Shown here one piece after another: positions 1 to 61,726 of a stretch of DNA of 61,726 bases. This DNA comes from a virus (Duplodnaviria > Caudoviricetes). Every line of letters begins with the position of its first letter. The stretch's first letter is position 1. The DNA is taken from the IMG/VR virus record IMGVR_UViG_3300046028_004204, positions 1-61,726 of that record, one strand, 5' to 3'. Below the pieces are notes generated by a model, which worked only from the letters and a program-made list of their open reading frames with translations, did not search any database and was not told the origin of the DNA. The position numbers and the translations under genes were made by a program.

Positions 1-641
1 AGATGATTGATTCGTTGGGTATGTTATTGACACCTACTGATGTTAATCAGTTCCAAGCAGGTGATATGAAAGGTGATATGGGTCGTAAGCCTAAAGCACT
101 AACAGCACTTGTTCGCAACTGTGTTAATATGTTTGGCGCCTACAACATTGGTATGGTATGTACCAATCACACATATGCAAGTCAAGATATGTTTGATCCA
201 GATGACAAAATCAGTGGTGGACAAGGTTTCATCTACGCAAGTTCGATCGTTGTTGCTATGCGTAAGTTGAAATTAAAACTGGATGCAGACGGCAATAAGA
301 CTACAACTGTACAAGGTATTCGTGCAGCCTGTAAGATCATGAAAACTCGTTATGCAAAGCCCTTTGAAAGTGTACAGGTTGAGATTCCTTATGAAACAGG
401 TATGAGTCCATATAGTGGATTAGTCGATCTGTTTGAAGCCAAAGGGTTACTCAAAAAAGAAGGTAACAGCCTTGTCTACACTACCAAAGACGGTGAGATC
501 ATCAAGCAGTTCCGCAAGGCCTGGGAAAAGAATGAGAAGAATGGTTTAGATATTGCTATGGAAGACATTTCAAAACATGGCGAAATTTCCGCTTCAGAGA
601 TAACTACTATTGTTGAACCTGAAACGGAGATTACTGAATGA
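1..641 (+). CDS. uvsX: UvsX/RecA-like recombinase (5' truncated by window)
   Basis: Walker B IDSLG, NHTY, SGG.GF.YASS and KTR motifs typical of T4 UvsX/RecA; upstream of UvsY. Confidence 0.92.
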   Translation, partial: MIDSLGMLLTPTDVNQFQAGDMKGDMGRKPKALTALVRNCVNMFGAYNIGMVCTNHTYASQDMFDPDDKISGGQGFIYASSIVVAMRKLKLKLDADGNKTTTVQGIRAACKIMKTRYAKPFESVQVEIPYETGMSPYSGLVDLFEAKGLLKKEGNSLVYTTKDGEIIKQFRKAWEKNEKNGLDIAMEDISKHGEISASEITTIVEPETEITE

Positions 642-874
642 AAGAAGATTTAATTGCAGATATTTGGACCTTGGTCATAGAGCATATCCCAGAGAAGCAT
701 CGTAAAGATCTTGCTGCTGACTTTGTTAATACACTTTTAGATTATGGCATTAAAGAAAGTATTCTAAAAGATTTAACAGGCGTTGACAGTTATCTAGATG
801 ATGCGATCAACTATGCAATCGACGGTGAAGAGATTGACGACGAAGATCCAGAGTATTACGAAGATGAGGAATAA
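638..874 (+). CDS. Acidic hypothetical protein
   Basis: 78-aa ORF coupled to uvsX by ATGA overlap. Confidence 0.7.
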   Translation: MKEDLIADIWTLVIEHIPEKHRKDLAADFVNTLLDYGIKESILKDLTGVDSYLDDAINYAIDGEEIDDEDPEYYEDEE

Positions 875-1330
875 ATGAATTGGTATGACAAGGTTAGTAG
901 AGATATAAGCAATATTCCAAATGCTGTGGCCTATTATGAAGCTGAGTTAATCGAAGCAAAACAAGATGTCCGCATAGCAGGAAACATCGAGAAGGCAAGT
1001 TCGCAAATGCCCGGCATCGTGGAAGAACGCTTTAATCAACTTCAAGAAATTGAAGGTATCCTTGAGTACTTAAACATTGAACTTCGCAGACTTCGTAGTC
1101 AACACTTTCGCAAATATCTCGAAAACTATCAACGAGCTTTATCTTCAAGGGACTGTGAAAAGTTTGTAGAAGGTGAAGCCGACGTTGTAGATTTTGAAAA
1201 AATTATCAACGACTTTGCCTTACTGCGTAACAAATGGTTAGGCATTATTAAAGCACTTGATCAGAAACAATGGCACCTTAGCAATATTGTTAAATTGCGG
1301 GTATCTGGACTAGAAGACGCCAGTCTTTAA
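875..1330 (+). CDS. uvsY: UvsY-like recombination mediator
   Basis: Helical 151 aa with YLENYQRALSSRDCEKFV.GE and KALDQKQW..SNIVKLR pattern; uvsX context. Confidence 0.8.
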   Translation: MNWYDKVSRDISNIPNAVAYYEAELIEAKQDVRIAGNIEKASSQMPGIVEERFNQLQEIEGILEYLNIELRRLRSQHFRKYLENYQRALSSRDCEKFVEGEADVVDFEKIINDFALLRNKWLGIIKALDQKQWHLSNIVKLRVSGLEDASL

Positions 1331-1362
1331 ATTCATTATAATATGCGCAGATAAATATCTGC

Positions 1363-2130
1363 ATGAAACGCATTATACTAATCACAGGGGGTTTCGATCC
1401 CCTTCATTCTGGGCATATTGCCTATATCAAAGCAGCTAGAGAGCTCGGCGATTCGCTAATTGTTGGGGTTAACTCCGACGATTGGCTGCGTCGAAAGAAG
1501 GGGCAAGAATTTATGCCCTGGGAAGAACGAGCAACTATCATTGCAGCACTTCATAATGTCGACAGAGTTATCAACTTTGATGACAGCGATAATAGCGCCA
1601 AGGATGCTATTAGAAAAGTTAGAGAAATACACCCAACTGCGCAAATAATTTTTGCCAATGGAGGTGACCGTACTAAAGAAAATATTCCAGAAATGGGTCT
1701 ACTTGAGGAAATGCTTCACTTAGATTTTATATTTGGTGTCGGTGGCGAGGATAAAAAGAATTCTAGTTCGTGGATTCTACAAGAATGGAAAGCTCCAAAA
1801 ACAGAACGTCAATGGGGATACTATCGTGTGCTTCATGACGTTGTTGGTTGCAAAGTTAAAGAACTCACTGTTGAACCTGGCAAAAGTCTAAGTATGCAAC
1901 GACATCAGCTTAGATCAGAGTACTGGCTAGTAACACATGGAGAATGTATCGTTAACTCAATGATGCCTAACGGATACGCTTTGCCGTCTAAACATTTAGT
2001 TAAACATCAGGAATTTAAAATTCCAGTAACTGAATGGCATCAACTAACCAATCCGTTCGAAGTTCCTTGTAAAATTGTAGAGATACAATACGGAGAACAA
2101 TGTATTGAAGAGGACATCGAAAGAAAATGA
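1363..2130 (+). CDS. Cytidylyltransferase fused to C-terminal cupin (mannose-6-P isomerase type II-like)
   Basis: GGFDPLHSGH (HxGH) and GVNSD motifs; C-terminal R.WG.Y...LSMQRH..RSEYW...EIQYG..EEDIER. Confidence 0.88.
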   Translation: MKRIILITGGFDPLHSGHIAYIKAARELGDSLIVGVNSDDWLRRKKGQEFMPWEERATIIAALHNVDRVINFDDSDNSAKDAIRKVREIHPTAQIIFANGGDRTKENIPEMGLLEEMLHLDFIFGVGGEDKKNSSSWILQEWKAPKTERQWGYYRVLHDVVGCKVKELTVEPGKSLSMQRHQLRSEYWLVTHGECIVNSMMPNGYALPSKHLVKHQEFKIPVTEWHQLTNPFEVPCKIVEIQYGEQCIEEDIERK

Positions 2131-2807
2131 TTCCAATCTTTATTGGTTATGATCCTCGCGAAGCTATTGCGTTTCACGTGTGTTCAAATAGCATTATTAG
2201 ACATTCCAGTCATCCAGTGAGTATCAATCCCTTGGCATTGAATATACTAAAAGACTACGAAGAAAAACACACTGACGGTAGTAATCATTTCATCTACAGT
2301 CGCTTCCTTGTTCCCCACCTAATGCAATACAAAGGTTGGGCAATATTTATAGACGGTGACATGTTGTTGCGTGACGATATTGAAAAGCTGTGGGCATTGC
2401 GAGACGAGTCAAAAGCAGTTATGGTTGTTAAACACAACTACAAAACTAAAATGACTGAAAAATATCTTGGTTCTAAAAACGAAGACTATCCTTGTAAAAA
2501 TTGGTCAAGTGTGATCCTCTGGAACTGTGGCCACCCCGCCAACGGTGTAGTTACACCGGAGTTTATACAAAATGCCACAGGAGCACAGGTACATAGATTT
2601 ACCTGGCTCTCTGATGAGTTGGTGGGCGAATTACCAGCAGAATGGAATTGGCTGGATATTGAATACCAGTGGAATCCTCAAGCAAAATTAGTTCACTATA
2701 CTTTAGGAACACCTTGCTTCCATGAATTTTCGAACCAAGGAGATTTTGCCAACGAGTGGCATAGAGAAAAAATTTATGTAGATTACTGTCTACAGCACGG
2801 TCTATGA
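2127..2807 (+). CDS. Glycosyltransferase (GT-A, GT8-like)
   Basis: IFIGYDPRE, FIYSRFLVP, DGD motif, KNWSS, HYTLGTP. Confidence 0.8.
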   Translation: MIPIFIGYDPREAIAFHVCSNSIIRHSSHPVSINPLALNILKDYEEKHTDGSNHFIYSRFLVPHLMQYKGWAIFIDGDMLLRDDIEKLWALRDESKAVMVVKHNYKTKMTEKYLGSKNEDYPCKNWSSVILWNCGHPANGVVTPEFIQNATGAQVHRFTWLSDELVGELPAEWNWLDIEYQWNPQAKLVHYTLGTPCFHEFSNQGDFANEWHREKIYVDYCLQHGL

Positions 2808-3595
2808 TCTTTTTAAGTAAAGAGGGAGAAGATGATTTTATAAATCTTTTTGCAAGAGGATGCAATACCACGCCCATTTCCACAGACGACTTTGTCTACG
2901 AATCTTCAACTGATTCTATTGTACTTAGGGGTATACTTAAACATAAAATTATGAAAAGATGCTGGAAAGATAACAGAACATTTTATTATATGGACACCGG
3001 ATATTTTGGAAATGAGAGATCATCGGCAAACCCAAACGGATGGAAACACTGGCATCGAATAGTAAAAAATGATTTGCAACACAGCGAAATTGTTGCAAGA
3101 TCCGATGATCGATTTAAAAAATTTAATAAAAAATTTACTCCCTGGAAAACTAACGGAAGCAAAATCTTAGTGGCAGCACCTGATGAAAAACCCTGCAAAT
3201 TTTATGGGGTTGACAAAGACGAATGGATTAAACAAACCGTAGAAACTATCAAGAAATATACAGATAGGCCGGTTGAAGTTCGACAACGAGCACCAAAAAG
3301 AATTGACAGAATTGCCAACGACACACTACAACAAGCACTAGATCGAGATGTTTTTGCATTAGTTACTTTCAACAGTGTTGCGGCTATTGAAAGTATCTTC
3401 TATGGTATACCGGCATTTACCCTAGCCCCCAATGCTGCAAGTCCTGTGTCTTTACAAGACATATCTAAAATAAATGAACCGTACTATGCAGATAATGATA
3501 AATTATATGCATGGGCTTGTCATCTGGCCTACGGACAATTTCACACAAATGAATTGAAAAGTGGTCAAGCAATGGAGATGTTATTAAATGGATGA
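2804..3595 (+). CDS. Capsule-polysaccharide/KpsS-like glycosyltransferase-family paralog 1
   Basis: YYMDTGYFG, VTFNS.AAIES, C-terminal LAYGQF..NE..SG shared with six other ORFs. Confidence 0.6.
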   Translation: MIFLSKEGEDDFINLFARGCNTTPISTDDFVYESSTDSIVLRGILKHKIMKRCWKDNRTFYYMDTGYFGNERSSANPNGWKHWHRIVKNDLQHSEIVARSDDRFKKFNKKFTPWKTNGSKILVAAPDEKPCKFYGVDKDEWIKQTVETIKKYTDRPVEVRQRAPKRIDRIANDTLQQALDRDVFALVTFNSVAAIESIFYGIPAFTLAPNAASPVSLQDISKINEPYYADNDKLYAWACHLAYGQFHTNELKSGQAMEMLLNG

Positions 3596-4358
3596 AAGTT
3601 TAGAAGATTTCTTTAGACAAACTGTGCCTGGCATTGATGTTTACAGGGGAATAGTTAAAAGAAAACATATACTAAGACACTGGCAAGAGAAAACAGAGTT
3701 CTACTATATGGACACAGGATATTTTGGAAATTTTATAAGCCCCGGTAATCCTGGTGGTAAAAAACTATTTCATAGAATAGTTAAAAACGATGTCCAAAAA
3801 CATTGGGTAGAAAATCGTCCCGGCGATCGATGGCAAGAGATTTGTAAAATTGATCCCAGATATCAATGGAACGGATGGAAAATAGGTCGCCGTCGCAGCA
3901 ACAAAATTTTAATAATCGTGCCAAATAGAAAATCTTGCATTTTTTACGGATACGATACTAATCCGTATATTAACAATGAACGACCTTGGCTAACAGAAAC
4001 AATAGAAACTATAAAAAAACATACAGATATGGAAATTGTTATTAGAGAAAAAGGCAGTAGATCTGCACGACAACACAATTCAATATTTGATGCACTAGAT
4101 CAGGGAATATTTGCTACCGTAACATTCAACAGTATTGCCGCCATTGAATCTATTGCCTATGGGGTACCCGCGTTTGTAGCAGTACCGTGTGCTGCATCTC
4201 CGCTAGCGTCAACAGATTTAACAAAGATAGCAACACCATTCTATCCAGACGAAACAGTAGTGCAACAACACTGTGCTTCGTTGGCCTACGGTCAATTCAC
4301 TGCCGAAGAGATAATCAACGGAACTGCTCAGAAATTATTAACTAAAAACTTCAAATGA
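3588..4358 (+). CDS. Same family, paralog 2
   Basis: YYMDTGYFG, VTFNSIAAIES, LAYGQFTAEE. Confidence 0.6.
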   Translation: MDESLEDFFRQTVPGIDVYRGIVKRKHILRHWQEKTEFYYMDTGYFGNFISPGNPGGKKLFHRIVKNDVQKHWVENRPGDRWQEICKIDPRYQWNGWKIGRRRSNKILIIVPNRKSCIFYGYDTNPYINNERPWLTETIETIKKHTDMEIVIREKGSRSARQHNSIFDALDQGIFATVTFNSIAAIESIAYGVPAFVAVPCAASPLASTDLTKIATPFYPDETVVQQHCASLAYGQFTAEEIINGTAQKLLTKNFK

Positions 4359-5455
4359 AATTACTGGTAAACGACAAAGAACTTGCAAACTATCTTTGTA
4401 TTCTAATTGATCTTGAAGATCAATGTAGACATATTAAGATAGACGAATCTAACAAATCTAATGTTTCTCAATCTATTGCATATGTTTTAGAAAAAAAGAA
4501 TCATGCTAAATTTAACATAGAAAAACACAGAGATAAATTTAAACAAAAAATTAGACAAGGAGTCACGAAAGATCTAGTGAATTGGCGTAGTCAAATCAAT
4601 GAAGTAGTAACTAGGTATAGAAAATATCATTTTCGTAACATTCATACACGGATAGATTATTTGTTGAACCGTCTTGACGAGCATCAAGTAATAGATCGTT
4701 ATCTCAAAAGTGATGTTGATTATTTTATAAAAACAGTAGGGCAACAAATAGATCCCACTGCCGAGATGATTCGACGCCAACATTTTGTAGATGCTAATGA
4801 AGATTGTTTGTTAAGAAATACTATAGGAAATGAAAATGTCATTGTTGACAAGATAGATAAAAACTTGCCGTTTTGGTTTATAGACAGCGGTTACACTAAT
4901 TTCATAGAACCTAATAAAAAATGGCATAGGTTAGTAAGAAATCATCTACACTTTAATCAAAGTTTTGTAGCCCCTGCAGATAGACTGGGCATATTTAGAA
5001 GTTTTCCTCAACCCTGGAGAAAAGATGGTTCTGCTATTTTAATTGTAGAGCCTGGCGAGTTTGCTGCCAACATTATGCATGTTGAAGCAAAATCTTGGAG
5101 TCAACAGGTAGCAACCGAACTTAGAAAATATACCGATAGGCCTATAGAATTTAGATCTAAAACAAATAAAAAAACACGAACTAGTCTTTATCAGCAATTG
5201 TGTCGAGGAGATTATTATTGTACTGTTAGCATTAATTCTAACAGTGCAGTTGAATCCGTTTGGGCTGGCGTTCCAGCTATAACCTTAAATAAACATGTTA
5301 GTAATATGGTAACTCGGAATCAGTTAAGTGATATAAATGATCTTTATTACGGATCATTAGGAGACTGGTTAGCATGGCTAAGTTATTGTCAATTTACTTT
5401 TGATGAGCTAATGGACGGTACCGCATTAAACATAATTAAAAAATATCATGTCTAA
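4355..5455 (+). CDS. Same family, paralog 3 (N-terminal extension)
   Basis: FIDSGY, SINSNSAVES, LSYCQFTFDE. Confidence 0.6.
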   Translation: MKLLVNDKELANYLCILIDLEDQCRHIKIDESNKSNVSQSIAYVLEKKNHAKFNIEKHRDKFKQKIRQGVTKDLVNWRSQINEVVTRYRKYHFRNIHTRIDYLLNRLDEHQVIDRYLKSDVDYFIKTVGQQIDPTAEMIRRQHFVDANEDCLLRNTIGNENVIVDKIDKNLPFWFIDSGYTNFIEPNKKWHRLVRNHLHFNQSFVAPADRLGIFRSFPQPWRKDGSAILIVEPGEFAANIMHVEAKSWSQQVATELRKYTDRPIEFRSKTNKKTRTSLYQQLCRGDYYCTVSINSNSAVESVWAGVPAITLNKHVSNMVTRNQLSDINDLYYGSLGDWLAWLSYCQFTFDELMDGTALNIIKKYHV

Positions 5456-6371
5456 ATTAACAGCAGTTGCATATTATGGCGGGATTCCTCCTTATAATAA
5501 TAATTTAGAAAAACCGTTAATTTTAAATAATTTTATTAGCGGAGTTAATGCCGCGGGCGATTCGGGAATTAGTCATCGAGGAATGAACGCGATTCCATGC
5601 GATGTTGCCTTTATACAAGGGTTCGTGCATGATGACGGGAAAAATCTCCCACACTTAAAACTAAGAAAAGATGCAATCAATCTTCAAAAGAAAAATAAAA
5701 AAAGATCTTTAATTTGTGATAGTAATTTATTTTTATATGCTGATCCCGAAAATACAAAAACTTATCTAAGATATAGCTTTGATGGAGTATTTCCCACCAC
5801 AGGATTCTATTTTGATCAAGACATAGACCCAGCTAGGTGGAAAAAATTAAGTGCAAATTTAGGTATATCATTGAAACCTTATCGATCAACAGGTAATCAT
5901 ATTTTATTATGTCTACAAAGAAATGGTGGCTGGAGTATGCGAGGATTACCTGTAATGGATTGGCTTAATCAAACTATCTATGAAATTAGAAAATATAGTT
6001 CTAGACACATAATAGTAAGAGCACATCCTGGAGATAAAAAGGTAGAAAGTTATTTAAAAATTAATCACCCAAATACTTCACTAAGTCAAAATAAAAGATT
6101 AGTAGATGATTTTAAAAATGCTTGGGCTACAGTGGTATATAATAGTAGTCCTAGTGTTGCAAGTGCCATTGAAGGCATTCCAATATTTTTAACAGACTCT
6201 CATCCAGAGTATAGTCAGAGTCAAGATGTAGCAAATTTTGATTTATCAAAGATTGAAAATCCTAACATGCCGGATAGGCAAGCATGGATAGAACGATTAT
6301 CAATGTGTCATTGGAAATTTGATGAATTAAAATCCGGCGAAGCTTGGCAATTTTTTAAAAGGTATATATGA
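5448..6371 (+). CDS. Same family, paralog 4
   Basis: VRAHP, VYNSSPSVAS, LSMCHWKFDELKSG. Confidence 0.6.
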   Translation: MSKLTAVAYYGGIPPYNNNLEKPLILNNFISGVNAAGDSGISHRGMNAIPCDVAFIQGFVHDDGKNLPHLKLRKDAINLQKKNKKRSLICDSNLFLYADPENTKTYLRYSFDGVFPTTGFYFDQDIDPARWKKLSANLGISLKPYRSTGNHILLCLQRNGGWSMRGLPVMDWLNQTIYEIRKYSSRHIIVRAHPGDKKVESYLKINHPNTSLSQNKRLVDDFKNAWATVVYNSSPSVASAIEGIPIFLTDSHPEYSQSQDVANFDLSKIENPNMPDRQAWIERLSMCHWKFDELKSGEAWQFFKRYI

Positions 6372-7075
6372 AATTAATGCACAACGGTTGGTATGTTCCC
6401 GACGATGATCAAAAAATAACCAGAGTTCTAGAGAACGACAGTGATAAATCCTTGCCGTCATATGAAGGAAGATATCGAGAACAAATTCTAGAACATTTAC
6501 CTAATAAACGAACTTTTGTTGATGTGGGAGCAAATGTGGGCATATGGAGTTTTTCTATGATTGGAAAATTTTCAAAGATCATCGGCTACGAGCCATCTAA
6601 ACAAAATATTGAATGTTTACAGGCCAATGTAAAAGATAGTATTGAAATTAGAACCAAAGCAGTGGCTGATTTTCAAGGTGAGGCTGATTTTCATCAGGCC
6701 GGCAAAAATTGTGGAGATGGCAAGCTATGTAGGCCAGGAATAAATTCCAGTTATACAGTCCCAGTGGTTAGACTAGATGACGAGCAGCTAACAGATGTTG
6801 ATCTCATAAAAATTGATGTTCAGGGATGGGAATTAGAAGTGTTGCGAGGTGCCGAACAAATTATCAAACAACAACAACCGTGGGTTATATTTGAAGTAAA
6901 TCAAGACATAGATGTCTGTTGCGAATTTATGCAGAATCTAAACTACGAAACCATTTATACCAAAAGCAAACGAGTATTTTTATGGGCTCCTAGATCTGGG
7001 TATAACATGCCCGCTGACGCCAACCAGTTTGGCAGATATCTAGGACCTGGACCGTATGCAGCACGATTTGGTTAA
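6368..7075 (+). CDS. FkbM-family SAM methyltransferase
   Basis: VDVGANVG, YEP, IKIDVQGWELEVLRG. Confidence 0.88.
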   Translation: MKLMHNGWYVPDDDQKITRVLENDSDKSLPSYEGRYREQILEHLPNKRTFVDVGANVGIWSFSMIGKFSKIIGYEPSKQNIECLQANVKDSIEIRTKAVADFQGEADFHQAGKNCGDGKLCRPGINSSYTVPVVRLDDEQLTDVDLIKIDVQGWELEVLRGAEQIIKQQQPWVIFEVNQDIDVCCEFMQNLNYETIYTKSKRVFLWAPRSGYNMPADANQFGRYLGPGPYAARFG

Positions 7076-7077
7076 AA

Positions 7078-7845
7078 TCAATTAATCAGTTGCCATGCAA
7101 CTCCGGAAAGTAGTTCTTCTCTAGTAAATTGAGAATATGCTAAATGATTTAACCAAGCCTGTTTGTCACTAGGATAAGCAGGCTTTATTTTTTCAATATC
7201 TTGTAATTGATAGGTATATAGACTTTTTGTAGCAGAGTGCCCTAGAGATATCACAGGTATGTCATGCATAGCTGCTTCAACTAGTGCATTAGAAGAATAT
7301 CCTACTACACAGAAAGTATCGTCTTTAATAAAATCTTTAAAGGTGTTTGAAACTACTCTATCGGCTCTAGGTTCGGGTCGTTTTCTTATTTTAATTTCAC
7401 GATCTGTAAAATTTTTTATTTTAAGAACTGTTTCATTAATCCATTGATCCTCTGATCCTAGTCCAAGAGTGTGAACTATTTTTCTATCAGGAGGCACAAC
7501 AACAATTGCAGATCCTTGTTTAAATGAATGTTGATCTATATTAAGTTGTTCCCATCTATCTGCGGCCCTGTCTATGATAGGATTGACATTTTGAAAATTG
7601 TTAACGCTCAATCTAAAAATTGTTTTTCGTTTCTTATTGCCAAAATATCCACTGTCTAAATTATAAAATTTTAAATTGTACTCTTTACAAAGTTCTAACC
7701 ATTGAGGTTTGAAAAACCCTGCCCAACACATAGGTAATGTGGTATTTTGATACATTTCATCATAGCTGACAAATTTTCCACCACCACCGCGAGTAAATTC
7801 GTTAGCACCGTAATCTGTACCTTCTACACATATGAAATTTGTCAT
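7078..7845 (-). CDS. Same capsule-like family, paralog 5
   Basis: LDSGYFG, YSSNALVEA, LAYSQFTREELLSG. Confidence 0.6.
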   Translation of the reverse strand: MTNFICVEGTDYGANEFTRGGGGKFVSYDEMYQNTTLPMCWAGFFKPQWLELCKEYNLKFYNLDSGYFGNKKRKTIFRLSVNNFQNVNPIIDRAADRWEQLNIDQHSFKQGSAIVVVPPDRKIVHTLGLGSEDQWINETVLKIKNFTDREIKIRKRPEPRADRVVSNTFKDFIKDDTFCVVGYSSNALVEAAMHDIPVISLGHSATKSLYTYQLQDIEKIKPAYPSDKQAWLNHLAYSQFTREELLSGVAWQLIN

Positions 7846-8675
7846 TGCCAATATGCTTCAGTTCTAATAACTTTTAAATCATCTTTTTTACTGCGACCAT
7901 CCTTCTTACGACTACCTTTAAGATGATCTAACCAAGCACCCCACTCACTATTAATTAATGGGTGACCTTCTCCCGAACTCATGCCCGGAACTGGTCGAAG
8001 ATCGTTTAGGTGTGCGGCCCAATCCAATTGCTGCATTTGTGGAAATTTACGACGAACAGCATCAAAAACAAAACTGTCGTGCCATTCTGCAAGTGTAAAA
8101 ATTCCTTGTTCTGCTTGGTCGTAGTATCTTTGAAATTCTTTTAAAAAAGCCTGAACATTGGCAGAACGCAGATTCATAGAATATAACCCGCATTCTGAAT
8201 ACTTACCTTTCCGTCCAAGATAACATAATTCAGAATTTGCAGGAATCATTCTTTCAAGATCCTGCATAGTTACAGGACTGTGACAAACAGTATCAGCATC
8301 CATCCATATTAATATATCTGCATCGGTAGTTTTTGCACAATCGAAAATAGCATAGACTTTGTGTGCAAATCTTACTGCGTGCCATTTAAATCCTTTCCCT
8401 GAGTCTTTTCTTTTACTTCTAACTGGGTCCTTAGTAACATCCCCGTTGGCCTTAGGAACATTTTTCCATTGTTCTTTAAACGCGGTTAATGCTGCTACAC
8501 TGTCGAGATCAGTTAATGTAACATGACTGTGATCTCGTATTGCGGGATTACATTTTTCTGGATAGATATGCAGGGTAACTTCTTTAGGCCATGTTGTACA
8601 AAAGCCATCAATCATTTTTTGTGCATATTTTTTAAGACCTTCTTCGTGAAATGTGGTAACAACGGCAATTTTCAT
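7842..8675 (-). CDS. Putative glycosyltransferase (GT-A)
   Basis: RFAHKVYA, WMDADT DxD, EWHDSFVFD, HLKG; start taken at MKIAVVTTF. Confidence 0.7.
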   Translation of the reverse strand: MKIAVVTTFHEEGLKKYAQKMIDGFCTTWPKEVTLHIYPEKCNPAIRDHSHVTLTDLDSVAALTAFKEQWKNVPKANGDVTKDPVRSKRKDSGKGFKWHAVRFAHKVYAIFDCAKTTDADILIWMDADTVCHSPVTMQDLERMIPANSELCYLGRKGKYSECGLYSMNLRSANVQAFLKEFQRYYDQAEQGIFTLAEWHDSFVFDAVRRKFPQMQQLDWAAHLNDLRPVPGMSSGEGHPLINSEWGAWLDHLKGSRKKDGRSKKDDLKVIRTEAYWQ

Positions 8676-9079
8676 TTTCTTATAATCTTCCAAATTTGGT
8701 AATCGTCTAAAATAGTAATTTGTTCGTATCTTATTCTTCTAAAGAAATCGATATACTCAGTACTTAGTACAAGGCTATTGTTTAAAAAAATAACAGGAGC
8801 ACACTTCCTTGTTAATTGAGGAATAAATTGAAAAATACCGTTATCGTAATTTGTATTGAGAAATACAATATCGATATTTTGCAATTCATTCAAAAAATTG
8901 TGATCTTGTATAGGTATAACATTTTTATATCTTGGTAGTTGGTGCTGATAACTGATACAGAATACTGTATTAAACCCGTTAATTATATATTCGATATTTT
9001 TTTGATCAGAACCTACCACAATGACATTGTCTATGGTTTTTTTAACAGTTTTTTGAATTCTTTTTATAAATTTAGACAT
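8672..9079 (-). CDS. Hypothetical protein
   Basis: 135-aa ORF coupled to next gene; TAAATA upstream. Confidence 0.6.
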   Translation of the reverse strand: MSKFIKRIQKTVKKTIDNVIVVGSDQKNIEYIINGFNTVFCISYQHQLPRYKNVIPIQDHNFLNELQNIDIVFLNTNYDNGIFQFIPQLTRKCAPVIFLNNSLVLSTEYIDFFRRIRYEQITILDDYQIWKIIRK

Positions 9080-9112
9080 GATATGGATTAAATACTCAGT
9101 TATTTATTTTAT

Positions 9113-9967
9113 ATGAAATTCAAACTTTATAAAAACTTCGGAGCACTAAACAGCGTTCCAGTGTTCAACGCCTTTGCTGACGGTGTTAGAGCGTGTGGTC
9201 ACGAAATTGTGGAAGACAGCGAAGATGTGGCGGTAATTTGGTCAGTTTTATGGAATGGTCGCATGGCCGGCAACCAACAAATTTACAATGCCTGCGTCAA
9301 ACAAAACAAACCCATTGTTGTCATCGAAGTTGGTAACTTAAAAAGAGGTCAGACATGGCGGATTTCTGAAGCCCATATCAATGGCCTTGGAATTTTTGGA
9401 AATATTGAAAATTTAGACCCCTTGAGACCACAAAAATTGGGTGTTGGTCTTCTCCCCGAAAAAACAAAGCGCCGTAATGAAATCCTAATTGCCACTCAAC
9501 ACAGCCGAAGTCTTCAATGGCAAGGCCAACCTAGTATGGAACAATGGATACGAGATACCATAGTAAAAATCAAACGCCACTCCAGTCGAAGAATCGTAGT
9601 TAGACCTCATCCTAGGTCACAAATTCGTGAAAAGTTTGCCGACGCAGTAATTGAGATTCCAAAGAAACTGGCCAACACCTACGACGAATACGACATCAAT
9701 TATGACTATCACTGTGTAATCAATTACAATGCCGGTCCAAGTGTTCAAGCAGTAATCAATGGCACGCCAACTATATGTGATAGTTCAAGTTTGGCGTTTC
9801 CGGTCAGTGAAAAATGGGAAAATTTAGAAAATCCACAATTGCCCAATCGTGAGGAATGGTTCTTAAAATTATGTTATACTGAATGGACGGTGGATGAAAT
9901 TAGTCAAGGCATTCCACTTAAACGCCTTGAAAGCTACCTTAAAGAAAAATTAAAAATTAGGCCTTGA
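9113..9967 (+). CDS. Same capsule-like family, paralog 6
   Basis: VRPHP, NYNAGPSVQA, LCYTEWTVDEISQG. Confidence 0.6.
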   Translation: MKFKLYKNFGALNSVPVFNAFADGVRACGHEIVEDSEDVAVIWSVLWNGRMAGNQQIYNACVKQNKPIVVIEVGNLKRGQTWRISEAHINGLGIFGNIENLDPLRPQKLGVGLLPEKTKRRNEILIATQHSRSLQWQGQPSMEQWIRDTIVKIKRHSSRRIVVRPHPRSQIREKFADAVIEIPKKLANTYDEYDINYDYHCVINYNAGPSVQAVINGTPTICDSSSLAFPVSEKWENLENPQLPNREEWFLKLCYTEWTVDEISQGIPLKRLESYLKEKLKIRP

Positions 9968-9992
9968 TTTTCACAATTTTAGGTGCTATACT
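9964..9992 (+). promoter_or_regulatory. sigma70-type promoter, leaderless geometry
   Basis: TTGATT-17-TATACT, 6 nt, then ATG at 9999. Confidence 0.7.
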
Positions 9993-9998
9993 GTATAG

Positions 9999-11189
9999 AT
10001 GCTAAAATCATCATTTGTCGAAGACATTTTTCTTGAGTTCGTGGACCTCTGCGATAATAAAAATATTCAGCTCCAACATCAGGATCAATCAGCTGCCAAC
10101 AGTTTCTTTGTTGTACTTTCTACCGGCGGTCAGCTGACCAAAAATCAGGCAAATTTCATCATCAAAATTCTCCAAAAATACAAAATGTATGCAAAATTAG
10201 CAGGGCTTGATTATTCCTTGCTTTTAGAAAATCCCGAGTGGAGAGGAGATTTTAGAATTCTTGATATGGCAAGAAAAATATTTATAGAAAAAGATGAAGA
10301 TGGAGAAGTGTGGATTTGTGCCAAGTTTCCTTTTGCACTAAAAGAGGTATTTGACCGAGAAATTTCACCAATTACCAAAGACTTCGGAGTTAGCACTTGG
10401 GACCCCGAAAGAAAGATTCGTAAGATGAAATTTTATAATTTTAACCTTATCGAAGTCTACGAGTTTGCACATACCAACAATTTCGAGATTGACGATACCT
10501 TTATGGTAGCACTTGCAGATGTTGAAGAAATTTGGCAAAATAGTGAAACAATTACTCCCTACTGCGAACTGCACTTTGGCGCAACCGTTGACTTGATCAA
10601 TGCTCCGCAGGAAACTGTTGAATGGTTTGAACAGCATAGAACCTGTAATCAATCTAGCGATCTACTACTGGCCAAGAGCATGGGATACCTATTAAAAGAA
10701 TCTCCAAAAACACTGGCAGAAAAGATAGCTGCATCAGAACACAGACAATTTTGGATGAAGAGCTTAGATCAGTTTTTTGAGCTTTACAAAGACACCGACG
10801 GCATAACAGCAGTGATTTTAAACAAAGGTGACAACGCAGAAGAATGGGTCAAGTCGTTTACTATGTCGGCTATTTTACATGATGTTTCGCCAACAGATAT
10901 CCGTATTTGTTTCCGTCAAGACAAGGTTGAAGATCGAGGGTTTAATCAGTGGGTTAAAGACAACGGCTACGGTGGTAAGGTAGAAGGTGGTAAAATTTTT
11001 ATATTTCAAAACAAACCCCCCAAGTGGTTGTTTTCTGATGGAATAGATGTTAAAATTATTTTAACTAATAGCTTATATCCAGTGCCCAGTGCCACTACAC
11101 AGGCCTGGATGGAATCACACACCTGTGTATGCTTTGTAGGTGATATCAAGGCTGCGCACATTAAGGACAAGAAAATTGCCGAGTTGTAA
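9999..11189 (+). CDS. Hypothetical protein upstream of UvsW
   Basis: 396-aa ORF, own promoter, no recognised motif. Confidence 0.75.
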   Translation: MLKSSFVEDIFLEFVDLCDNKNIQLQHQDQSAANSFFVVLSTGGQLTKNQANFIIKILQKYKMYAKLAGLDYSLLLENPEWRGDFRILDMARKIFIEKDEDGEVWICAKFPFALKEVFDREISPITKDFGVSTWDPERKIRKMKFYNFNLIEVYEFAHTNNFEIDDTFMVALADVEEIWQNSETITPYCELHFGATVDLINAPQETVEWFEQHRTCNQSSDLLLAKSMGYLLKESPKTLAEKIAASEHRQFWMKSLDQFFELYKDTDGITAVILNKGDNAEEWVKSFTMSAILHDVSPTDIRICFRQDKVEDRGFNQWVKDNGYGGKVEGGKIFIFQNKPPKWLFSDGIDVKIILTNSLYPVPSATTQAWMESHTCVCFVGDIKAAHIKDKKIAEL

Positions 11190-12630
11190 ACTAACAATTA
11201 AAGATGAAGTTAATATCAAGATCGACGGACTGGCTGTAGAGACACGGCGTAAAATTGTCAATAAATTAAAGTTTGATTTGCCCTATGCACGACACATGCC
11301 GGCATATAAACTGGGTCGTTGGGATGGAACTAAAACTTATTTTAGCATAGGTGGTACTGGTTATCTTGCACACTTAGATGTTATATTACCTATCATAGAA
11401 GACAGTGGTTATGAAATTGACATAGAAGATCTTAGACATCATAGCAAGATAGAATTTGCGCCTATCAATGAAAACTATTGGGCAGATCAAGGCAAGACCT
11501 GGCCTAAAGGACATCCGGAAGCAGGCACACCTATCGTACTGCGTGACTATCAGTATGATGTTGTTAACAAATTTTTAGAAAATCCACAGGCCCTGCAAGA
11601 AGTTGCCACAGGTGCTGGTAAAACAATTACCACAGCAACACTCAGTCATTTATGTGAACCGTATGGTCGCACAATGGTAGTTGTACCTAACAAAAGTTTA
11701 GTTGTACAAACTGAAGAAGATTATAAAAATCTAGGCCTTGATGTTGGTGTTTACTTCGGTGATAGAAAAGAACTAGGTAAGACACATACCATATGCACAT
11801 GGCAAAGTCTTAATGTCTTAGACAAGAAAAGTTACGATGACGAAACGTTGAGTCTGGCTGAATTTACCGCAGGCGTGGCAGCAATTATTGTTGACGAGGT
11901 ACATCAAGCTAAAGCCGAAGTACTAACAAAATTATTAACACAGAACTTTAATAACTGTGCAATTCGTTGGGGACTTACCGGAACAGTACCTAAAGAAGCA
12001 TTTGAATTTCAAGGAATTCTTGCTAGCATTGGACCTGTTATTAATCAAGTATCTGCACACGATCTACAAGAAAAAGGTGTGTTGGCTAATTTACAAATCA
12101 ATGTATTACAGACTACAGATGTGCAGGTGTTTCGTAGTTTTCAAGAAGAATACAGTTTCTTAGTCACTGATCCTATAAGATTAACCTGGATGGCAAATAA
12201 GATCAAAGAATTATCTTTGAGCGGAAATACTCTTGTATTGATCAATAGAATCGACACAGGAAACAAATTAATTGAATTGATTCCCAATGCAGTGTTTGTC
12301 AGTGGCGGTATGAAACTAGACGACAGGAAAGAAGAATATGACGAAATTAAAACTAGTAATGGCAAGGTTATTGTGGCGACTTACGGTGTGGCCGCTGTGG
12401 GTATTAATATCCCCCGTATTTTTAATCTGGTTCTTATTGAGCCCGGAAAGAGCTTTGTTCGCGTTATACAAAGCATTGGACGGGGTATACGGAAAGCCCA
12501 AGACAAAGACCACGTTGAGATCTGGGATTTCACATCTACCTGCAAATACGCCAAGCGCCATCTTACGGAGCGAAAGAAATACTACAAAGAGGCCAAATAC
12601 CCCTTTACAATAACTAAGGTAAACCTATGA
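11176..12630 (+). CDS. uvsW: UvsW-like SF2 DNA helicase
   Basis: LRDYQ, ATGAGKT, DEVH, GLTGT, QSIGRGIR; probable TTG start after AAGGA. Confidence 0.9.
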   Translation: MPSCKLTIKDEVNIKIDGLAVETRRKIVNKLKFDLPYARHMPAYKLGRWDGTKTYFSIGGTGYLAHLDVILPIIEDSGYEIDIEDLRHHSKIEFAPINENYWADQGKTWPKGHPEAGTPIVLRDYQYDVVNKFLENPQALQEVATGAGKTITTATLSHLCEPYGRTMVVVPNKSLVVQTEEDYKNLGLDVGVYFGDRKELGKTHTICTWQSLNVLDKKSYDDETLSLAEFTAGVAAIIVDEVHQAKAEVLTKLLTQNFNNCAIRWGLTGTVPKEAFEFQGILASIGPVINQVSAHDLQEKGVLANLQINVLQTTDVQVFRSFQEEYSFLVTDPIRLTWMANKIKELSLSGNTLVLINRIDTGNKLIELIPNAVFVSGGMKLDDRKEEYDEIKTSNGKVIVATYGVAAVGINIPRIFNLVLIEPGKSFVRVIQSIGRGIRKAQDKDHVEIWDFTSTCKYAKRHLTERKKYYKEAKYPFTITKVNL

Positions 12631-13133
12631 AAATTTTAACACTTAACAACAGGTCATTTGATCTAAACGATTTACCAGACGAGATAGAGGACGATGTGCG
12701 ATACAGTGTGTTAGACAATAGCAACGCCAACGAACCTGACTTTTTCTTTATGCCCTTGATATTTTTAGAATCGTTTAACAGTCCTGCAATATTATTAAAC
12801 ATCGGCGGACATCAAGTACAAATGCCACTAGATTGGTGTATGATAGTTGGCGACAAAGACTGCGGCATGGATCCAGAAGTCTTACCGTTGACCAGTTTAA
12901 ATGAACGAGGATTTGATGCATTTATTTTTAATCCTATTAAAGGATTTAAATGTGATTACCTTCCAATAGAAATTGTCAACATTTATCAAGATGTTAAATG
13001 GTATTTTCCAAAGATGAAAAACGGACAGTTACTAACTGTTCCATTGCATGATGGGCCAAATCCGCCGTGTGCATATTTTGTCAAAGAAGTTAGCCGTCAG
13101 AGTGAAATTTTACAGCTAGATAAAGTATTGTAA
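12627..13133 (+). CDS. Hypothetical protein coupled to uvsW
   Basis: 168-aa ORF, ATGA overlap. Confidence 0.7.
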   Translation: MKILTLNNRSFDLNDLPDEIEDDVRYSVLDNSNANEPDFFFMPLIFLESFNSPAILLNIGGHQVQMPLDWCMIVGDKDCGMDPEVLPLTSLNERGFDAFIFNPIKGFKCDYLPIEIVNIYQDVKWYFPKMKNGQLLTVPLHDGPNPPCAYFVKEVSRQSEILQLDKVL

Positions 13134-13161
13134 TAAGTAATATGTTATTAAAGGAGTTATT

Positions 13162-13506
13162 ATGAAAGCAGGTAAAGTGTGGGGACAAACAGAATTGTTA
13201 GAAGCCAATGGTGTATTAGAATTTCACCGTATTGAAGCCAAAGCCGGTGGCGTTTGCTCTAAGCACAAACACAAATTTAAATGGAATGGTTTCTTTGTCG
13301 AACAAGGTGAGATGATTATTCGTGTTTGGAAAAACAATTATGATCTAGTTGACGAAACCTTACTCAAGGCTGGACAATATACAAAAGTTGCTCCTGGAGA
13401 ATATCATCAATTTGAAGCAGTCACTGACTGTATTGCCTTTGAATTATATTGGGCAGAATTTGATCATAACGACATTGAACGAGAATCAGTAGGATTTTCA
13501 AAATGA
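13162..13506 (+). CDS. Cupin protein
   Basis: K.WG, CSKHKH..KWNGF, PGEYHQFEA; AAGGAG RBS. Confidence 0.8.
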   Translation: MKAGKVWGQTELLEANGVLEFHRIEAKAGGVCSKHKHKFKWNGFFVEQGEMIIRVWKNNYDLVDETLLKAGQYTKVAPGEYHQFEAVTDCIAFELYWAEFDHNDIERESVGFSK

Positions 13507-14234
13507 GCGTAGCAATAGTTTCAACTTTTAGTCAACAAAATTATAACGAATATGCAAAATATTTTGTTGACAGTCTTGTAAAATACTTAGATCCCAATGT
13601 ACAGGTATTTTTGTACCTCGACGATATAAAATTAAAACTACCTGCTAATATCCATACTATTAATTTTAGTAAAACTGTGCCTAATCTAGGTGCTTTTAGA
13701 GAAAGAAATAAACATCGAACATTTAAAGATTTCTCTACAGATGCATGCCGTTTTAGTTTTAAAAGTTATGCATGGTGTCATGCGGGTCTAACTAAGCCAG
13801 CAGATAAACTTATTTGGTTAGATGCCGATACTGAATTATACAATCCGGTATCTGAAGCATATCTAGAATCAACTTTGCCAACCGGGTATTACACAAGTCA
13901 TTTATGGCGTCCAAACTACGGATATACCGAAACTGGATATTTAGGATGGGATTTAACTCATCCTCATTCAGACGAATTCTTCAATAGATATCAAAACTAT
14001 TATGATACTGATTCTATCTATACATTGCCTGCATATACAGATTGTCATGTATATGATGCGGTAAGAGCTCAGATGGAGTCTGAAGGAACTATTAAATCTC
14101 ACAATTTATCCCCGCCTAATATTAGTAAAGATCACTTTACAATAGCATTTAAAAATTATATTATGCATTATAAAGGCGACAGAATTACTAGAAGAAATAA
14201 AACTTTATCAAAATTAAAAGGAACTAAGGTATGA
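13503..14234 (+). CDS. Putative glycosyltransferase, paralog of 7842-8675
   Basis: RFSFKSYA, WLDADT, YTDCHVYD, HYKG. Confidence 0.7.
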   Translation: MSVAIVSTFSQQNYNEYAKYFVDSLVKYLDPNVQVFLYLDDIKLKLPANIHTINFSKTVPNLGAFRERNKHRTFKDFSTDACRFSFKSYAWCHAGLTKPADKLIWLDADTELYNPVSEAYLESTLPTGYYTSHLWRPNYGYTETGYLGWDLTHPHSDEFFNRYQNYYDTDSIYTLPAYTDCHVYDAVRAQMESEGTIKSHNLSPPNISKDHFTIAFKNYIMHYKGDRITRRNKTLSKLKGTKV

Positions 14235-15412
14235 TATATCCATTAGCTTATGATAGTTGGGGTGATCAAGAAAGACAAGCCCTTCAAAAAGTTATTGATA
14301 GTGGTCGATACACAATGGGGAACGAAGTAGCAGAATTTGAAAAACAATTTGCAGAACACTACGGTTCTAAATATGCTGTAATGGCAAACAGTGGAAGCAG
14401 TGCTAATCTATTAATGTTAACTGCATTGCGATATGACGATCGATATAATTTAGAACCAGACGACGAAGTCATTGTACCCGCAGTTAGTTGGAGTACAACA
14501 TTTTTTCCAGTGCATCAAAATAATTTTAAATTGGTATTTGTTGACATTGATAGAAAAACATTAAATCTTAAAATTAGTTCAGTTATTGATGCCATAACAG
14601 ATAAAACTAAAATTATTTTTGTAGTTAATTTATTAGGAAATCCTGCCGAACTAGATAAGTTAGTTGAAATTTGCAATCAAAAAAATATTACCTTGATTGA
14701 AGATAATTGCGAAAGTTTAGGTGCAAAATTAGACAACAGATATTGTGGAACTTGGGGAGTAATGGGATCATTTAGTTTTTTCTTTAGTCATCATATGCAA
14801 ACCATGGAAGGCGGTATGGTATTAACTGACGATTTAAAACTATATCAAATGATGAAAAGCATTAGAGCGCATGGTTGGTTAAGAGACCTCCCCGCAGAAA
14901 ATCTAGTGTGCAATAAACTTAATGATCCGTTTAGAGATAGTTTTAGATTTGCATTACCTGGATACTGTCTAAGACCTTTAGAAATGAGTGGTGCTGTTGG
15001 ACAAGTACAATTAAAGAAAGTTGGTAATCAAATTGATCAAAGAAGAAAAAATGCAGTAGAATTTAAAAAATTATTTGATGATGTTGATTATATTGTTACA
15101 CAGATAGAATATGGATATAGCAGTTGGTTTGGCTTTTCTATTCTTCTACAGGGCGTATTAGAAGGAAAACGAGATATTGTAATTAAAGCACTAACGGCCG
15201 CAGGAGTAGAAACACGACCGATTGTTGCTGGAAATTTTGTTAATAATCCTGCCTGTAAATTCATAAATCATCGAACTAGTGGATCACTTGAAAATGCAGA
15301 ATATGTCGATGCAAACGGATTTTTTATTGGAAATGATTCTAGAGATTTAACTGACCCACTGTCTTTAGTAAAATCAGTGATAACAGAAATTTATGACAAA
15401 CAAAAAAATTAA
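14231..15412 (+). CDS. DegT/DnrJ-fold PLP enzyme, ColD-type (GDP-4-keto-6-deoxymannose 3-dehydratase-like)
   Basis: NSGSSANL, EDNCESLG, FSFFFSHHMQTMEGG with His at the usual Schiff-base Lys position. Confidence 0.8.
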   Translation: MIYPLAYDSWGDQERQALQKVIDSGRYTMGNEVAEFEKQFAEHYGSKYAVMANSGSSANLLMLTALRYDDRYNLEPDDEVIVPAVSWSTTFFPVHQNNFKLVFVDIDRKTLNLKISSVIDAITDKTKIIFVVNLLGNPAELDKLVEICNQKNITLIEDNCESLGAKLDNRYCGTWGVMGSFSFFFSHHMQTMEGGMVLTDDLKLYQMMKSIRAHGWLRDLPAENLVCNKLNDPFRDSFRFALPGYCLRPLEMSGAVGQVQLKKVGNQIDQRRKNAVEFKKLFDDVDYIVTQIEYGYSSWFGFSILLQGVLEGKRDIVIKALTAAGVETRPIVAGNFVNNPACKFINHRTSGSLENAEYVDANGFFIGNDSRDLTDPLSLVKSVITEIYDKQKN

Positions 15413-15413
15413 T

Positions 15414-16385
15414 ATGAAAAAAGCAATCATTACTGGAATAACCGGACAAGACGGTGGATATTTGGCTAAACTTTTATTATCTAAAAATTATAAAGTATAC
15501 GGCCTAATGAAAAGATACACCGCTCCAAACTGGGAAAATTTAGATTTTTTAGGTATTAAAGATCAGATTGAATTTATCAATGGTGATTTAACAGACATTG
15601 GTTCATTAATGCCTCATGTTAGGAATATTCAACCAGATGAATTTTATAATTTAGGTGCACAGAGTTTTGTAGGTGAAAGCTGGAATCAAGCACATCTAAC
15701 TACAGAAGTGAATGCGGTTGGGGTTTTAAATTGTTTAACAGCAATTAAAGAATTTAGCCCGACTACTAGATTTTATCAAGCCAGTACCAGTGAAATGTTT
15801 GGTAACAGTGATTCTCAAGGAATACAAACAGAAGAAACTCCGTTTATTCCTCGTAGTCCGTATGGTGTTGCAAAATTATATGCGCATCACATTACACAAA
15901 ATTATCGTGAAAGTTACGGCATGTTTGCTTGCAGTGGAATATTATTCAACCACGAAAGTCCTATTAGAGGAATTGAATTTGTAACTAGAAAAATTACAGA
16001 CGGTGTTGCACAAATTGTTACAGGCAAGAAAAAAGAATTAATATTAGGTAATCTTGATGCCAAACGAGATTGGGGATTTGCTGGAGATTTTGTTGAAGCC
16101 ATGTGGTTAATGCTACAACAAGAACAACCAGAAGACTATATTATCAGTACCGGAAATCAGCACACAGTTCGTGATGTGTTAGATATTGCATTTAAAAGAG
16201 CAGGTGTTAGCGATTGGTCATCATATGTAAGATCTGACCAGCAATATATGCGACCCGCAGAACTTAACGCATTATTAGGCTCTAGCGACAAAGCCAAACA
16301 TCAGTTAGGATGGGTTTCAAAAATGTCTTTTAAAGAATTAATTGAAACAATGACCGATGAAGATTTAAAAAGGCATGCTCTGTGA
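15414..16385 (+). CDS. gmd: GDP-mannose 4,6-dehydratase
   Basis: ITGITGQDG.YL, YNLGAQSFV, QASTSEMFG, PRSPYGVAK, FNHESP.RG.EFVTRKI, RDWG. Confidence 0.93.
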   Translation: MKKAIITGITGQDGGYLAKLLLSKNYKVYGLMKRYTAPNWENLDFLGIKDQIEFINGDLTDIGSLMPHVRNIQPDEFYNLGAQSFVGESWNQAHLTTEVNAVGVLNCLTAIKEFSPTTRFYQASTSEMFGNSDSQGIQTEETPFIPRSPYGVAKLYAHHITQNYRESYGMFACSGILFNHESPIRGIEFVTRKITDGVAQIVTGKKKELILGNLDAKRDWGFAGDFVEAMWLMLQQEQPEDYIISTGNQHTVRDVLDIAFKRAGVSDWSSYVRSDQQYMRPAELNALLGSSDKAKHQLGWVSKMSFKELIETMTDEDLKRHAL

Positions 16386-16900
16386 AAATAGCAATTACTG
16401 GGCATACATCAGGATTAGGGCAAGCTCTGTTTAATCATTGGAGTAGTACTAGTTATAATCTTATCGGTTTTAGTCTAAGCAACGGTTTTAATATAGATAC
16501 CGATATAGAAAAAATATCTGATGTTGAGTTTGATATTTTCATTAATAATGCGTATTCTAAGTACCAACAAGTTGAATTATTATATAAACTATATGAAAAA
16601 AACAAAGACAGAAAATGCACAATAATTAATATTGGCAGCGCAAGCTCGGACGGCAATGTTGATAGAATTAAACCTTATGCTATTGAAAAATTAGCATTAG
16701 AAAAAGCCTGTCTGCAATTGCAATTTAACACAAGTGTTTGTAAAGTATTATTAATCAAGCCTGGAAGAATGGAAACTCCTATGGTAGCACATACTAACTC
16801 AAAAAAAATAGATTTATCTTATATGGTATCAACTATTGATTGGTTAATTGCCCAACCAGAAAATATAGCTATTAGATCTATTACTATTGACAGTTTTTAA
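16382..16900 (+). CDS. Short SDR oxidoreductase
   Basis: TGHTSGLG, INNA, NIGS, YAIEK (YxxxK). Confidence 0.8.
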   Translation: MKIAITGHTSGLGQALFNHWSSTSYNLIGFSLSNGFNIDTDIEKISDVEFDIFINNAYSKYQQVELLYKLYEKNKDRKCTIINIGSASSDGNVDRIKPYAIEKLALEKACLQLQFNTSVCKVLLIKPGRMETPMVAHTNSKKIDLSYMVSTIDWLIAQPENIAIRSITIDSF

Positions 16901-16914
16901 AAACAAAATTTAAG

Positions 16915-17706
16915 TTAGGTAATCTGATATTGTTCAACCAAATCTGCTACTAGTGTTCCTTTAAAAAACTCCTCCGGAGAAAATTGACTCCATGCAATGT
17001 GTTCTACCCAATCAGTTCTATCAGGAAATACAGGATTATTAATTGCATTAAGATCTGTCCCCATAAGAATACTAACCGCAGAAAAATCAGTAGTGTACGC
17101 AGGATGTCCTAACATCACAGCTTCTACGCAGGCCATTGTTCTTTCTCCTACTACTGCATGACACCCTGTTAGATCATTTAAAAATCCAGGCCATCTCCTG
17201 GGGTCTTTACCCCCAACTTTGCGCCGCCATTTTACTGGGCCGTCCCAATATTGTTTTAAATTTAATAAAAATTCAGTTTGCCAAACATTAAATGTTTTGC
17301 CTGTTCGTTGTAGTAACATGTTAGGTTGAGGTTCGATTAATAAAAGGTAATCTCCTCGATCTGTTTTTTTCCAGTCTTCTATTTTAGGATTTAAGGTGTC
17401 TAGACGAGAATACGGAACTTTGTTAAATTTAAGATTGTGACTACCATTGTATGTAACTCTCCTTGTATTCCTTCTAGGATTATTTACGCCCCAATAGCCG
17501 TAGTCTATTTCTATATGGTTGTTGCCTTTAACAATCCATTCTTTATAAGGACTCCACCACGGAGGAACATGACAAGATATTAATATGTAATCGTTGGGTA
17601 TTTCGTCGACTGTATTGAATATTTTGGCTCCTTTCTTGACCCAAGGTTCAAAAAGCCATGCATCTCGAGATGCGACTGTAACTTGTGGACATATTGCATA
17701 TTTCAT
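16915..17706 (-). CDS. Same capsule-like family, paralog 7
   Basis: IDYGYWG, TMACVEAV, IAWSQFSPEE. Confidence 0.55.
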   Translation of the reverse strand: MKYAICPQVTVASRDAWLFEPWVKKGAKIFNTVDEIPNDYILISCHVPPWWSPYKEWIVKGNNHIEIDYGYWGVNNPRRNTRRVTYNGSHNLKFNKVPYSRLDTLNPKIEDWKKTDRGDYLLLIEPQPNMLLQRTGKTFNVWQTEFLLNLKQYWDGPVKWRRKVGGKDPRRWPGFLNDLTGCHAVVGERTMACVEAVMLGHPAYTTDFSAVSILMGTDLNAINNPVFPDRTDWVEHIAWSQFSPEEFFKGTLVADLVEQYQIT

Positions 17707-17764
17707 AGTCAACTATTTAACTAATAAATAGTTTGCTAATTAAAAACATGCAGGATTATAAATT

Positions 17765-18340
17765 ATGGGATATTTTAGTCAAACGGTAACTGTAGATTCG
17801 TCCTCTCAAGATCTTTCTAGACTAGATTTTTTAACACCGTTGGTAACAGATCTCAAAGTTCTGCATGTTGGATTTGTAGATTACCCAATTACAAAACCTA
17901 AAAAAAATCTACATTTAAGAATAGCACCTGTATGTAAGAGAATAGACGGTATAGATCCTAATGCTACAGATGAAATAAAATTAGTATTGTCTGTACCTAA
18001 CGGTAATATATACGATTCCTGGAATGATGTACCTAACGACTATGATGTAATAATTGTACCAGAAGTTATTGAGCATGTTGACAATGTTGCATTGTTTTTG
18101 CAACAGTTGGATCAAGTAAAGGGAAAATTAATAATCACAGCCCCATGTGCTTATAAACTTAGTAATAATTTTAGAGAAGAAAACGGGGTGTACATTGAAA
18201 CAGTGCATCCTGATCATAATTGCTGGTATTCTCCGTATACATTAAAAAATGTCATAAACAAGTATAGTAAAACTCGACAGGTAACATCAATGCATTGGGC
18301 AGTTGGATCAATTGTAGCTGTGTGTGGTATGAATGAATAA
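17765..18340 (+). CDS. Class I SAM methyltransferase-like
   Basis: VLHVG, GID, EVIEHV, LIITAP. Confidence 0.65.
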   Translation: MGYFSQTVTVDSSSQDLSRLDFLTPLVTDLKVLHVGFVDYPITKPKKNLHLRIAPVCKRIDGIDPNATDEIKLVLSVPNGNIYDSWNDVPNDYDVIIVPEVIEHVDNVALFLQQLDQVKGKLIITAPCAYKLSNNFREENGVYIETVHPDHNCWYSPYTLKNVINKYSKTRQVTSMHWAVGSIVAVCGMNE

Positions 18341-19007
18341 AATAATTTATATATTTTGGACTGAGGCGAATGAGCTTACACCTCGTAGAAAAAATAATCT
18401 ACAGATTATAAAAGATCGATGTGGTGTGGAATTAAAGTTTTTAAATCATGATGATATTCCTAAGTACGAACTTGCAGATCATAAATTTCACGAAACTTAT
18501 CAATATCTTTCAGCCACTGCTAAATCAGACTATCTTAGAAGTTATTTTATGAATTTTTATGGTGGTGCCTACTGCGATATAAAAAGGGCCGAATGGGATT
18601 GGAATCCTTACTTTGATCAACTAGACCAGTCTGAGAATTGGATAATAGGATATCCGCTGCCGCAAGGAAATTTTATAACAGATCCTCAAGATCTAGATCG
18701 TGATGTAATGTCACAACATTGGAATCAGCTAATCGGTGCAGGAGCAATGATTTGTAAATCAAGAACTCCGTTAACTGAACATTGGTTTAAATCTATGACT
18801 GACATTTTAGATAGAAAGCACGAGCAATTAAAAAATAATCCAGCAGCACATGTAAGAGACAGATTAAATTGGAAAGGGACCACCTCAAATTATCCGTTAA
18901 GATGGGCTGAGATTGGTCCAGAAACATTTATTAAAAGTTGTTATCTGCATAAACAATATATCAGTCAACAGTTACCGAGTCCTGTATTAAATGAGAAATA
19001 TAGATAA
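18333..19007 (+). CDS. Glycosyltransferase (GT32/DXD-like)
   Basis: KSDYLR..MNFYGGAYCDIK motif. Confidence 0.7.
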   Translation: MNKIIYIFWTEANELTPRRKNNLQIIKDRCGVELKFLNHDDIPKYELADHKFHETYQYLSATAKSDYLRSYFMNFYGGAYCDIKRAEWDWNPYFDQLDQSENWIIGYPLPQGNFITDPQDLDRDVMSQHWNQLIGAGAMICKSRTPLTEHWFKSMTDILDRKHEQLKNNPAAHVRDRLNWKGTTSNYPLRWAEIGPETFIKSCYLHKQYISQQLPSPVLNEKYR

Positions 19008-19648
19008 TGAAAAATATAATAGTACAGATTTACATCAGTTTAGATAAATCTTCAGATACTGCTCCTATTCTTCCAGCCTTCGATGAATTAAGCAAAGTAT
19101 CAATTAGTCTTGCAAAAAAATATTGTAACAAGATAGGAGCAGAGCATGTATTAATAACCGAACCGTTTATTAATTTCATCCATCCTACTTATGAACGATT
19201 TAGATTGTTTGAAGATCCGTATTGGACTGACAACTATGACAATGTTTTATATATTGATTCTGATGTGTTTATATTCAACGATGCTCCAAATATATTTGAG
19301 TGCTATCCAGATACTACAACATTTAAAGTTTGTCGACACTATCAAGAATTTTTACGGGGTGGGCCACCACAAGGGTTTAATGCAGGAGTCTTTATGTTAA
19401 ATAAAATCTCAAGAGACATAATGCTACCCCATCTAAACTACAGAGTTTCCCCGCCATTCAGTTCACACGATAATACAGCATTAGTTAATTGTGTCAACGA
19501 CTCGGGAGTAGATGTCACCGTTATGGATGCAAGATTTAATGCAAAAAATGCCACTGATTGTTATTTCAGTCATACTTGGGGATCAGGCAAAAGAAAAAAA
19601 CCAAATATGGAATGTATACTCAAAGCTAAAGAACAGGTAAATTTATGA
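19007..19648 (+). CDS. Glycosyltransferase (GT8-like)
   Basis: LYIDSDV, FNAGV. Confidence 0.72.
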   Translation: MKNIIVQIYISLDKSSDTAPILPAFDELSKVSISLAKKYCNKIGAEHVLITEPFINFIHPTYERFRLFEDPYWTDNYDNVLYIDSDVFIFNDAPNIFECYPDTTTFKVCRHYQEFLRGGPPQGFNAGVFMLNKISRDIMLPHLNYRVSPPFSSHDNTALVNCVNDSGVDVTVMDARFNAKNATDCYFSHTWGSGKRKKPNMECILKAKEQVNL

Positions 19649-20178
19649 TAATTGAAGAAATTTTTAACAGTTTTAAAAACAAAACTAGAGAGGGTGTGAA
19701 GTGGAAAATGGTAGGTGATATGTATCGTAGAATGGATTACATACAACAAACATTTCAAGGTGTAGAAACTATTACAGAATTTGGGCCATTCCAGGGATGT
19801 TCAACATCTGCCTGGCTTATGTTAAAACCAAAAAAATTCGTAACAGTTGATCAAGGCCCAACATTAGACAAAGAGTTGTTTCGAAGAGCAGCAGAAGAAG
19901 CTGGCGTCGAATTTCAATTTGTGTTAGGTAATGATTTAGAAATAGAAATAGAACCTTGCGAGTTATTGTTTATAGACACCATGCATACTGAAGAACACAC
20001 TTATAATGAACTAAGATTACATGCAGACAAAGTTTCAAAATATTTGGTATTTCATGATGTGGCAGAACCTAGATTTGGAACTTATGCAGGTATAAGAAAA
20101 TGGTGGACAAATAATCCTCAGTGGCGTATAAAATATCATGACAATGATGACTGCGGATTTTTAGTTTTAGAAAAATGA
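19645..20178 (+). CDS. SAM methyltransferase (Methyltransf_24-like)
   Basis: EFGP.QG.ST, LFIDTMH, LVFHD. Confidence 0.7.
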   Translation: MIIEEIFNSFKNKTREGVKWKMVGDMYRRMDYIQQTFQGVETITEFGPFQGCSTSAWLMLKPKKFVTVDQGPTLDKELFRRAAEEAGVEFQFVLGNDLEIEIEPCELLFIDTMHTEEHTYNELRLHADKVSKYLVFHDVAEPRFGTYAGIRKWWTNNPQWRIKYHDNDDCGFLVLEK

Positions 20179-21008
20179 AAATTTTAATAACAGGTAATGC
20201 CGGATACGTCGGTTCACATCTGACTCAATTACTGAGTAAAAGAACTGATTTAGAACTTTACGGCCTAGATAGGAATAAGCCACAGTTGCCTGTTAAAGAG
20301 CAGTCTTGGAACAATATAACAATGCCTGGATATTTTCTATGGACAAAAGATTTTGAATTTGATTGTGTAATTCATTTGGCAGCTGAAGTGGCTGTAGGTC
20401 GCAGTGTAATAAACCCCATAGTGTATTATCAAACAAACACCTTAGGCACATTACGAGTCCTCCAAGATTTAAAATGTAAACGATTTATACATGCCAGTAC
20501 GGGTTCGGCAGGACCAATGAACAATCCCTACGGTATTAGCAAACGAGCCTCTGAAGAAATTGTAGACCAATATTGCAAAGAACGAAGTATACCGTTTACT
20601 ACTTTTAGATTTTATAATGTAACAGGATCCGATGGTATAAAGCCTACCAATCCAGATGGACTTATGTGGAATTTAATGAATGCACAAAAGACTGGGGTGT
20701 TTAACTTGTTCGGCGACGATTACAATACTCTAGACGGATCTGCTGTGCGCGACTATACTCATGTTAATGAAATTTGTCATGCTCTAGAACAAGCAATTGA
20801 TCGTTCAACAAATCAAATAGAAAATCTAGGTCACGGAGTTGGAACATCAGTTAAACAAATGATCGACCTATATAAGAAAGTTAATAACTGTGAATTTGAA
20901 GTTCAAGTATGCCCAAGAAGAGCAGGCGATCTTGAGCGAAGTGTACTTGACAACCCTTCTACTTTTATGCAACAATTGTATACAATGGAAGATTTATTAA
21001 AGGTTTAA
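20175..21008 (+). CDS. NAD-dependent epimerase (GalE-like)
   Basis: TGNAGYVG, HLAA, YGISK, RFYNV.G, DGSAVRDY.HV, RRAGD. Confidence 0.85.
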   Translation: MKILITGNAGYVGSHLTQLLSKRTDLELYGLDRNKPQLPVKEQSWNNITMPGYFLWTKDFEFDCVIHLAAEVAVGRSVINPIVYYQTNTLGTLRVLQDLKCKRFIHASTGSAGPMNNPYGISKRASEEIVDQYCKERSIPFTTFRFYNVTGSDGIKPTNPDGLMWNLMNAQKTGVFNLFGDDYNTLDGSAVRDYTHVNEICHALEQAIDRSTNQIENLGHGVGTSVKQMIDLYKKVNNCEFEVQVCPRRAGDLERSVLDNPSTFMQQLYTMEDLLKV

Positions 21009-21009
21009 C

Positions 21010-21561
21010 ATGTCTTATTCTGATTCATATAAAGAAACACTTAAAGAACTTCACAAAAGCAAAGCATTTGGTAATAAATCTAGTATTCCTCAAGAAGTAG
21101 TTGAATGTATAGAAAAATATCAAGTAACCTCTATTTTAGATTTTGGTTGCGGTAAGGGTAATTTTTTGACCGCTCTTAAAGAGCAGTATCCGGATATGGA
21201 GATATTTGGATTTGATCCTGGAAATGAAATGTTCTCTGTATTGCCAGATAAGGTTGATATGATTTACTCATCTGATGTGTTAGAACATATAGAACCAGAT
21301 CATTTAATAGATACATTAGTAGATCTAAAGAATAGATGTTCAAAAGTTATGTATCATTTAATTGCCTGTCACCCTGCCAAACGGGGGATGAGTGACGGGA
21401 GGAACGCACATTTGATAATAGAAAATCCGGACTGGTGGCGATCAAAATTACAAAGTATAAATTATCAAATACTAAGTGAAAAAATTACACAATATCAAGC
21501 AGCACCTAAAAAAGGTCCAACTATTGATGTAATAAAATATATTATAACTGTAGAGATTTAA
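21010..21561 (+). CDS. Class I SAM methyltransferase
   Basis: LDFGCGKG, FDP, DVLEHI. Confidence 0.82.
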   Translation: MSYSDSYKETLKELHKSKAFGNKSSIPQEVVECIEKYQVTSILDFGCGKGNFLTALKEQYPDMEIFGFDPGNEMFSVLPDKVDMIYSSDVLEHIEPDHLIDTLVDLKNRCSKVMYHLIACHPAKRGMSDGRNAHLIIENPDWWRSKLQSINYQILSEKITQYQAAPKKGPTIDVIKYIITVEI

Positions 21562-21562
21562 T

Positions 21563-21811
21563 ATGGGTGCCTTAACACCAGGTGCAAAATATATCTACGA
21601 AAAAGCCGACGGCATAACCTATGCTAGAGAGTTTGGTGCTCTACACAATGAACGATTCGAAATTGGTAGAGATTACGAACGATTCTTAAAAGATGAACTT
21701 CAACTTTGGGAAGATATAGTTCGAGAGGGTCGGACAAATAAGGCCTTGCAAGATGCCCTCGATCGTGCTAAAATAGTGTATCATCTAAGCAAAGACCATG
21801 GCAAAAAATAA
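21563..21811 (+). CDS. Hypothetical protein
   Basis: 82-aa ORF in operon. Confidence 0.65.
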   Translation: MGALTPGAKYIYEKADGITYAREFGALHNERFEIGRDYERFLKDELQLWEDIVREGRTNKALQDALDRAKIVYHLSKDHGKK

Positions 21812-22277
21812 ACACGTAGATCTTTTTAAAGACATGATTCCCGCAGTGGATATGGGAATTAAAGAATTATGGGATGCAGTTACAGACGAAGGCCGCAAAG
21901 AAATCAAAGGCGACTTTTGGAATCTTACCCGCTATATTAGTAACGTTAAAAGTTCCAATAGAGAACTTCAAGAGCACTTTATTCTAACAGTCAACGAATA
22001 CTACAACAAGAATTGGAATGACATCCAACAACATCCTAAACTGGTTTGGCAGACACTTTGTCTATGCAGTCACGAAAGTAAGAAAACACAATTTCACGAA
22101 TGGATTCCCCTAAAGAAAGAAGCAAACAAAAAAGAAAAGTTCCTAGCAGAATTATTTCCAAATATGAAGTTTAGTGACATTGAGACACTTGCAATAATAA
22201 CCACAGACAAAGAGATTAAAGAATATGCTAAGGGCCTTGGTTGGGACAAAAAGCAAATTGCAGACATTAAATTATAA
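21798..22277 (+). CDS. Probable clamp-loader small subunit (gp62-like)
   Basis: Size and LTRYIS...NE...FHEWIPLKK pattern resemble T4 gp62; replication context. Confidence 0.4.
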   Translation: MAKNKHVDLFKDMIPAVDMGIKELWDAVTDEGRKEIKGDFWNLTRYISNVKSSNRELQEHFILTVNEYYNKNWNDIQQHPKLVWQTLCLCSHESKKTQFHEWIPLKKEANKKEKFLAELFPNMKFSDIETLAIITTDKEIKEYAKGLGWDKKQIADIKL

Positions 22278-22944
22278 GTGCGAACATTGCGGTAAACTGT
22301 TTGCTAAAGAAAAGACTTTAGTGGTACATATCTGCGAACAAAAGCGCAGACATATGAGCAAAGACGAACGACATGTTAAACTGGGTCTAATGACCTATCA
22401 GCGTTTCTATGAATTAACACAGAAGGCCAAACAGCCTAAAACATTTGATGAGTTTGCATCCAGTCCATACTACACTGCCTTTATAAAGTTTGGCAGTTTT
22501 ATGTCAAATACAAATCCTATCTATCCAGAACGATTTGTAGACTATGTGGTTAAAAGCGGTATTAAATTAGACCACTGGTGTCGAGACGAGCTCTACGATT
22601 CATACATCAGTGAGCTTATAAAAATTGAACCAGCAGATGGTGCAATACAACGCACTATACAAACCATGATGGACTGGGCAGATAAAAATTCTGCACCTTG
22701 GGAACACTACTTTGCCTTTGTAAATTTAAACAGAGCCACACACGATATTAAAGAAGGCTTGATCTCGCCTTGGATCTTGTTAAATAGCAAGTCAGGTAAA
22801 GACATGATTAGACGCATGAATCAAGAACAATTAGAAATAGTTGGACCTGTAGTAGACCCTGGGTTCTGGATGCGTAGATTCAAATCAACACCTGCCGATC
22901 ACGAGTTAGTTAAAGACGTCATCAAGGAGGCGAAGATTTTATGA
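22258..22944 (+). CDS. N-terminal zinc-finger protein
   Basis: CEHCGKLF...LVVHIC; start uncertain (TTG 22258 or ATG 22225). Confidence 0.6.
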   Translation: MQTLNYKCEHCGKLFAKEKTLVVHICEQKRRHMSKDERHVKLGLMTYQRFYELTQKAKQPKTFDEFASSPYYTAFIKFGSFMSNTNPIYPERFVDYVVKSGIKLDHWCRDELYDSYISELIKIEPADGAIQRTIQTMMDWADKNSAPWEHYFAFVNLNRATHDIKEGLISPWILLNSKSGKDMIRRMNQEQLEIVGPVVDPGFWMRRFKSTPADHELVKDVIKEAKIL

Positions 22945-23177
22945 TTTTTAAAAAACGACGAGAAGAAGTCGAAGAACCGATTGAAGAAGAGTTGGCCTAC
23001 AATGAAGAACATATCTCTAGAGATGACATTGATATAGAAGTAGTAATTGGGGAGGATACCCCCGATGTATATGTTAAATTTTCGGGTTTCGAAGATAGTG
23101 AAGATGCCGAAGAGTACGCACAGTTCTTAGCAGAAACACTACCATTACTTTTATTTGAAAGCACACGGTTACAATAA
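22941..23177 (+). CDS. Acidic hypothetical protein
   Basis: 78-aa ORF coupled on both sides. Confidence 0.6.
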   Translation: MIFKKRREEVEEPIEEELAYNEEHISRDDIDIEVVIGEDTPDVYVKFSGFEDSEDAEEYAQFLAETLPLLLFESTRLQ

Positions 23178-23755
23178 TGCCAGATATCGACATAGACTTT
23201 ATAGATCGCGAACAGGCGCTGAAACTGTTTAAACATACAGTTGCCAGTAGAAATGATAACGGCCGATTGGTCAAACATAATACAGGTGTGTACCTTCATG
23301 AGGTTCCGGTTGACGCTGTTACGAGTCTATGCAGTGTGCCTTATGAGCAGGCAGAAGAACAAGAGTTTTTTAAAATAGATTTTCTCAATGTTGGGTTATA
23401 CAACGGTGTTCGAAACGAAGAACATCTCTTACAACTTATGGAGACCGAGCCGCTATGGGATCTACTTTTACAAGACGAGTTCAACAATCTATTATTTCAC
23501 GTCAACGGACATGGTTCTATTCTAAGAGAAATGCAGCCGACCTCGATCGAACAGTTGGCAGCAGTACTAGCAATGATCCGCCCTGCCAAGAGACATCTAA
23601 TCGGCAAGGACTGGTCAGTAGTGATGAAAGAAGTCTGGACAAAACCAGAGACCAATGATTATTATTTCAAGAAGAGTCACGCCACTGCCTATGCCGTTGC
23701 CATTGTAGTGCAGATGAATTTAATTTGTGAATCGATAAGTTATGGATATTCGTGA
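23177..23755 (+). CDS. Minimal DNA polymerase III alpha (DnaE)-like catalytic module
   Basis: PDIDIDF, H.TGV, KIDFL, AMIRP, YYFKKSHATAYA in DnaE order within 192 aa. Confidence 0.8.
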   Translation: MPDIDIDFIDREQALKLFKHTVASRNDNGRLVKHNTGVYLHEVPVDAVTSLCSVPYEQAEEQEFFKIDFLNVGLYNGVRNEEHLLQLMETEPLWDLLLQDEFNNLLFHVNGHGSILREMQPTSIEQLAAVLAMIRPAKRHLIGKDWSVVMKEVWTKPETNDYYFKKSHATAYAVAIVVQMNLICESISYGYS

Positions 23756-24305
23756 TAGCTTTAGTGCTGCTCAGATGCAGAGCAAACAATGGCTCGTACA
23801 AAGATTAGAAAATGTTCTACTAGAAGAGCGCCCAATTGAGGACGGATATCGCATCTGGATATTGGCAGGATGGCACGGTCTAACTAATCTGTTACTACGA
23901 ACACGTAATCAAATTCCTGTATTAGAAGTTAGAAGTTTTGACATTGATCCTAGTTGTGAAGCCATTGCTGATGCAGTGAATAATCTGTGGGTATGGAAGG
24001 CTTGGGAGTTTAAAGCACACACTGCCGACATTAATCAACTAGAATACGACCCACAACCCGATGTTGTTATTAACTCTAGTGTTGAGCACATGACTAGTAA
24101 TCTTTGGTGGACGAATATCCCCAAAGGTACAATTGTTTGCTTACAAGTCAGTGATATGGAAGATGAAGATCATGTCAACAAGTTTAGCACTGCGCATGAT
24201 CTGTTTAAAGCATATCCTGTCGAAGAGCTGATCTACGAAGGTGTTAAACGATTTGAATTTAACGACAAGGCCTTTTATAGGTCTATGATTATTGGCATTA
24301 AGTAA
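23742..24305 (+). CDS. SAM-dependent methyltransferase-like protein
   Basis: LAGWHG, SFDIDP, INSSVEHM. Confidence 0.55.
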   Translation: MDIRDSFSAAQMQSKQWLVQRLENVLLEERPIEDGYRIWILAGWHGLTNLLLRTRNQIPVLEVRSFDIDPSCEAIADAVNNLWVWKAWEFKAHTADINQLEYDPQPDVVINSSVEHMTSNLWWTNIPKGTIVCLQVSDMEDEDHVNKFSTAHDLFKAYPVEELIYEGVKRFEFNDKAFYRSMIIGIK

Positions 24306-24669
24306 TTTTTCTAACCAACGTTATACTTCTACGCTTGATTCTCTTAACAATAATATCGTTTAGGCTGGTACACGGTCCTAGAAGTATCTTTGTGTCTTTT
24401 GTTGAAAAGTTTCTAATTGCATATCTAAAGCCGTAGATTTCTCTCAATAGAAAAATATTGATAGGAATTTGACGATTTGACTCCCACCACCAAATTTCTC
24501 CTAATTCTAAGAACTTGGCTTTTTCTCCGTCAGTTTTGATCAGAGTATAGTCATACATGCTAGTGACCTGAGCATCTTGATTGATCACAACACCCACATA
24601 TTCGTGGTTGACATGATTTACCACACTTATGAATGGAAAGTTTTCTTGTAAGTTTTCTGTTATTCTCAT
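24298..24669 (-). CDS. Hypothetical protein
   Basis: ORF from MRITENL; TATAAATA on - strand at 24717-24724. Confidence 0.65.
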   Translation of the reverse strand: MRITENLQENFPFISVVNHVNHEYVGVVINQDAQVTSMYDYTLIKTDGEKAKFLELGEIWWWESNRQIPINIFLLREIYGFRYAIRNFSTKDTKILLGPCTSLNDIIVKRIKRRSITLVRKIT

Positions 24670-24698
24670 AGATAAATACTGCAAAGGATCCGTTTAGT

Positions 24699-25520
24699 AT
24701 GCAATTAATTTCAGTTTATTTATATCCAAATAAAATAGATGTGTTTACTAATGCGTCAGCGGCCTGGCAAACAAAGAGGTATCGTAGAGTGTACAATCGC
24801 AACATAAAAATCTATCGCGGAGTAGATAATCGTATTGATTTACAGGTACGAAACTCTGATGAAAAAGCCGCTGACATTACAGGTTCAACGTTGGTATTTA
24901 ATTTGGTTGAACGAGAGACCCAGTCATTAGTGGCTAAAAAAGACTGTGTGACAGTTGCTGCCAGCACCGGCAAGTATTATGTCACTCTAACTGAAAGTGA
25001 ATTACTTGATATTGAAACAGGTTTCTATCAATACAGCGTCTACAACGAAACAAGGACACTCAACGGAGACGGAACGCACCTAGTCTCTAGCAGAACTCCG
25101 TTGTACATCGACAGTCAATATGACGCATTGGCCAACATCGAAGTACTAGACAGTGGAGAAGGTGAAGTATCTGCTAGCACCAAAGTTAGTGAATTCAGCT
25201 TGCACAAGAGCTTTGGTGAACCATTTGATGACTACTATATCAGCAGTATCATTGATGCAAGGCCACAGGTTACTACTCCACAGAGTCTACACACATTCCA
25301 ATTGTTCTGTACTAATTATACTGGTTCTGTAATCATCCAAGGTAGTATAAGTGAAGGCGGCAATCCAGGAGTTTGGGTTGATGTAGAAACATTGGTACTT
25401 ACTGCTGAAACACTAACCTATCAAAATATCACTGGCAAATACAATTGGTTTCGAGTAAAGCATACCCCCAATAAACTCATTACCAACAACGGAACCGTTG
25501 ACAAAGTATTATACAGATAG
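24699..25520 (+). CDS. Putative virion structural protein (beta-rich)
   Basis: 273 aa, T/S/V-rich, TAAATA upstream. Confidence 0.45.
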   Translation: MQLISVYLYPNKIDVFTNASAAWQTKRYRRVYNRNIKIYRGVDNRIDLQVRNSDEKAADITGSTLVFNLVERETQSLVAKKDCVTVAASTGKYYVTLTESELLDIETGFYQYSVYNETRTLNGDGTHLVSSRTPLYIDSQYDALANIEVLDSGEGEVSASTKVSEFSLHKSFGEPFDDYYISSIIDARPQVTTPQSLHTFQLFCTNYTGSVIIQGSISEGGNPGVWVDVETLVLTAETLTYQNITGKYNWFRVKHTPNKLITNNGTVDKVLYR

Positions 25521-25526
25521 TATACT
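25498..25526 (+). promoter_or_regulatory. sigma70 promoter, leaderless primase mRNA
   Basis: TTGACA-17-TATACT, 6 nt, ATG 25533. Confidence 0.8.
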
Positions 25527-25532
25527 AAGTCT

Positions 25533-26546
25533 ATGACTCTCGTCTTAGACAAATTTCGTTCATTACTACCAAAGACTAAGTCCAGCCCAAGCGGCTGGAT
25601 CAGTTTCAATGCGCCTTGTTGTCATCATAGAGGTCATGCTAGAGATACTCGAAAACGAGCAGGTGTTATGTTCAGTGAAGGGGTGATTTACAACTGCTTC
25701 AATTGCAAATACACTGCCAGTTGGCAACCTGGAAGAAACATCTCCGAAAAGTTTAAGAGCTTGTGTCGTTGGCTAGGTGCTAACGATGATCAAATTAAAG
25801 AATTAGTGTTTGAAGCACTTAAAACAGAATCAACAGACTACGAACCCGATCACTTCGTTGAAAAGGTCAAGTTCACGGAAAAAGAATTACCCGAAGGCGC
25901 AATGTCTATTAATGAGTGGGTTAATTCAGCATATCTTCCAGACATATCTGCAGACATCGGCCCAGTAATAGATTATATTTATAGTCGAGGATTTGATGCG
26001 TTGAGTGAACATTTCTATTGGAGTCCAGCACCCGGATACATAGATCGAGTTCTCCTGCCCTATTATTACGAAGGTAAAATTGTAGGCAGCACCGCAAGAA
26101 AAGTTCGAGAAGGCAAGCCTAAGTACTTGTCGGATCAGCATCCTTTCTTTGTGTTTAACGTAGACGAGCAAGATCCAAAAAACAAATATGTATTTGTAGT
26201 AGAAGGCCAGTTTGATGCCTATTCAATAGGTGGTGTTGGATTGTTAACCAACGAGATAGCACAGCAACAAGCTCACATCATCAACCAATTAGGCAAAGAA
26301 GTAATTGTAATACCAGATCAAGATAAGGCTGGTTTGATGCTGATCAAGCAGGCCATAGACTACGGATGGAGTGTAGCGTTCCCTACATGGGATAATAATG
26401 TAAAAGATGTTGCAGATGCTGTGCAAAAATATGGTCGATTGTTTGTAACAGTTGATGCCATTAAAACTGCCCAACAGGGCGAAATTAAAATCAGTGTAGC
26501 AAGGAACAACCTCGAAACACGCCTTGCATTACATGAAGAAAGATAA
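25533..26546 (+). CDS. DNA primase (gp61/DnaG-like)
   Basis: Zn ribbon PCC...CFNC, TOPRIM VEGQFD, PDQDKAG, KDVAD. Confidence 0.88.
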   Translation: MTLVLDKFRSLLPKTKSSPSGWISFNAPCCHHRGHARDTRKRAGVMFSEGVIYNCFNCKYTASWQPGRNISEKFKSLCRWLGANDDQIKELVFEALKTESTDYEPDHFVEKVKFTEKELPEGAMSINEWVNSAYLPDISADIGPVIDYIYSRGFDALSEHFYWSPAPGYIDRVLLPYYYEGKIVGSTARKVREGKPKYLSDQHPFFVFNVDEQDPKNKYVFVVEGQFDAYSIGGVGLLTNEIAQQQAHIINQLGKEVIVIPDQDKAGLMLIKQAIDYGWSVAFPTWDNNVKDVADAVQKYGRLFVTVDAIKTAQQGEIKISVARNNLETRLALHEER

Positions 26547-26552
26547 TATAAT
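26524..26552 (+). promoter_or_regulatory. sigma70 promoter, leaderless helicase mRNA
   Basis: TTGCAT-17-TATAAT, 6 nt, ATG 26559. Confidence 0.75.
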
Positions 26553-26558
26553 ATAACT

Positions 26559-27992
26559 ATGATAAAAGATTACGGAATTGAAGTACAGAAGCTATATCTT
26601 GAATTGATGCTGGCAGATGCAGAAGTGTTTGTACGCTGTCAAGGTATTTTTGATCACACACTATTTGATCGCAAACTACAAGATGCGGCAGAATTCATTA
26701 ATGAATATGCCAAACAGTATAGTGTGCTGCCGGACTATGAAATGGTCAATGCATCGTGTAGAACTGATATGAAGCGGCCCGAAGCAGTCAAAGACGGACA
26801 TATGGAATGGTTGATGGACGAGTTTGAATCGTTCACTAGACATAAAGCCATTGAGCGAGCAATTATCGCCAGTGCTGACTTGTTAGAGCAACACAACTAC
26901 GGTGAAGTTGAGACCTTGATTAAAGAAGCAGTTCAAATTGGTCTTGCTCGCGACATGGGCACAGACTACTTTGCTGATCCTCGTGGGCGACTAATGGGCC
27001 TCAAAGACAAGAACGGTCAGATCTCAACAGGTTGGCCTTGTATGGACCGTAAGCTGTTTGGTGGAATGAATCGTGGAGAGCTAAACATCTTTGCAGGTGG
27101 ATCAGGTGCAGGTAAAAGTTTGTTCCTGGCTAATCTAGGAGTGAACTGGGCATTGATGGGTCTTAATGTTGTTTATCTAACACTAGAACTTTCAGAAGCA
27201 CTGGTATCTATGCGTATTGACAGTATGGTTACAGGTGTTGGTACTAAAGAGATTTTTAAAGATCTTGATGATGTTGAAATGAAAGTCAAGATGATCGGCA
27301 AGAAAGCGGGTATGCTACAGATCAAGTACATGCCTAGTGGCAAGACTGTTAATGATATCCGTGCTTACATCAAAGAATATGAAATCCGTGTGGGCAAGAA
27401 AGTAGATGTGTTGTTGGTAGATTATCTAGACTTGTTGATGCCCATAGGTAAAAAGATTTCAGCAGAAAACTTGTTTGTCAAAGACAAGTATGTATCAGAA
27501 GAACTGCGTAATCTAGCAATGGAAAAAAAGATTCTGTTGGTAACTGCCGCCCAGTTGAATCGTGGTGCTGTAGAAGAAGTTGAGTTTGATCACAGTCACA
27601 TCTCAGGTGGATTGAGTAAGATTCAAACTGCTGACAATGTGTTTGGTATCTTTACATCGAGAGCAATGCGTGAACGAGGTCGTTATCAGATACAGCTAAT
27701 GAAGACTCGTTCATCAAGCGGTGTAGGACAAAAGGTTGATCTAGAATTTAACATCGAAAGCCTAAAAATTAGTGATCTTCCAGAAGAAGAACAAGAAAGC
27801 AACGGAGCCAGCAGTCGTGGATCTAGCAGTCTAATCGAAAGCATTAAAAATCGCTCAACTGTTAAAATAGACAGCGACGGTGTAATCCATGATGACCCCA
27901 CACAGGGAGCCAGCATTGGTAAAGTACGAGCCAATGTAGAATCCAGCAAATTGTTGGAGTTGTTGAACAAGATGCACGATGAAGACGAATAA
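26559..27992 (+). CDS. Replicative helicase (gp41/DnaB-like)
   Basis: GGSGAGKS, TLELSE, VDYLD, TAAQLNR, MKTR. Confidence 0.92.
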   Translation: MIKDYGIEVQKLYLELMLADAEVFVRCQGIFDHTLFDRKLQDAAEFINEYAKQYSVLPDYEMVNASCRTDMKRPEAVKDGHMEWLMDEFESFTRHKAIERAIIASADLLEQHNYGEVETLIKEAVQIGLARDMGTDYFADPRGRLMGLKDKNGQISTGWPCMDRKLFGGMNRGELNIFAGGSGAGKSLFLANLGVNWALMGLNVVYLTLELSEALVSMRIDSMVTGVGTKEIFKDLDDVEMKVKMIGKKAGMLQIKYMPSGKTVNDIRAYIKEYEIRVGKKVDVLLVDYLDLLMPIGKKISAENLFVKDKYVSEELRNLAMEKKILLVTAAQLNRGAVEEVEFDHSHISGGLSKIQTADNVFGIFTSRAMRERGRYQIQLMKTRSSSGVGQKVDLEFNIESLKISDLPEEEQESNGASSRGSSSLIESIKNRSTVKIDSDGVIHDDPTQGASIGKVRANVESSKLLELLNKMHDEDE

Positions 27993-28215
27993 AGTAGAAT
28001 TGTACAAGTGGTTAGATCTCGAGGGCGAAAACATTGAAATTGATTGGCCCAAGGTGCATAAAACCATAGGCCTAGATCATACCAATTGGTTGTTACGGCA
28101 ACCCGAAGATCAATGCCAAATAATACTAGAACGCAAGGACATGTATTGTCGTTTGATAGCTGAATTTTACAATCAACAGACTTTGACACATTACCACTTA
28201 ATGTGGGCTAAATAA
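27979..28215 (+). CDS. Hypothetical protein
   Basis: 78-aa ORF. Confidence 0.55.
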   Translation: MKTNKVELYKWLDLEGENIEIDWPKVHKTIGLDHTNWLLRQPEDQCQIILERKDMYCRLIAEFYNQQTLTHYHLMWAK

Positions 28216-28218
28216 TGG

Positions 28219-28590
28219 ATGCGAGCAAAAGAGTTTATTCCCGAAGGTAAAGAAAGAAAAGCACTGCGTAAAGGTGTGGCTCAGAGTATGAGCAATCTCA
28301 CCGTCTACGACCAATTAGACAACAACAACAATCCCTATCTAGCCTATAGATTTGGTATTGCACTTGCAGGCAGTCCTAACGAAGACATGGACAAGCGAGG
28401 TGCAATAGGCAGCGATTTTGTCATGGCCGACTATACTGATGCGGATACTGCAATTCGCAAGGGCGCAGAGCGAATCATGGGTGTTCACAGTACTAAATCA
28501 ACGGGCAAGGGCAGTCTAGAGCTAGATGGCTCAATCATCAACAAAGTCAGTCCAACTGCTGCTGCCAAACGCAATCGTTACGGAGTTTAA
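28219..28590 (+). CDS. Hypothetical, possibly capsid-internal protein
   Basis: MRAKEFIPE N-terminus; TAAATA 4 nt upstream of ATG. Confidence 0.6.
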   Translation: MRAKEFIPEGKERKALRKGVAQSMSNLTVYDQLDNNNNPYLAYRFGIALAGSPNEDMDKRGAIGSDFVMADYTDADTAIRKGAERIMGVHSTKSTGKGSLELDGSIINKVSPTAAAKRNRYGV

Positions 28591-28591
28591 C

Positions 28592-29299
28592 ATGTGGTTG
28601 AGAGAATTTACAGCCAGCGAATTTGTCACAGTCAATAAACGACTGAATCCCAAGATATGGCAGGATGGTGAACTAGACCCTGCTGTAGCAGATAAATTAA
28701 AAGAAATTGCCATGGCCTTCAAAGAGTTTGTGGGCATTGAACTAGAAGTAATAGATTACACAATCACAGGCAGTAATGCTAATTACACCTGGACTGACTA
28801 CAGTGACCTTGATCTTCACCTCGTTATTCCCGGAGAACCCAACGACGAACAGCGCGAGCTATTCAATGCCAAAAAGGCACTCTGGGCCGAACAACATTCG
28901 ATCACAATCAAAGGCCTGCCAGTAGAATGTTATGTGCAGGGCAATGATGAAGAACACCACTCAACAGGCGTTTACAGTCTATTACACAAGACTTGGTTGA
29001 TCGAGCCCAAGAAGGTCAAACCCACAATAGACGACAAGGCAGTAGACGCCAAGAAAGATGCGGTAGAACACGAGATAGAGCGAGCTCTACTCAGCAAGGA
29101 TCTAGAACAGCTACGCTCAGTGAAAGAGCGCATTACCAAGATGCGCAAAGCAGGGTTGGCTCGTGCAGGAGAGTGGAGTGTAGAGAACCTTGTGTTTAAG
29201 GTTCTGCGCAATCTGGGTCTAATTGATCAGATCACGGAAAAAATACAGGAACTAGAAGACCAACAACTGAGCCTAGAACAGACTCAGATATTGGACTAA
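28592..29299 (+). CDS. Pol-beta superfamily nucleotidyltransferase
   Basis: ITGSNANY...SDLDLH (GS...DxD) and VECYV. Confidence 0.78.
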   Translation: MWLREFTASEFVTVNKRLNPKIWQDGELDPAVADKLKEIAMAFKEFVGIELEVIDYTITGSNANYTWTDYSDLDLHLVIPGEPNDEQRELFNAKKALWAEQHSITIKGLPVECYVQGNDEEHHSTGVYSLLHKTWLIEPKKVKPTIDDKAVDAKKDAVEHEIERALLSKDLEQLRSVKERITKMRKAGLARAGEWSVENLVFKVLRNLGLIDQITEKIQELEDQQLSLEQTQILD

Positions 29300-29433
29300 T
29301 CTTTGATTAGATAGCAGTCGTGTACATTACAACAGCGAATTTCATAAACCATAAATCTAGTGGCCTCAGTTAGACTCACAAAGGTCTTGGCTGTGAATGT
29401 TCCGCCTGTTAGATAATAACTCACTCTCCACAT
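29296..29433 (-). CDS. Small 45-aa protein (not in ORF track)
   Basis: MWRVSYYLTGG...YLIKD*, start overlaps the TGA of the upstream gene. Confidence 0.5.
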   Translation of the reverse strand: MWRVSYYLTGGTFTAKTFVSLTEATRFMVYEIRCCNVHDCYLIKD

Positions 29434-30128
29434 CAGTCTTTCTTGATGCCAAACAACTGTAGCAAATTGATGAACAAGTTGATAAAGTCCATATAGAGTG
29501 TAAGTGCTCCGATGACTTCTTCACGACCAGTGTCACCGTCTACTGACACAGCTTCACGAATCTTCTGTGTGTCATAGGCAGTGAGGCCCAAGAAGATGAT
29601 GATGGCCAAAGCACTAATAACCATCTGCATGACTGTGCTGCCAATAAAGATATTCACAACACTGGCAATGATGATGGCGATCAAGCCAACAAACATAAAC
29701 CGGCCAACACTATCTAGACTACGTTTGGTAAAGTAACCATAAAAGCTCATGACCGCAAACAGTATGGCCGCACCCATAAAGGCGCTCACAATCGAGCCCA
29801 TGGTGAATACAGCAAAGATAGTGGCCATGCTCAGACCCATTAGGGCCGCAAAACCATGCAAGAATAACTGTAGTTGACTTTTGTTGAAGCGGTCACTGGC
29901 AAATGCAAATGCCAGTATGGCCACTAGGGGTGCAAAGATCACAATCCATTTTGTCATGCCCGTAAAGAAGAATGCCAACAGTTCGGGCGATGAACCCACG
30001 AAGTAACTGACAATCATTGATACCAAGACAGCCAGGCTCATGTGAGCATACACTCGTCCCATGGCTGAATTTATTTCATCTGCTGAGCGGTAATCTGAAA
30101 TGCCGCTGGTGTAATTTGTTCCAAACAT
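29433..30128 (-). CDS. Bax inhibitor-1/YccA family membrane protein
   Basis: About 7 TM segments, AYDTQKI, ALTLYMDFINLF. Confidence 0.92.
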   Translation of the reverse strand: MFGTNYTSGISDYRSADEINSAMGRVYAHMSLAVLVSMIVSYFVGSSPELLAFFFTGMTKWIVIFAPLVAILAFAFASDRFNKSQLQLFLHGFAALMGLSMATIFAVFTMGSIVSAFMGAAILFAVMSFYGYFTKRSLDSVGRFMFVGLIAIIIASVVNIFIGSTVMQMVISALAIIIFLGLTAYDTQKIREAVSVDGDTGREEVIGALTLYMDFINLFINLLQLFGIKKD

Positions 30129-30193
30129 AATGATCTCCTAGAAGTTAATGTATTTTATTATACAGTGAGTTGATCTTGATGTCAACAATTATT

Positions 30194-30394
30194 TCAAACT
30201 CTAGAACTGTAGACTTCTACAAATCCACGCCAAACTGTTCCAGTACTGCGTGTCATCTTGGCGGCCAATTGATCAGCTTGATCTTCTGCTAGAGATCGCT
30301 GTCGTAGCTCGAGTCGTGAGCCTGTGAGGTCCTGACTCATCACTGTCTGTCCAGTGAGAATGTTTCGTGCTTTGGCAATGAGGTATTGTTTCAT
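30194..30394 (-). CDS. Hypothetical protein
   Basis: ORF from MKQYLIAK. Confidence 0.5.
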   Translation of the reverse strand: MKQYLIAKARNILTGQTVMSQDLTGSRLELRQRSLAEDQADQLAAKMTRSTGTVWRGFVEVYSSRV

Positions 30395-30395
30395 A

Positions 30396-30578
30396 TTATA
30401 GTCCGAATTCCTGGGCAAAGGCTTCAGCTTGATCCTGATCAAAGAACTCCAAGGATAGCTGTTGGTTTTTGTAAATGACCTGATAGTCTAGATGCTCAAT
30501 GGCATTAATAGCCAGCCACGAATGCCAAGAGTCCTCTTCAACTAGATCGGCAATGGTCCAAGGTTTAGTGTATTTCAT
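30396..30578 (-). CDS. Hypothetical protein
   Basis: TAAATA 5 nt before ATG. Confidence 0.55.
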   Translation of the reverse strand: MKYTKPWTIADLVEEDSWHSWLAINAIEHLDYQVIYKNQQLSLEFFDQDQAEAFAQEFGL

Positions 30579-30586
30579 AAGTGTAT

Positions 30587-30817
30587 TTATTCATCAAACA
30601 GTGTTCTAATGACCCTAGTTTGCTCGGGATACTGTAACAGCCATAAACTGGCAAACTGTGCCTGGCTAAACAACATCCACCAATCTGTTACTATAGCGTA
30701 ATCATATTGAAAGTCTGTAACATGACTTCTAGGCCAAAAAGTAACCACACGCGGAGTCCACTGTTCAAGTAACAGTCTCTGATGATCCACAAAAGGTTCT
30801 AGATAGACTAACAGCAT
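30587..30817 (-). CDS. Hypothetical protein
   Basis: TAAATA 8 nt before ATG. Confidence 0.5.
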   Translation of the reverse strand: MLLVYLEPFVDHQRLLLEQWTPRVVTFWPRSHVTDFQYDYAIVTDWWMLFSQAQFASLWLLQYPEQTRVIRTLFDE

Positions 30818-30991
30818 ACTACGAGTATTTAATCGTAGGAGCCCAATTTAGGCCCAGTTCTTTAGAGCGCGAAGCGCCAAGCGGTAGCGCAGAAAATTTG
30901 CAAGAAATTTTTGAAATGAGTTATCAGAGTAGTTAATGCTTGCCCAGCGATCCTAGATCTACTGTGCTTCAACTGTGGTCTGCGGGAATCT

Positions 30992-31165
30992 TTACTTGTT
31001 GGATCTAAATATGCGATACAGTGCATAAGCTACTAGAACAGCAAATATGACTATAACTGTGATCTCTACTGTGGTAAGAGTGGGCAAGGGCTCTGGCTCA
31101 ACACGCTGAGGTCTGGGAACAACGGGCTGTGAGGCTAGATACTGTTCGCGGGCTTTGTTATCCAT
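30992..31165 (-). CDS. 57-aa single-TM protein (not in ORF track)
   Basis: MDNKAREQ...ITVIVIFAVLVAYALYRIFRSNK*; TAAATA 5 nt before ATG. Confidence 0.6.
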   Translation of the reverse strand: MDNKAREQYLASQPVVPRPQRVEPEPLPTLTTVEITVIVIFAVLVAYALYRIFRSNK

Positions 31166-31176
31166 ACTGTTATTTA

Positions 31177-31446
31177 CTATACAGCGCCTCTAAGTATGCT
31201 CATGGTGATTTCTTGATCCGCTATACGATAGACATTGTAGCACTCTCTGCGGATCTTCTTTTGGCTGGGTTTGCTTCTACGATTACCCGCTGATGAGTTC
31301 AATGGCTGTAACTGTACTTGATTTGAATTCTCATATAGTTGAATCACCCGGGCTAGTATGATTCTATTGTGTTCAGTGACTATGCAATGATCTCCTTCTT
31401 GAAGAGGAGCACCTGCGATATCACGATGTTGTAGAGTGTAGTTCAT
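31177..31446 (-). CDS. Hypothetical protein
   Basis: 89-aa ORF. Confidence 0.55.
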   Translation of the reverse strand: MNYTLQHRDIAGAPLQEGDHCIVTEHNRIILARVIQLYENSNQVQLQPLNSSAGNRRSKPSQKKIRRECYNVYRIADQEITMSILRGAV

Positions 31447-31623
31447 AGTGTGTATTGTTAGTTACTGTAGAAAAAGGTTATTGAGGGGTAAAAAAATTGG
31501 TCGCGTAAAAAATTAGGGTGGAGTACTTACGCTTTTGAGGTGGTGATTTGCTACCATACTGTTGTTATTATACAACACTATGTATGTATACCGGCCACCC
31601 CCCACCATAGCCCCACCATGACC

Positions 31624-31836
31624 TCATTGGTGCCTCGGTCTCATCTTCCTGGGACAATCTCTATCCATCTGAGGTCGGCAAGGTTGATGATCCCAATTGG
31701 GCAAGACATCGATTAGACTACGATGGCCTACGGGGTCCCACGGTGCGTCACGCCTGTCGTGTGTGGCGCAGCCTGTAACAGCTAACAAGCTGCTAGCGGC
31801 TAGCAATACGCTGCAAATACGCTGTGAGTTCTTCAT
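31624..31836 (-). CDS. Putative small lipoprotein
   Basis: LLAVTGC lipobox; start uncertain. Confidence 0.45.
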   Translation of the reverse strand: MKNSQRICSVLLAASSLLAVTGCATHDRRDAPWDPVGHRSLIDVLPNWDHQPCRPQMDRDCPRKMRPRHQ

Positions 31837-32017
31837 GTACTGTGTCCACTGTGTCTAGTTGTGCTGCTGTCATAAGCTCGCGTAACACTTGAGCTCTACG
31901 CTTATACGCAGGCGGCATAGCCTTAACCATAGCATCTACTGCGTCTAGTGTATCACAGTTCCACAGTAGGTTACATATCTCTATGTCCTTCTTTGACAGT
32001 CCTTCAAGTGTGATCAT
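31793..32017 (-). CDS. Hypothetical protein
   Basis: AAGGAG RBS, coupled to upstream gene. Confidence 0.6.
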   Translation of the reverse strand: MITLEGLSKKDIEICNLLWNCDTLDAVDAMVKAMPPAYKRRAQVLRELMTAAQLDTVDTVHEELTAYLQRIASR

Positions 32018-32205
32018 TCCCGTGCTCCTTCTACTGCATATGAAGCGCCTACTGCCATAAGCGCAATGCCTATGAGTGCGAATGTGCCTAAGTATATGCC
32101 ATCATATGTAGCCAAGTCCGGGCTAGTCTCAATGCCGCCTACAGTGCCTAACAACATAACAAGTCCTGTGTATAAGCAGAACAGGGCCTTTTGTCTTGTA
32201 GTCAT
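32014..32205 (-). CDS. Two-TM membrane protein
   Basis: Two hydrophobic segments; promoter and AAAGGA RBS. Confidence 0.65.
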   Translation of the reverse strand: MTTRQKALFCLYTGLVMLLGTVGGIETSPDLATYDGIYLGTFALIGIALMAVGASYAVEGARE

Positions 32206-32256
32206 CTTGTTTCCTTTGTGTGTATGTACGTAGTATAACAGTGTTTAGCCAAACTG

Positions 32257-32364
32257 TCAACCAAAAATGATAGTGCCTAGACCTGCAATAGCCAACAGCA
32301 GAGCTTGTGCAATACCAAAGTGGAACAAGAACCATACAACTGCAATTCCAACGATCCATTTCAT
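32257..32364 (-). CDS. 35-aa hydrophobic peptide (not in ORF track)
   Basis: MKWIVGIAVVWFLFHFGIAQALLLAIAGLGTIIFG*; own promoter and AAGGAG; TGA lies inside next TTGACA. Confidence 0.65.
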   Translation of the reverse strand: MKWIVGIAVVWFLFHFGIAQALLLAIAGLGTIIFG

Positions 32365-32478
32365 ATCAGCTCCTTTGTTGCTATGTGTCTAGTATACTGC
32401 CAAAAAGCCTCTGTGTCAACCTACGAAGTGCCCAGGCGTGTTGCAGGGTCTAGTGGTAGGCTGACACGTTGGCAATCT

Positions 32479-32865
32479 TTAGACCCAACCCTCTACCACC
32501 ATAACGGGCTTCTTAAGCACACGCTTGACAAAGGATTCTGGGTCGTCATCTACACGGGTCAACATATAGCCCATTGCCTCGCCCAAGTCTGCACTCTTAA
32601 TCTCTAGCTCTAGGCCGGCTGCTTCGAACGCTGCCTGCATACGTGTTAATGTATAACGGACACCTGCGTCGAATGCCTCGTACTCTGCTTGTCCGATCTC
32701 GTCACCGTCAAAGCCTGCATCCTCTAGCACTACGGCTGTCTCTGCGCCGTCAGCCACTACAAATTTGCCGATTTTCTTCCAGTTGCTCTGCTTCTCGCTG
32801 TCAAAGTGGTCACAGCATTCGTTGAGGTCAAAGCTGTTGAAGTTGTCATAATTTACTGTAGTCAT
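32479..32865 (-). CDS. Hypothetical protein
   Basis: Promoter and AAGGAGCG RBS. Confidence 0.7.
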   Translation of the reverse strand: MTTVNYDNFNSFDLNECCDHFDSEKQSNWKKIGKFVVADGAETAVVLEDAGFDGDEIGQAEYEAFDAGVRYTLTRMQAAFEAAGLELEIKSADLGEAMGYMLTRVDDDPESFVKRVLKKPVMVVEGWV

Positions 32866-32954
32866 TTGGTTCGCTCCTTGTTACTATGTGTCTATTATAC
32901 AACTAATTTGGCCAGTTGTCAACCTTTCTACAAAAGCCCTTGAGCTTTGTAGGG

Positions 32955-33152
32955 TCAATAGCTTTGGTGGCTATGACCAATGCGGTACATCACAGTGGGC
33001 ACAATCTCTTCTGTGTCCGGTGTGTACGGCTCTGGCAACATGATGGTTGCGAACTCGCCATAGCAGTAATAACCGCTTTCGGTCACTACCAACTCTGCGT
33101 CCTGAGGCAATGCCTCTAATGCCCGGATCATTTCTGCTACTGTTATTGTCAT
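32955..33152 (-). CDS. Hypothetical protein
   Basis: Promoter and AGGAG RBS; TVAEMIRALEALPQDAE. Confidence 0.7.
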   Translation of the reverse strand: MTITVAEMIRALEALPQDAELVVTESGYYCYGEFATIMLPEPYTPDTEEIVPTVMYRIGHSHQSY

Positions 33153-33242
33153 CTTGTTCTCCTACTTGTTTGTTGCTATGTGTCTATTATACAACCAAAA
33201 TGCCAAAGTGTCAACCAATTTTGTGTTGTATTATTGCAACAG

Positions 33243-33953
33243 TTAGAACTTCAACGATTCGTACTTGGTCAAGTCGTACTTGGATAGATCTGTGATGAAC
33301 GGTGTGCCCACAGTTACATCCAAGAAGAACAGCTCGTGGAATCTAGCCTTGATGTCTACTTGACCTTCCACTAGACTGCCTTTGTGTTGTATCCCCATTG
33401 GAATCTTGCCTTGTTCTACATGATCCTTACCAGGTGTGCGGCTCAACAGATGATATGGAACCCAGTAGTGGACGGCACCATTGCCGTAGAGCGCAGAGAA
33501 CAGGCCGTAGTTGGCACAGTCTGGTTTGACCTGTTGCCAAGTTCCTTTTTTAGAAGGCTGCACTTTAGAATCTAGCATGGGAATGCGGGTTGCACGTTCG
33601 GCCCATGTTAACGCATATCCGCGTTTATCGATTTGTTTTTTGCTGTCAGGAGTCATTACAGTAAAGAATTTAATCTCTACCAAGTCTCCTGTTAGATGTT
33701 GCGCTATCGACTGATCCAAGACAGCATCATGGTTGCCATTACGCTTGTCTAACAGTTGAGGGCATCCAGCTTTGAACTCGTTCTCCCAAGCATCACCGCG
33801 ATGCTTGGAAATACCCTCTTTAAACCATTTCTGCATGTCTGCAGGAAAACCGTAGGTATTAGTCCATCGAGTCATGTCTACCTCATCCTGGAACTCACGG
33901 AATGCCTTGGTATCCATTCCTACTACGTCTGCCATTGTGAAAGTTTTGGCCAT
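33243..33953 (-). CDS. PD-(D/E)xK restriction-endonuclease-like nuclease
   Basis: GDAWE...NHD...VEIK...WQQVKP spacing. Confidence 0.5.
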   Translation of the reverse strand: MAKTFTMADVVGMDTKAFREFQDEVDMTRWTNTYGFPADMQKWFKEGISKHRGDAWENEFKAGCPQLLDKRNGNHDAVLDQSIAQHLTGDLVEIKFFTVMTPDSKKQIDKRGYALTWAERATRIPMLDSKVQPSKKGTWQQVKPDCANYGLFSALYGNGAVHYWVPYHLLSRTPGKDHVEQGKIPMGIQHKGSLVEGQVDIKARFHELFFLDVTVGTPFITDLSKYDLTKYESLKF

Positions 33954-33961
33954 GTTAGTCC

Positions 33962-34219
33962 TTAGCTGGCGTTACGGAAGAAGTCTGCTGGCATTTCAAA
34001 GTAACCAGTCCACAGCAGACCAAAGATGTATATGGCTAACAGGACACCGTTAACGATGACCAAGTTCCATTCGCGAATCCTGATGCTCCAGATCAAGTAC
34101 AGAGCTGCACCTAGGTTCAGGAAGTAGATGTTCAAGGGATCGATGCGCAGGCTTGTGAAAGCTGCCCCAAGGACCACTGCCAAGCAGCCGGTCCATTTAA
34201 GTATGTTGTTTAAGTTCAT
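33962..34219 (-). CDS. Small membrane protein (leaderless)
   Basis: Three hydrophobic segments; ATG 6 nt after TATAAT. Confidence 0.7.
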   Translation of the reverse strand: MNLNNILKWTGCLAVVLGAAFTSLRIDPLNIYFLNLGAALYLIWSIRIREWNLVIVNGVLLAIYIFGLLWTGYFEMPADFFRNAS

Positions 34220-34284
34220 GTGTTAATTATATGCTCGTTTTGCCAAACTGTCAACCGACCCTAGACCCCGTAGGGTCTTTGTTG

Positions 34285-34428
34285 TTATGCTATAATTGTG
34301 TCGTCTAGCGCACAAGCTAACGCATTAAATGCGTTTTGTATTGCAACATGTTCGTCTAGTTCTGCTTCTTCTAGCACTGCTTGTAACTGCAACATTAAAC
34401 TGTCTAATTTGCTTTTTGTATTTTGCAT
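34285..34428 (-). CDS. 47-aa helical protein (not in ORF track)
   Basis: MQNTKSKLDSLMLQLQAVLEEAELDEH...DDTIIA*; own promoter. Confidence 0.6.
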   Translation of the reverse strand: MQNTKSKLDSLMLQLQAVLEEAELDEHVAIQNAFNALACALDDTIIA

Positions 34429-34499
34429 TGTTTGCTTTCTGTTAAAAAACAATTATAGCACACTTACATCCAAAATGCAAGTGTGCTACATAATAACCC

Positions 34500-34775
34500 T
34501 TACGCTGCCAGTGCTTTTACACGCACATACACAATTCCGCCATCCCTGCCGTGTACTGCACTTTTTGTAACTTTTACACTGTTTGCAAAGCCTGCTAAAA
34601 ATACAGCGTCTGCTACACGCTTTTGCAATGCTTGCATGTATGCTGTGTCTTGTCCGTAATTTACTGCACACGCAAGCAAACGCATGTTTTCGTCTGCACA
34701 CTTGTCCGTGTAAATTTTATTTACATTAAGTGTACTGCGCAAAATTGTACGCATTTGTAATGTAGTTGCTAACAT
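34500..34775 (-). CDS. Hypothetical protein (no Pro; TC/CC-free gene)
   Basis: Promoter and AAAGGAG RBS. Confidence 0.7.
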   Translation of the reverse strand: MLATTLQMRTILRSTLNVNKIYTDKCADENMRLLACAVNYGQDTAYMQALQKRVADAVFLAGFANSVKVTKSAVHGRDGGIVYVRVKALAA

Positions 34776-34863
34776 GTCTGCTCCTTTGTTGCTAAGTGTT
34801 AATTATAGCGCAAACAAGCCAAACTGTCAACCAAAATGCAAAAAGCCCTTACGGGCCTTAGGG

Positions 34864-35202
34864 TTATGCGTTCTGCATAAATGTGTTTATAAAGCACTCT
34901 CCCACATCGCACGACACATAAGTGTCCCCCTGCATCCCTTGCTCGCTGTAGCTTACATCGCTAGCGTCAAAGCCCAGCTGTGTAAGCAAAGCGCAAAGCT
35001 CTGCTTCAAACAAGCTGTCTGTGTATATGAGACCGTCTTTGTTGACATCCCATGTGTTTGTGTTAAAATACACGCGGAGCTCTCCGAAGTCCAGCTCGTC
35101 GTTAGTGTACGCTAACACAAGTCTAGTGACCTCAACGGCCGTTTGCTTGCGGCTCCAGTAGCCGTCGCCTGCTGTGTGTAGCGTTGCATTTACTTTGTAC
35201 AT
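34864..35202 (-). CDS. Hypothetical protein
   Basis: Promoter and AAAGGAG; GDGYWS, YSEQGMQG. Confidence 0.75.
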   Translation of the reverse strand: MYKVNATLHTAGDGYWSRKQTAVEVTRLVLAYTNDELDFGELRVYFNTNTWDVNKDGLIYTDSLFEAELCALLTQLGFDASDVSYSEQGMQGDTYVSCDVGECFINTFMQNA

Positions 35203-35282
35203 GAGTTCTCCTTTGTTGCTATGTGTTTATTATAGCACACACTTGTCCAAAATGCAAGTGTGTGCGTTAATAACCCTACAGT

Positions 35283-35534
35283 TTACTCTACAAATACAAT
35301 TTGTGTTGTACGCAAGTTTTGTTGTGCAATAGCCACAGTGCGTTGCACTTCGTTTTGCAAATCTTCTGCAAGTAAGTCCCCGCTAACATAGTTGCATTTT
35401 GCTTGTACAGGAAACTTATATTTGTAGTTAGTGCCTACTAACTCTTTGTGTACGTTAAATGCAATTTGCACTTTGTATGCGTTAATTTTTTTGTTGTAAA
35501 CTAGCTTTGCGTATGCTATGCACTGTGTAAACAT
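35283..35534 (-). CDS. Hypothetical protein
   Basis: Start MFTQ after AAAGGAG and promoter. Confidence 0.7.
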   Translation of the reverse strand: MFTQCIAYAKLVYNKKINAYKVQIAFNVHKELVGTNYKYKFPVQAKCNYVSGDLLAEDLQNEVQRTVAIAQQNLRTTQIVFVE

Positions 35535-35609
35535 TTTAGCTCCTTTTGTGTGTATGTGTTTATTATAACGCATACCGTCCAAAATGTCAACCAAAATGCA
35601 AGAGACCCT

Positions 35610-36002
35610 TTATGTTGTAGGGTTTTCCTTGATTAGCATGGCGCCATCAGCTTCTGCTATCACCAGTGTGACATTGGCTACCTTTTGGCTGATCATTGCG
35701 ATCAACTCGTCTCTGGTCTTGCCCTGTGCTAGGAACAGGCCACTGTCTTTACGATAGGCAAACATGAATTCACCGTGTTGTTCAACCTTGATCTCAAGTT
35801 TGGGGAACTCATCGGCGCGGCCTTCTTCTAGATCGATCTCCTTCTGGAGGTCCTTCATGACTGCTTCCAGCTTCTCGGGAGTGACTCCGGCCCTGCGAAA
35901 GATATCAGGGATCAAGGTCTTGTGCAGGGCATCAGCAACCTTATAGCCCACAATCGCACCCAGGATGCAGCCTAACACAAAGGCCAGTAGATCAAATTCC
36001 AT
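35610..36002 (-). CDS. N-terminal TM hypothetical protein
   Basis: 130 aa, coupled to upstream gene. Confidence 0.65.
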   Translation of the reverse strand: MEFDLLAFVLGCILGAIVGYKVADALHKTLIPDIFRRAGVTPEKLEAVMKDLQKEIDLEEGRADEFPKLEIKVEQHGEFMFAYRKDSGLFLAQGKTRDELIAMISQKVANVTLVIAEADGAMLIKENPTT

Positions 36003-36229
36003 TATTTCTTCCTTCTGCGAGAGACTTGAAACTCTCGATCGATATAGTACTGAATCAGGCTGCGTTGCATCAAGGTAACCAGATCACCATTGTCTTCTGG
36101 CACTATGAATCGTACAGGACAGGTGCCCCAGGTATGATTCATTTGGAACTCAGCAAAGAATCGACGATGATCCTTGTTGGTTGGATCGAAGGCCACCAAA
36201 GGCCTGCAATAGTATTCTAGTCTGCTCAT
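36002..36229 (-). CDS. Hypothetical protein
   Basis: Start MSRLEYY 5 nt after TAAATA. Confidence 0.65.
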   Translation of the reverse strand: MSRLEYYCRPLVAFDPTNKDHRRFFAEFQMNHTWGTCPVRFIVPEDNGDLVTLMQRSLIQYYIDREFQVSRRRKK

Positions 36230-36237
36230 ATGTTTAT

Positions 36238-36528
36238 TTACGCGAATTCCGGTTCGTTGATCTTGGTCAGCATGTTGGCCGGCACTCGCCATGCACCCTG
36301 TATGGTCTTGACTGTGACATACTTGATGGCGATCTTAGTGACTACACCTGTCACATTGCGGCCAGTCTTGCTGGATGTAAAGTTGACATTATCTCCGATG
36401 GTCAAGCTTCGTTTGGTCTGTTGAACCAGTTGGGCTCGGTTCCACTTGACTGCATCGATCATGCTACGAAGTTCGATGTCTGTCCAAGCACCGAACATGA
36501 TTGCTGAGTTGACTTGTTTGATATCCAT
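36238..36528 (-). CDS. Hypothetical protein with SH3/KOW-like C-terminus
   Basis: LTIGDNV.F...GVVTKI..KYV.V; promoter and AAGGAG. Confidence 0.65.
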   Translation of the reverse strand: MDIKQVNSAIMFGAWTDIELRSMIDAVKWNRAQLVQQTKRSLTIGDNVNFTSSKTGRNVTGVVTKIAIKYVTVKTIQGAWRVPANMLTKINEPEFA

Positions 36529-36647
36529 GGAGTTCTCCTTAGTTGATGTATGTATTATAGCACCGATCGCCAACCTTGTCAACCAAAAAAAACCCTAGTA
36601 CCGATGTACTAGGGTGTTAAAGTTACCGTACCGGGAGCGAATCGGAT

Positions 36648-36950
36648 TTACGCGGTAACTGTCTCTGCCTTCTTGGCAGTAGCTTTAACAGCCTGGGGGG
36701 CTGGATTTTTCTTTTCAGCGTAGGCAATGGCAGCTTCGATAGCAGCATCACCTTGACCGAATCCAACACTCTTGAGATGTTGAACCGCTTCGGCCTTGGT
36801 CATTTCAACTGGTAGTTCAACCAGCTCGACTCCGGTGTGGCCATTCTTGGCCAGGATCTTGATACGCATGGTATCGTTAGCGAAACGAAGCTTGGTCTTG
36901 CCTTCGAGGGTTGATACGCCTGCAACCGCAAATTTCTTATCTGTACTCAT
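36648..36950 (-). CDS. Hypothetical protein
   Basis: Start MSTDKK; GAAGGA RBS; promoter. Confidence 0.7.
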   Translation of the reverse strand: MSTDKKFAVAGVSTLEGKTKLRFANDTMRIKILAKNGHTGVELVELPVEMTKAEAVQHLKSVGFGQGDAAIEAAIAYAEKKNPAPQAVKATAKKAETVTA

Positions 36951-37040
36951 TTTAAAGTTTCCTTCTGTGTGTGTTTGAAAATTTATGCTGTTCTTCAGCA
37001 TGTTATTAGTGTAACATCGTTTTGGAATGGAGTCAACCAT

Positions 37041-37220
37041 TCATTTTACCAAATTGACCTGGATAGTCACTGCCTCCTTTTCATCAAGAGCTGCCACGAA
37101 GTCTTCACCCATCAAGAGCTCTTGCAGAGTCAAATCGATCATGTTCTCGGCTGCAACCAAGTCGGGTGTACCTTCTCCGGCACACTCTACAGTGAACATA
37201 AAGGTGTAGATGCGGCTCAT
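37041..37220 (-). CDS. 59-aa protein (not in ORF track)
   Basis: MSRIYTFMFTVEC...QVNLVK*, ATGA-coupled. Confidence 0.55.
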   Translation of the reverse strand: MSRIYTFMFTVECAGEGTPDLVAAENMIDLTLQELLMGEDFVAALDEKEAVTIQVNLVK

Positions 37221-37846
37221 AATGCAATCAAAGCCTTCTTCTGCTCAGCACCGTCCTTGATCCATTCGGTGAGTTCTTCCTCTTCGTTCTCTGCTTCGTA
37301 TTCAGCCATTGATTCTGAGATACCAAACATGTCGTCCAGCTCATCACCGATAGCGGCTCGAATGGTATTGGAGTTCTCACCACTGTATTCGTAGTAGTCA
37401 TCACAGCCATTCTCCCACTTGCCCACAAAGCCCATACCGGGTTCGTAGTAGTAAAGGGTCACTTCGAAGCCTTGCTCAACCAAAGCCTCGCAGACTTGAG
37501 TAGGTGGGCTCCAGGCACTTTCAAACGGTGCGGAGAAGCTCAAGCCATCCTCTTCGATCTCTGCGGTATCGCCGTTGCCGCCGATCTCCCACTTGGTGCC
37601 CCAATTGGCCACATTGAAGTCATACCAGTTGGCATAACCATACTTCTCTAGATTGGCCGCACTCTTGGCCTCTAGTTCAGCCTGCTCTGCGCCGTCACCC
37701 AGGCGTCCTGAAGTGATGTTGAGTTCTTCTGGCATAGGCACTACCGTACCGCAGAACTCACCGTTGTCGAATGCATCAGCCAATCGCTTGATTGCCACAG
37801 GGTCGGTGCCACGCACCGTGATATGATTTGAACACCAATTAGGCAT
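37217..37846 (-). CDS. DUF1281/Api92-like protein
   Basis: MPNWCSN, NWYD...NWGTKW, FESAWSPP, YYEPGMGF. Confidence 0.7.
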   Translation of the reverse strand: MPNWCSNHITVRGTDPVAIKRLADAFDNGEFCGTVVPMPEELNITSGRLGDGAEQAELEAKSAANLEKYGYANWYDFNVANWGTKWEIGGNGDTAEIEEDGLSFSAPFESAWSPPTQVCEALVEQGFEVTLYYYEPGMGFVGKWENGCDDYYEYSGENSNTIRAAIGDELDDMFGISESMAEYEAENEEEELTEWIKDGAEQKKALIAL

Positions 37847-37858
37847 AATTGCTCCTTG

Positions 37859-38068
37859 TTAGTCTGTAAAAAAGCGGTTCATCAACGATTGATTGATCAT
37901 GTCCATTTCGGACTGCTCAACATAGAAGTCTGTCTTGGGATCCCAGTACTGACCTTCTTTGTTGCAATAATACAACACCCTACCTGAGAAGTTGAACGGA
38001 CCTTCTAGTCCTTTTCGGGGACCATACTTCTCACGCATGTTATCGAATTCAAATGTCTTGTAGCCCAT
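37859..38068 (-). CDS. Hypothetical protein
   Basis: GLEGPF..GRVLYY...EGQYWDPKTD; promoter. Confidence 0.7.
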   Translation of the reverse strand: MGYKTFEFDNMREKYGPRKGLEGPFNFSGRVLYYCNKEGQYWDPKTDFYVEQSEMDMINQSLMNRFFTD

Positions 38069-38123
38069 CGCTCGCTCCTTGTTGCTGTCTATGTGTTTAT
38101 TATAGCACCAATCTGCCTACCTG

Positions 38124-38321
38124 TCAACCAAAAGCGAACTCTTTGACCCAATCAAATTTAGTGCTTGCTGGAACCCACTTGAACTCAGACTTCTTGCGAT
38201 CAGTCTTTTCAAAGTCCATGCACACCATGACCCAACCACGCTCAGAGCTGAAGCCCACGGTGTCAGCGACCCGAACCACTTCAACTACCCTGCCGTCTGT
38301 CATCTTTGCTACTTTGATCAT
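38124..38321 (-). CDS. Hypothetical protein
   Basis: Promoter and AAGGAG. Confidence 0.65.
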   Translation of the reverse strand: MIKVAKMTDGRVVEVVRVADTVGFSSERGWVMVCMDFEKTDRKKSEFKWVPASTKFDWVKEFAFG

Positions 38322-38369
38322 CTTGTGCTCCTTACTATAACTCTAGTATAGCACCGATCATCCAAATGG

Positions 38370-38606
38370 TCAACCAATTTGTGTGTTGCAGAACTGCCAC
38401 ATCTTGTAGGCATCCCCTTTAAGACCCATCAAGATCCCTTCGTAGTCTCTGTAGGAACAGCAGGCCCATGTGCTTTGAGGACGATAAACCCAACCATCGT
38501 GTTCCCGCTCGGTGTTGTGTTGAGTAACAATGCGGCGAGCAGTTGCTGCCTTCTTGTAATACTTCTCCATCCACCCGCTCTTGGTGTCGTAGACTACCCA
38601 TCCCAT
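38370..38606 (-). CDS. Hypothetical protein
   Basis: 78-aa ORF. Confidence 0.6.
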   Translation of the reverse strand: MGWVVYDTKSGWMEKYYKKAATARRIVTQHNTEREHDGWVYRPQSTWACCSYRDYEGILMGLKGDAYKMWQFCNTQIG

Positions 38607-38628
38607 TTACTTCCCCGATATCATTCGT

Positions 38629-38952
38629 TCAACCATGTTGGCCCACGTGTTTGCAGGCACCTCGGAAAGTGAACCCTGGACAGGTACAGGTTTTTTCTTC
38701 TGGGTCGATTGTGTATTCATTTCCGTTACTTCCTTTTACCTTGATTAGATTAGATTGCGCCTTGACCTTAAACGGATTAGGAGTTACAGTTGCGAACTTC
38801 CTGCCTCGCTTGTCAAACCCTTTAATAGGATTCTTAAAATAGAATGGTTCAGTTTCTCCACTCTTTATATACGATACCAGTTTGTTTCCATCCAGTAGGT
38901 ATATGTGCGGGGGGAACTGCCCCCCAGTTGTTTCCTGGAGGGCTTCCATCAA
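38629..38952 (-). CDS. SWIM zinc-finger protein
   Basis: CTCPGF..RGACKH. Confidence 0.75.
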   Translation of the reverse strand: MMEALQETTGGQFPPHIYLLDGNKLVSYIKSGETEPFYFKNPIKGFDKRGRKFATVTPNPFKVKAQSNLIKVKGSNGNEYTIDPEEKTCTCPGFTFRGACKHVGQHG

Positions 38953-39302
38953 TCCAACCTGCTTCCTGCGTAGACCTTGTCCAAGCCCAACTTGGTCTTG
39001 ATCACTTCTGCGTAGGCCTCAGCACCTGCTTCCAGAACGCTGACACTCTGCACACCTGCTTGGCTTGGATTCCAAAGTTGGAGACTGCCTGTGTAGGATT
39101 TGCGGAAGCCAGCGGCCTGCAACCACTTGCCCAACTTGCTGTTCGAGCGCACACCGTAGACATCCACCCAAGCAAAGCCACAAGCATCACGATCGCCATG
39201 CTTCTGCAGGAATGCCTTAGCGGCTGTACGGGCCTGCATGCCAGCTTCGTTGGTTGCGTCCTGTACTGCCTGCTCTGTGATTACCGTTGCGATTGCATTC
39301 AT
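38949..39302 (-). CDS. Hypothetical protein
   Basis: CGFAWV motif; promoter and AGGAG. Confidence 0.7.
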   Translation of the reverse strand: MNAIATVITEQAVQDATNEAGMQARTAAKAFLQKHGDRDACGFAWVDVYGVRSNSKLGKWLQAAGFRKSYTGSLQLWNPSQAGVQSVSVLEAGAEAYAEVIKTKLGLDKVYAGSRLD

Positions 39303-39381
39303 TTTCAGCTCCTGTTTGCGTTGTTGATGTCTAATTATAACCCCAAACTGCCAAAGTGTCAACCGAATGGATAAAGACCCT

Positions 39382-39561
39382 TCAACTGTTCAGGGTATTG
39401 TAGGGATCGTACTCTTGTGGCGCATCTGCCACACCCATTTCCTCTAGTGCGCCTAGCACCAACTCGATAGGGCACTCCAGCATGATTGCGATCACCTTGG
39501 CGCTGTGGCCTTCGATGTACAGTTGCTCGATGTCGTATGATAGTTCTGCCATTTTGCTCAT
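39382..39561 (-). CDS. 59-aa possible HTH protein (not in ORF track)
   Basis: MSKMAELSYDIEQLYIEGHSAKVIAIMLECPIELV...; AAAGGA RBS. Confidence 0.6.
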   Translation of the reverse strand: MSKMAELSYDIEQLYIEGHSAKVIAIMLECPIELVLGALEEMGVADAPQEYDPYNTLNS

Positions 39562-39782
39562 TGTGTTTCCTTTTGTGTGTGTTGTTTAATCATCAAGTAT
39601 AAGGGATCTATAATCTCTTCGTGCTCTAGTTCAAAGTCTCTTGTGGCCCAGTCCACCCACTCTTCGGTGAACACTTCCACTTCACTGTTCTGTAGCATCT
39701 CACGAGCCTTCTCTTCACTCTCGCACTCTACCACATAGACTTCTGCGACAATAGCATTGCGCCAGAAGGTGAACCTTTTCAT
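39558..39782 (-). CDS. Hypothetical protein
   Basis: Coupled ORF. Confidence 0.6.
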   Translation of the reverse strand: MKRFTFWRNAIVAEVYVVECESEEKAREMLQNSEVEVFTEEWVDWATRDFELEHEEIIDPLYLMIKQHTQKETQ

Positions 39783-40075
39783 TATACTACATCAACAAAG
39801 ATGTTACGACCGTAGACATTGTCTACTACGAATCCTGGACTGCAAGGGCAAGAGCAACCTGCAAATTGGCTCCACTTGGCACGAGGCATGATCTTGCCAT
39901 CGTTCCAGCCCAGTTGCTCGAACAGCTTAGGAAGCATCTTGCGATATTCGTTATAAGGACGGCTCTTGCGATTCATTAGGTTCTCCATCACTGTCTCGCT
40001 GGACGGATGGAAGTAGATACGAGTCTTAACATAACGACCGTGTTGCTCGCCTACTGTGACTTTAGAAATTTCCAT
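39782..40075 (-). CDS. Hypothetical protein
   Basis: WSQFAGCSCPCSPGF; promoter. Confidence 0.7.
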   Translation of the reverse strand: MEISKVTVGEQHGRYVKTRIYFHPSSETVMENLMNRKSRPYNEYRKMLPKLFEQLGWNDGKIMPRAKWSQFAGCSCPCSPGFVVDNVYGRNIFVDVV

Positions 40076-40115
40076 ATCGCGCTCCTTTTTGTGTCTGTGT
40101 ACGTATTATAGCAGC

Positions 40116-40373
40116 TTATACCCAATCTGTCAACTGGTAGTCTGCAATAACCCTATTCTCTGTGTGGTCATATGTTAGGAACACTTTGGTGCTGTCAGTG
40201 CCGCCCTTGACCTGGAACACAACCGTATAGGCAAACTGTCCGCCATTGGTGATGCCCAAGAAGCGCGAGCTAGTGAACTCCGGACCCGTGTAGCCTGCAT
40301 CCATAGCCGCACGAGTTAGAGCAGGCGCTGTGAATGTAGTGAGGATTTTGAGTGTGTCTGCTGTGATCATCAT
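40116..40373 (-). CDS. Hypothetical protein
   Basis: FLGITNGGQFAY; promoter. Confidence 0.65.
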   Translation of the reverse strand: MMITADTLKILTTFTAPALTRAAMDAGYTGPEFTSSRFLGITNGGQFAYTVVFQVKGGTDSTKVFLTYDHTENRVIADYQLTDWV

Positions 40374-40516
40374 TGCTCCTTAGTATGTGTCTATTATACA
40401 ACAGATCGGACGACCTGTCAACCAAAAAAAAGTAACCCTAGGGCAAGTAGGGTTACTATGTACGCACGTAAGCAGCGGGGCCTGTTGCTAAAAAGCCACA
40501 GCCCCTGGCACTTCCG

Positions 40517-41740
40517 TTATGCCGCTTCTTTCTCGTAGATCACAGTCTGACCAAAGGGTGCTTCTGCTTCTGTATTGCCTTTGACAATAAAGATTGTGTC
40601 GCAGTAGTCCTCATCGCCCCAACCACCACAGGGGTAGCCGTCTGTGAACATGATGAACTTCTTGGGCTGGATGCCCTGTTCCTTCATGAACTCCCAGTTG
40701 GCTTCAAAGTCAGTACCGCCACCACCTTCGGGCTCATACTCAAACAGCTCTTCCGAATTGTCTTGTGTGAACTCTTGGTGATTGTAAATTGCAGTATCAA
40801 AGCACCACAGATTGATCTTGAAGTCCTCGTACTGATCAACAATGCCTTTGACTTCGCTAAGGAATACAGTTGCATCCTCTTGTCCAATGCTTCCGCTCAT
40901 GTCAATGCTAATACCAATGTCAATGGTAGTTGCTTCTTTCATGCCCGGCAGGATTGCACCTGAGTGCATACTCTTACGGTTAGGACGAGTGAACGAATAG
41001 TCGTTGCGGATGATGCTTTGGATCTCTTGACGCACAAGGTCACGCCAGCTAATCTTAGGCTCAGTCATGTCCTTGATCATACGCTGGATGCCTGCGGGCA
41101 CCTTACCAGCACCTGCCGCCGCGGCACTCTGGATCATAGCCTCTTTGATCTCATCACGGATCTGTTGGGCTTCTTCTTTAGTCATGCCAGGCATACCCTT
41201 GCCCTGCTTGTCACCGCCTTCACCCTCTTTGCCAGGACCTGAACCATCTTCGTTGATGTGCTCGTCCAACAAGTCGCCCAATTGCTTGAGCAAGTCTGGC
41301 ATTGAAATCTTCTCAGCCTTTTCGTACAAGAGATCATAGATCTCTTCCCAAGCCAAGCCGCGATACTTTGGATCATAGCAGATCTTAACTTCAGTGATCT
41401 TCTCACCAATGCGTTCGTCTACAAGGATCTGATTGACAGCGTAGTCTTGTGCAATGTTAGACAGCTGACGATCGCGTGAACCTACGCGACCAAAGTGATC
41501 AAACACGCAATGGCAAATCTCGTGTCCAAAGAGGAACTCCAGCTTCTTGACACTGAGCTTCTGCACGAACTTGGTATTGTAGTAGAAATTGCGACCGTTA
41601 GTTGCGGCAGTCGGGCACCACTCGTCTGCTTCAATCAGTTGCATACGGGTTGCCATGTTGCCGAAGAAAGGTGCTTTGAGCAACAGGCCTACACGGGCTG
41701 TTGTCAGTTTGTCGATGATTGCTGGATCTGTCTTTGCCAT
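40517..41740 (-). CDS. Metallopeptidase-like + vWA domain protein (DUF2201-like)
   Basis: TAATNG, HEICH (HExxH), DMSGS MIDAS, GGGGTDF, FTDGY. Confidence 0.88.
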   Translation of the reverse strand: MAKTDPAIIDKLTTARVGLLLKAPFFGNMATRMQLIEADEWCPTAATNGRNFYYNTKFVQKLSVKKLEFLFGHEICHCVFDHFGRVGSRDRQLSNIAQDYAVNQILVDERIGEKITEVKICYDPKYRGLAWEEIYDLLYEKAEKISMPDLLKQLGDLLDEHINEDGSGPGKEGEGGDKQGKGMPGMTKEEAQQIRDEIKEAMIQSAAAAGAGKVPAGIQRMIKDMTEPKISWRDLVRQEIQSIIRNDYSFTRPNRKSMHSGAILPGMKEATTIDIGISIDMSGSIGQEDATVFLSEVKGIVDQYEDFKINLWCFDTAIYNHQEFTQDNSEELFEYEPEGGGGTDFEANWEFMKEQGIQPKKFIMFTDGYPCGGWGDEDYCDTIFIVKGNTEAEAPFGQTVIYEKEAA

Positions 41741-41888
41741 TACTCGCTCTCCTTAGTATGTGTTTATTATAGCACCAATCCGGGGTCTTGTCAACCGACC
41801 GGGATGTTGTATTTAAACAACACCCCGGCACCCTGTAGGTGGGCGGGCAAGCCCTGAGAAGCCTCCCGCCCTTGCAATGGGCGAGGTC

Positions 41889-42974
41889 TTAATTCTCCAT
41901 TGCACTCAAAACATACTTACCGAACCGCTTGTGGAACTCGTCGAAGCTCTTCATCTTCGTTGCGTCAAAGGGCAGGTTGTAGTTTGTCAAGCCTGTCTTT
42001 GCACCCATCACCACCAACTCAGTTGGGAAATTGTCCATCATGTAGCGGAAGAAGCAGTCAGCCTGGGCATCAAAGTCCTTGGCCTTCTTCTCTGCTTGAT
42101 CCTTCAACTCGTAGCACAGGCTAACGGTCAAAGAATACATGGCACTCACTTCTTTAATCTGCAAGTCCTTGACCTTGCCTTTAAGGATGTCTTCTGCCTT
42201 AGGCAAGCGACCTGCAATCTTGCGGTGAGCCATAAACTTCACAGCCAAGCCGTCACCGACCGCACCTGCGATCAGGTTGTGCAAGGTGTCAATGTCGCAG
42301 TCGTCGTCTTTCAACAAGTCTGACACAAAGACCCACGAGCGTGGAGTAGCAAAGGCCTTGCTTGGGCTCTTAGGATCAAAGTCGTACAAGTCCTGCTTGG
42401 CGAAGCCAACATAACCTACAACCTCTGGATGCACATTGTTCATCACAGCCCATTCCTGGAAGTCATCGAAGTCAATCTTCATTTCCAAGTGAATGAAACG
42501 ATTAGCCAACGGAGCAGGCATTCTGTAAGTAACACCGCGGTCGCCTTCTCTGTTACCAGCGGCAACCACATCAACACCCTTAGGCAATTCATATGTACCT
42601 ACACGACGATTCAAAATCAATTGGTAGGCAGCGGCCTGTACCGCAGGAGGAGCGGAGTTCAGCTCGTCCAAGAAGATAACTGCGGTGGACTCTGGGTCCG
42701 TAGGAAGCTCACTAGGAGGAGCCCAAACCATCTTGCCTTGATCTGCATTGTAATAAGGGATACCTTTGATGTCGGTAGGTTCCCAAAGTGCAAGGCGCAC
42801 ATCAACTACCTCACGACCTGCGTCCTCGCCAATCTGCTTGACGATGTCGGACTTACCAATTCCTGGGGGACCCCACAGGAACACAGGGCGGCGGGTTTGA
42901 ATCGCCTTACGGATGGAACGCTTCGCTGACTTAGGGCCAACTTGACGAACGCTAATATCTGTGGACTTTGCCAT
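41889..42974 (-). CDS. MoxR-like AAA+ ATPase
   Basis: GPPGIGKS, FLDELN, AAGNR, LANRF, TPRSW. Confidence 0.9.
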   Translation of the reverse strand: MAKSTDISVRQVGPKSAKRSIRKAIQTRRPVFLWGPPGIGKSDIVKQIGEDAGREVVDVRLALWEPTDIKGIPYYNADQGKMVWAPPSELPTDPESTAVIFLDELNSAPPAVQAAAYQLILNRRVGTYELPKGVDVVAAGNREGDRGVTYRMPAPLANRFIHLEMKIDFDDFQEWAVMNNVHPEVVGYVGFAKQDLYDFDPKSPSKAFATPRSWVFVSDLLKDDDCDIDTLHNLIAGAVGDGLAVKFMAHRKIAGRLPKAEDILKGKVKDLQIKEVSAMYSLTVSLCYELKDQAEKKAKDFDAQADCFFRYMMDNFPTELVVMGAKTGLTNYNLPFDATKMKSFDEFHKRFGKYVLSAMEN

Positions 42975-43056
42975 TTTAAGACCTCTTTCTTTTCTCAGGA
43001 TTAAACAAACTATCGCTTTCTCAGTGTTATTAGTATAACACCAAACATCTCAGTTG

Positions 43057-43692
43057 TCAAGCTCTTTTTACGAAATTTAATTGTGTTGTATTATCGCCAC
43101 GAACACTTTTAATCTTTGCTTTGATGCTCAACTTCTGCCCTGCTTCCAAGTTACTATTATACCAGAAATCCACGAAGCTGTCAACCAGTTTAGCGGTAAC
43201 CCTGAACTTGTCATAGTCTTTGCTGTAATAGCACTTGACAACCTCGATCTCGCCCTGGATCTTGTCGCCTACAGCGCCCTGCAATTGAGTAGAAGCACGA
43301 ACTTCACGGGCCAACTCGTTGCGGCTTTGATCACGGATCATAACGCTAGGCAAGCAGGAAACGATAGCGAACTCCAGCATATGACGGCCAGTGAACTCGT
43401 CCATCTGTGCGATGCGGAGGGCCTGCTGTTCGAACTCGTTGATCTTACCGCTGATCTGTTTCAGCAAGAAGCCGTTGAAGTAGCTACGGATCTCGCGGCC
43501 CTTCTCAATGTCCTCTTCTGTTGCTTCGGTAAGGGCGCCTGTACGGAGCCACTCTTTGACCATCATCTTGTTGGCCTGTGTGGTGCGCTTGCGGCATTCA
43601 CCTTCGTAGACATAAACATCTTCCTTGAAGTAGCCACCGTTGATACGATCTGCGGCCACTGCCAAACCCCAAACTTGATCTGATGTAAACAT
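43057..43692 (-). CDS. Hypothetical protein, possible C-terminal OB fold
   Basis: Start MFTSDQ after GGAGCGA; beta-rich C-terminus. Confidence 0.65.
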   Translation of the reverse strand: MFTSDQVWGLAVAADRINGGYFKEDVYVYEGECRKRTTQANKMMVKEWLRTGALTEATEEDIEKGREIRSYFNGFLLKQISGKINEFEQQALRIAQMDEFTGRHMLEFAIVSCLPSVMIRDQSRNELAREVRASTQLQGAVGDKIQGEIEVVKCYYSKDYDKFRVTAKLVDSFVDFWYNSNLEAGQKLSIKAKIKSVRGDNTTQLNFVKRA

Positions 43693-43854
43693 CGTTCGCT
43701 CCGTTTTGTTGTCTATGTCGTTATTATATAGCCAATCGTGGATGCTGTCAACCGAAATGATTGGAGTGCCGGAAAAGAGAAAAGGTGTTGTATTTCTACA
43801 ACACCCCAAACTAGCGCCCCGGGAGCGAATCGGCTTGCCTGTTTGAAACCTTAC

Positions 43855-44133
43855 TTAGGCTGTCAGGGTAAGACCTAGGCTCTTGGCCATGTAGCCAAGT
43901 GCAACGATCTCACGGCTTGGGCGACCCAATTCGTACTCAGTTACCTGAACACCATTACCAGCTTTGCGGCTGTTGGCATACACGGCATAACCTGCTTGGC
44001 GGATGCGTGAAGCTTCTGCTGATAGGTTCTTAACACCGAAACGCTTTGCGGCGTCGGAGGCTGTCAACTTCTCACCCTTTTGTAGGGCGGCAAAGATCTT
44101 GCCTGTTTTGGTTTCTAAATTAATTCTCTTCAT
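43855..44133 (-). CDS. Winged-HTH DNA-binding protein
   Basis: LQKGEKLTASDAAKRFGVKNLSAEASRIRQAGY. Confidence 0.7.
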   Translation of the reverse strand: MKRINLETKTGKIFAALQKGEKLTASDAAKRFGVKNLSAEASRIRQAGYAVYANSRKAGNGVQVTEYELGRPSREIVALGYMAKSLGLTLTA

Positions 44134-44206
44134 TTTAAGTTTCCTCTGTATAGCTGTGTCTCACAGCGTTCTACTAGTATATAGAACCTGTGGGCACAAT
44201 GCAACC

Positions 44207-44398
44207 TCAATCTTTCCGTTTAACGGTGACATTTGCCCGAAGGAAGGCACCAATCAAAACGGTAGCACACCATGTCTCCAAATTGTAAGGAATCATGAGA
44301 GCTGCTCCGAACAAGACATTCCACGACCACAGAACCAGGAACGGTCCTATGGCCAATAGGAATATAATGAACACTACAGCCAATGCAATTTTAATCAT
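44207..44398 (-). CDS. Small membrane protein
   Basis: Two hydrophobic segments. Confidence 0.6.
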   Translation of the reverse strand: MIKIALAVVFIIFLLAIGPFLVLWSWNVLFGAALMIPYNLETWCATVLIGAFLRANVTVKRKD

Positions 44399-44612
44399 TT
44401 AGGATCTCCTCGACCTCTTCAATCAGTTTGATCTCAGCCAGCTCTTTCTCGATGGCCGCGATCTTTCGTTTGTTACCTGAGCTGGTACCTTTCTTGTACA
44501 CTGTCCAGATATGCTCTTCACAGTATACACGACCCGGGAAGGGTTTGCAACCACACATCTTGAACGGGTGGTTTACCTGCTCCGGGCCAATGTATTGGCA
44601 CCCTTCCATCAT
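44391..44612 (-). CDS. Small Cys/His protein (GcrA C-terminal-like)
   Basis: CQYIG...CG......YCEEH. Confidence 0.55.
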   Translation of the reverse strand: MMEGCQYIGPEQVNHPFKMCGCKPFPGRVYCEEHIWTVYKKGTSSGNKRKIAAIEKELAEIKLIEEVEEILND

Positions 44613-45661
44613 GCACCTCGCTTCATAACAGTCACTTCTGCCATTGCTTCCCAGTTGCTGGCAAATGCCTTACGCAATTGTGCAACCTTCAGCACCGTAC
44701 GCAGGCTCAGCTCGCGTAGTTTAGCACGGTTGTTAGACACAAAGTCCACAACATCAATCTTAGCCACATCGCTGAGCTCGTACTCGTCAAGCATGCCGTC
44801 TGCAACGATCTGCTTGATACGCAGGACCTTCTCACGGTCTGTGTCCATCTGCAGATCAATGTAGTGGCAACGGCTCTCAAGAGCGGCAAGGTGGTCCTGT
44901 AGCTTCTTAGAGCGTACATTCTCAAACTTGATGTTAGTGATAAAGATAGCACCAGCCTTGAACTCGAAGCGATCTGGGATGCCTTCGCTTCGCAGGATAC
45001 GGCTGTCAGTGTTCCAAGAGATAGTACGCTTCTTGGAACTGTCCAAAGCCGCCTTCAAGATGTTCAAGCTCAAGTCGTCCAGCAACACACTGTCGCAGTC
45101 ATCAAACACAATAACATTCTTCTCGCTTGAGAACTCGTAGAGCTTGCTATACAAGCCAATGGCACTCATAGCACCTTTCACAATCTCATAGCGTGGCTTG
45201 CGCTCGCCTAGCGTATTGAACAAGTCGTCCTTAGTGAGCACTTCTTCTACACCAAAGCTCTTGCCAACACCTGGAGGGCCTGTCACAATCATTGCACGAA
45301 CATCGCCTGCTTTCACAGCCTTGGTCATGTCTGTAAGTACTTGGAAGCGAGCACGAGTCTTCTCAATGAGATCCTCATCGCTGATATGTGCTACAGCCGT
45401 ATCGGCTACCTTTAACTGTACCAAACTGTTCTCTCCTACAGGGGCTTCGTCAATGTGCGACACCACGCGATATGCAGTAATGCCCTCGACCTTGACGCGA
45501 ATCTTCTTGTAGGGATTGCGTCCGTTTTCAATCTCTTCACCAGCCAAGCAGGTAATTGCCTCGCCGTCAAAGTCCTTGACCATCTGCAGGCGCATGCCTG
45601 GGTAGATCATGTTCTTGCGGGCACCGTATGAACCCTCAACAATCTCAACTAGTGTAGCCAT
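44609..45661 (-). CDS. AAA+ ATPase
   Basis: GPPGVGKS, VFDDCD, FITN, ALESR. Confidence 0.85.
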   Translation of the reverse strand: MATLVEIVEGSYGARKNMIYPGMRLQMVKDFDGEAITCLAGEEIENGRNPYKKIRVKVEGITAYRVVSHIDEAPVGENSLVQLKVADTAVAHISDEDLIEKTRARFQVLTDMTKAVKAGDVRAMIVTGPPGVGKSFGVEEVLTKDDLFNTLGERKPRYEIVKGAMSAIGLYSKLYEFSSEKNVIVFDDCDSVLLDDLSLNILKAALDSSKKRTISWNTDSRILRSEGIPDRFEFKAGAIFITNIKFENVRSKKLQDHLAALESRCHYIDLQMDTDREKVLRIKQIVADGMLDEYELSDVAKIDVVDFVSNNRAKLRELSLRTVLKVAQLRKAFASNWEAMAEVTVMKRGA

Positions 45662-45739
45662 TTCTCGCTCCTTCTGTGTGTGTAAGTCTCTATTATATGA
45701 CAAATAGGGGCTGTTGTCAACCCCTATCAATCATAACCC

Positions 45740-46222
45740 TTATGCTGCTAGGGTTTCTTCTTCAGCTTTCTCACGCAGGTACTCTGCCAAAGCGTCTGCC
45801 AGTAGCACATAGGTGTCGCTGTGATCTGCTACATACCAAAAGCCGTCCTTGCGCAGAATGTACTCGTATTCCTCGTATTGGTGGCAACGAACATAATTCT
45901 CGAAGTCTGCAAACATCCTCTGGCTAACGCCTGTCTCACCGCGATCGCGTCCGTAGAATGTAGTAGCACCCTGTGCCTGTGCTAGATCGTAGGCCAGCCT
46001 GGAACCCTCGTCAAAGTGCGGACTGAAGGGATGCTGTTCGCCAATGTTCTTGCCCAGTGAGCTAATGTCTCCCAAGTCCAACAACTCGCGTGTCTTAAAG
46101 GGATCCACATAGTGTTTATAGAGGATCATGCCGTTGTTTTCCAAGTAGCCGTCCCAGTGGCAATATACTTGCCCAACGGTACCGTCTGCGTACTCTAACG
46201 CAATAGTGCTTCGTGTTCCCAT
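45740..46222 (-). CDS. Phage hypothetical protein
   Basis: MGTRSTI...YCHWDGY, YGRDRGE, EEYEY. Confidence 0.75.
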   Translation of the reverse strand: MGTRSTIALEYADGTVGQVYCHWDGYLENNGMILYKHYVDPFKTRELLDLGDISSLGKNIGEQHPFSPHFDEGSRLAYDLAQAQGATTFYGRDRGETGVSQRMFADFENYVRCHQYEEYEYILRKDGFWYVADHSDTYVLLADALAEYLREKAEEETLAA

Positions 46223-46260
46223 CTCGCGCTCCTTTGTGTGTGTAAGTCTCTATTATACGG

Positions 46261-46632
46261 TCAAACAGCTTCCCTGTCAACCGCTTCTGATAACCCGCCA
46301 AATACTCGGGACAATCTGTAGACCTTGCTCTTGGCTTCTACCATCGCTTCAGCAATGAAGTCCTCGGCAGTCCCGTCAGTAAGGATCTCTTTGGGGTCTT
46401 CGTATAAGCATCCGCCCAAGTAGGCACTGCCAAGCTCGAGTCCTTCAACCATAACGCGGACACGGAGCATAAACCAATCGAGGTTCCCGTGTTCGATGTT
46501 ATGATTGATCTCTGCAATGTCGAATTGGGTGTCGTCGAAGCAATCCCGGGGATTGAGTTCTTCATAGGTCTTGTCCACGATGATGTCATAGCCGTCCCTT
46601 TCAAACTCTGCTAGCGTGTCGTAATAGCGCAT
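46261..46632 (-). CDS. Hypothetical protein
   Basis: 123-aa acidic ORF. Confidence 0.65.
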   Translation of the reverse strand: MRYYDTLAEFERDGYDIIVDKTYEELNPRDCFDDTQFDIAEINHNIEHGNLDWFMLRVRVMVEGLELGSAYLGGCLYEDPKEILTDGTAEDFIAEAMVEAKSKVYRLSRVFGGLSEAVDREAV

Positions 46633-46633
46633 G

Positions 46634-46900
46634 TTAGATCTCCGTTTCGTATTCGTAGAACTTAACTAGTGGATCGTACTTCTTGAGCTGACGAGCCGCT
46701 GTCATCAACTCTTTGTAGCGACGGTTGACTTCTGCACGGGGCAGTTCACCATCGCAGGTCAAGTTCTCTGGGCTCAGGGCCGCATCAATCATGTCTGCAA
46801 CCTTTTGGCGCTCTGCGGCACTGTTGAGGCTGTACTGGGTACCGTTGAAGAATGAGTTCCAGTGATTCTTCTGCTTGAGGAAGTTTTCTAATGCTTTCAT
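46634..46900 (-). CDS. Hypothetical protein
   Basis: LSPENLTCDGE; promoter and AAGGAGCG. Confidence 0.7.
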   Translation of the reverse strand: MKALENFLKQKNHWNSFFNGTQYSLNSAAERQKVADMIDAALSPENLTCDGELPRAEVNRRYKELMTAARQLKKYDPLVKFYEYETEI

Positions 46901-46980
46901 CGTTCGCTCCTTTGTTAACATGTCTCTATTATAAGGCCAAAACAGCAGCCTGTCAACCAAAGACCCTACAGGGCCTAGGG

Positions 46981-47262
46981 TTACATAGTCCAGTAAAGTT
47001 CTGAACTTGGATCACAGCTTCTAGGCGTGTCGTGTGCTATCTGAATGTCCTTGCCCGTCATCAAGTTGCGCACAGTCTTCATTGTGGGCACACACTCAAA
47101 GCGCCAGCCCTTGGTTGCAGGGTACAAGTCGTAGAGTTCGTTGCACTCCCGCTTCATGCCCTCAGCATCCCTGTCTGCCCAAACTGTAGTAGAGAACAGA
47201 CGCTCGCCCGTTTTGGTGCGCTTGTCTGCTTTGTAGATGTATACAGTGTAATTCTGTTTCAT
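46981..47262 (-). CDS. Hypothetical protein
   Basis: GAGGAG RBS; TPRSCDPSSELYW. Confidence 0.65.
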   Translation of the reverse strand: MKQNYTVYIYKADKRTKTGERLFSTTVWADRDAEGMKRECNELYDLYPATKGWRFECVPTMKTVRNLMTGKDIQIAHDTPRSCDPSSELYWTM

Positions 47263-47263
47263 A

Positions 47264-47602
47264 TCAATCTCCTCTTGTGTCAGTGTTAAGAATGGGTTGC
47301 AACTCACGGCGGATTTCTACTTCACGCTTGTGAGCAGCCGCCTTGCCGCGGATGACTTCGTGTACAAGTACTTCGATCTCGCTCTTGTCGTTGAGGCCTC
47401 GTAGTGCTTCACAAAGCAGCCAGTTCTTGCCTTCTGTTTTGGCACGATAGAAGTGCTTGGCGGCACGTGCCAACACACTCTTGTTAATAGTAGTCTCTGT
47501 CTTAGCAGTGACGCCAATGTAGTTCAAGCCGTTGATTCGCAGTTCATATATGATATGATTGCGATCGGTACGCTTTTTACGAGTGGTGTTTGTCTGTGTC
47601 AT
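47264..47602 (-). CDS. GIY-YIG-like nuclease (leaderless)
   Basis: IIYEL...NYIGVT, R..KH, E...I...P.LN. Confidence 0.65.
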   Translation of the reverse strand: MTQTNTTRKKRTDRNHIIYELRINGLNYIGVTAKTETTINKSVLARAAKHFYRAKTEGKNWLLCEALRGLNDKSEIEVLVHEVIRGKAAAHKREVEIRRELQPILNTDTRGD

Positions 47603-47785
47603 GTATCAATTATAACGCCTTTTGGCTGAGATGTCAACCAAACGGATTTGACCCTACAGTGCATAGGGTTTCTCGTTCTAGATACATGCGATTGCGAGCT
47701 GCCCAAAACGTGTCCAAAATGCCACACTTTGGGCTACGCTGCGGCACTCTCCTTCTCCGCTGCGGGCTGCTGTTGCTGCTGCTGT

Positions 47786-47873
47786 TGGTGCCCGGAGCCG
47801 GAATCGAACCGGCACGCTCTGTTCGAGCGAGAGATTTTAAGTCTCTTGTGTCTACCTATTTCACCATCCGGGC
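47786..47873 (-). tRNA. tRNA-Leu(UAA)
   Basis: GCCCGGA acceptor, anticodon arm AGAGA-CTTAAAA-TCTCT, long variable arm, GGTTCGA, CCA. Confidence 0.95.
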
Positions 47874-47924
47874 TCGTGTTACGCTGCGCACTGCTGCTGT
47901 TTCTCTAGTTGCTGCTATTAATAG

Positions 47925-48001
47925 TGGCCAGTCCTACTGGATTCGAACCAGTGACCTACAGCTTAGAAGGCTGTTGCTCTATCCAACTGAGCTAAGGACT
48001 G
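47925..48001 (-). tRNA. tRNA-Arg(UCU)
   Basis: CAGTCCT/AGGACTG acceptor, ACAGC-CTTCTAA-GCTGT, GGTTCGAATC, CCA. Confidence 0.95.
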
Positions 48002-48018
48002 CTTGTATGCTGCTGTTG

Positions 48019-48096
<78 letters not shown>

Positions 48097-48106
48097 GTAT
48101 ACGCTG

Positions 48107-48394
48107 CTATGTTTGTTGATCCTGTTCGTGCTGCTTGACCATACGATATAAGGGTTCCATGCGTTCTTGAAATACTTGGGGAGCTTCTCTAGCTGCTGTC
48201 TGCATTTCCCAATCACTAGGATAGTGTCGCAGCATGTCTCGTGCCGTTTGTCTAACAAGTTTGGGTACTCTAGGTGTATGCTGTGAGTTACAAAGATCCA
48301 ATAAGAATCTCCGGGTCTGCACTACAGCACGGTATCTTTCATCTGGTAATGTCATAGATTCTCTGCTCCTTGATAACGCTCGTTTCTTAAGCAT
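48107..48394 (-). CDS. Hypothetical protein
   Basis: MTLPDERYRAV...LRHYP; leaderless ATG 48394 or RBS-led ATG 48355. Confidence 0.7.
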   Translation of the reverse strand: MLKKRALSRSRESMTLPDERYRAVVQTRRFLLDLCNSQHTPRVPKLVRQTARDMLRHYPSDWEMQTAAREAPQVFQERMEPLYRMVKQHEQDQQT

Positions 48395-48409
48395 ACACGT
48401 AGTATAACA

Positions 48410-48637
48410 CTATTTGCGGTGCATGTCAACCTTTCGACCTCTGGTATTGGCTATTTGATTACAGTGTTCTAGGAACTCTCTATACAGTATAGGATCCTGC
48501 TCAAAGATTGAGGCCAGGTGACCCAAGATGAATCCCTGTGTGTACAGCCGTGAATGTCTGGGATCATCGTGAACATTTAGTGCATCCACAGTGGTGCGTA
48601 TGTGTTCTGCTATTGATTCAACTCGTTTACTGCTCAA
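48410..48637 (-). CDS. Hypothetical protein
   Basis: TTG start with AGGAGCG RBS. Confidence 0.5.
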   Translation of the reverse strand: MSSKRVESIAEHIRTTVDALNVHDDPRHSRLYTQGFILGHLASIFEQDPILYREFLEHCNQIANTRGRKVDMHRK

Positions 48638-48716
48638 GGTCGCTCCTAGTATAGCTATTTACTAGATACTCACGTATATACACATACACATACACATAGC
48701 GTATAGTCACTATACA

Positions 48717-49265
48717 GCAGCGGGGCCTATTGTGTATATACAGTAGACTACGGTTACATATAGTCTAAGGTCGCTGCTATACCACCGTGGATTTAGTGTG
48801 GATAAATACTGGCAGCACCGTTAGACCATGCTGTAAACTAGGCCGTTTGAGTCATTTGAAGGCTAGAATCACACAATTTTGCACTTTATTGCACTTTGAT
48901 GAACCGTGGCATGTGAGGTATAGTTAAAATGGTTTCTGCTTCTCCCACCGTATCCCTACTATAATCAACTATAGAAAACTATAGAACACTATAATTCACT
49001 ATATACGCATGACCCAGGAGCTCGCTTGCGCTCCCTATGCAGCGGGGCCTAGCTGTAAAACACCTTTTGAACTCCCCACCCCCTAGCGTACTCCTACAGC
49101 CCTTGACTGCCCCTACACGCTAGACTAACTCTGTGCATATACGTATATATGTACTTGAGTTGTCACTAGTCAATATGTACTCTGTGTATAGTGTGTTCAT
49201 TGTGTGCTCTGTGTATATGCGTATGCTAGATCAGTCTTTGCACACGATCATACGCAGCGGGGCCT
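48717..49265 (+). repeat. Dispersed GCAGCGGGGCCT direct repeats
   Basis: Copies at 48717, 49039, 49254 (and 40472). Confidence 0.9.
48958..49003. repeat. Five ACTATA repeats with exact 10-bp period
   Basis: ACTATA at 48958, 48968, 48978, 48988, 48998. Confidence 0.9.
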
Positions 49266-49420
49266 AGCTACAGTTTGGGTTTTTGATCTGATATATATAT
49301 GTATATGCACTGGCGAACTCTAATACTTAATCATTGGCTGTATATAGCCCTATTGTTATGGACATCGTTGTGTGCGTTTGGTGCGGGCTTGGTCATAGGC
49401 TCGATTTGGATTCTTTTTAT

Positions 49421-49633
49421 ATGAGCGATCCAGACTTATACTGTTACAGTTTGTTTTATTTTATACCATATGATCCCGAGGACATCTGGAGTCTAGTACA
49501 GCGTCATCAGGGCAATATCGCTCCACAGGTAGGAGGTCACTATGACTTTTACATACACAGGGACTATGCTAGTATTTTAGTATTAGCTTTTCCTTTATTA
49601 AAGCGGCAACGTCAGAAAGATTTGTACATCTAA
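49421..49633 (+). CDS. Hypothetical protein
   Basis: Probable start MSDPDL. Confidence 0.45.
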   Translation: MSDPDLYCYSLFYFIPYDPEDIWSLVQRHQGNIAPQVGGHYDFYIHRDYASILVLAFPLLKRQRQKDLYI

Positions 49634-49713
49634 TCCAGCTAATTTTTGCTTCGCGCACCGCTTCGCGGCTCTAGATCAAGCAGGCTCACGATAAATATCT
49701 AAAAGGATATCCC

Positions 49714-50694
49714 ATGGCTCAGTTACCCATTCGCAGTCTTAGACTACGCAGTTATGCCACTCAAGATCTAGATAGACTCACCGGAGACAAGGGTGAGATA
49801 TTCTATGACAGTCAACTACAGACGCTGAAAATCTACAATGGCGCAGGCTCAGCTGCCAGCACAGTCAAGGTGGGTGAGATCACGGTGGATAGACTGGTCA
49901 ACGGCTCACGAAGTCTTGTACTGGCTGCAAATGGCGCACTGACAATATCGGGTGATATCCGCAGCGAAAACAACATCAACATTGAAATCAATCTAGCAGA
50001 TTCCACGCTGCAAAGATGGCAGTTTGGGGAAGACGGCAGCTTGACATTCCCCGATGGCACTAGTCAAACCACTGCTTGGTTGGGTGCGGGCACACCCGTC
50101 TACACCAGTCTAATTGACAGCCTAGACAGCTCGGCAATCACTGTGACTCCTGCTGTGATATTCTCCAGTGATGTCGCCATAGAGAACGATCTCACTCTAA
50201 ATACCGGCACAATCAACAGCGCAGAGGCCACATGGCGATTACAGGGCATTGACCTAACTCTGCCCGAATACGGCACTGTTACTGCCAAAACAGCCATAAC
50301 CCTACAGGCCGAACAGGTTGCAGGGCCCGATGTTGCTGCTGCCAGCGGCCTGTATGCTGAAGTGTTTGCCCTGCTCTTTTCCTACTCTGATGTGGTAATT
50401 CGAGCCAACAACAACGGAGTGATCAAAGATTGGACCTTTGGTGCAAATGGCACACTGACTGCTCCGGGTAGTGTCAATGCACCCAATATCTTTACCAATC
50501 TAATTGACAGCGCAGACTCTAGTGCTATCACCGTGACTCCCAGTGTGTTATTCTCCAGCGATGTTACTGTAGAGCATGATCTAAGAGCCAACGGCAGCAG
50601 GGTGGTCACCATAGGCAGTCTGCAGTCTCTACTAGCAGACAGCCCGGACTTTGCTGATTTTAAATCTAGAGTGGCAGCTCTACTAAATAATTAA
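49714..50694 (+). CDS. Putative tail-fibre-like structural protein with internal repeat
   Basis: GEIFYD...LKIYNG, FPDGTSQTTA, duplicated IDS.DSSAITVTP.V.FSSDV; TAAATA upstream. Confidence 0.6.
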   Translation: MAQLPIRSLRLRSYATQDLDRLTGDKGEIFYDSQLQTLKIYNGAGSAASTVKVGEITVDRLVNGSRSLVLAANGALTISGDIRSENNINIEINLADSTLQRWQFGEDGSLTFPDGTSQTTAWLGAGTPVYTSLIDSLDSSAITVTPAVIFSSDVAIENDLTLNTGTINSAEATWRLQGIDLTLPEYGTVTAKTAITLQAEQVAGPDVAAASGLYAEVFALLFSYSDVVIRANNNGVIKDWTFGANGTLTAPGSVNAPNIFTNLIDSADSSAITVTPSVLFSSDVTVEHDLRANGSRVVTIGSLQSLLADSPDFADFKSRVAALLNN

Positions 50695-50696
50695 CT

Positions 50697-51092
50697 ATGA
50701 AAAAACTATTGCTCGTTTTCGCCCTTGTGTTACTACAGGGCTGTGCAGGCCTAACAGGATTGATCCCCAGCTTTTGGGATGACAATCAAAGTGCAAGAAT
50801 TGTGTCAGTAAGATTGGATATAGAACGCTTGGACTGCAAGACTGCTCAACGGCCGCAAGTCGCCAAGATCCGTGATGATCTAGAGTGGTTTAGACTCTAC
50901 TCAGAAAGCAAAGGTGGGCGTCAAGCTGATGTTATTGCACTAACCAAGCCCATGTCAGAGACAGTGGAAGATTGGTACAAGCGAGTTAGTCTAGAAGGGC
51001 ACAAAGACAACCCAATCTATTGCGATCTTAAAAAGCGAGTATTAACAGAACAAAGCACCAGAGCCGCCAAGGCCGTACTAGGGAGATTCTGA
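50697..51092 (+). CDS. Lipoprotein
   Basis: MKKLLLVFALVLLQGC lipobox. Confidence 0.75.
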   Translation: MKKLLLVFALVLLQGCAGLTGLIPSFWDDNQSARIVSVRLDIERLDCKTAQRPQVAKIRDDLEWFRLYSESKGGRQADVIALTKPMSETVEDWYKRVSLEGHKDNPIYCDLKKRVLTEQSTRAAKAVLGRF

Positions 51093-51925
51093 TGCTGTAC
51101 AGGGTACATTTTGAAAATGCTGAGCAAGGCCCAGTAAATCTAGACTTTGAATTGGACAACAATGCCTTAGTTGATGTGTGGTTAGACTGTGTGCGAACAC
51201 AGTTGGCAGCGCCTTGGAAAGTCAATCATTTACAGTGGCGCAGATGTTGGACCACAGACGAAACTCTAGCGGCAGCAAGAACAGATCTTGTAGCCAGCTG
51301 CGAGGAACTAGGCCTCGACCCTGCACTAGATATCAATGGCCTACATGCCCTGTTCACCAGCTACTATGAAAACGGTGGAGCACCCAATGAAGCATGGGAT
51401 GGGCTCAATAGGCATGTTCACAAGATAGAAGAACAAGAGCGCAGTCTTGGTAACCCATTGTCCCAACGCACAGGTTTTGGCATGGTAATATCAGAACAAG
51501 ACAGCCCTAGGGTAGAACAAAGACCTATACCCGAAGAACTTAGACATTATTGGGGTCATGTGCCCCGTAGCGGAGAGCTACTGTTAGGCTACTACACCCT
51601 GGGCAAGACCATAGCAGACTGTGTCAGAGACAATGATGTAGAATGTGTACGCTCCGGTGGAGTTAGACCACAAGAACAGATCAGCACAGAAACCATGTGT
51701 CTATGGAGCCCAACACCGTCATTTATCAAACAAGTATTGACTCTAGCACAGGTAACTCAGTGGGTCAAATACCACAATCTAGAACAGTATATAGATCTAA
51801 GTCTAACCAAGAATCGATATTTTGGTTCACCTAGACTGGGCAAATACATAGGCTCCTATATGCCAAATGATATCAACCAATATCTTGCTGGTGCAAACAT
51901 AGTATCTGCAGAGCTAATCGATTAA
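51092..51925 (+). CDS. Hypothetical protein
   Basis: 277-aa ORF. Confidence 0.65.
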   Translation: MLYRVHFENAEQGPVNLDFELDNNALVDVWLDCVRTQLAAPWKVNHLQWRRCWTTDETLAAARTDLVASCEELGLDPALDINGLHALFTSYYENGGAPNEAWDGLNRHVHKIEEQERSLGNPLSQRTGFGMVISEQDSPRVEQRPIPEELRHYWGHVPRSGELLLGYYTLGKTIADCVRDNDVECVRSGGVRPQEQISTETMCLWSPTPSFIKQVLTLAQVTQWVKYHNLEQYIDLSLTKNRYFGSPRLGKYIGSYMPNDINQYLAGANIVSAELID

Positions 51926-51945
51926 ATATACAATAGGATAAAACT

Positions 51946-52185
51946 ATGTCACTACAAACACTTTATGAAATAGCAGGTCGTGATGATGCGCCCTGGGCTG
52001 CTACCCGTGCAGCCATGGTGATAGCCATCACAGAGCAGTATCAGGGTGGTGGGCTTGATCGTTCAGAGTACTTAGAAATGATGCAGGATCTAGTGAGAAT
52101 GGATGCCCTAGATGCAGAAGCAAGTGATATCGAACTAAAGACCATGCTGGTGTCAGCGGTCTATGCAGTGACACAGGTGGTATAA
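51946..52185 (+). CDS. Hypothetical protein
   Basis: AGGA RBS; TAAATA upstream. Confidence 0.65.
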   Translation: MSLQTLYEIAGRDDAPWAATRAAMVIAITEQYQGGGLDRSEYLEMMQDLVRMDALDAEASDIELKTMLVSAVYAVTQVV

Positions 52186-52187
52186 CA

Positions 52188-52427
52188 ATGCGTATTAGTG
52201 AAGTAGTTGATCGTGTAGTAGATGAAGAGCCCGCAAGCCGCGCTCTATGTACATCAGGTAAGCCAGACTCGGCTCTGGGTGCTAGTCAACTTAGCAGTTG
52301 CAAGAGTCAGGGCTATCGTAGTCGTGACGGGGGCAAGAGCCACAAGATTGGTGGCGAACGTCAAAAGGTCAGAGGCAAAAAGATCAAGGGCAAGAAATAC
52401 GGCGGCCCTTTACCAGACTGGAGCTAA
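52188..52427 (+). CDS. Basic hypothetical protein
   Basis: MRISEV N-terminus, K-rich C-terminus. Confidence 0.6.
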   Translation: MRISEVVDRVVDEEPASRALCTSGKPDSALGASQLSSCKSQGYRSRDGGKSHKIGGERQKVRGKKIKGKKYGGPLPDWS

Positions 52428-52430
52428 AGG

Positions 52431-52997
52431 GTGTTGTCAACAAATGACAAGATCAACCCCGGGGATGCCATAATTGCACCCCCTAGAATGCAGGGCAGTA
52501 ACTTTGCCAAGAGTGTAATTCTAATAACAACACAGCGCGGTGGAGGTCATTTTGGTCTTTGCCTTAACAAACCAAGCAATCATAGGCTCAGCGATCTATC
52601 ACTAGAACTGGACTGTGATCTACCCGAAGACTACTCTTTATATTGGGGCGGCCCCGTAGGCACCCAGACCATATGGATGTTGCACAGCTCAGAGTGGAGC
52701 ATAGACGCTACTCAAGAGATCAATACTCATTGGAGCATGACCAGTCACAAGAGCATGTTTCATCACCTAGCAGATAGAGACTGCCCCAATAATTTTATCA
52801 TGACCTTTGGCTTCAGTGGTTGGGCCAAGGGTCAACTAGAACAAGAACTACTGGGACTACCCCCATACACAGTGGATTCAAGTTGGCTGACATGGCTCCA
52901 GCCCGACCAACACATACTAGAAGTTGCTTCAGACGAACTATGGCGTGTGAGCTGTGAACAAAGCAGCCATCAAGCAGTTAACACCTGGATGACCTAA
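52431..52997 (+). CDS. YqgE/AlgH family protein
   Basis: FAKSVI, GLCLNKP, YWGGPV, GFSGWAKGQLEQE. Confidence 0.88.
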   Translation: MLSTNDKINPGDAIIAPPRMQGSNFAKSVILITTQRGGGHFGLCLNKPSNHRLSDLSLELDCDLPEDYSLYWGGPVGTQTIWMLHSSEWSIDATQEINTHWSMTSHKSMFHHLADRDCPNNFIMTFGFSGWAKGQLEQELLGLPPYTVDSSWLTWLQPDQHILEVASDELWRVSCEQSSHQAVNTWMT

Positions 52998-53887
52998 TGC
53001 GAGTAGAGGCCACTAGGCCCCAGGGTTGGCTCTGGGTTGATTGGTGGTTGCACAATCACTGTAGCTGGCAGTGTAGCTATTGTCCAGAACTGCTACGTAC
53101 AGGCAGCATACCCTTGCCCTCCCTAACAGACTGTCAACGATTTGTAGACGAGCTAGTGGCTCGTGCTCAAAGCCTAGGTGTTAGGCCCCGTATCAAATTT
53201 ACAGGGGGTGAACCTACAGAGTGGACCAGCCTAGATGACCTCGTGAGCTACGCACATGACCAAGGGGTAACCATAGGCCTTCGTACTAACGCCAATGTGG
53301 ACAGAGATCGTTGGCAAGCACTTTGTCCTAGTCTAACAGATCTAGAACTAAATTATCACCCTGAACATGCCCATGCCAGCGTTTACATGTTAAACCTTGC
53401 TAGAGCCTTAGAACATGAGATCAATGTACGCTGTGTGTTCAATATGTTACCCACTCGCTTTGAAGAAACAGAAGAGCTACTGACCCGTATACGAAGCAAG
53501 TACCCTAGTGTCAGCATAGAGCGTAGAATGCTGTTTGAAGATCCTGCGGTCAATCATGCACCCATGCAGTACACAGAAAGCCAGCAGGTCAAGCTGGTTA
53601 GACAAAGCGGCGATATACGCATCACAGATAACTCGACGATTAGCTACACAGACTACCCTACTATGATCGCAGATAAATCTAATCGGTTCGAAGGCTTTCA
53701 GTGTAGCTCAGGGCAGGAGCAGTTTATAGTAGATGCCTGGGGTAGAGTGGCTCGTGGACACTGTCGTCAGGGTGGGCATTTAGGTAGTATAGGCGGCTCA
53801 ATCAAATGGCCCACCGAATCTATAACATGCCGTAAACCCAGCTGTGACAATGCCTTTGATATACTGGCTACAAAGATCAGCGGGTGA
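52997..53887 (+). CDS. Radical SAM protein
   Basis: CSWQCSYC (CxxxCxxC), FTGGEPT, TN, C-terminal Cys cluster. Confidence 0.88.
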   Translation: MRVEATRPQGWLWVDWWLHNHCSWQCSYCPELLRTGSIPLPSLTDCQRFVDELVARAQSLGVRPRIKFTGGEPTEWTSLDDLVSYAHDQGVTIGLRTNANVDRDRWQALCPSLTDLELNYHPEHAHASVYMLNLARALEHEINVRCVFNMLPTRFEETEELLTRIRSKYPSVSIERRMLFEDPAVNHAPMQYTESQQVKLVRQSGDIRITDNSTISYTDYPTMIADKSNRFEGFQCSSGQEQFIVDAWGRVARGHCRQGGHLGSIGGSIKWPTESITCRKPSCDNAFDILATKISG

Positions 53888-54635
53888 AGTTATTAAACGA
53901 ACGCTCTACCATCTTGGTGCGTTCAGCCTTGTTCTTAGCACCTAACACCACAATAATATACTGTTGACCCTCCTGTTCTAGGGCCATTGCCACACACCAT
54001 CCGGCCTTGCTGGTTAGGCCTGTCTTGCTGAGTACAGCGTTATCATAGGCACCTAATAAGGGACTGTTGGTATTGTTGATCTGTATTTTAACAGGCCGTT
54101 TCTTACCAGGCACTTCAATCTCTGTATGCTTGATCACAGTGGTCCTACGCATATAGTCCTGCTTGAGAGCTTCGGTGACTAGAATAGCAATGTCGTGAGC
54201 TGAACTTATATTGTTGGGGCTAAGACCACTTGCATCTTCAAACTGTGTGCTCAACATGCCCATTCTACGAGCCCGTTCGTTCATTTCACGAATAAACTCT
54301 TCACGACCCCCGGGGTAGTCTCCTGCTAGTGTTTCTGCCGCTGAGTTGTCACTGCGAACTAGCATAGCAGTCATTAGTTCTCCACGAGTGTAACTGCGAG
54401 CAGGCAACACAGTTGACCAGCGTCGATTTAAGGGAACAGGACGCTCTAAAGCAAAGCCTGTGTCAAGAGCAACAAGGGCAGTCATTAGTTTGGTAATGCT
54501 GGCTAGGGCTCGTTGTTCTTGTGTGTTCTGTGAGATCAGGGCGTGGCCTGTAGTTGTGTTTAACAATAAGAGACTGGGCTCATTTCGAGCCCAGGCTGTG
54601 TTCACAACTAATAGAAGTGCTATTAGTATTTTCAT
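53877..54635 (-). CDS. Peptidase S11 (D-Ala-D-Ala peptidase, PBP7-like)
   Basis: Signal peptide, ASITK (SxxK), SDN, KTG. Confidence 0.9.
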   Translation of the reverse strand: MKILIALLLVVNTAWARNEPSLLLLNTTTGHALISQNTQEQRALASITKLMTALVALDTGFALERPVPLNRRWSTVLPARSYTRGELMTAMLVRSDNSAAETLAGDYPGGREEFIREMNERARRMGMLSTQFEDASGLSPNNISSAHDIAILVTEALKQDYMRRTTVIKHTEIEVPGKKRPVKIQINNTNSPLLGAYDNAVLSKTGLTSKAGWCVAMALEQEGQQYIIVVLGAKNKAERTKMVERSFNNFTR

Positions 54636-55177
54636 CAATTATTTAATGATAATTCCTCAAACTCTCGACGCAGTTCTTCTTCTTGAAGTACACGGCGCAG
54701 GAGTTGTTCTACAAACTCGTTCAAGGTAAGATCCTGTTCGTGTGCCATTTTCATAAGTTCAAACATTTCGTCATTTTCTAGTTCTAATGGTACACTGACA
54801 CGAGTATCGTAGTCCTCGCCCGCCTTGATAGCTAGACACTTTTGAATAAAGTCGTCGTCTGTTTCGAGATCAACATAGTCAACATCGTCCCAGGCCATAT
54901 CTTTATTGACATCACGCTTGCGAGCTTCCTTCTTGGCTTTCTTTTGAAAGTCAGGATTGATCATGCGATAGGCGCGATTGTGAACATAGTCATGTGCCTG
55001 TACTTCATAGACAGTCTGAGTCTTGGTATCGAAGATCACAGTAAAGCTATGGCCATCCTGCTCACCGTTCCATGAGTCCAACATGTGAACATCTTTGCCG
55101 TAGCAATTCCAACCAAAGTCACTGCCCTCAGTAATCTTATAGTCTACAATTTCCATCCATTCTTTTAGGGTAATCAT
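54635..55177 (-). CDS. Hypothetical protein
   Basis: 180-aa ORF. Confidence 0.7.
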   Translation of the reverse strand: MITLKEWMEIVDYKITEGSDFGWNCYGKDVHMLDSWNGEQDGHSFTVIFDTKTQTVYEVQAHDYVHNRAYRMINPDFQKKAKKEARKRDVNKDMAWDDVDYVDLETDDDFIQKCLAIKAGEDYDTRVSVPLELENDEMFELMKMAHEQDLTLNEFVEQLLRRVLQEEELRREFEELSLNN

Positions 55178-55401
55178 TTTGTTTCCTTTTCAAGTTTAGG
55201 TGCAATTTTTGCAAGTTCATCATCTGTGGCATAACGAACAGGAGGATTCAAATTCCAACTATCTGCAGAGAATATTCTAACAGGTTTCCAGTACTTGGAT
55301 ATGATATTGTTGACTGCAACAATGGCCGCAACAACAACTATAAAGCCTAGGGCTGTTAGAATACTTCCGGCCAAAAATACAGCCGCTTGATCCATGTCCA
55401 T
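55174..55401 (-). CDS. Small membrane protein
   Basis: One TM segment. Confidence 0.6.
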   Translation of the reverse strand: MDMDQAAVFLAGSILTALGFIVVVAAIVAVNNIISKYWKPVRIFSADSWNLNPPVRYATDDELAKIAPKLEKETK

Positions 55402-55402
55402 A

Positions 55403-56197
55403 TTATTTGTTCATCATCAAGGCATTGAAGTTGCTAGGCACCACAATGGTCTGTACCCGGCCGTTCTTGATGCCTTCACTGATGTTCAACATGGCCTGTG
55501 CCTGCATAAATGCAATTGAGCTAGAGCTGTTGTTAGCCAATGCTGCCATACGACGGCTTTCGGCTTCGGCAGTCTTGACTTCAACTTCCTTCTGTTTCAA
55601 TTCATTCTTGCTTCGAACCAATGCGTTAGCTGATTCAACGACTGAGTCTGCTGGCACAACATTACGAATCAACACTTGACTAATCATAATAGTACCGTCC
55701 AACTTTTCTTCTGCCAAGTTGCGAACGATTTCGTCCTGGATGAACTTTTCCATTTCACTACGCTTGTCAGCCATATCCAGTGCTTCGTACTTGCGAGCAG
55801 CCTTGTAGATAGCGTTGCGAGCATTTTGAACAATGTAGTTGTACATCACATAGGTATCACCTTTGAAGTCAGCGTGGAAGGCCTTGTTCTTAGTTGAATA
55901 CAGTTCCGCCACCTGTTGTGGATTGATGTTATAGACAACCACAGCATCAAAGTCTTTCATTGTGCTATTGTCAGCGGCCACTGGAGTCATATCGTTCAGG
56001 GGAACATTGACATCCTTGATAGGAAATGTAAGCACATCACCGATTAGGGTTTGATTGAATGAGCCAGGCAAGAGTTCACCTGACTGAACCTGCTTGTCAA
56101 AACCAACTCGCACACCGACTTCGCCGGTTTCAATACGAGTACAACCTGTTGCCAACACGGCAGCAGCCAAAATAGAGAGAGTGAAAATACGCTTCAT
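55403..56197 (-). CDS. SPFH/band-7 lipoprotein
   Basis: LATGC lipobox, IETGEVGVRV.F, C-terminal coiled coil AEAE. Confidence 0.85.
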   Translation of the reverse strand: MKRIFTLSILAAAVLATGCTRIETGEVGVRVGFDKQVQSGELLPGSFNQTLIGDVLTFPIKDVNVPLNDMTPVAADNSTMKDFDAVVVYNINPQQVAELYSTKNKAFHADFKGDTYVMYNYIVQNARNAIYKAARKYEALDMADKRSEMEKFIQDEIVRNLAEEKLDGTIMISQVLIRNVVPADSVVESANALVRSKNELKQKEVEVKTAEAESRRMAALANNSSSSIAFMQAQAMLNISEGIKNGRVQTIVVPSNFNALMMNK

Positions 56198-56206
56198 TGT
56201 GTGCCT

Positions 56207-56383
56207 TTAAAATAAAATAACGATAATGGTCATTACTAGAACAGCTAGTAATGCAACAAGTATACTATAGAACGCTGTCTTTGTCAATGACCACTGTTCT
56301 TTTCTTTCCATCTTTCGCCAAACAGTAATGCCAAAGTGAATCAGGATGGCAAAGATGGCAAATGCTAACCAAAGTCTAATCAT
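56207..56383 (-). CDS. Small two-TM protein
   Basis: Hydrophobic, directly upstream of SPFH. Confidence 0.6.
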   Translation of the reverse strand: MIRLWLAFAIFAILIHFGITVWRKMERKEQWSLTKTAFYSILVALLAVLVMTIIVILF

Positions 56384-56616
56384 AATTTCTCTCCGCAATG
56401 TGGACACAGTTTGGTATTGGCATTACGCATTTCTTTCAGTGTGCGGTTTAGTTTACGAGCATCAGCAGTAATCCTGCGTATAGATTTACGATCTCTATCG
56501 TGTTTGGCTTTGCCCAGCTCTTCTTTAAGGTGTATCTTCATTTTATTCAAACGACCTTCAAAGATTTCAATAAAGCCCGTTATGCCCGGGCTTTTGTCTA
56601 AGGGTGTACCACTCAT
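56380..56616 (-). CDS. Hypothetical protein with C-terminal CPHCG
   Basis: Coupled ORF. Confidence 0.6.
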   Translation of the reverse strand: MSGTPLDKSPGITGFIEIFEGRLNKMKIHLKEELGKAKHDRDRKSIRRITADARKLNRTLKEMRNANTKLCPHCGEKL

Positions 56617-56837
56617 ATTACTTTGCCCAATCCTAACCAAATTAACTGTTCAAGTTCTGTTTGGTAGTCCCTGCCTTGTCGACGCTTGAGCCAAATGGTT
56701 TCTAGAATCTCTTTGCCATCGCCGTAGTCTGTGGCACCCGCTCCACGGCTTTCCAATTCTTCAATGAGGTCATCAGTTTCGAAGTCTGACAGATCAACAT
56801 CAACTTCAACTTCTGTGTAAATTGTCTTAAACATCAT
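56613..56837 (-). CDS. Hypothetical protein
   Basis: DFETDDLIEELESRG. Confidence 0.6.
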   Translation of the reverse strand: MMFKTIYTEVEVDVDLSDFETDDLIEELESRGAGATDYGDGKEILETIWLKRRQGRDYQTELEQLIWLGLGKVI

Positions 56838-57216
56838 GTTCCTTTCGTGCTTTACTATAATTAAACCAACCCAACACTTCTGCCGCAGGTCGCTTGGGTT
56901 CTTGAATAACCTTTGTGAGGTGCTCTTTCATAATGCGTTTGAGATAGGGATACACCGGGCCATCGCAGACCTTTAGATCCCATGCTCTAGTGTTAAACGC
57001 ATTACTATAATACAGTCTAGCATAGTCTTGTTCAAGAGCTGTTTTCATCTCAGGCGTAGGATAAATGCCCGAAGCATACTCCATTGCCATGCACAGAGCC
57101 ATCTTGTGTGGTATCACAACACCATTCCAATAGACAAGATACTCATCACACTTTTCAATATACAGTATGACTGGTTTAGGATCCAATAGGCTCCACGATT
57201 GTTCTGCTCTCATCAA
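56827..57216 (-). CDS. Hypothetical protein
   Basis: Coupled ORF. Confidence 0.6.
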   Translation of the reverse strand: MMRAEQSWSLLDPKPVILYIEKCDEYLVYWNGVVIPHKMALCMAMEYASGIYPTPEMKTALEQDYARLYYSNAFNTRAWDLKVCDGPVYPYLKRIMKEHLTKVIQEPKRPAAEVLGWFNYSKARKEHDV

Positions 57217-57530
57217 TAACTCCTAACTCGTTCTGGATGGTCGTGAATAAAACTGCTGTGCATATTATGAAATTGATCAAAGGTCTTGAGCCGGTCAGGA
57301 TCAAAAGGCAATTGATAAGTGCTCAACCAAGTTTTGATTATGCTAATGCTTTGCTCAATGTTAAAGACCTGCATGACTGTTTCAAAGTGCTGATCTGCAA
57401 CTTTAAACATGGCCTTGTAGCGTAGTCTTTTACCACTGTTGAGAACTGTCAACATCTCTTGGCCTGCACGATGAGCATAGTCTTCTGGACCTTTAAGCAA
57501 CAACATAAGTCGCTGTTCTTCAGAAAGCAT
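57213..57530 (-). CDS. Hypothetical protein
   Basis: GAGGA RBS before MLSEE. Confidence 0.55.
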   Translation of the reverse strand: MLSEEQRLMLLLKGPEDYAHRAGQEMLTVLNSGKRLRYKAMFKVADQHFETVMQVFNIEQSISIIKTWLSTYQLPFDPDRLKTFDQFHNMHSSFIHDHPERVRSY

Positions 57531-58194
57531 TGTTGTAGTCCTCATCTAGGGCGAACTCCCATTTGGCTACGGGATTGTTCTGCACAGCTTCTAGCAGGCC
57601 TCCCACAGGACGATAGCCGTAGGTCCAATACTTGACCACACGCTTGAGAGCATCTGGAGTCAAGGGCAGTTTCATACGCAGATTTCGTTCGCGGATGTCT
57701 CGGGCAGTTTGTTTGCCTAGTACCCAATTGTTGCCACAGGTGCCAATCTCACAGACTGTCATATCAAAGTTACTGATAACATCTTCTAGGCTAGTAAAGT
57801 ATCTACGCTTGATCACCTGTATGGTCCAGGTCTTAGAGCTGTCGTTCTTACTCCAATAACTGAGTGTAGTTGCGTTCTCGCTTTCATATCTGCGAGACCA
57901 ACGGCCAAACTCTTTGATGCGTTCAATAACAACTTCAGCCTGCGCCTGATTGGCACAGAACACATCGATGTCACTTTCACCCACAGGCTGACCCTGCCAC
58001 CATCGCAAGGGCGCACCTCCAGCAATCCACGGACCTCGTTCAATGTCAGGCCAGATCAATGTAATAGGTTCGCTGTCTGCACGATGTACCGTGGGAAAGT
58101 CCACAACATCCACAGGCTGGTCATAGTTCGCAGTCTTTGTTTGAACAGTAAACTCTCCAAACAGTTCTTCAAGGGTGCTGAGTACATTAGGCAT
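57520..58194 (-). CDS. Poly(A) polymerase/CCA-head-like nucleotidyltransferase
   Basis: WIAGGA...SDIDVF...FDMTVC. Confidence 0.75.
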   Translation of the reverse strand: MPNVLSTLEELFGEFTVQTKTANYDQPVDVVDFPTVHRADSEPITLIWPDIERGPWIAGGAPLRWWQGQPVGESDIDVFCANQAQAEVVIERIKEFGRWSRRYESENATTLSYWSKNDSSKTWTIQVIKRRYFTSLEDVISNFDMTVCEIGTCGNNWVLGKQTARDIRERNLRMKLPLTPDALKRVVKYWTYGYRPVGGLLEAVQNNPVAKWEFALDEDYNNAF

Positions 58195-58643
58195 TAGCTG
58201 ATCCTTCCATTTTTAATTGCTTTAAGTAGAGCATAAAGTTCTTTACTGTTCTCGGGGCAGATACGAGCAGTGATACCCCAATCGATATGCACTGCGACAT
58301 CTTGCAGTGTCTTGGCCTTGAATCTTTTGTCCTTGCCAGAGATAGCAACATCCCAGGCAAACACCTGTCGATCCCAATAGCTTTGATGCCGCTTGCCTGG
58401 TTTGGCTTTACGGCATTCATAGACTCGGCCTGAGCTGTCAATGATGCGCCAACCCTTGTCCACCTTGGTCCAAGTCTTGTCGGCGGTAGCTTCTGCAATG
58501 TCAGACTTAAACTCGCGTTCCTTTTCCAAGGCCACAAGTCGGTTAGAGATCTGGGTCATGTCACGGGTAGTAAGACCCATAAGTTGACATTGTACAAGAA
58601 TTCGTTCTTGTTTGTCGGATAGTTTTGCTCGTTCTCTTGCCAT
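58194..58643 (-). CDS. Hypothetical protein
   Basis: Coupled ORF. Confidence 0.6.
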   Translation of the reverse strand: MARERAKLSDKQERILVQCQLMGLTTRDMTQISNRLVALEKEREFKSDIAEATADKTWTKVDKGWRIIDSSGRVYECRKAKPGKRHQSYWDRQVFAWDVAISGKDKRFKAKTLQDVAVHIDWGITARICPENSKELYALLKAIKNGRIS

Positions 58644-58651
58644 AGTACTTC

Positions 58652-59047
58652 TCAATATAACATAGGTTCTGCGGTGGATTGACCTTGTAAGGCCAGCATA
58701 ATTTCTTGTTGTTCAGAATAGACTAGATTGTAGTCTTCCAATATGGTTCTACGAACATCCGCAGGCAGACTGCACCAAACTTCAACATTGTTATAGCTAC
58801 CGTGACTTTCACGAGGAGCATGATCTAGTATCCATCCGCCTAGACTCTTACAGGCATTGATGGTATTACTAGGATGACTGCGGGCGATTGCGCTGTGAAA
58901 GTCGTTGGCTAACACAGAGGTAAAGAAGCTGCCGGGATTGAATCCGTGTACCAAATAGTTGTACATGGGATCAGCAAAGTCTTTGGGCACATCCCATTTA
59001 GCAAATGTGGCCAGCAATAGATTACGGCTGTAGTCGGTCAGTTTCAT
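58652..59047 (-). CDS. Hypothetical protein
   Basis: PGSFFTSVLAND motif. Confidence 0.65.
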   Translation of the reverse strand: MKLTDYSRNLLLATFAKWDVPKDFADPMYNYLVHGFNPGSFFTSVLANDFHSAIARSHPSNTINACKSLGGWILDHAPRESHGSYNNVEVWCSLPADVRRTILEDYNLVYSEQQEIMLALQGQSTAEPMLY

Positions 59048-59330
59048 TGTTCTTTCTTTCTGCTAATTCTCTTTTACATTGATCAATGGCCCTGTCAAGC
59101 ATAAGCATTGAAATTTCTTTTGGATCAATGCCAAAGTGTTGTAGAATTATTTCACGACCTTGTCCACGACTGATCATATCACGCAACATAGGATTTAATG
59201 CTATACAACATTCTCGAATAACGGCCTCAGCAAATCTTTGTTCAAACTCTTCGTCTGAAGCATAGCGTGTGGTGTTGTCAACTGTGATTAATCTAGCTTC
59301 TTCGACAAGCATTTTAATTCGTTCGTTCAT
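59022..59330 (-). CDS. MNERI-family protein
   Basis: MNERI...FAE.VIREC...HFG. Confidence 0.7.
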   Translation of the reverse strand: MNERIKMLVEEARLITVDNTTRYASDEEFEQRFAEAVIRECCIALNPMLRDMISRGQGREIILQHFGIDPKEISMLMLDRAIDQCKRELAERKNNETDRLQP

Positions 59331-59563
59331 TCTTCAACTCCGAAATATCTATTAACGCTATCTTGTATCTGTTTTGCTATTTGTTTCCACCCATCTTTAG
59401 CATTCTGAGCAATCCAATACTGTCTCCAATCATTGGTTAACTCATGAGCATAGCCTCTAGCCATACTTGAACCTTCCGGCGGAGTCCATGTCCCACTCCA
59501 CATAGGAATGGCGCGATCTGCCTTCCATAGAAATTCGTGTGAGTTACAATCAGTCGTCATCAT
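59327..59563 (-). CDS. Hypothetical protein with FGVEE end
   Basis: Shares C-terminus with MNERI family. Confidence 0.55.
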   Translation of the reverse strand: MMTTDCNSHEFLWKADRAIPMWSGTWTPPEGSSMARGYAHELTNDWRQYWIAQNAKDGWKQIAKQIQDSVNRYFGVEE

Positions 59564-59769
59564 TCAACTCCGAAATATTTTTTGATAGCATTCATATGAT
59601 AGTCTTCGTTGTAGCCACCGACATTTTTTACGGCCTGGATACATTCCTTAACAATCAACTCAGCGAACTTTTCAGGATCATCAATGGTATACTCGGGCCA
59701 AGTGTGCTGATTGCCGCTATTGTATTGACCTCCAGCCTGTGTCCAAAGTTGTCGAATTCGTTCGTTCAT
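59560..59769 (-). CDS. MNERI-family protein
   Basis: MNERI...KFAELIVKEC...FGVE. Confidence 0.7.
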   Translation of the reverse strand: MNERIRQLWTQAGGQYNSGNQHTWPEYTIDDPEKFAELIVKECIQAVKNVGGYNEDYHMNAIKKYFGVE

Positions 59770-59975
59770 ACCAGATCCTTTAACACTTGTGCAAATGAGT
59801 ATGCTCGACCTGTAGTATAGACAATGTTAAAACTATCATTCTCAATGTAATACTTGTTCCGGTTGCAATTTACATACTCGCCTTTATCGTCGGTATATAC
59901 TTGTCGCATCTGTGTAAAGGTACTATCCACAACACCGTCAAGCATAACTCGGGTGGTAATTTTACGCTTGTTCAT
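59766..59975 (-). CDS. Hypothetical protein
   Basis: Coupled ORF starting MNKRK. Confidence 0.6.
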   Translation of the reverse strand: MNKRKITTRVMLDGVVDSTFTQMRQVYTDDKGEYVNCNRNKYYIENDSFNIVYTTGRAYSFAQVLKDLV

Positions 59976-60172
59976 TCTTCAACTCCGAAATGTTGTTTAA
60001 TCTGTTCACCAATCATACGACCAGTCCAAGCAGGATGTTCTTCACAAGTCACTAACATTTCCCTAACAATCAACTGGGCGAACTTTTTGCAAAATTCATC
60101 AGGAATGTTCCAAGGACCAGAGGGCATGTCTTCAACAGCCTTATCAGCAAGTTCTAGAATTCGTTCGTTCAT
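59972..60172 (-). CDS. MNERI-family protein
   Basis: MNERI...KFAQLIVRE...HFGVEE. Confidence 0.7.
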   Translation of the reverse strand: MNERILELADKAVEDMPSGPWNIPDEFCKKFAQLIVREMLVTCEEHPAWTGRMIGEQIKQHFGVEE

Positions 60173-60519
60173 ACAATTACTGGCCTTTCAGTTGCACGGT
60201 CGTCGTGAACTTTGTAGCTGTGATTTTTGCGAACCCAATCAGCAAACGATTGTGGATGTTCAGTGAACCAGGATTTGATATCTTTTTTGGTAATATCTTC
60301 TTCGCTGGTAAACACATAGATTTCGTAATGCCGATGGGCATTGAATTGAGCACGAAGCTTCAGTGATTGGATACTAAAGCTCATAGGTTTTTCAACCTTC
60401 TTGCTTTGTTTGATAGAATCAAATAAATGGCCTTTGGCCCAATTGTCAGGATGGTGTTCTGTGATTTCTTCAAAGAACTCTACACCATTCATGTCCCAAC
60501 TTACGATGTAATAACGCAT
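60169..60519 (-). CDS. Hypothetical protein
   Basis: AGGAG RBS; promoter TTGACC-17-TATAAT at 60549-60577. Confidence 0.7.
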   Translation of the reverse strand: MRYYIVSWDMNGVEFFEEITEHHPDNWAKGHLFDSIKQSKKVEKPMSFSIQSLKLRAQFNAHRHYEIYVFTSEEDITKKDIKSWFTEHPQSFADWVRKNHSYKVHDDRATERPVIV

Positions 60520-60573
60520 GTCTGCTCCTAGTGTGTCTGTGTACTACAATTATAACACCGAATTAGCAAAAGG

Positions 60574-60822
60574 TCAAGTCTCTGCGTGTTCTTCCGGCTC
60601 TTTGGCTGCTTCCAATATACGGATCAATTGATCCACTCCACCGTTGGTCATGGTCAATGTGGTGTAACCCATACGGAGAGTAATCATCCCGTCCTCTGTC
60701 TTGCCAATTTGGTAGACAGGAGCCTTTTCCATTGTGCTAGGAATTGGTGCTACATATCGTTCTTCAGCTGTTTGCATAAGTTCCTTGGCTGTGCGTCGAC
60801 GAAAAAAATCAAAATCAAACAT
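60574..60822 (-). CDS. Hypothetical protein
   Basis: 82-aa ORF. Confidence 0.6.
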   Translation of the reverse strand: MFDFDFFRRRTAKELMQTAEERYVAPIPSTMEKAPVYQIGKTEDGMITLRMGYTTLTMTNGGVDQLIRILEAAKEPEEHAET

Positions 60823-60823
60823 G

Positions 60824-61087
60824 TTATTCCCTACTCAATCTAGACCAAACTAAAAACTCTTTGAAAGCATTGTAGACTGTGGCAGCTTCCTTGTCATCTA
60901 CAGGAATCTTTTCGCCTCGAACATAGAAGCCATCTTCGGCAACACGAAGCATCTCTGTGCCGCCGGTGATCATTGTGATGTTGTTTGGCTCGGCACCAAC
61001 ATCAAAGGTAAAGTTTGGCTCATCTGGTAGTTCAACTGCCCACCGATTCATTACATCCTGCAAGGGTTGAAAGTTATAACTACTCAT
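60824..61087 (-). CDS. Hypothetical protein
   Basis: Start MSSYNF, ATGA-coupled. Confidence 0.55.
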   Translation of the reverse strand: MSSYNFQPLQDVMNRWAVELPDEPNFTFDVGAEPNNITMITGGTEMLRVAEDGFYVRGEKIPVDDKEAATVYNAFKEFLVWSRLSRE

Positions 61088-61311
61088 TGTGCTAATCCTG
61101 AAATAAGAACTTCTCGTTCGTGCATGTAAGCCACGGGCTTGAGCCAACCATTGTTGATACATTCTGCAATGACCTGTTTGTATTGTGCGGGACATTGATT
61201 GCCAACCTCAAAACCTGCTCTAGGAGTAGACATAAAGCCGTCAATGATATGGAACCCTGGATGGTCTTGTTTGATAGTCTTGACTCGACTGTTGTGCATC
61301 TCTAACATCAT
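61084..61311 (-). CDS. Hypothetical protein
   Basis: PRAGFE...CP..YK..GWLKPVA. Confidence 0.6.
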   Translation of the reverse strand: MMLEMHNSRVKTIKQDHPGFHIIDGFMSTPRAGFEVGNQCPAQYKQVIAECINNGWLKPVAYMHEREVLISGLAQ

Positions 61312-61571
61312 TTGTGACTGTCCTTGATATTGGTAAAGAGTTCTTGTTTTTCCGTTTTGTATTTGGTCCAGCTGGCTTTAACTTGATCCCAAACACACCA
61401 TTTGCCACACCAGATGAACAGCGCAATCATAGGGATAGCAACTAGATATGCGTCATAGGGGTTGGGTGCAAACACACCAGCACCTGCAAAGAACGCACCT
61501 ATGATGAAACCTTTTTGCCAGATTTCCCATTTGCGCCATTGCCAAACAATAAAGTTCACAACTTCTTTCAC
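61308..61571 (-). CDS. Membrane protein
   Basis: GTG start after GAGGAG; two hydrophobic segments. Confidence 0.6.
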   Translation of the reverse strand: MKEVVNFIVWQWRKWEIWQKGFIIGAFFAGAGVFAPNPYDAYLVAIPMIALFIWCGKWCVWDQVKASWTKYKTEKQELFTNIKDSHK

Positions 61572-61726
61572 AGTTTCTCTCCTCGAGCAAAGCCACGGAA
61601 GTTTTTGAATCGTGGAAAGCGCAATGACCAAACATCGTCGCTGTCTTGACTCTTGGTTGCCGCATCAGCACGGACTTCGATAACTTGTCCAATCATGGAT
61701 TCTTTGTCTACCCAAAACTCGCCTCG
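61568..61726 (-). CDS. ATP-dependent DNA ligase, C-terminal end (partial)
   Basis: Own translation: ...IGQVIEVRAD...WSLRFPRFKNFR...* (ligase motif VI). Confidence 0.85.
   Translation of the reverse strand, partial: RGEFWVDKESMIGQVIEVRADAATKSQDSDDVWSLRFPRFKNFRGFARGEKL

What the first reader, a model, noticed from the sequence alone, without database searches (positions are those of the whole stretch)
34276..35601. Island of early genes whose coding strand is purged of TC and CC dinucleotides
Seen: from 34276 to 34852 the + strand has about 90 G residues and none is followed by A or G, so the coding (-) strand has no TC and no CC. This holds across two genes, their promoters and their spacers. 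35205-35601 has a single exception (GGA at 35410, a Phe-Pro junction), and the gene in between is partly depleted. The bias reaches the proteins: Pro is absent from three of the four ORFs. Flanking genes use GATC, GA and GG freely. Inference, four alternatives: (a) the mRNAs evade a UC/CC-specific ribonuclease (host toxin or phage shut-off RNase); (b) the DNA evades a defence needing GA/GG-containing sites, since a GR-free strand cannot hold GATC, GANTC, TCGA, GGCC, CCGG or CCWGG; (c) it is the scar of strand-specific C-to-T mutagenesis at YC (deaminase or UV on the non-template strand); (d) it avoids a TC-targeting DNA modifier such as DarT-type ADP-ribosylation. These genes may be ones that must be expressed under that attack.
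Basis: partly seen in the sequence, partly recalled or inferred. Interest (0 to 1): 0.85.

Follow-up and report, generated by a model that had tools for sequence, protein, structure and literature searches.

The report
Phage early genes stripped of YC
A lake-water giant phage keeps a small array of early genes whose message strand lacks almost every C that follows a T or C, a bias held by selection that probably hides these messages from a host factor reading that two-letter signal, most plausibly the terminator Rho.

Summary
On the + strand, 34275-34853 (579 nt, 94 G) has no GA or GG. 35204-35602 has one GGA, at an invariant Phe-Pro codon pair. Elsewhere in the window the longest such run is 120 nt.

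It is not chance, codon bias, amino-acid content or an assembly error. The same purge of 5'-YC-3' from the sense strand recurs in related uncultured jumbo-phage contigs, in runs up to 1327 nt. These give 20 non-redundant tracts totalling 12,238 nt. A 98%-complete relative has exactly one long tract, inside its densest cluster of consensus sigma-70 promoters.

Selection drives it, not C-to-T decay. Conserved Ser is TCN in an unpurged relative and AGC in the purged clade. Lost C-ending codons are replaced mostly by A-ending codons, not T-ending ones. Pro is 0 of 2306 codons.

Best reading (0.4): messages that Rho cannot see, because Rho's primary site binds YC dinucleotides. Main rival (0.25): escape from an unknown YC-specific RNA nuclease or modifier. 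My literature searches found no published description.

The parts
34275..34853 (-). Main YC-free tract (579 nt). The sense (-) strand has no TC and no CC. It covers two genes, their promoters and their spacers.
35204..35602 (-). Second YC-free tract, 207 + 191 nt, broken only by the TCC of the Phe-Pro codon pair (+ strand GGA at 35410-35412).
35283..35537 (-). First gene of the island (84 aa, basic, function unknown). It is the conserved leading gene of the island in relatives. F41-P42 is invariant in 26 of 26 aligned homologues, which explains the one tolerated TCC.
   Evidence: AlphaFold model pLDDT 88.1. No PDB fold match at E<=0.001. No PHROG or Pfam hit. No ESM Atlas lead.
34864..35202 (-). 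112-aa gene, only partly purged here: 10 YC against about 20 expected. Its homologues elsewhere carry 0 to 36 YC.
   Evidence: AlphaFold model pLDDT 95.6. No PDB fold match at E<=0.001.
34500..34775 (-). 91-aa gene with 0 YC and no Pro. One relative was found (L087, 82% identity), which is also almost YC-free.
34285..34428 (-). 47-aa gene with 0 YC and no Pro. An identical protein is encoded in L021, at a different position in that array.
35562..35590 (-). Consensus sigma-70 promoter (TTGACA-17-TATAAT) of the first island gene.
35229..35265 (-). Promoter of the 112-aa gene (TTGCAT-17-TATAAT) overlapped by an 11-bp inverted repeat with arms GCACACACTTG and CAAGTGTGTGC. The repeat is built from AC/GT steps, so it is itself YC-free on the sense strand.
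   Evidence: Read from the sequence. The same module recurs in relatives.
34802..34830 (-). Consensus sigma-70 promoter of the 91-aa gene.
34452..34490 (-). Promoter of the 47-aa gene (TTGCAT-17-TATAAT) inside a long inverted repeat. The scan also scores it as terminator-like: 17 pairs, followed by ATTGTTTTTT.
34842..34859 (-). Intrinsic-terminator-like hairpin after the 112-aa gene. Its CCC lies in the stem and is what breaks the YC-free run at 34853.
34257..34278 (.). GC-rich hairpin at the downstream end of the island. The first YC after the island lies in its stem.
35602..35625 (-). Hairpin followed by a T-rich tail after the upstream 130-aa gene. The YC-free tract starts directly behind it.
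   Evidence: Read from the sequence; not listed by the scan.

Best explanation
The locus is an array of small immediate-early gene cassettes in an uncultured freshwater jumbo phage. Its DnaB-like helicase is most similar, at 56% identity, to that of Pseudomonas phage PA5oct. Each cassette has a consensus or near-consensus sigma-70 promoter and a strong Shine-Dalgarno site, so host RNA polymerase transcribes it.

Selection has removed every 5'-YC-3' dinucleotide from the sense strand: inside codons, across codon junctions and in the spacers. C is kept after purines. The remaining YC sit in terminator stems and in one invariant Phe-Pro pair.

Shown: the purge, its strand, its recurrence in relatives, and that selection rather than mutation produces it.

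Inferred: the purge acts on the single-stranded transcript and makes it invisible to a host factor that reads YC. The only known such reader is the primary binding site of termination factor Rho, whose six clefts each take one YC dinucleotide. On this reading the array is a Rho-proof transcription unit encoded in cis. It would let the first phage messages be completed even when ribosomes lag behind the polymerase, without any antiterminator protein.
For: 1. YC specificity. In 20 non-redundant tracts (12,238 nt), TC = 0 and CC = 0, while CT (odds 1.04) and TT (1.42) are kept. AC (1.63) and GC (1.83) are enriched. C content falls only from 22.0% to 18.2%. Purines rise from 53.8% to 58.5%, and C stays below G. 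This matches a reader of Y followed by C, not avoidance of C or of pyrimidines in general.

2. Rho's primary site has six clefts, each accommodating one YC dinucleotide, and single YC mutations lower termination and ATPase activity (PMC5314796, passages read). Avoidance of Rho drives purine bias and codon choice in Bacilli and is called a barrier for phage genes (PMC13323073, passages read). In T4, adding Rho in vitro restricts transcription to immediate-early RNA (PMC2988021, passages read).

3. The purge acts on nucleic acid, independent of reading frame. There are 5 junction YC against 99.6 expected, and the spacers are purged as well.

4. The tolerated YC lie mostly in stems of terminator hairpins, where they are base-paired and hidden from a reader of single-stranded RNA.

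5. The purge is on the sense strand only. In the 123 related loci, the opposite-strand control never exceeds 162 nt, against up to 1327 nt on the sense strand.

6. Host RNA polymerase is used. 26 matches to TTGAC-N18-TATAAT were found against 1.95 expected, and 25 of them are on the - strand. In a 98%-complete relative the single long tract lies in the 10-kb bin holding 17 of the 26 - strand consensus promoters.

7. Selection is long-lasting and recurrent. Purged alleles of the 112-aa gene occur in at least three separate clades of its tree, next to sisters with normal density of 5.7-10.7 YC per 100 nt.

8. The nearest cultured relatives infect Proteobacteria: Pseudomonas, Agrobacterium, Sinorhizobium and Xanthomonas. 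That Proteobacteria have Rho is my own knowledge. The control panel found the Rho RNA-binding domain in E. coli and Caulobacter.
Against: 1. Completeness. Rho needs several YC within 60-90 nt, so the last few YC should hardly matter. Yet tracts of 600-1300 nt have none, and Pro is 0 of 2306 codons in 28 island genes, against 3.6% in flanking genes. This fits better an agent for which each single site is harmful.

2. The last roughly 80 nt before the terminal terminator are purged too. Rho loading there could do little.

3. The leading 84-aa gene keeps 2-14 YC in many lineages (27 in the most distant homologue, L152) while downstream cassettes have none.

4. Other early genes behind equally good promoters are not purged, with observed/expected of 0.7-1.1.

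5. Known Rho avoidance is a mild genome-wide bias, not a local purge.

6. The early region of the cultured relative PA5oct (first 50 kb) has no such tract; its longest is 187 nt.

7. The host is unknown, so the presence of Rho is inferred, not shown.
Confidence: 0.4

Rival explanations
1. The messages escape a YC-specific enzyme that acts on single-stranded RNA with single-hit effect. This could be an endoribonuclease, or a base-modifying enzyme such as an ADP-ribosyltransferase. It could come from the host as a defence toxin, or from the phage as a shut-off factor. The array would be a safe harbour for genes that must be expressed while that enzyme is active.
For: The purge is complete over 0.6-1.3 kb, and Pro is eliminated (0 of 2306 codons). 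This argues that each single YC is costly. The purge is frame-independent and on the sense strand only. YC is tolerated in hairpin stems. Island proteins are small, acidic (K+R 6.0% against 11.0% in flanks) and of unknown family, as many counter-defence proteins are. The array has high cassette turnover.
Against: No nuclease or RNA modifier with UC/CC specificity is known to me, and one full-text search found none. The leading gene keeps its TCC, and the 112-aa gene of this window keeps 10 YC, so neither would be protected. The extra enrichment of A-ending codons and of purines beyond what YC removal requires is not predicted by this model.
Confidence: 0.25
2. Selection protects the non-template DNA strand, which is single-stranded in transcription bubbles and R-loops of this very heavily transcribed locus. 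The threat would be an enzyme specific for single-stranded DNA that targets YC: an APOBEC- or SsdA-like cytosine deaminase, a dC-specific endonuclease, or DarT2, which modifies TNTC.
For: The purged strand is the non-template strand. The locus lies in the densest promoter cluster of the genome. TC/CC is the context preferred by APOBEC-type deaminases (PMC7449416, abstract start seen in the listing; the CC preference is recalled). DarT2 acts on TNTC/TCTC in single-stranded DNA.
Against: Damage to the non-template strand does not stop transcription. Other strongly promoted early genes are not purged. DarT2 does not explain CC. No anti-phage DNA cytosine deaminase turned up in one search. Tolerance of YC in RNA terminator stems is explained less directly.
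Confidence: 0.12
3. The island is a passive mutational scar: repeated C-to-T deamination or UV damage at YC on the non-template strand, without selection against YC.
For: TT is enriched on the sense strand (odds 1.42). Phe is TTT 83 to TTC 0.
Against: Conserved Ser is TCN in 12 of 12 cases in the unpurged relative L048 and AGC in the purged clade. That change needs more than one base substitution and cannot come from C-to-T alone. In Val, Leu, Thr and Ala families the lost C-ending codons are replaced mainly by A-ending ones: Thr ACA is 69% against 50% expected, while ACT is 23% against 37% expected. The sense strand is A-rich at 34.6%, not T-rich. The ORFs are intact and conserved. UV lesions matter on the template strand, and TT, the main dimer site, is enriched rather than avoided.
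Confidence: 0.03
4. Avoidance at the level of double-stranded DNA. Either the island avoids restriction or modification sites that contain GA/GG, or it keeps the template strand free of a phage guanine modification placed at GA/GGC (7-deazaguanine through DpdA).
For: A GR-free strand cannot carry GATC, TCGA, GGCC or CCGG, and all four are absent from the 577-nt run.
Against: Only about 7 such sites are expected in the run, so removing them would not require removing all of the roughly 45-50 expected GR. GATC is common in the rest of the window: 332 sites, 5.4 per kb. The purge is on one strand only. No TGT/DpdA-family gene was found in 9 of 9 related records, including two 100%-complete records and an island-bearing 98%-complete one.
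Confidence: 0.03
5. A translation-level effect: avoidance of particular codons because certain tRNAs are depleted, for example Ser-UCN or Pro.
For: TCN, CCN, NTC and NCC codons are all absent from 28 island genes.
Against: YC is equally absent across codon junctions, with 5 observed against 99.6 expected, and in non-coding spacers and promoters. tRNA supply cannot explain either.
Confidence: 0.02

Closest known systems
Rho avoidance by coding-strand purine bias in bacteria with runaway transcription (PMC13323073, Nat Microbiol 2026; passages read)
   Same: A bias of the sense strand against the pyrimidine signal that Rho reads. It shapes codon choice and is described as a barrier to expression of foreign and phage genes.
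   Different: That bias is mild and genome-wide (54% purine in B. subtilis) and belongs to the host's own genes. Here the purge of YC is total and local, in one phage locus of 0.6-1.5 kb. It reaches amino-acid content (no Pro) while other pyrimidine dinucleotides are kept.
Trans-acting phage antitermination and anti-Rho factors: lambda N and Q, P4 Psu (recalled); the T4 immediate-early to delayed-early transition (PMC2988021, passages read)
   Same: They solve the same problem: getting early phage transcripts made by host polymerase past Rho.
   Different: Those use proteins or RNA sites that modify the polymerase or inhibit Rho. Here no factor is needed, because the transcript itself would lack the binding signal. 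No Rho RNA-binding domain was found in 5 of 5 phage records searched.
APOBEC3 footprint (TC depletion) in genomes of human viruses (PMC7449416; only the abstract start was seen, in the listing)
   Same: Depletion of a pyrimidine-C dinucleotide in viral genes, attributed to a host enzyme that targets that context.
   Different: That involves eukaryotic hosts, is partial, and is attributed to DNA deamination. Here the replacement pattern is not C-to-T, CC is purged as fully as TC, and the effect is confined to one array.
Restriction-site avoidance and strand-biased site orientation in phage genomes, such as the one-strand orientation of EcoP15I sites in T7 (recalled)
   Same: Selection removes a short sequence signal from phage DNA, sometimes on one strand only.
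   Different: Those concern defined 4-8 bp sites across the genome. Here a 2-nt signal is removed from the sense strand of one locus, and restriction-type palindromes account for only about 7 of the missing sites.
Early host-takeover gene arrays with many strong host-type promoters, such as the PA5oct terminal repeat region (record annotation seen) and the SPO1 and T5 pre-early regions (recalled)
   Same: Dense arrays of small early genes of unknown function on one strand, read by host polymerase.
   Different: The PA5oct early region (first 50 kb) shows no YC-free tract. Its longest is 187 nt, with YC observed/expected of 0.77-0.94.

Membership tests
Rho-resistant (rut-free) transcript | No single-stranded YC dinucleotides available to Rho's primary binding site | tested here: met
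   0 YC in 579 nt here and in 20 non-redundant tracts totalling 12,238 nt. The residual YC lie in hairpin stems or the Phe-Pro pair.
Rho-resistant (rut-free) transcript | C-poor and G-rich relative to typical rut sites, which have C above G | tested here: met
   The sense strand has C 18.2% and G 24.0%. The flanks also have C below G (22.0% and 25.2%), so this is weakly discriminating.
Rho-resistant (rut-free) transcript | Transcription by the host RNA polymerase, which Rho can terminate | tested here: met
   Consensus sigma-70 promoters stand at each cassette. This is promoter sequence only; no transcript mapping was done.
Rho-resistant (rut-free) transcript | The host encodes Rho, and termination of a YC-containing version depends on Rho | not testable with these tools
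   The host is unknown. The nearest cultured relatives infect Proteobacteria. This needs a reporter assay or an in vitro assay.
Deaminase (APOBEC-type) mutational footprint | Loss of YC accompanied by a gain of YT, that is C-to-T replacement at synonymous sites | tested here: not met
   A-ending codons gain, not T-ending ones. Ser switched from TCN to AGC.
Restriction-site avoidance | Specific, usually palindromic, sites depleted on both strands and across the genome | tested here: not met
   The purge is on one strand and in one locus. GATC occurs 332 times in the window. Only about 7 palindromic sites are expected in the run.
DpdA-type 7-deazaguanine DNA modification | The phage encodes a TGT/DpdA-family transglycosylase | tested here: not met
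   No PF01702 match in 9 of 9 related records, including two 100%-complete records and one 98%-complete, island-bearing record. The window's own record is only 17% complete and was not searched for this family.
DarT2 target avoidance | Absence of TNTC on the exposed single strand, and no need to remove CC | tested here: inconclusive
   TNTC is necessarily absent because TC is absent, but CC is purged just as fully, which DarT2 does not explain.
Codon or tRNA-supply bias | The bias is confined to in-frame codons | tested here: not met
   Junction YC is 5 against 99.6 expected, and the spacers are purged too.
Sigma-70 early promoter | TTGACA, a 17-bp spacer, TATAAT | tested here: met
   12 of 12 matches at 35562-35590, 34802-34830 and 34226-34254. 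Two further island promoters have TTGCAT as the -35 element.

The most novel reading that the evidence does not exclude
Freshwater bacteria, or these phages themselves, deploy a so-far undescribed enzyme that cuts or modifies single-stranded RNA at every pyrimidine-C step. This phage clade answers with a recombining safe-harbour array in which any cassette is recoded to contain no such step, even at the price of giving up proline. That way a changing set of counter-defence proteins can still be made under attack. The array would then be both a sequence signature of the unknown enzyme's specificity and a catalogue of the genes the phage most needs during that attack.
Probability: 0.25. Interest if true: 0.92.

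Novelty: new variant of a known kind. Interest (0 to 1): 0.8.

Why it matters
A local, strand-specific and essentially complete purge of a two-letter signal, kept across gene turnover in many related phages, is a very strong footprint of selection. It shows that something in the infected cell reads YC on these messages or on their non-template strand.

It is the extreme of the recently described Rho-driven purine bias, and it gives a simple design rule for genes that must escape polarity.

Either way the hypothesis can be tested directly with synonymous recoding in laboratory strains.

Tried and rejected
Chance, amino-acid content and codon bias were rejected.

Assembly chimera was rejected and is also excluded by recurrence in many independent assemblies.

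C-to-T scar was rejected.

tRNA or codon effect was rejected.

Restriction-palindrome avoidance was rejected.

DpdA-type deazaguanine: no TGT-family gene in 9 of 9 related records.

Phage-encoded Rho: no Rho RNA-binding domain in 5 of 5 records.

Selection for unstructured RNA is not supported. Seventy 120-nt island windows fold at -24.8 kcal/mol, more stably than their mononucleotide shuffles at -21.6. They fold less stably than flanks (-28.8), in line with their lower G+C of 41.8% against 47.6%.

Function of the island proteins:
- No PHROG hit.
- No Pfam hit above cut-off for the island proteins.
- Confident models of the 84-aa and 112-aa proteins have no PDB fold match at E<=0.001. The weak RNase-H-like and GyrA-like top rows are not meaningful.
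- The ESM Atlas gave nothing.

Cultured relatives:
- A near-identity DNA search of phage records found nothing.
- The 84-aa protein has no match in phage records.
- The 112-aa protein matches only two Xanthomonas jumbo phages, at 38-39% identity.
- Only the first 50 kb of PA5oct were scanned, and they show no island.

Promoters: the -35 to -10 stretches of the three TTGACA-type promoters at the island (two in it, one at its downstream edge) lack YC. By my own reading of the list, so do about 10 of the 24 early promoters, so this says nothing about DNA-level against RNA-level action.

Strain variants: of 20 variants listed inside the island, 2 would create GA/GG when all are applied together. 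22.5% of all possible single changes would do so. The sample is too small to use.

Metatranscriptomes: contigs of three RNA libraries from three studies lie on parts of the island. X19 covers 34781-35005 and 35061-35211 with no differing letters. X23 covers 34291-34431 and 35276-35532. X21 gives many pieces. These are contigs, and DNA carry-over cannot be excluded, so this is at most a weak hint of expression. The RNA contigs left 33268-34071 and 35680-36081 uncovered while the DNA run covered them.

Not done: a gene-content comparison of island-bearing (G006) and island-less (G005, G004) genomes to look for a candidate enzyme. Supplementary files of papers were not opened.

Literature: no description of a YC-free phage locus was found in the searches. 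The library lacks most subscription journals.
Full report
WHAT THE WINDOW IS

The window is a whole IMG/VR virus record of 61,726 nt, estimated to be 17% complete. It is therefore a fragment of a genome of roughly 350 kb.

Its DnaB-like helicase is closest, at 56% identity, to that of Pseudomonas jumbo phage PA5oct. The next matches are jumbo phages of Agrobacterium, Sinorhizobium, Salicola, Xanthomonas and enterobacteria.

The left third encodes replication proteins and a large set of sugar-nucleotide, glycosyltransferase and methyltransferase genes.

From about 30 to 48.5 kb the - strand carries small genes behind sigma-70 promoters. The pattern TTGAC-N18-TATAAT matches 26 times against 1.95 expected by shuffling, and 25 of the matches are on the - strand. 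This is an early region read by host RNA polymerase.

THE OBSERVATION

- + strand 34275-34853 is 579 nt with 94 G and no GA or GG.
- 35204-35602 has one GGA.
- The 112-aa gene between them is partly depleted.
- The longest such run elsewhere in the window is 120 nt.

Three controls show it is not explained by simpler causes.
- Among all 120 pairs of dinucleotides, GA+GG is the lone outlier, with a normalised gap of 57. Pairs that do not draw on the island score below 19.
- Given the four proteins and the codon usage of 30 other early genes, 10-20 YC per gene are expected. Observed counts are 0, 0, 10 and 2.
- YC is avoided across codon junctions as strictly as within codons: 5 observed against 99.6 expected in 17 island genes, and the minimum of 2000 shuffles is 79. 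It is also avoided in the spacers and promoters.

The constraint therefore acts on the nucleic acid, not on codons or tRNAs.

The sequence is also real. 18 lake-water metagenome runs hold at least 83% of its sampled words, one of which may be the source. Contigs of an independent run cover all of it.

ANATOMY

On the - strand, in the direction of transcription, the order is as follows.
- A hairpin and T-rich tail after an ordinary 130-aa gene.
- A consensus promoter and the 84-aa gene.
- A promoter with -35 TTGCAT embedded in an 11-bp inverted repeat built only of AC/GT steps, then the 112-aa gene.
- A terminator hairpin whose CCC sits in the stem.
- A consensus promoter and the 91-aa gene.
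- A second palindromic promoter and the 47-aa gene.
- A GC-rich hairpin.

Every gene has an AAGGAG-type ribosome-binding site.

The only YC outside hairpin stems and the 112-aa gene is the TCC of a Phe-Pro pair. That pair is invariant in 26 of 26 homologues of the 84-aa protein. Pro cannot be encoded without CC, so this is the one unavoidable exception.

RECURRENCE IN RELATIVES

The 112-aa protein has 150 relatives in IMG/VR, of which 80 loci were kept. An alignment of the 84-aa family found 40 more loci.

In these 123 loci, all oriented with the gene on the + strand, there are 40 YC-free runs of at least 300 nt. They collapse to 20 non-redundant tracts of 12,238 nt in total. The longest are:
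- 1327 nt (L021/L022/L023)
- 1288 nt (L133)
- 922 nt (L128-L131)
- 760 nt (L119/L121)
- 661 + 423 nt (L011/L012)

The opposite-strand control never exceeds 162 nt in the same loci.

The tracts start at or just behind the 84-aa gene. They cover a different set of small genes in different phages, and they commonly end at a GC-rich terminator.

Each genome has one island.
- A 98%-complete 353-kb relative (G006) has exactly one long run, of 922 nt. The next longest is 160 nt. The long run lies in the 10-kb bin that holds 17 of its 26 - strand consensus promoters.
- A 90-kb record (G001) has a single YC-free island, in three adjacent runs.
- A complete but more distant 383-kb genome (G005) has none longer than 227 nt.

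Metagenome contigs also show variants that lack one or two cassettes. Their joints lie between the repeated promoter modules. The array therefore shuffles by recombination.

SELECTION, NOT MUTATION

Homologues of the 112-aa gene carry from 0 to 36 YC.

Conserved serines are TCN in the unpurged relative L048, in 12 of 12 cases. In the purged clade they are AGC. That change cannot arise from C-to-T transitions alone.

In 28 fully YC-free island genes (2306 codons), compared with 239 flanking genes (23,288 codons), one search shows the following.
- C-ending Val, Leu, Thr and Ala codons are absent.
- They are replaced mainly by A-ending codons, not T-ending ones. Thr ACA is 69% against 50% expected, while ACT is 23% against 37% expected.
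- After a purine, C-ending codons are even preferred. GAC is 82% of Asp codons against 56% in flanks.
- Ser uses AGY 129 times and TCN 0 times.
- Pro is 0 against 3.6% in flanks.

Pooled dinucleotide odds show that only TC and CC are removed. CT is 1.04 and TT is 1.42, while AC (1.63) and GC (1.83) compensate. C content falls only from 22.0% to 18.2%.

On the protein tree, strongly depleted alleles occur in at least three separate clades, beside sisters with 5.7-10.7 YC per 100 nt. The state has therefore been gained or lost repeatedly.

WHAT READS YC?

The purge is on the sense strand and independent of reading frame. YC is tolerated where it is paired in terminator stems. This points to a reader of single-stranded RNA, or of the displaced non-template DNA strand.

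The one well-established bacterial reader of exactly this signal is Rho.
- Its primary binding site has six clefts, each taking one YC dinucleotide, and removing single YC lowers termination and ATPase activity (PMC5314796).
- A 2026 study shows that avoiding Rho drives purine bias and codon choice in bacteria whose polymerases outrun ribosomes. It names this as a barrier for phage genes (PMC13323073).
- In T4, adding Rho in vitro restricts transcription to immediate-early RNA (PMC2988021).

The island's 58.5% purine content, its C below G, and its excess of A-ending codons fit this picture. I therefore read the array as a Rho-proof transcription unit encoded in cis, at a confidence of about 0.4.

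WHY NOT HIGHER

- Rho needs several YC, so the last few should be nearly neutral. Yet tracts of over 1 kb have none, and proline has been given up entirely. This looks more like an agent for which every single site counts.
- The 3' ends of the units are purged too.
- The leading gene keeps some YC in many lineages.
- Neighbouring early genes with equally good promoters are not purged.
- The cultured relative PA5oct shows nothing similar in its early region.
- The host is unknown.

These points keep alive a YC-specific RNA nuclease or modifier, from host or phage, at 0.25. No such enzyme is known to me, and one search found none. They also leave some room, at 0.12, for avoidance of an enzyme acting on the single-stranded non-template DNA.

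OTHER READINGS TESTED

- A passive C-to-T scar, restriction-site avoidance, DpdA-type guanine modification and tRNA effects were tested and are not supported.
- Selection for unstructured RNA is not supported either.
- The island proteins have no known family or fold.
- They are small, acidic and turn over quickly, as expected of host-takeover or counter-defence genes. That role is inferred, not shown.

NOVELTY

My six full-text searches found no description of such a locus.

The nearest known phenomena are the mild, genome-wide Rho-avoiding purine bias, motif avoidance against restriction, and APOBEC-type TC depletion in viruses of eukaryotes. This locus differs from all three. It is total, local, confined to one strand, and maintained across cassette turnover.

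I classify it as a new variant of a known kind.

Noticed in passing
window 1363-21000 (+ strand): A long run of sugar-nucleotide and glycan genes. It includes a cytidylyltransferase/mannose-6-phosphate isomerase fusion, GDP-mannose 4,6-dehydratase, a DegT-type aminotransferase, a short-chain dehydrogenase, at least four glycosyltransferase-like proteins, and FkbM-type and other methyltransferases. It could serve glycosylation of DNA, of the virion or of the host surface.
   Followed up: no
window 30157-48429 (- strand): 22 of the 26 matches to a perfect or near-perfect sigma-70 consensus (TTGAC-N18-TATAAT) lie here, against 1.95 expected by chance. Many are preceded by a TTGCATTTTGG-like upstream element.
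   Followed up: partly
window 34431-35209, 34434-35208 and 34463-34782: Metagenome contigs join across these intervals. One joint is in an RNA library (X21) and two are in a DNA run (X2). These are natural variants lacking one or two cassettes, with joints between the repeated promoter modules. This indicates cassette shuffling by recombination.
   Followed up: partly
window 31793-32017 and 32129-32359 (- strand): Two further small early genes are partly depleted of YC on the sense strand, with observed/expected of 0.39 and 0.46. All other genes outside the island are at 0.56 or higher.
   Followed up: no
window 34285-34775 and 35283-35573 (- strand): In three island genes GA/GG is also under-represented on the sense strand, with observed/expected of 0.43-0.47. 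The YC/GR step is therefore scarce on both strands, though absent on only one. In pooled islands the effect is weaker: GA odds 0.71 and GG odds 0.83.
   Followed up: partly
window 35229-35265 and 34452-34490; L021 3175-3215, 3405-3445 and 3935-3975: The internal promoters of the array are embedded in an inverted repeat of about 11 bp per arm, with a 9-nt centre that overlaps the -35 element. This could be an operator for a dimeric regulator, or an RNA hairpin ending the upstream cistron. One copy scores as terminator-like.
   Followed up: partly
window 34864-35202 (- strand): The 112-aa protein family has 150 relatives in IMG/VR and distant ones in two Xanthomonas jumbo phages. It gives a very confident model (pLDDT 95.6, pTM 0.89) with no PDB fold match at E<=0.001, so it may be a new fold. 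A 153-aa island protein in L021 looks like a paralogue by eye.
   Followed up: partly
window 47786-48096 (- strand): Three tRNA genes, Leu-TAA, Arg-TCT and Met-CAT, lie at the far end of the early region.
   Followed up: no
whole window: GATC occurs 332 times, or 5.4 per kb, so it is not avoided. ACGT is rare, with 33 sites or 0.53 per kb.
   Followed up: no
window 40517-41740 and 41889-42974 (- strand): A 407-aa HNH-endonuclease-family protein (phrog_1314) and a 361-aa ATPase (phrog_1297) sit among the small early genes.
   Followed up: no
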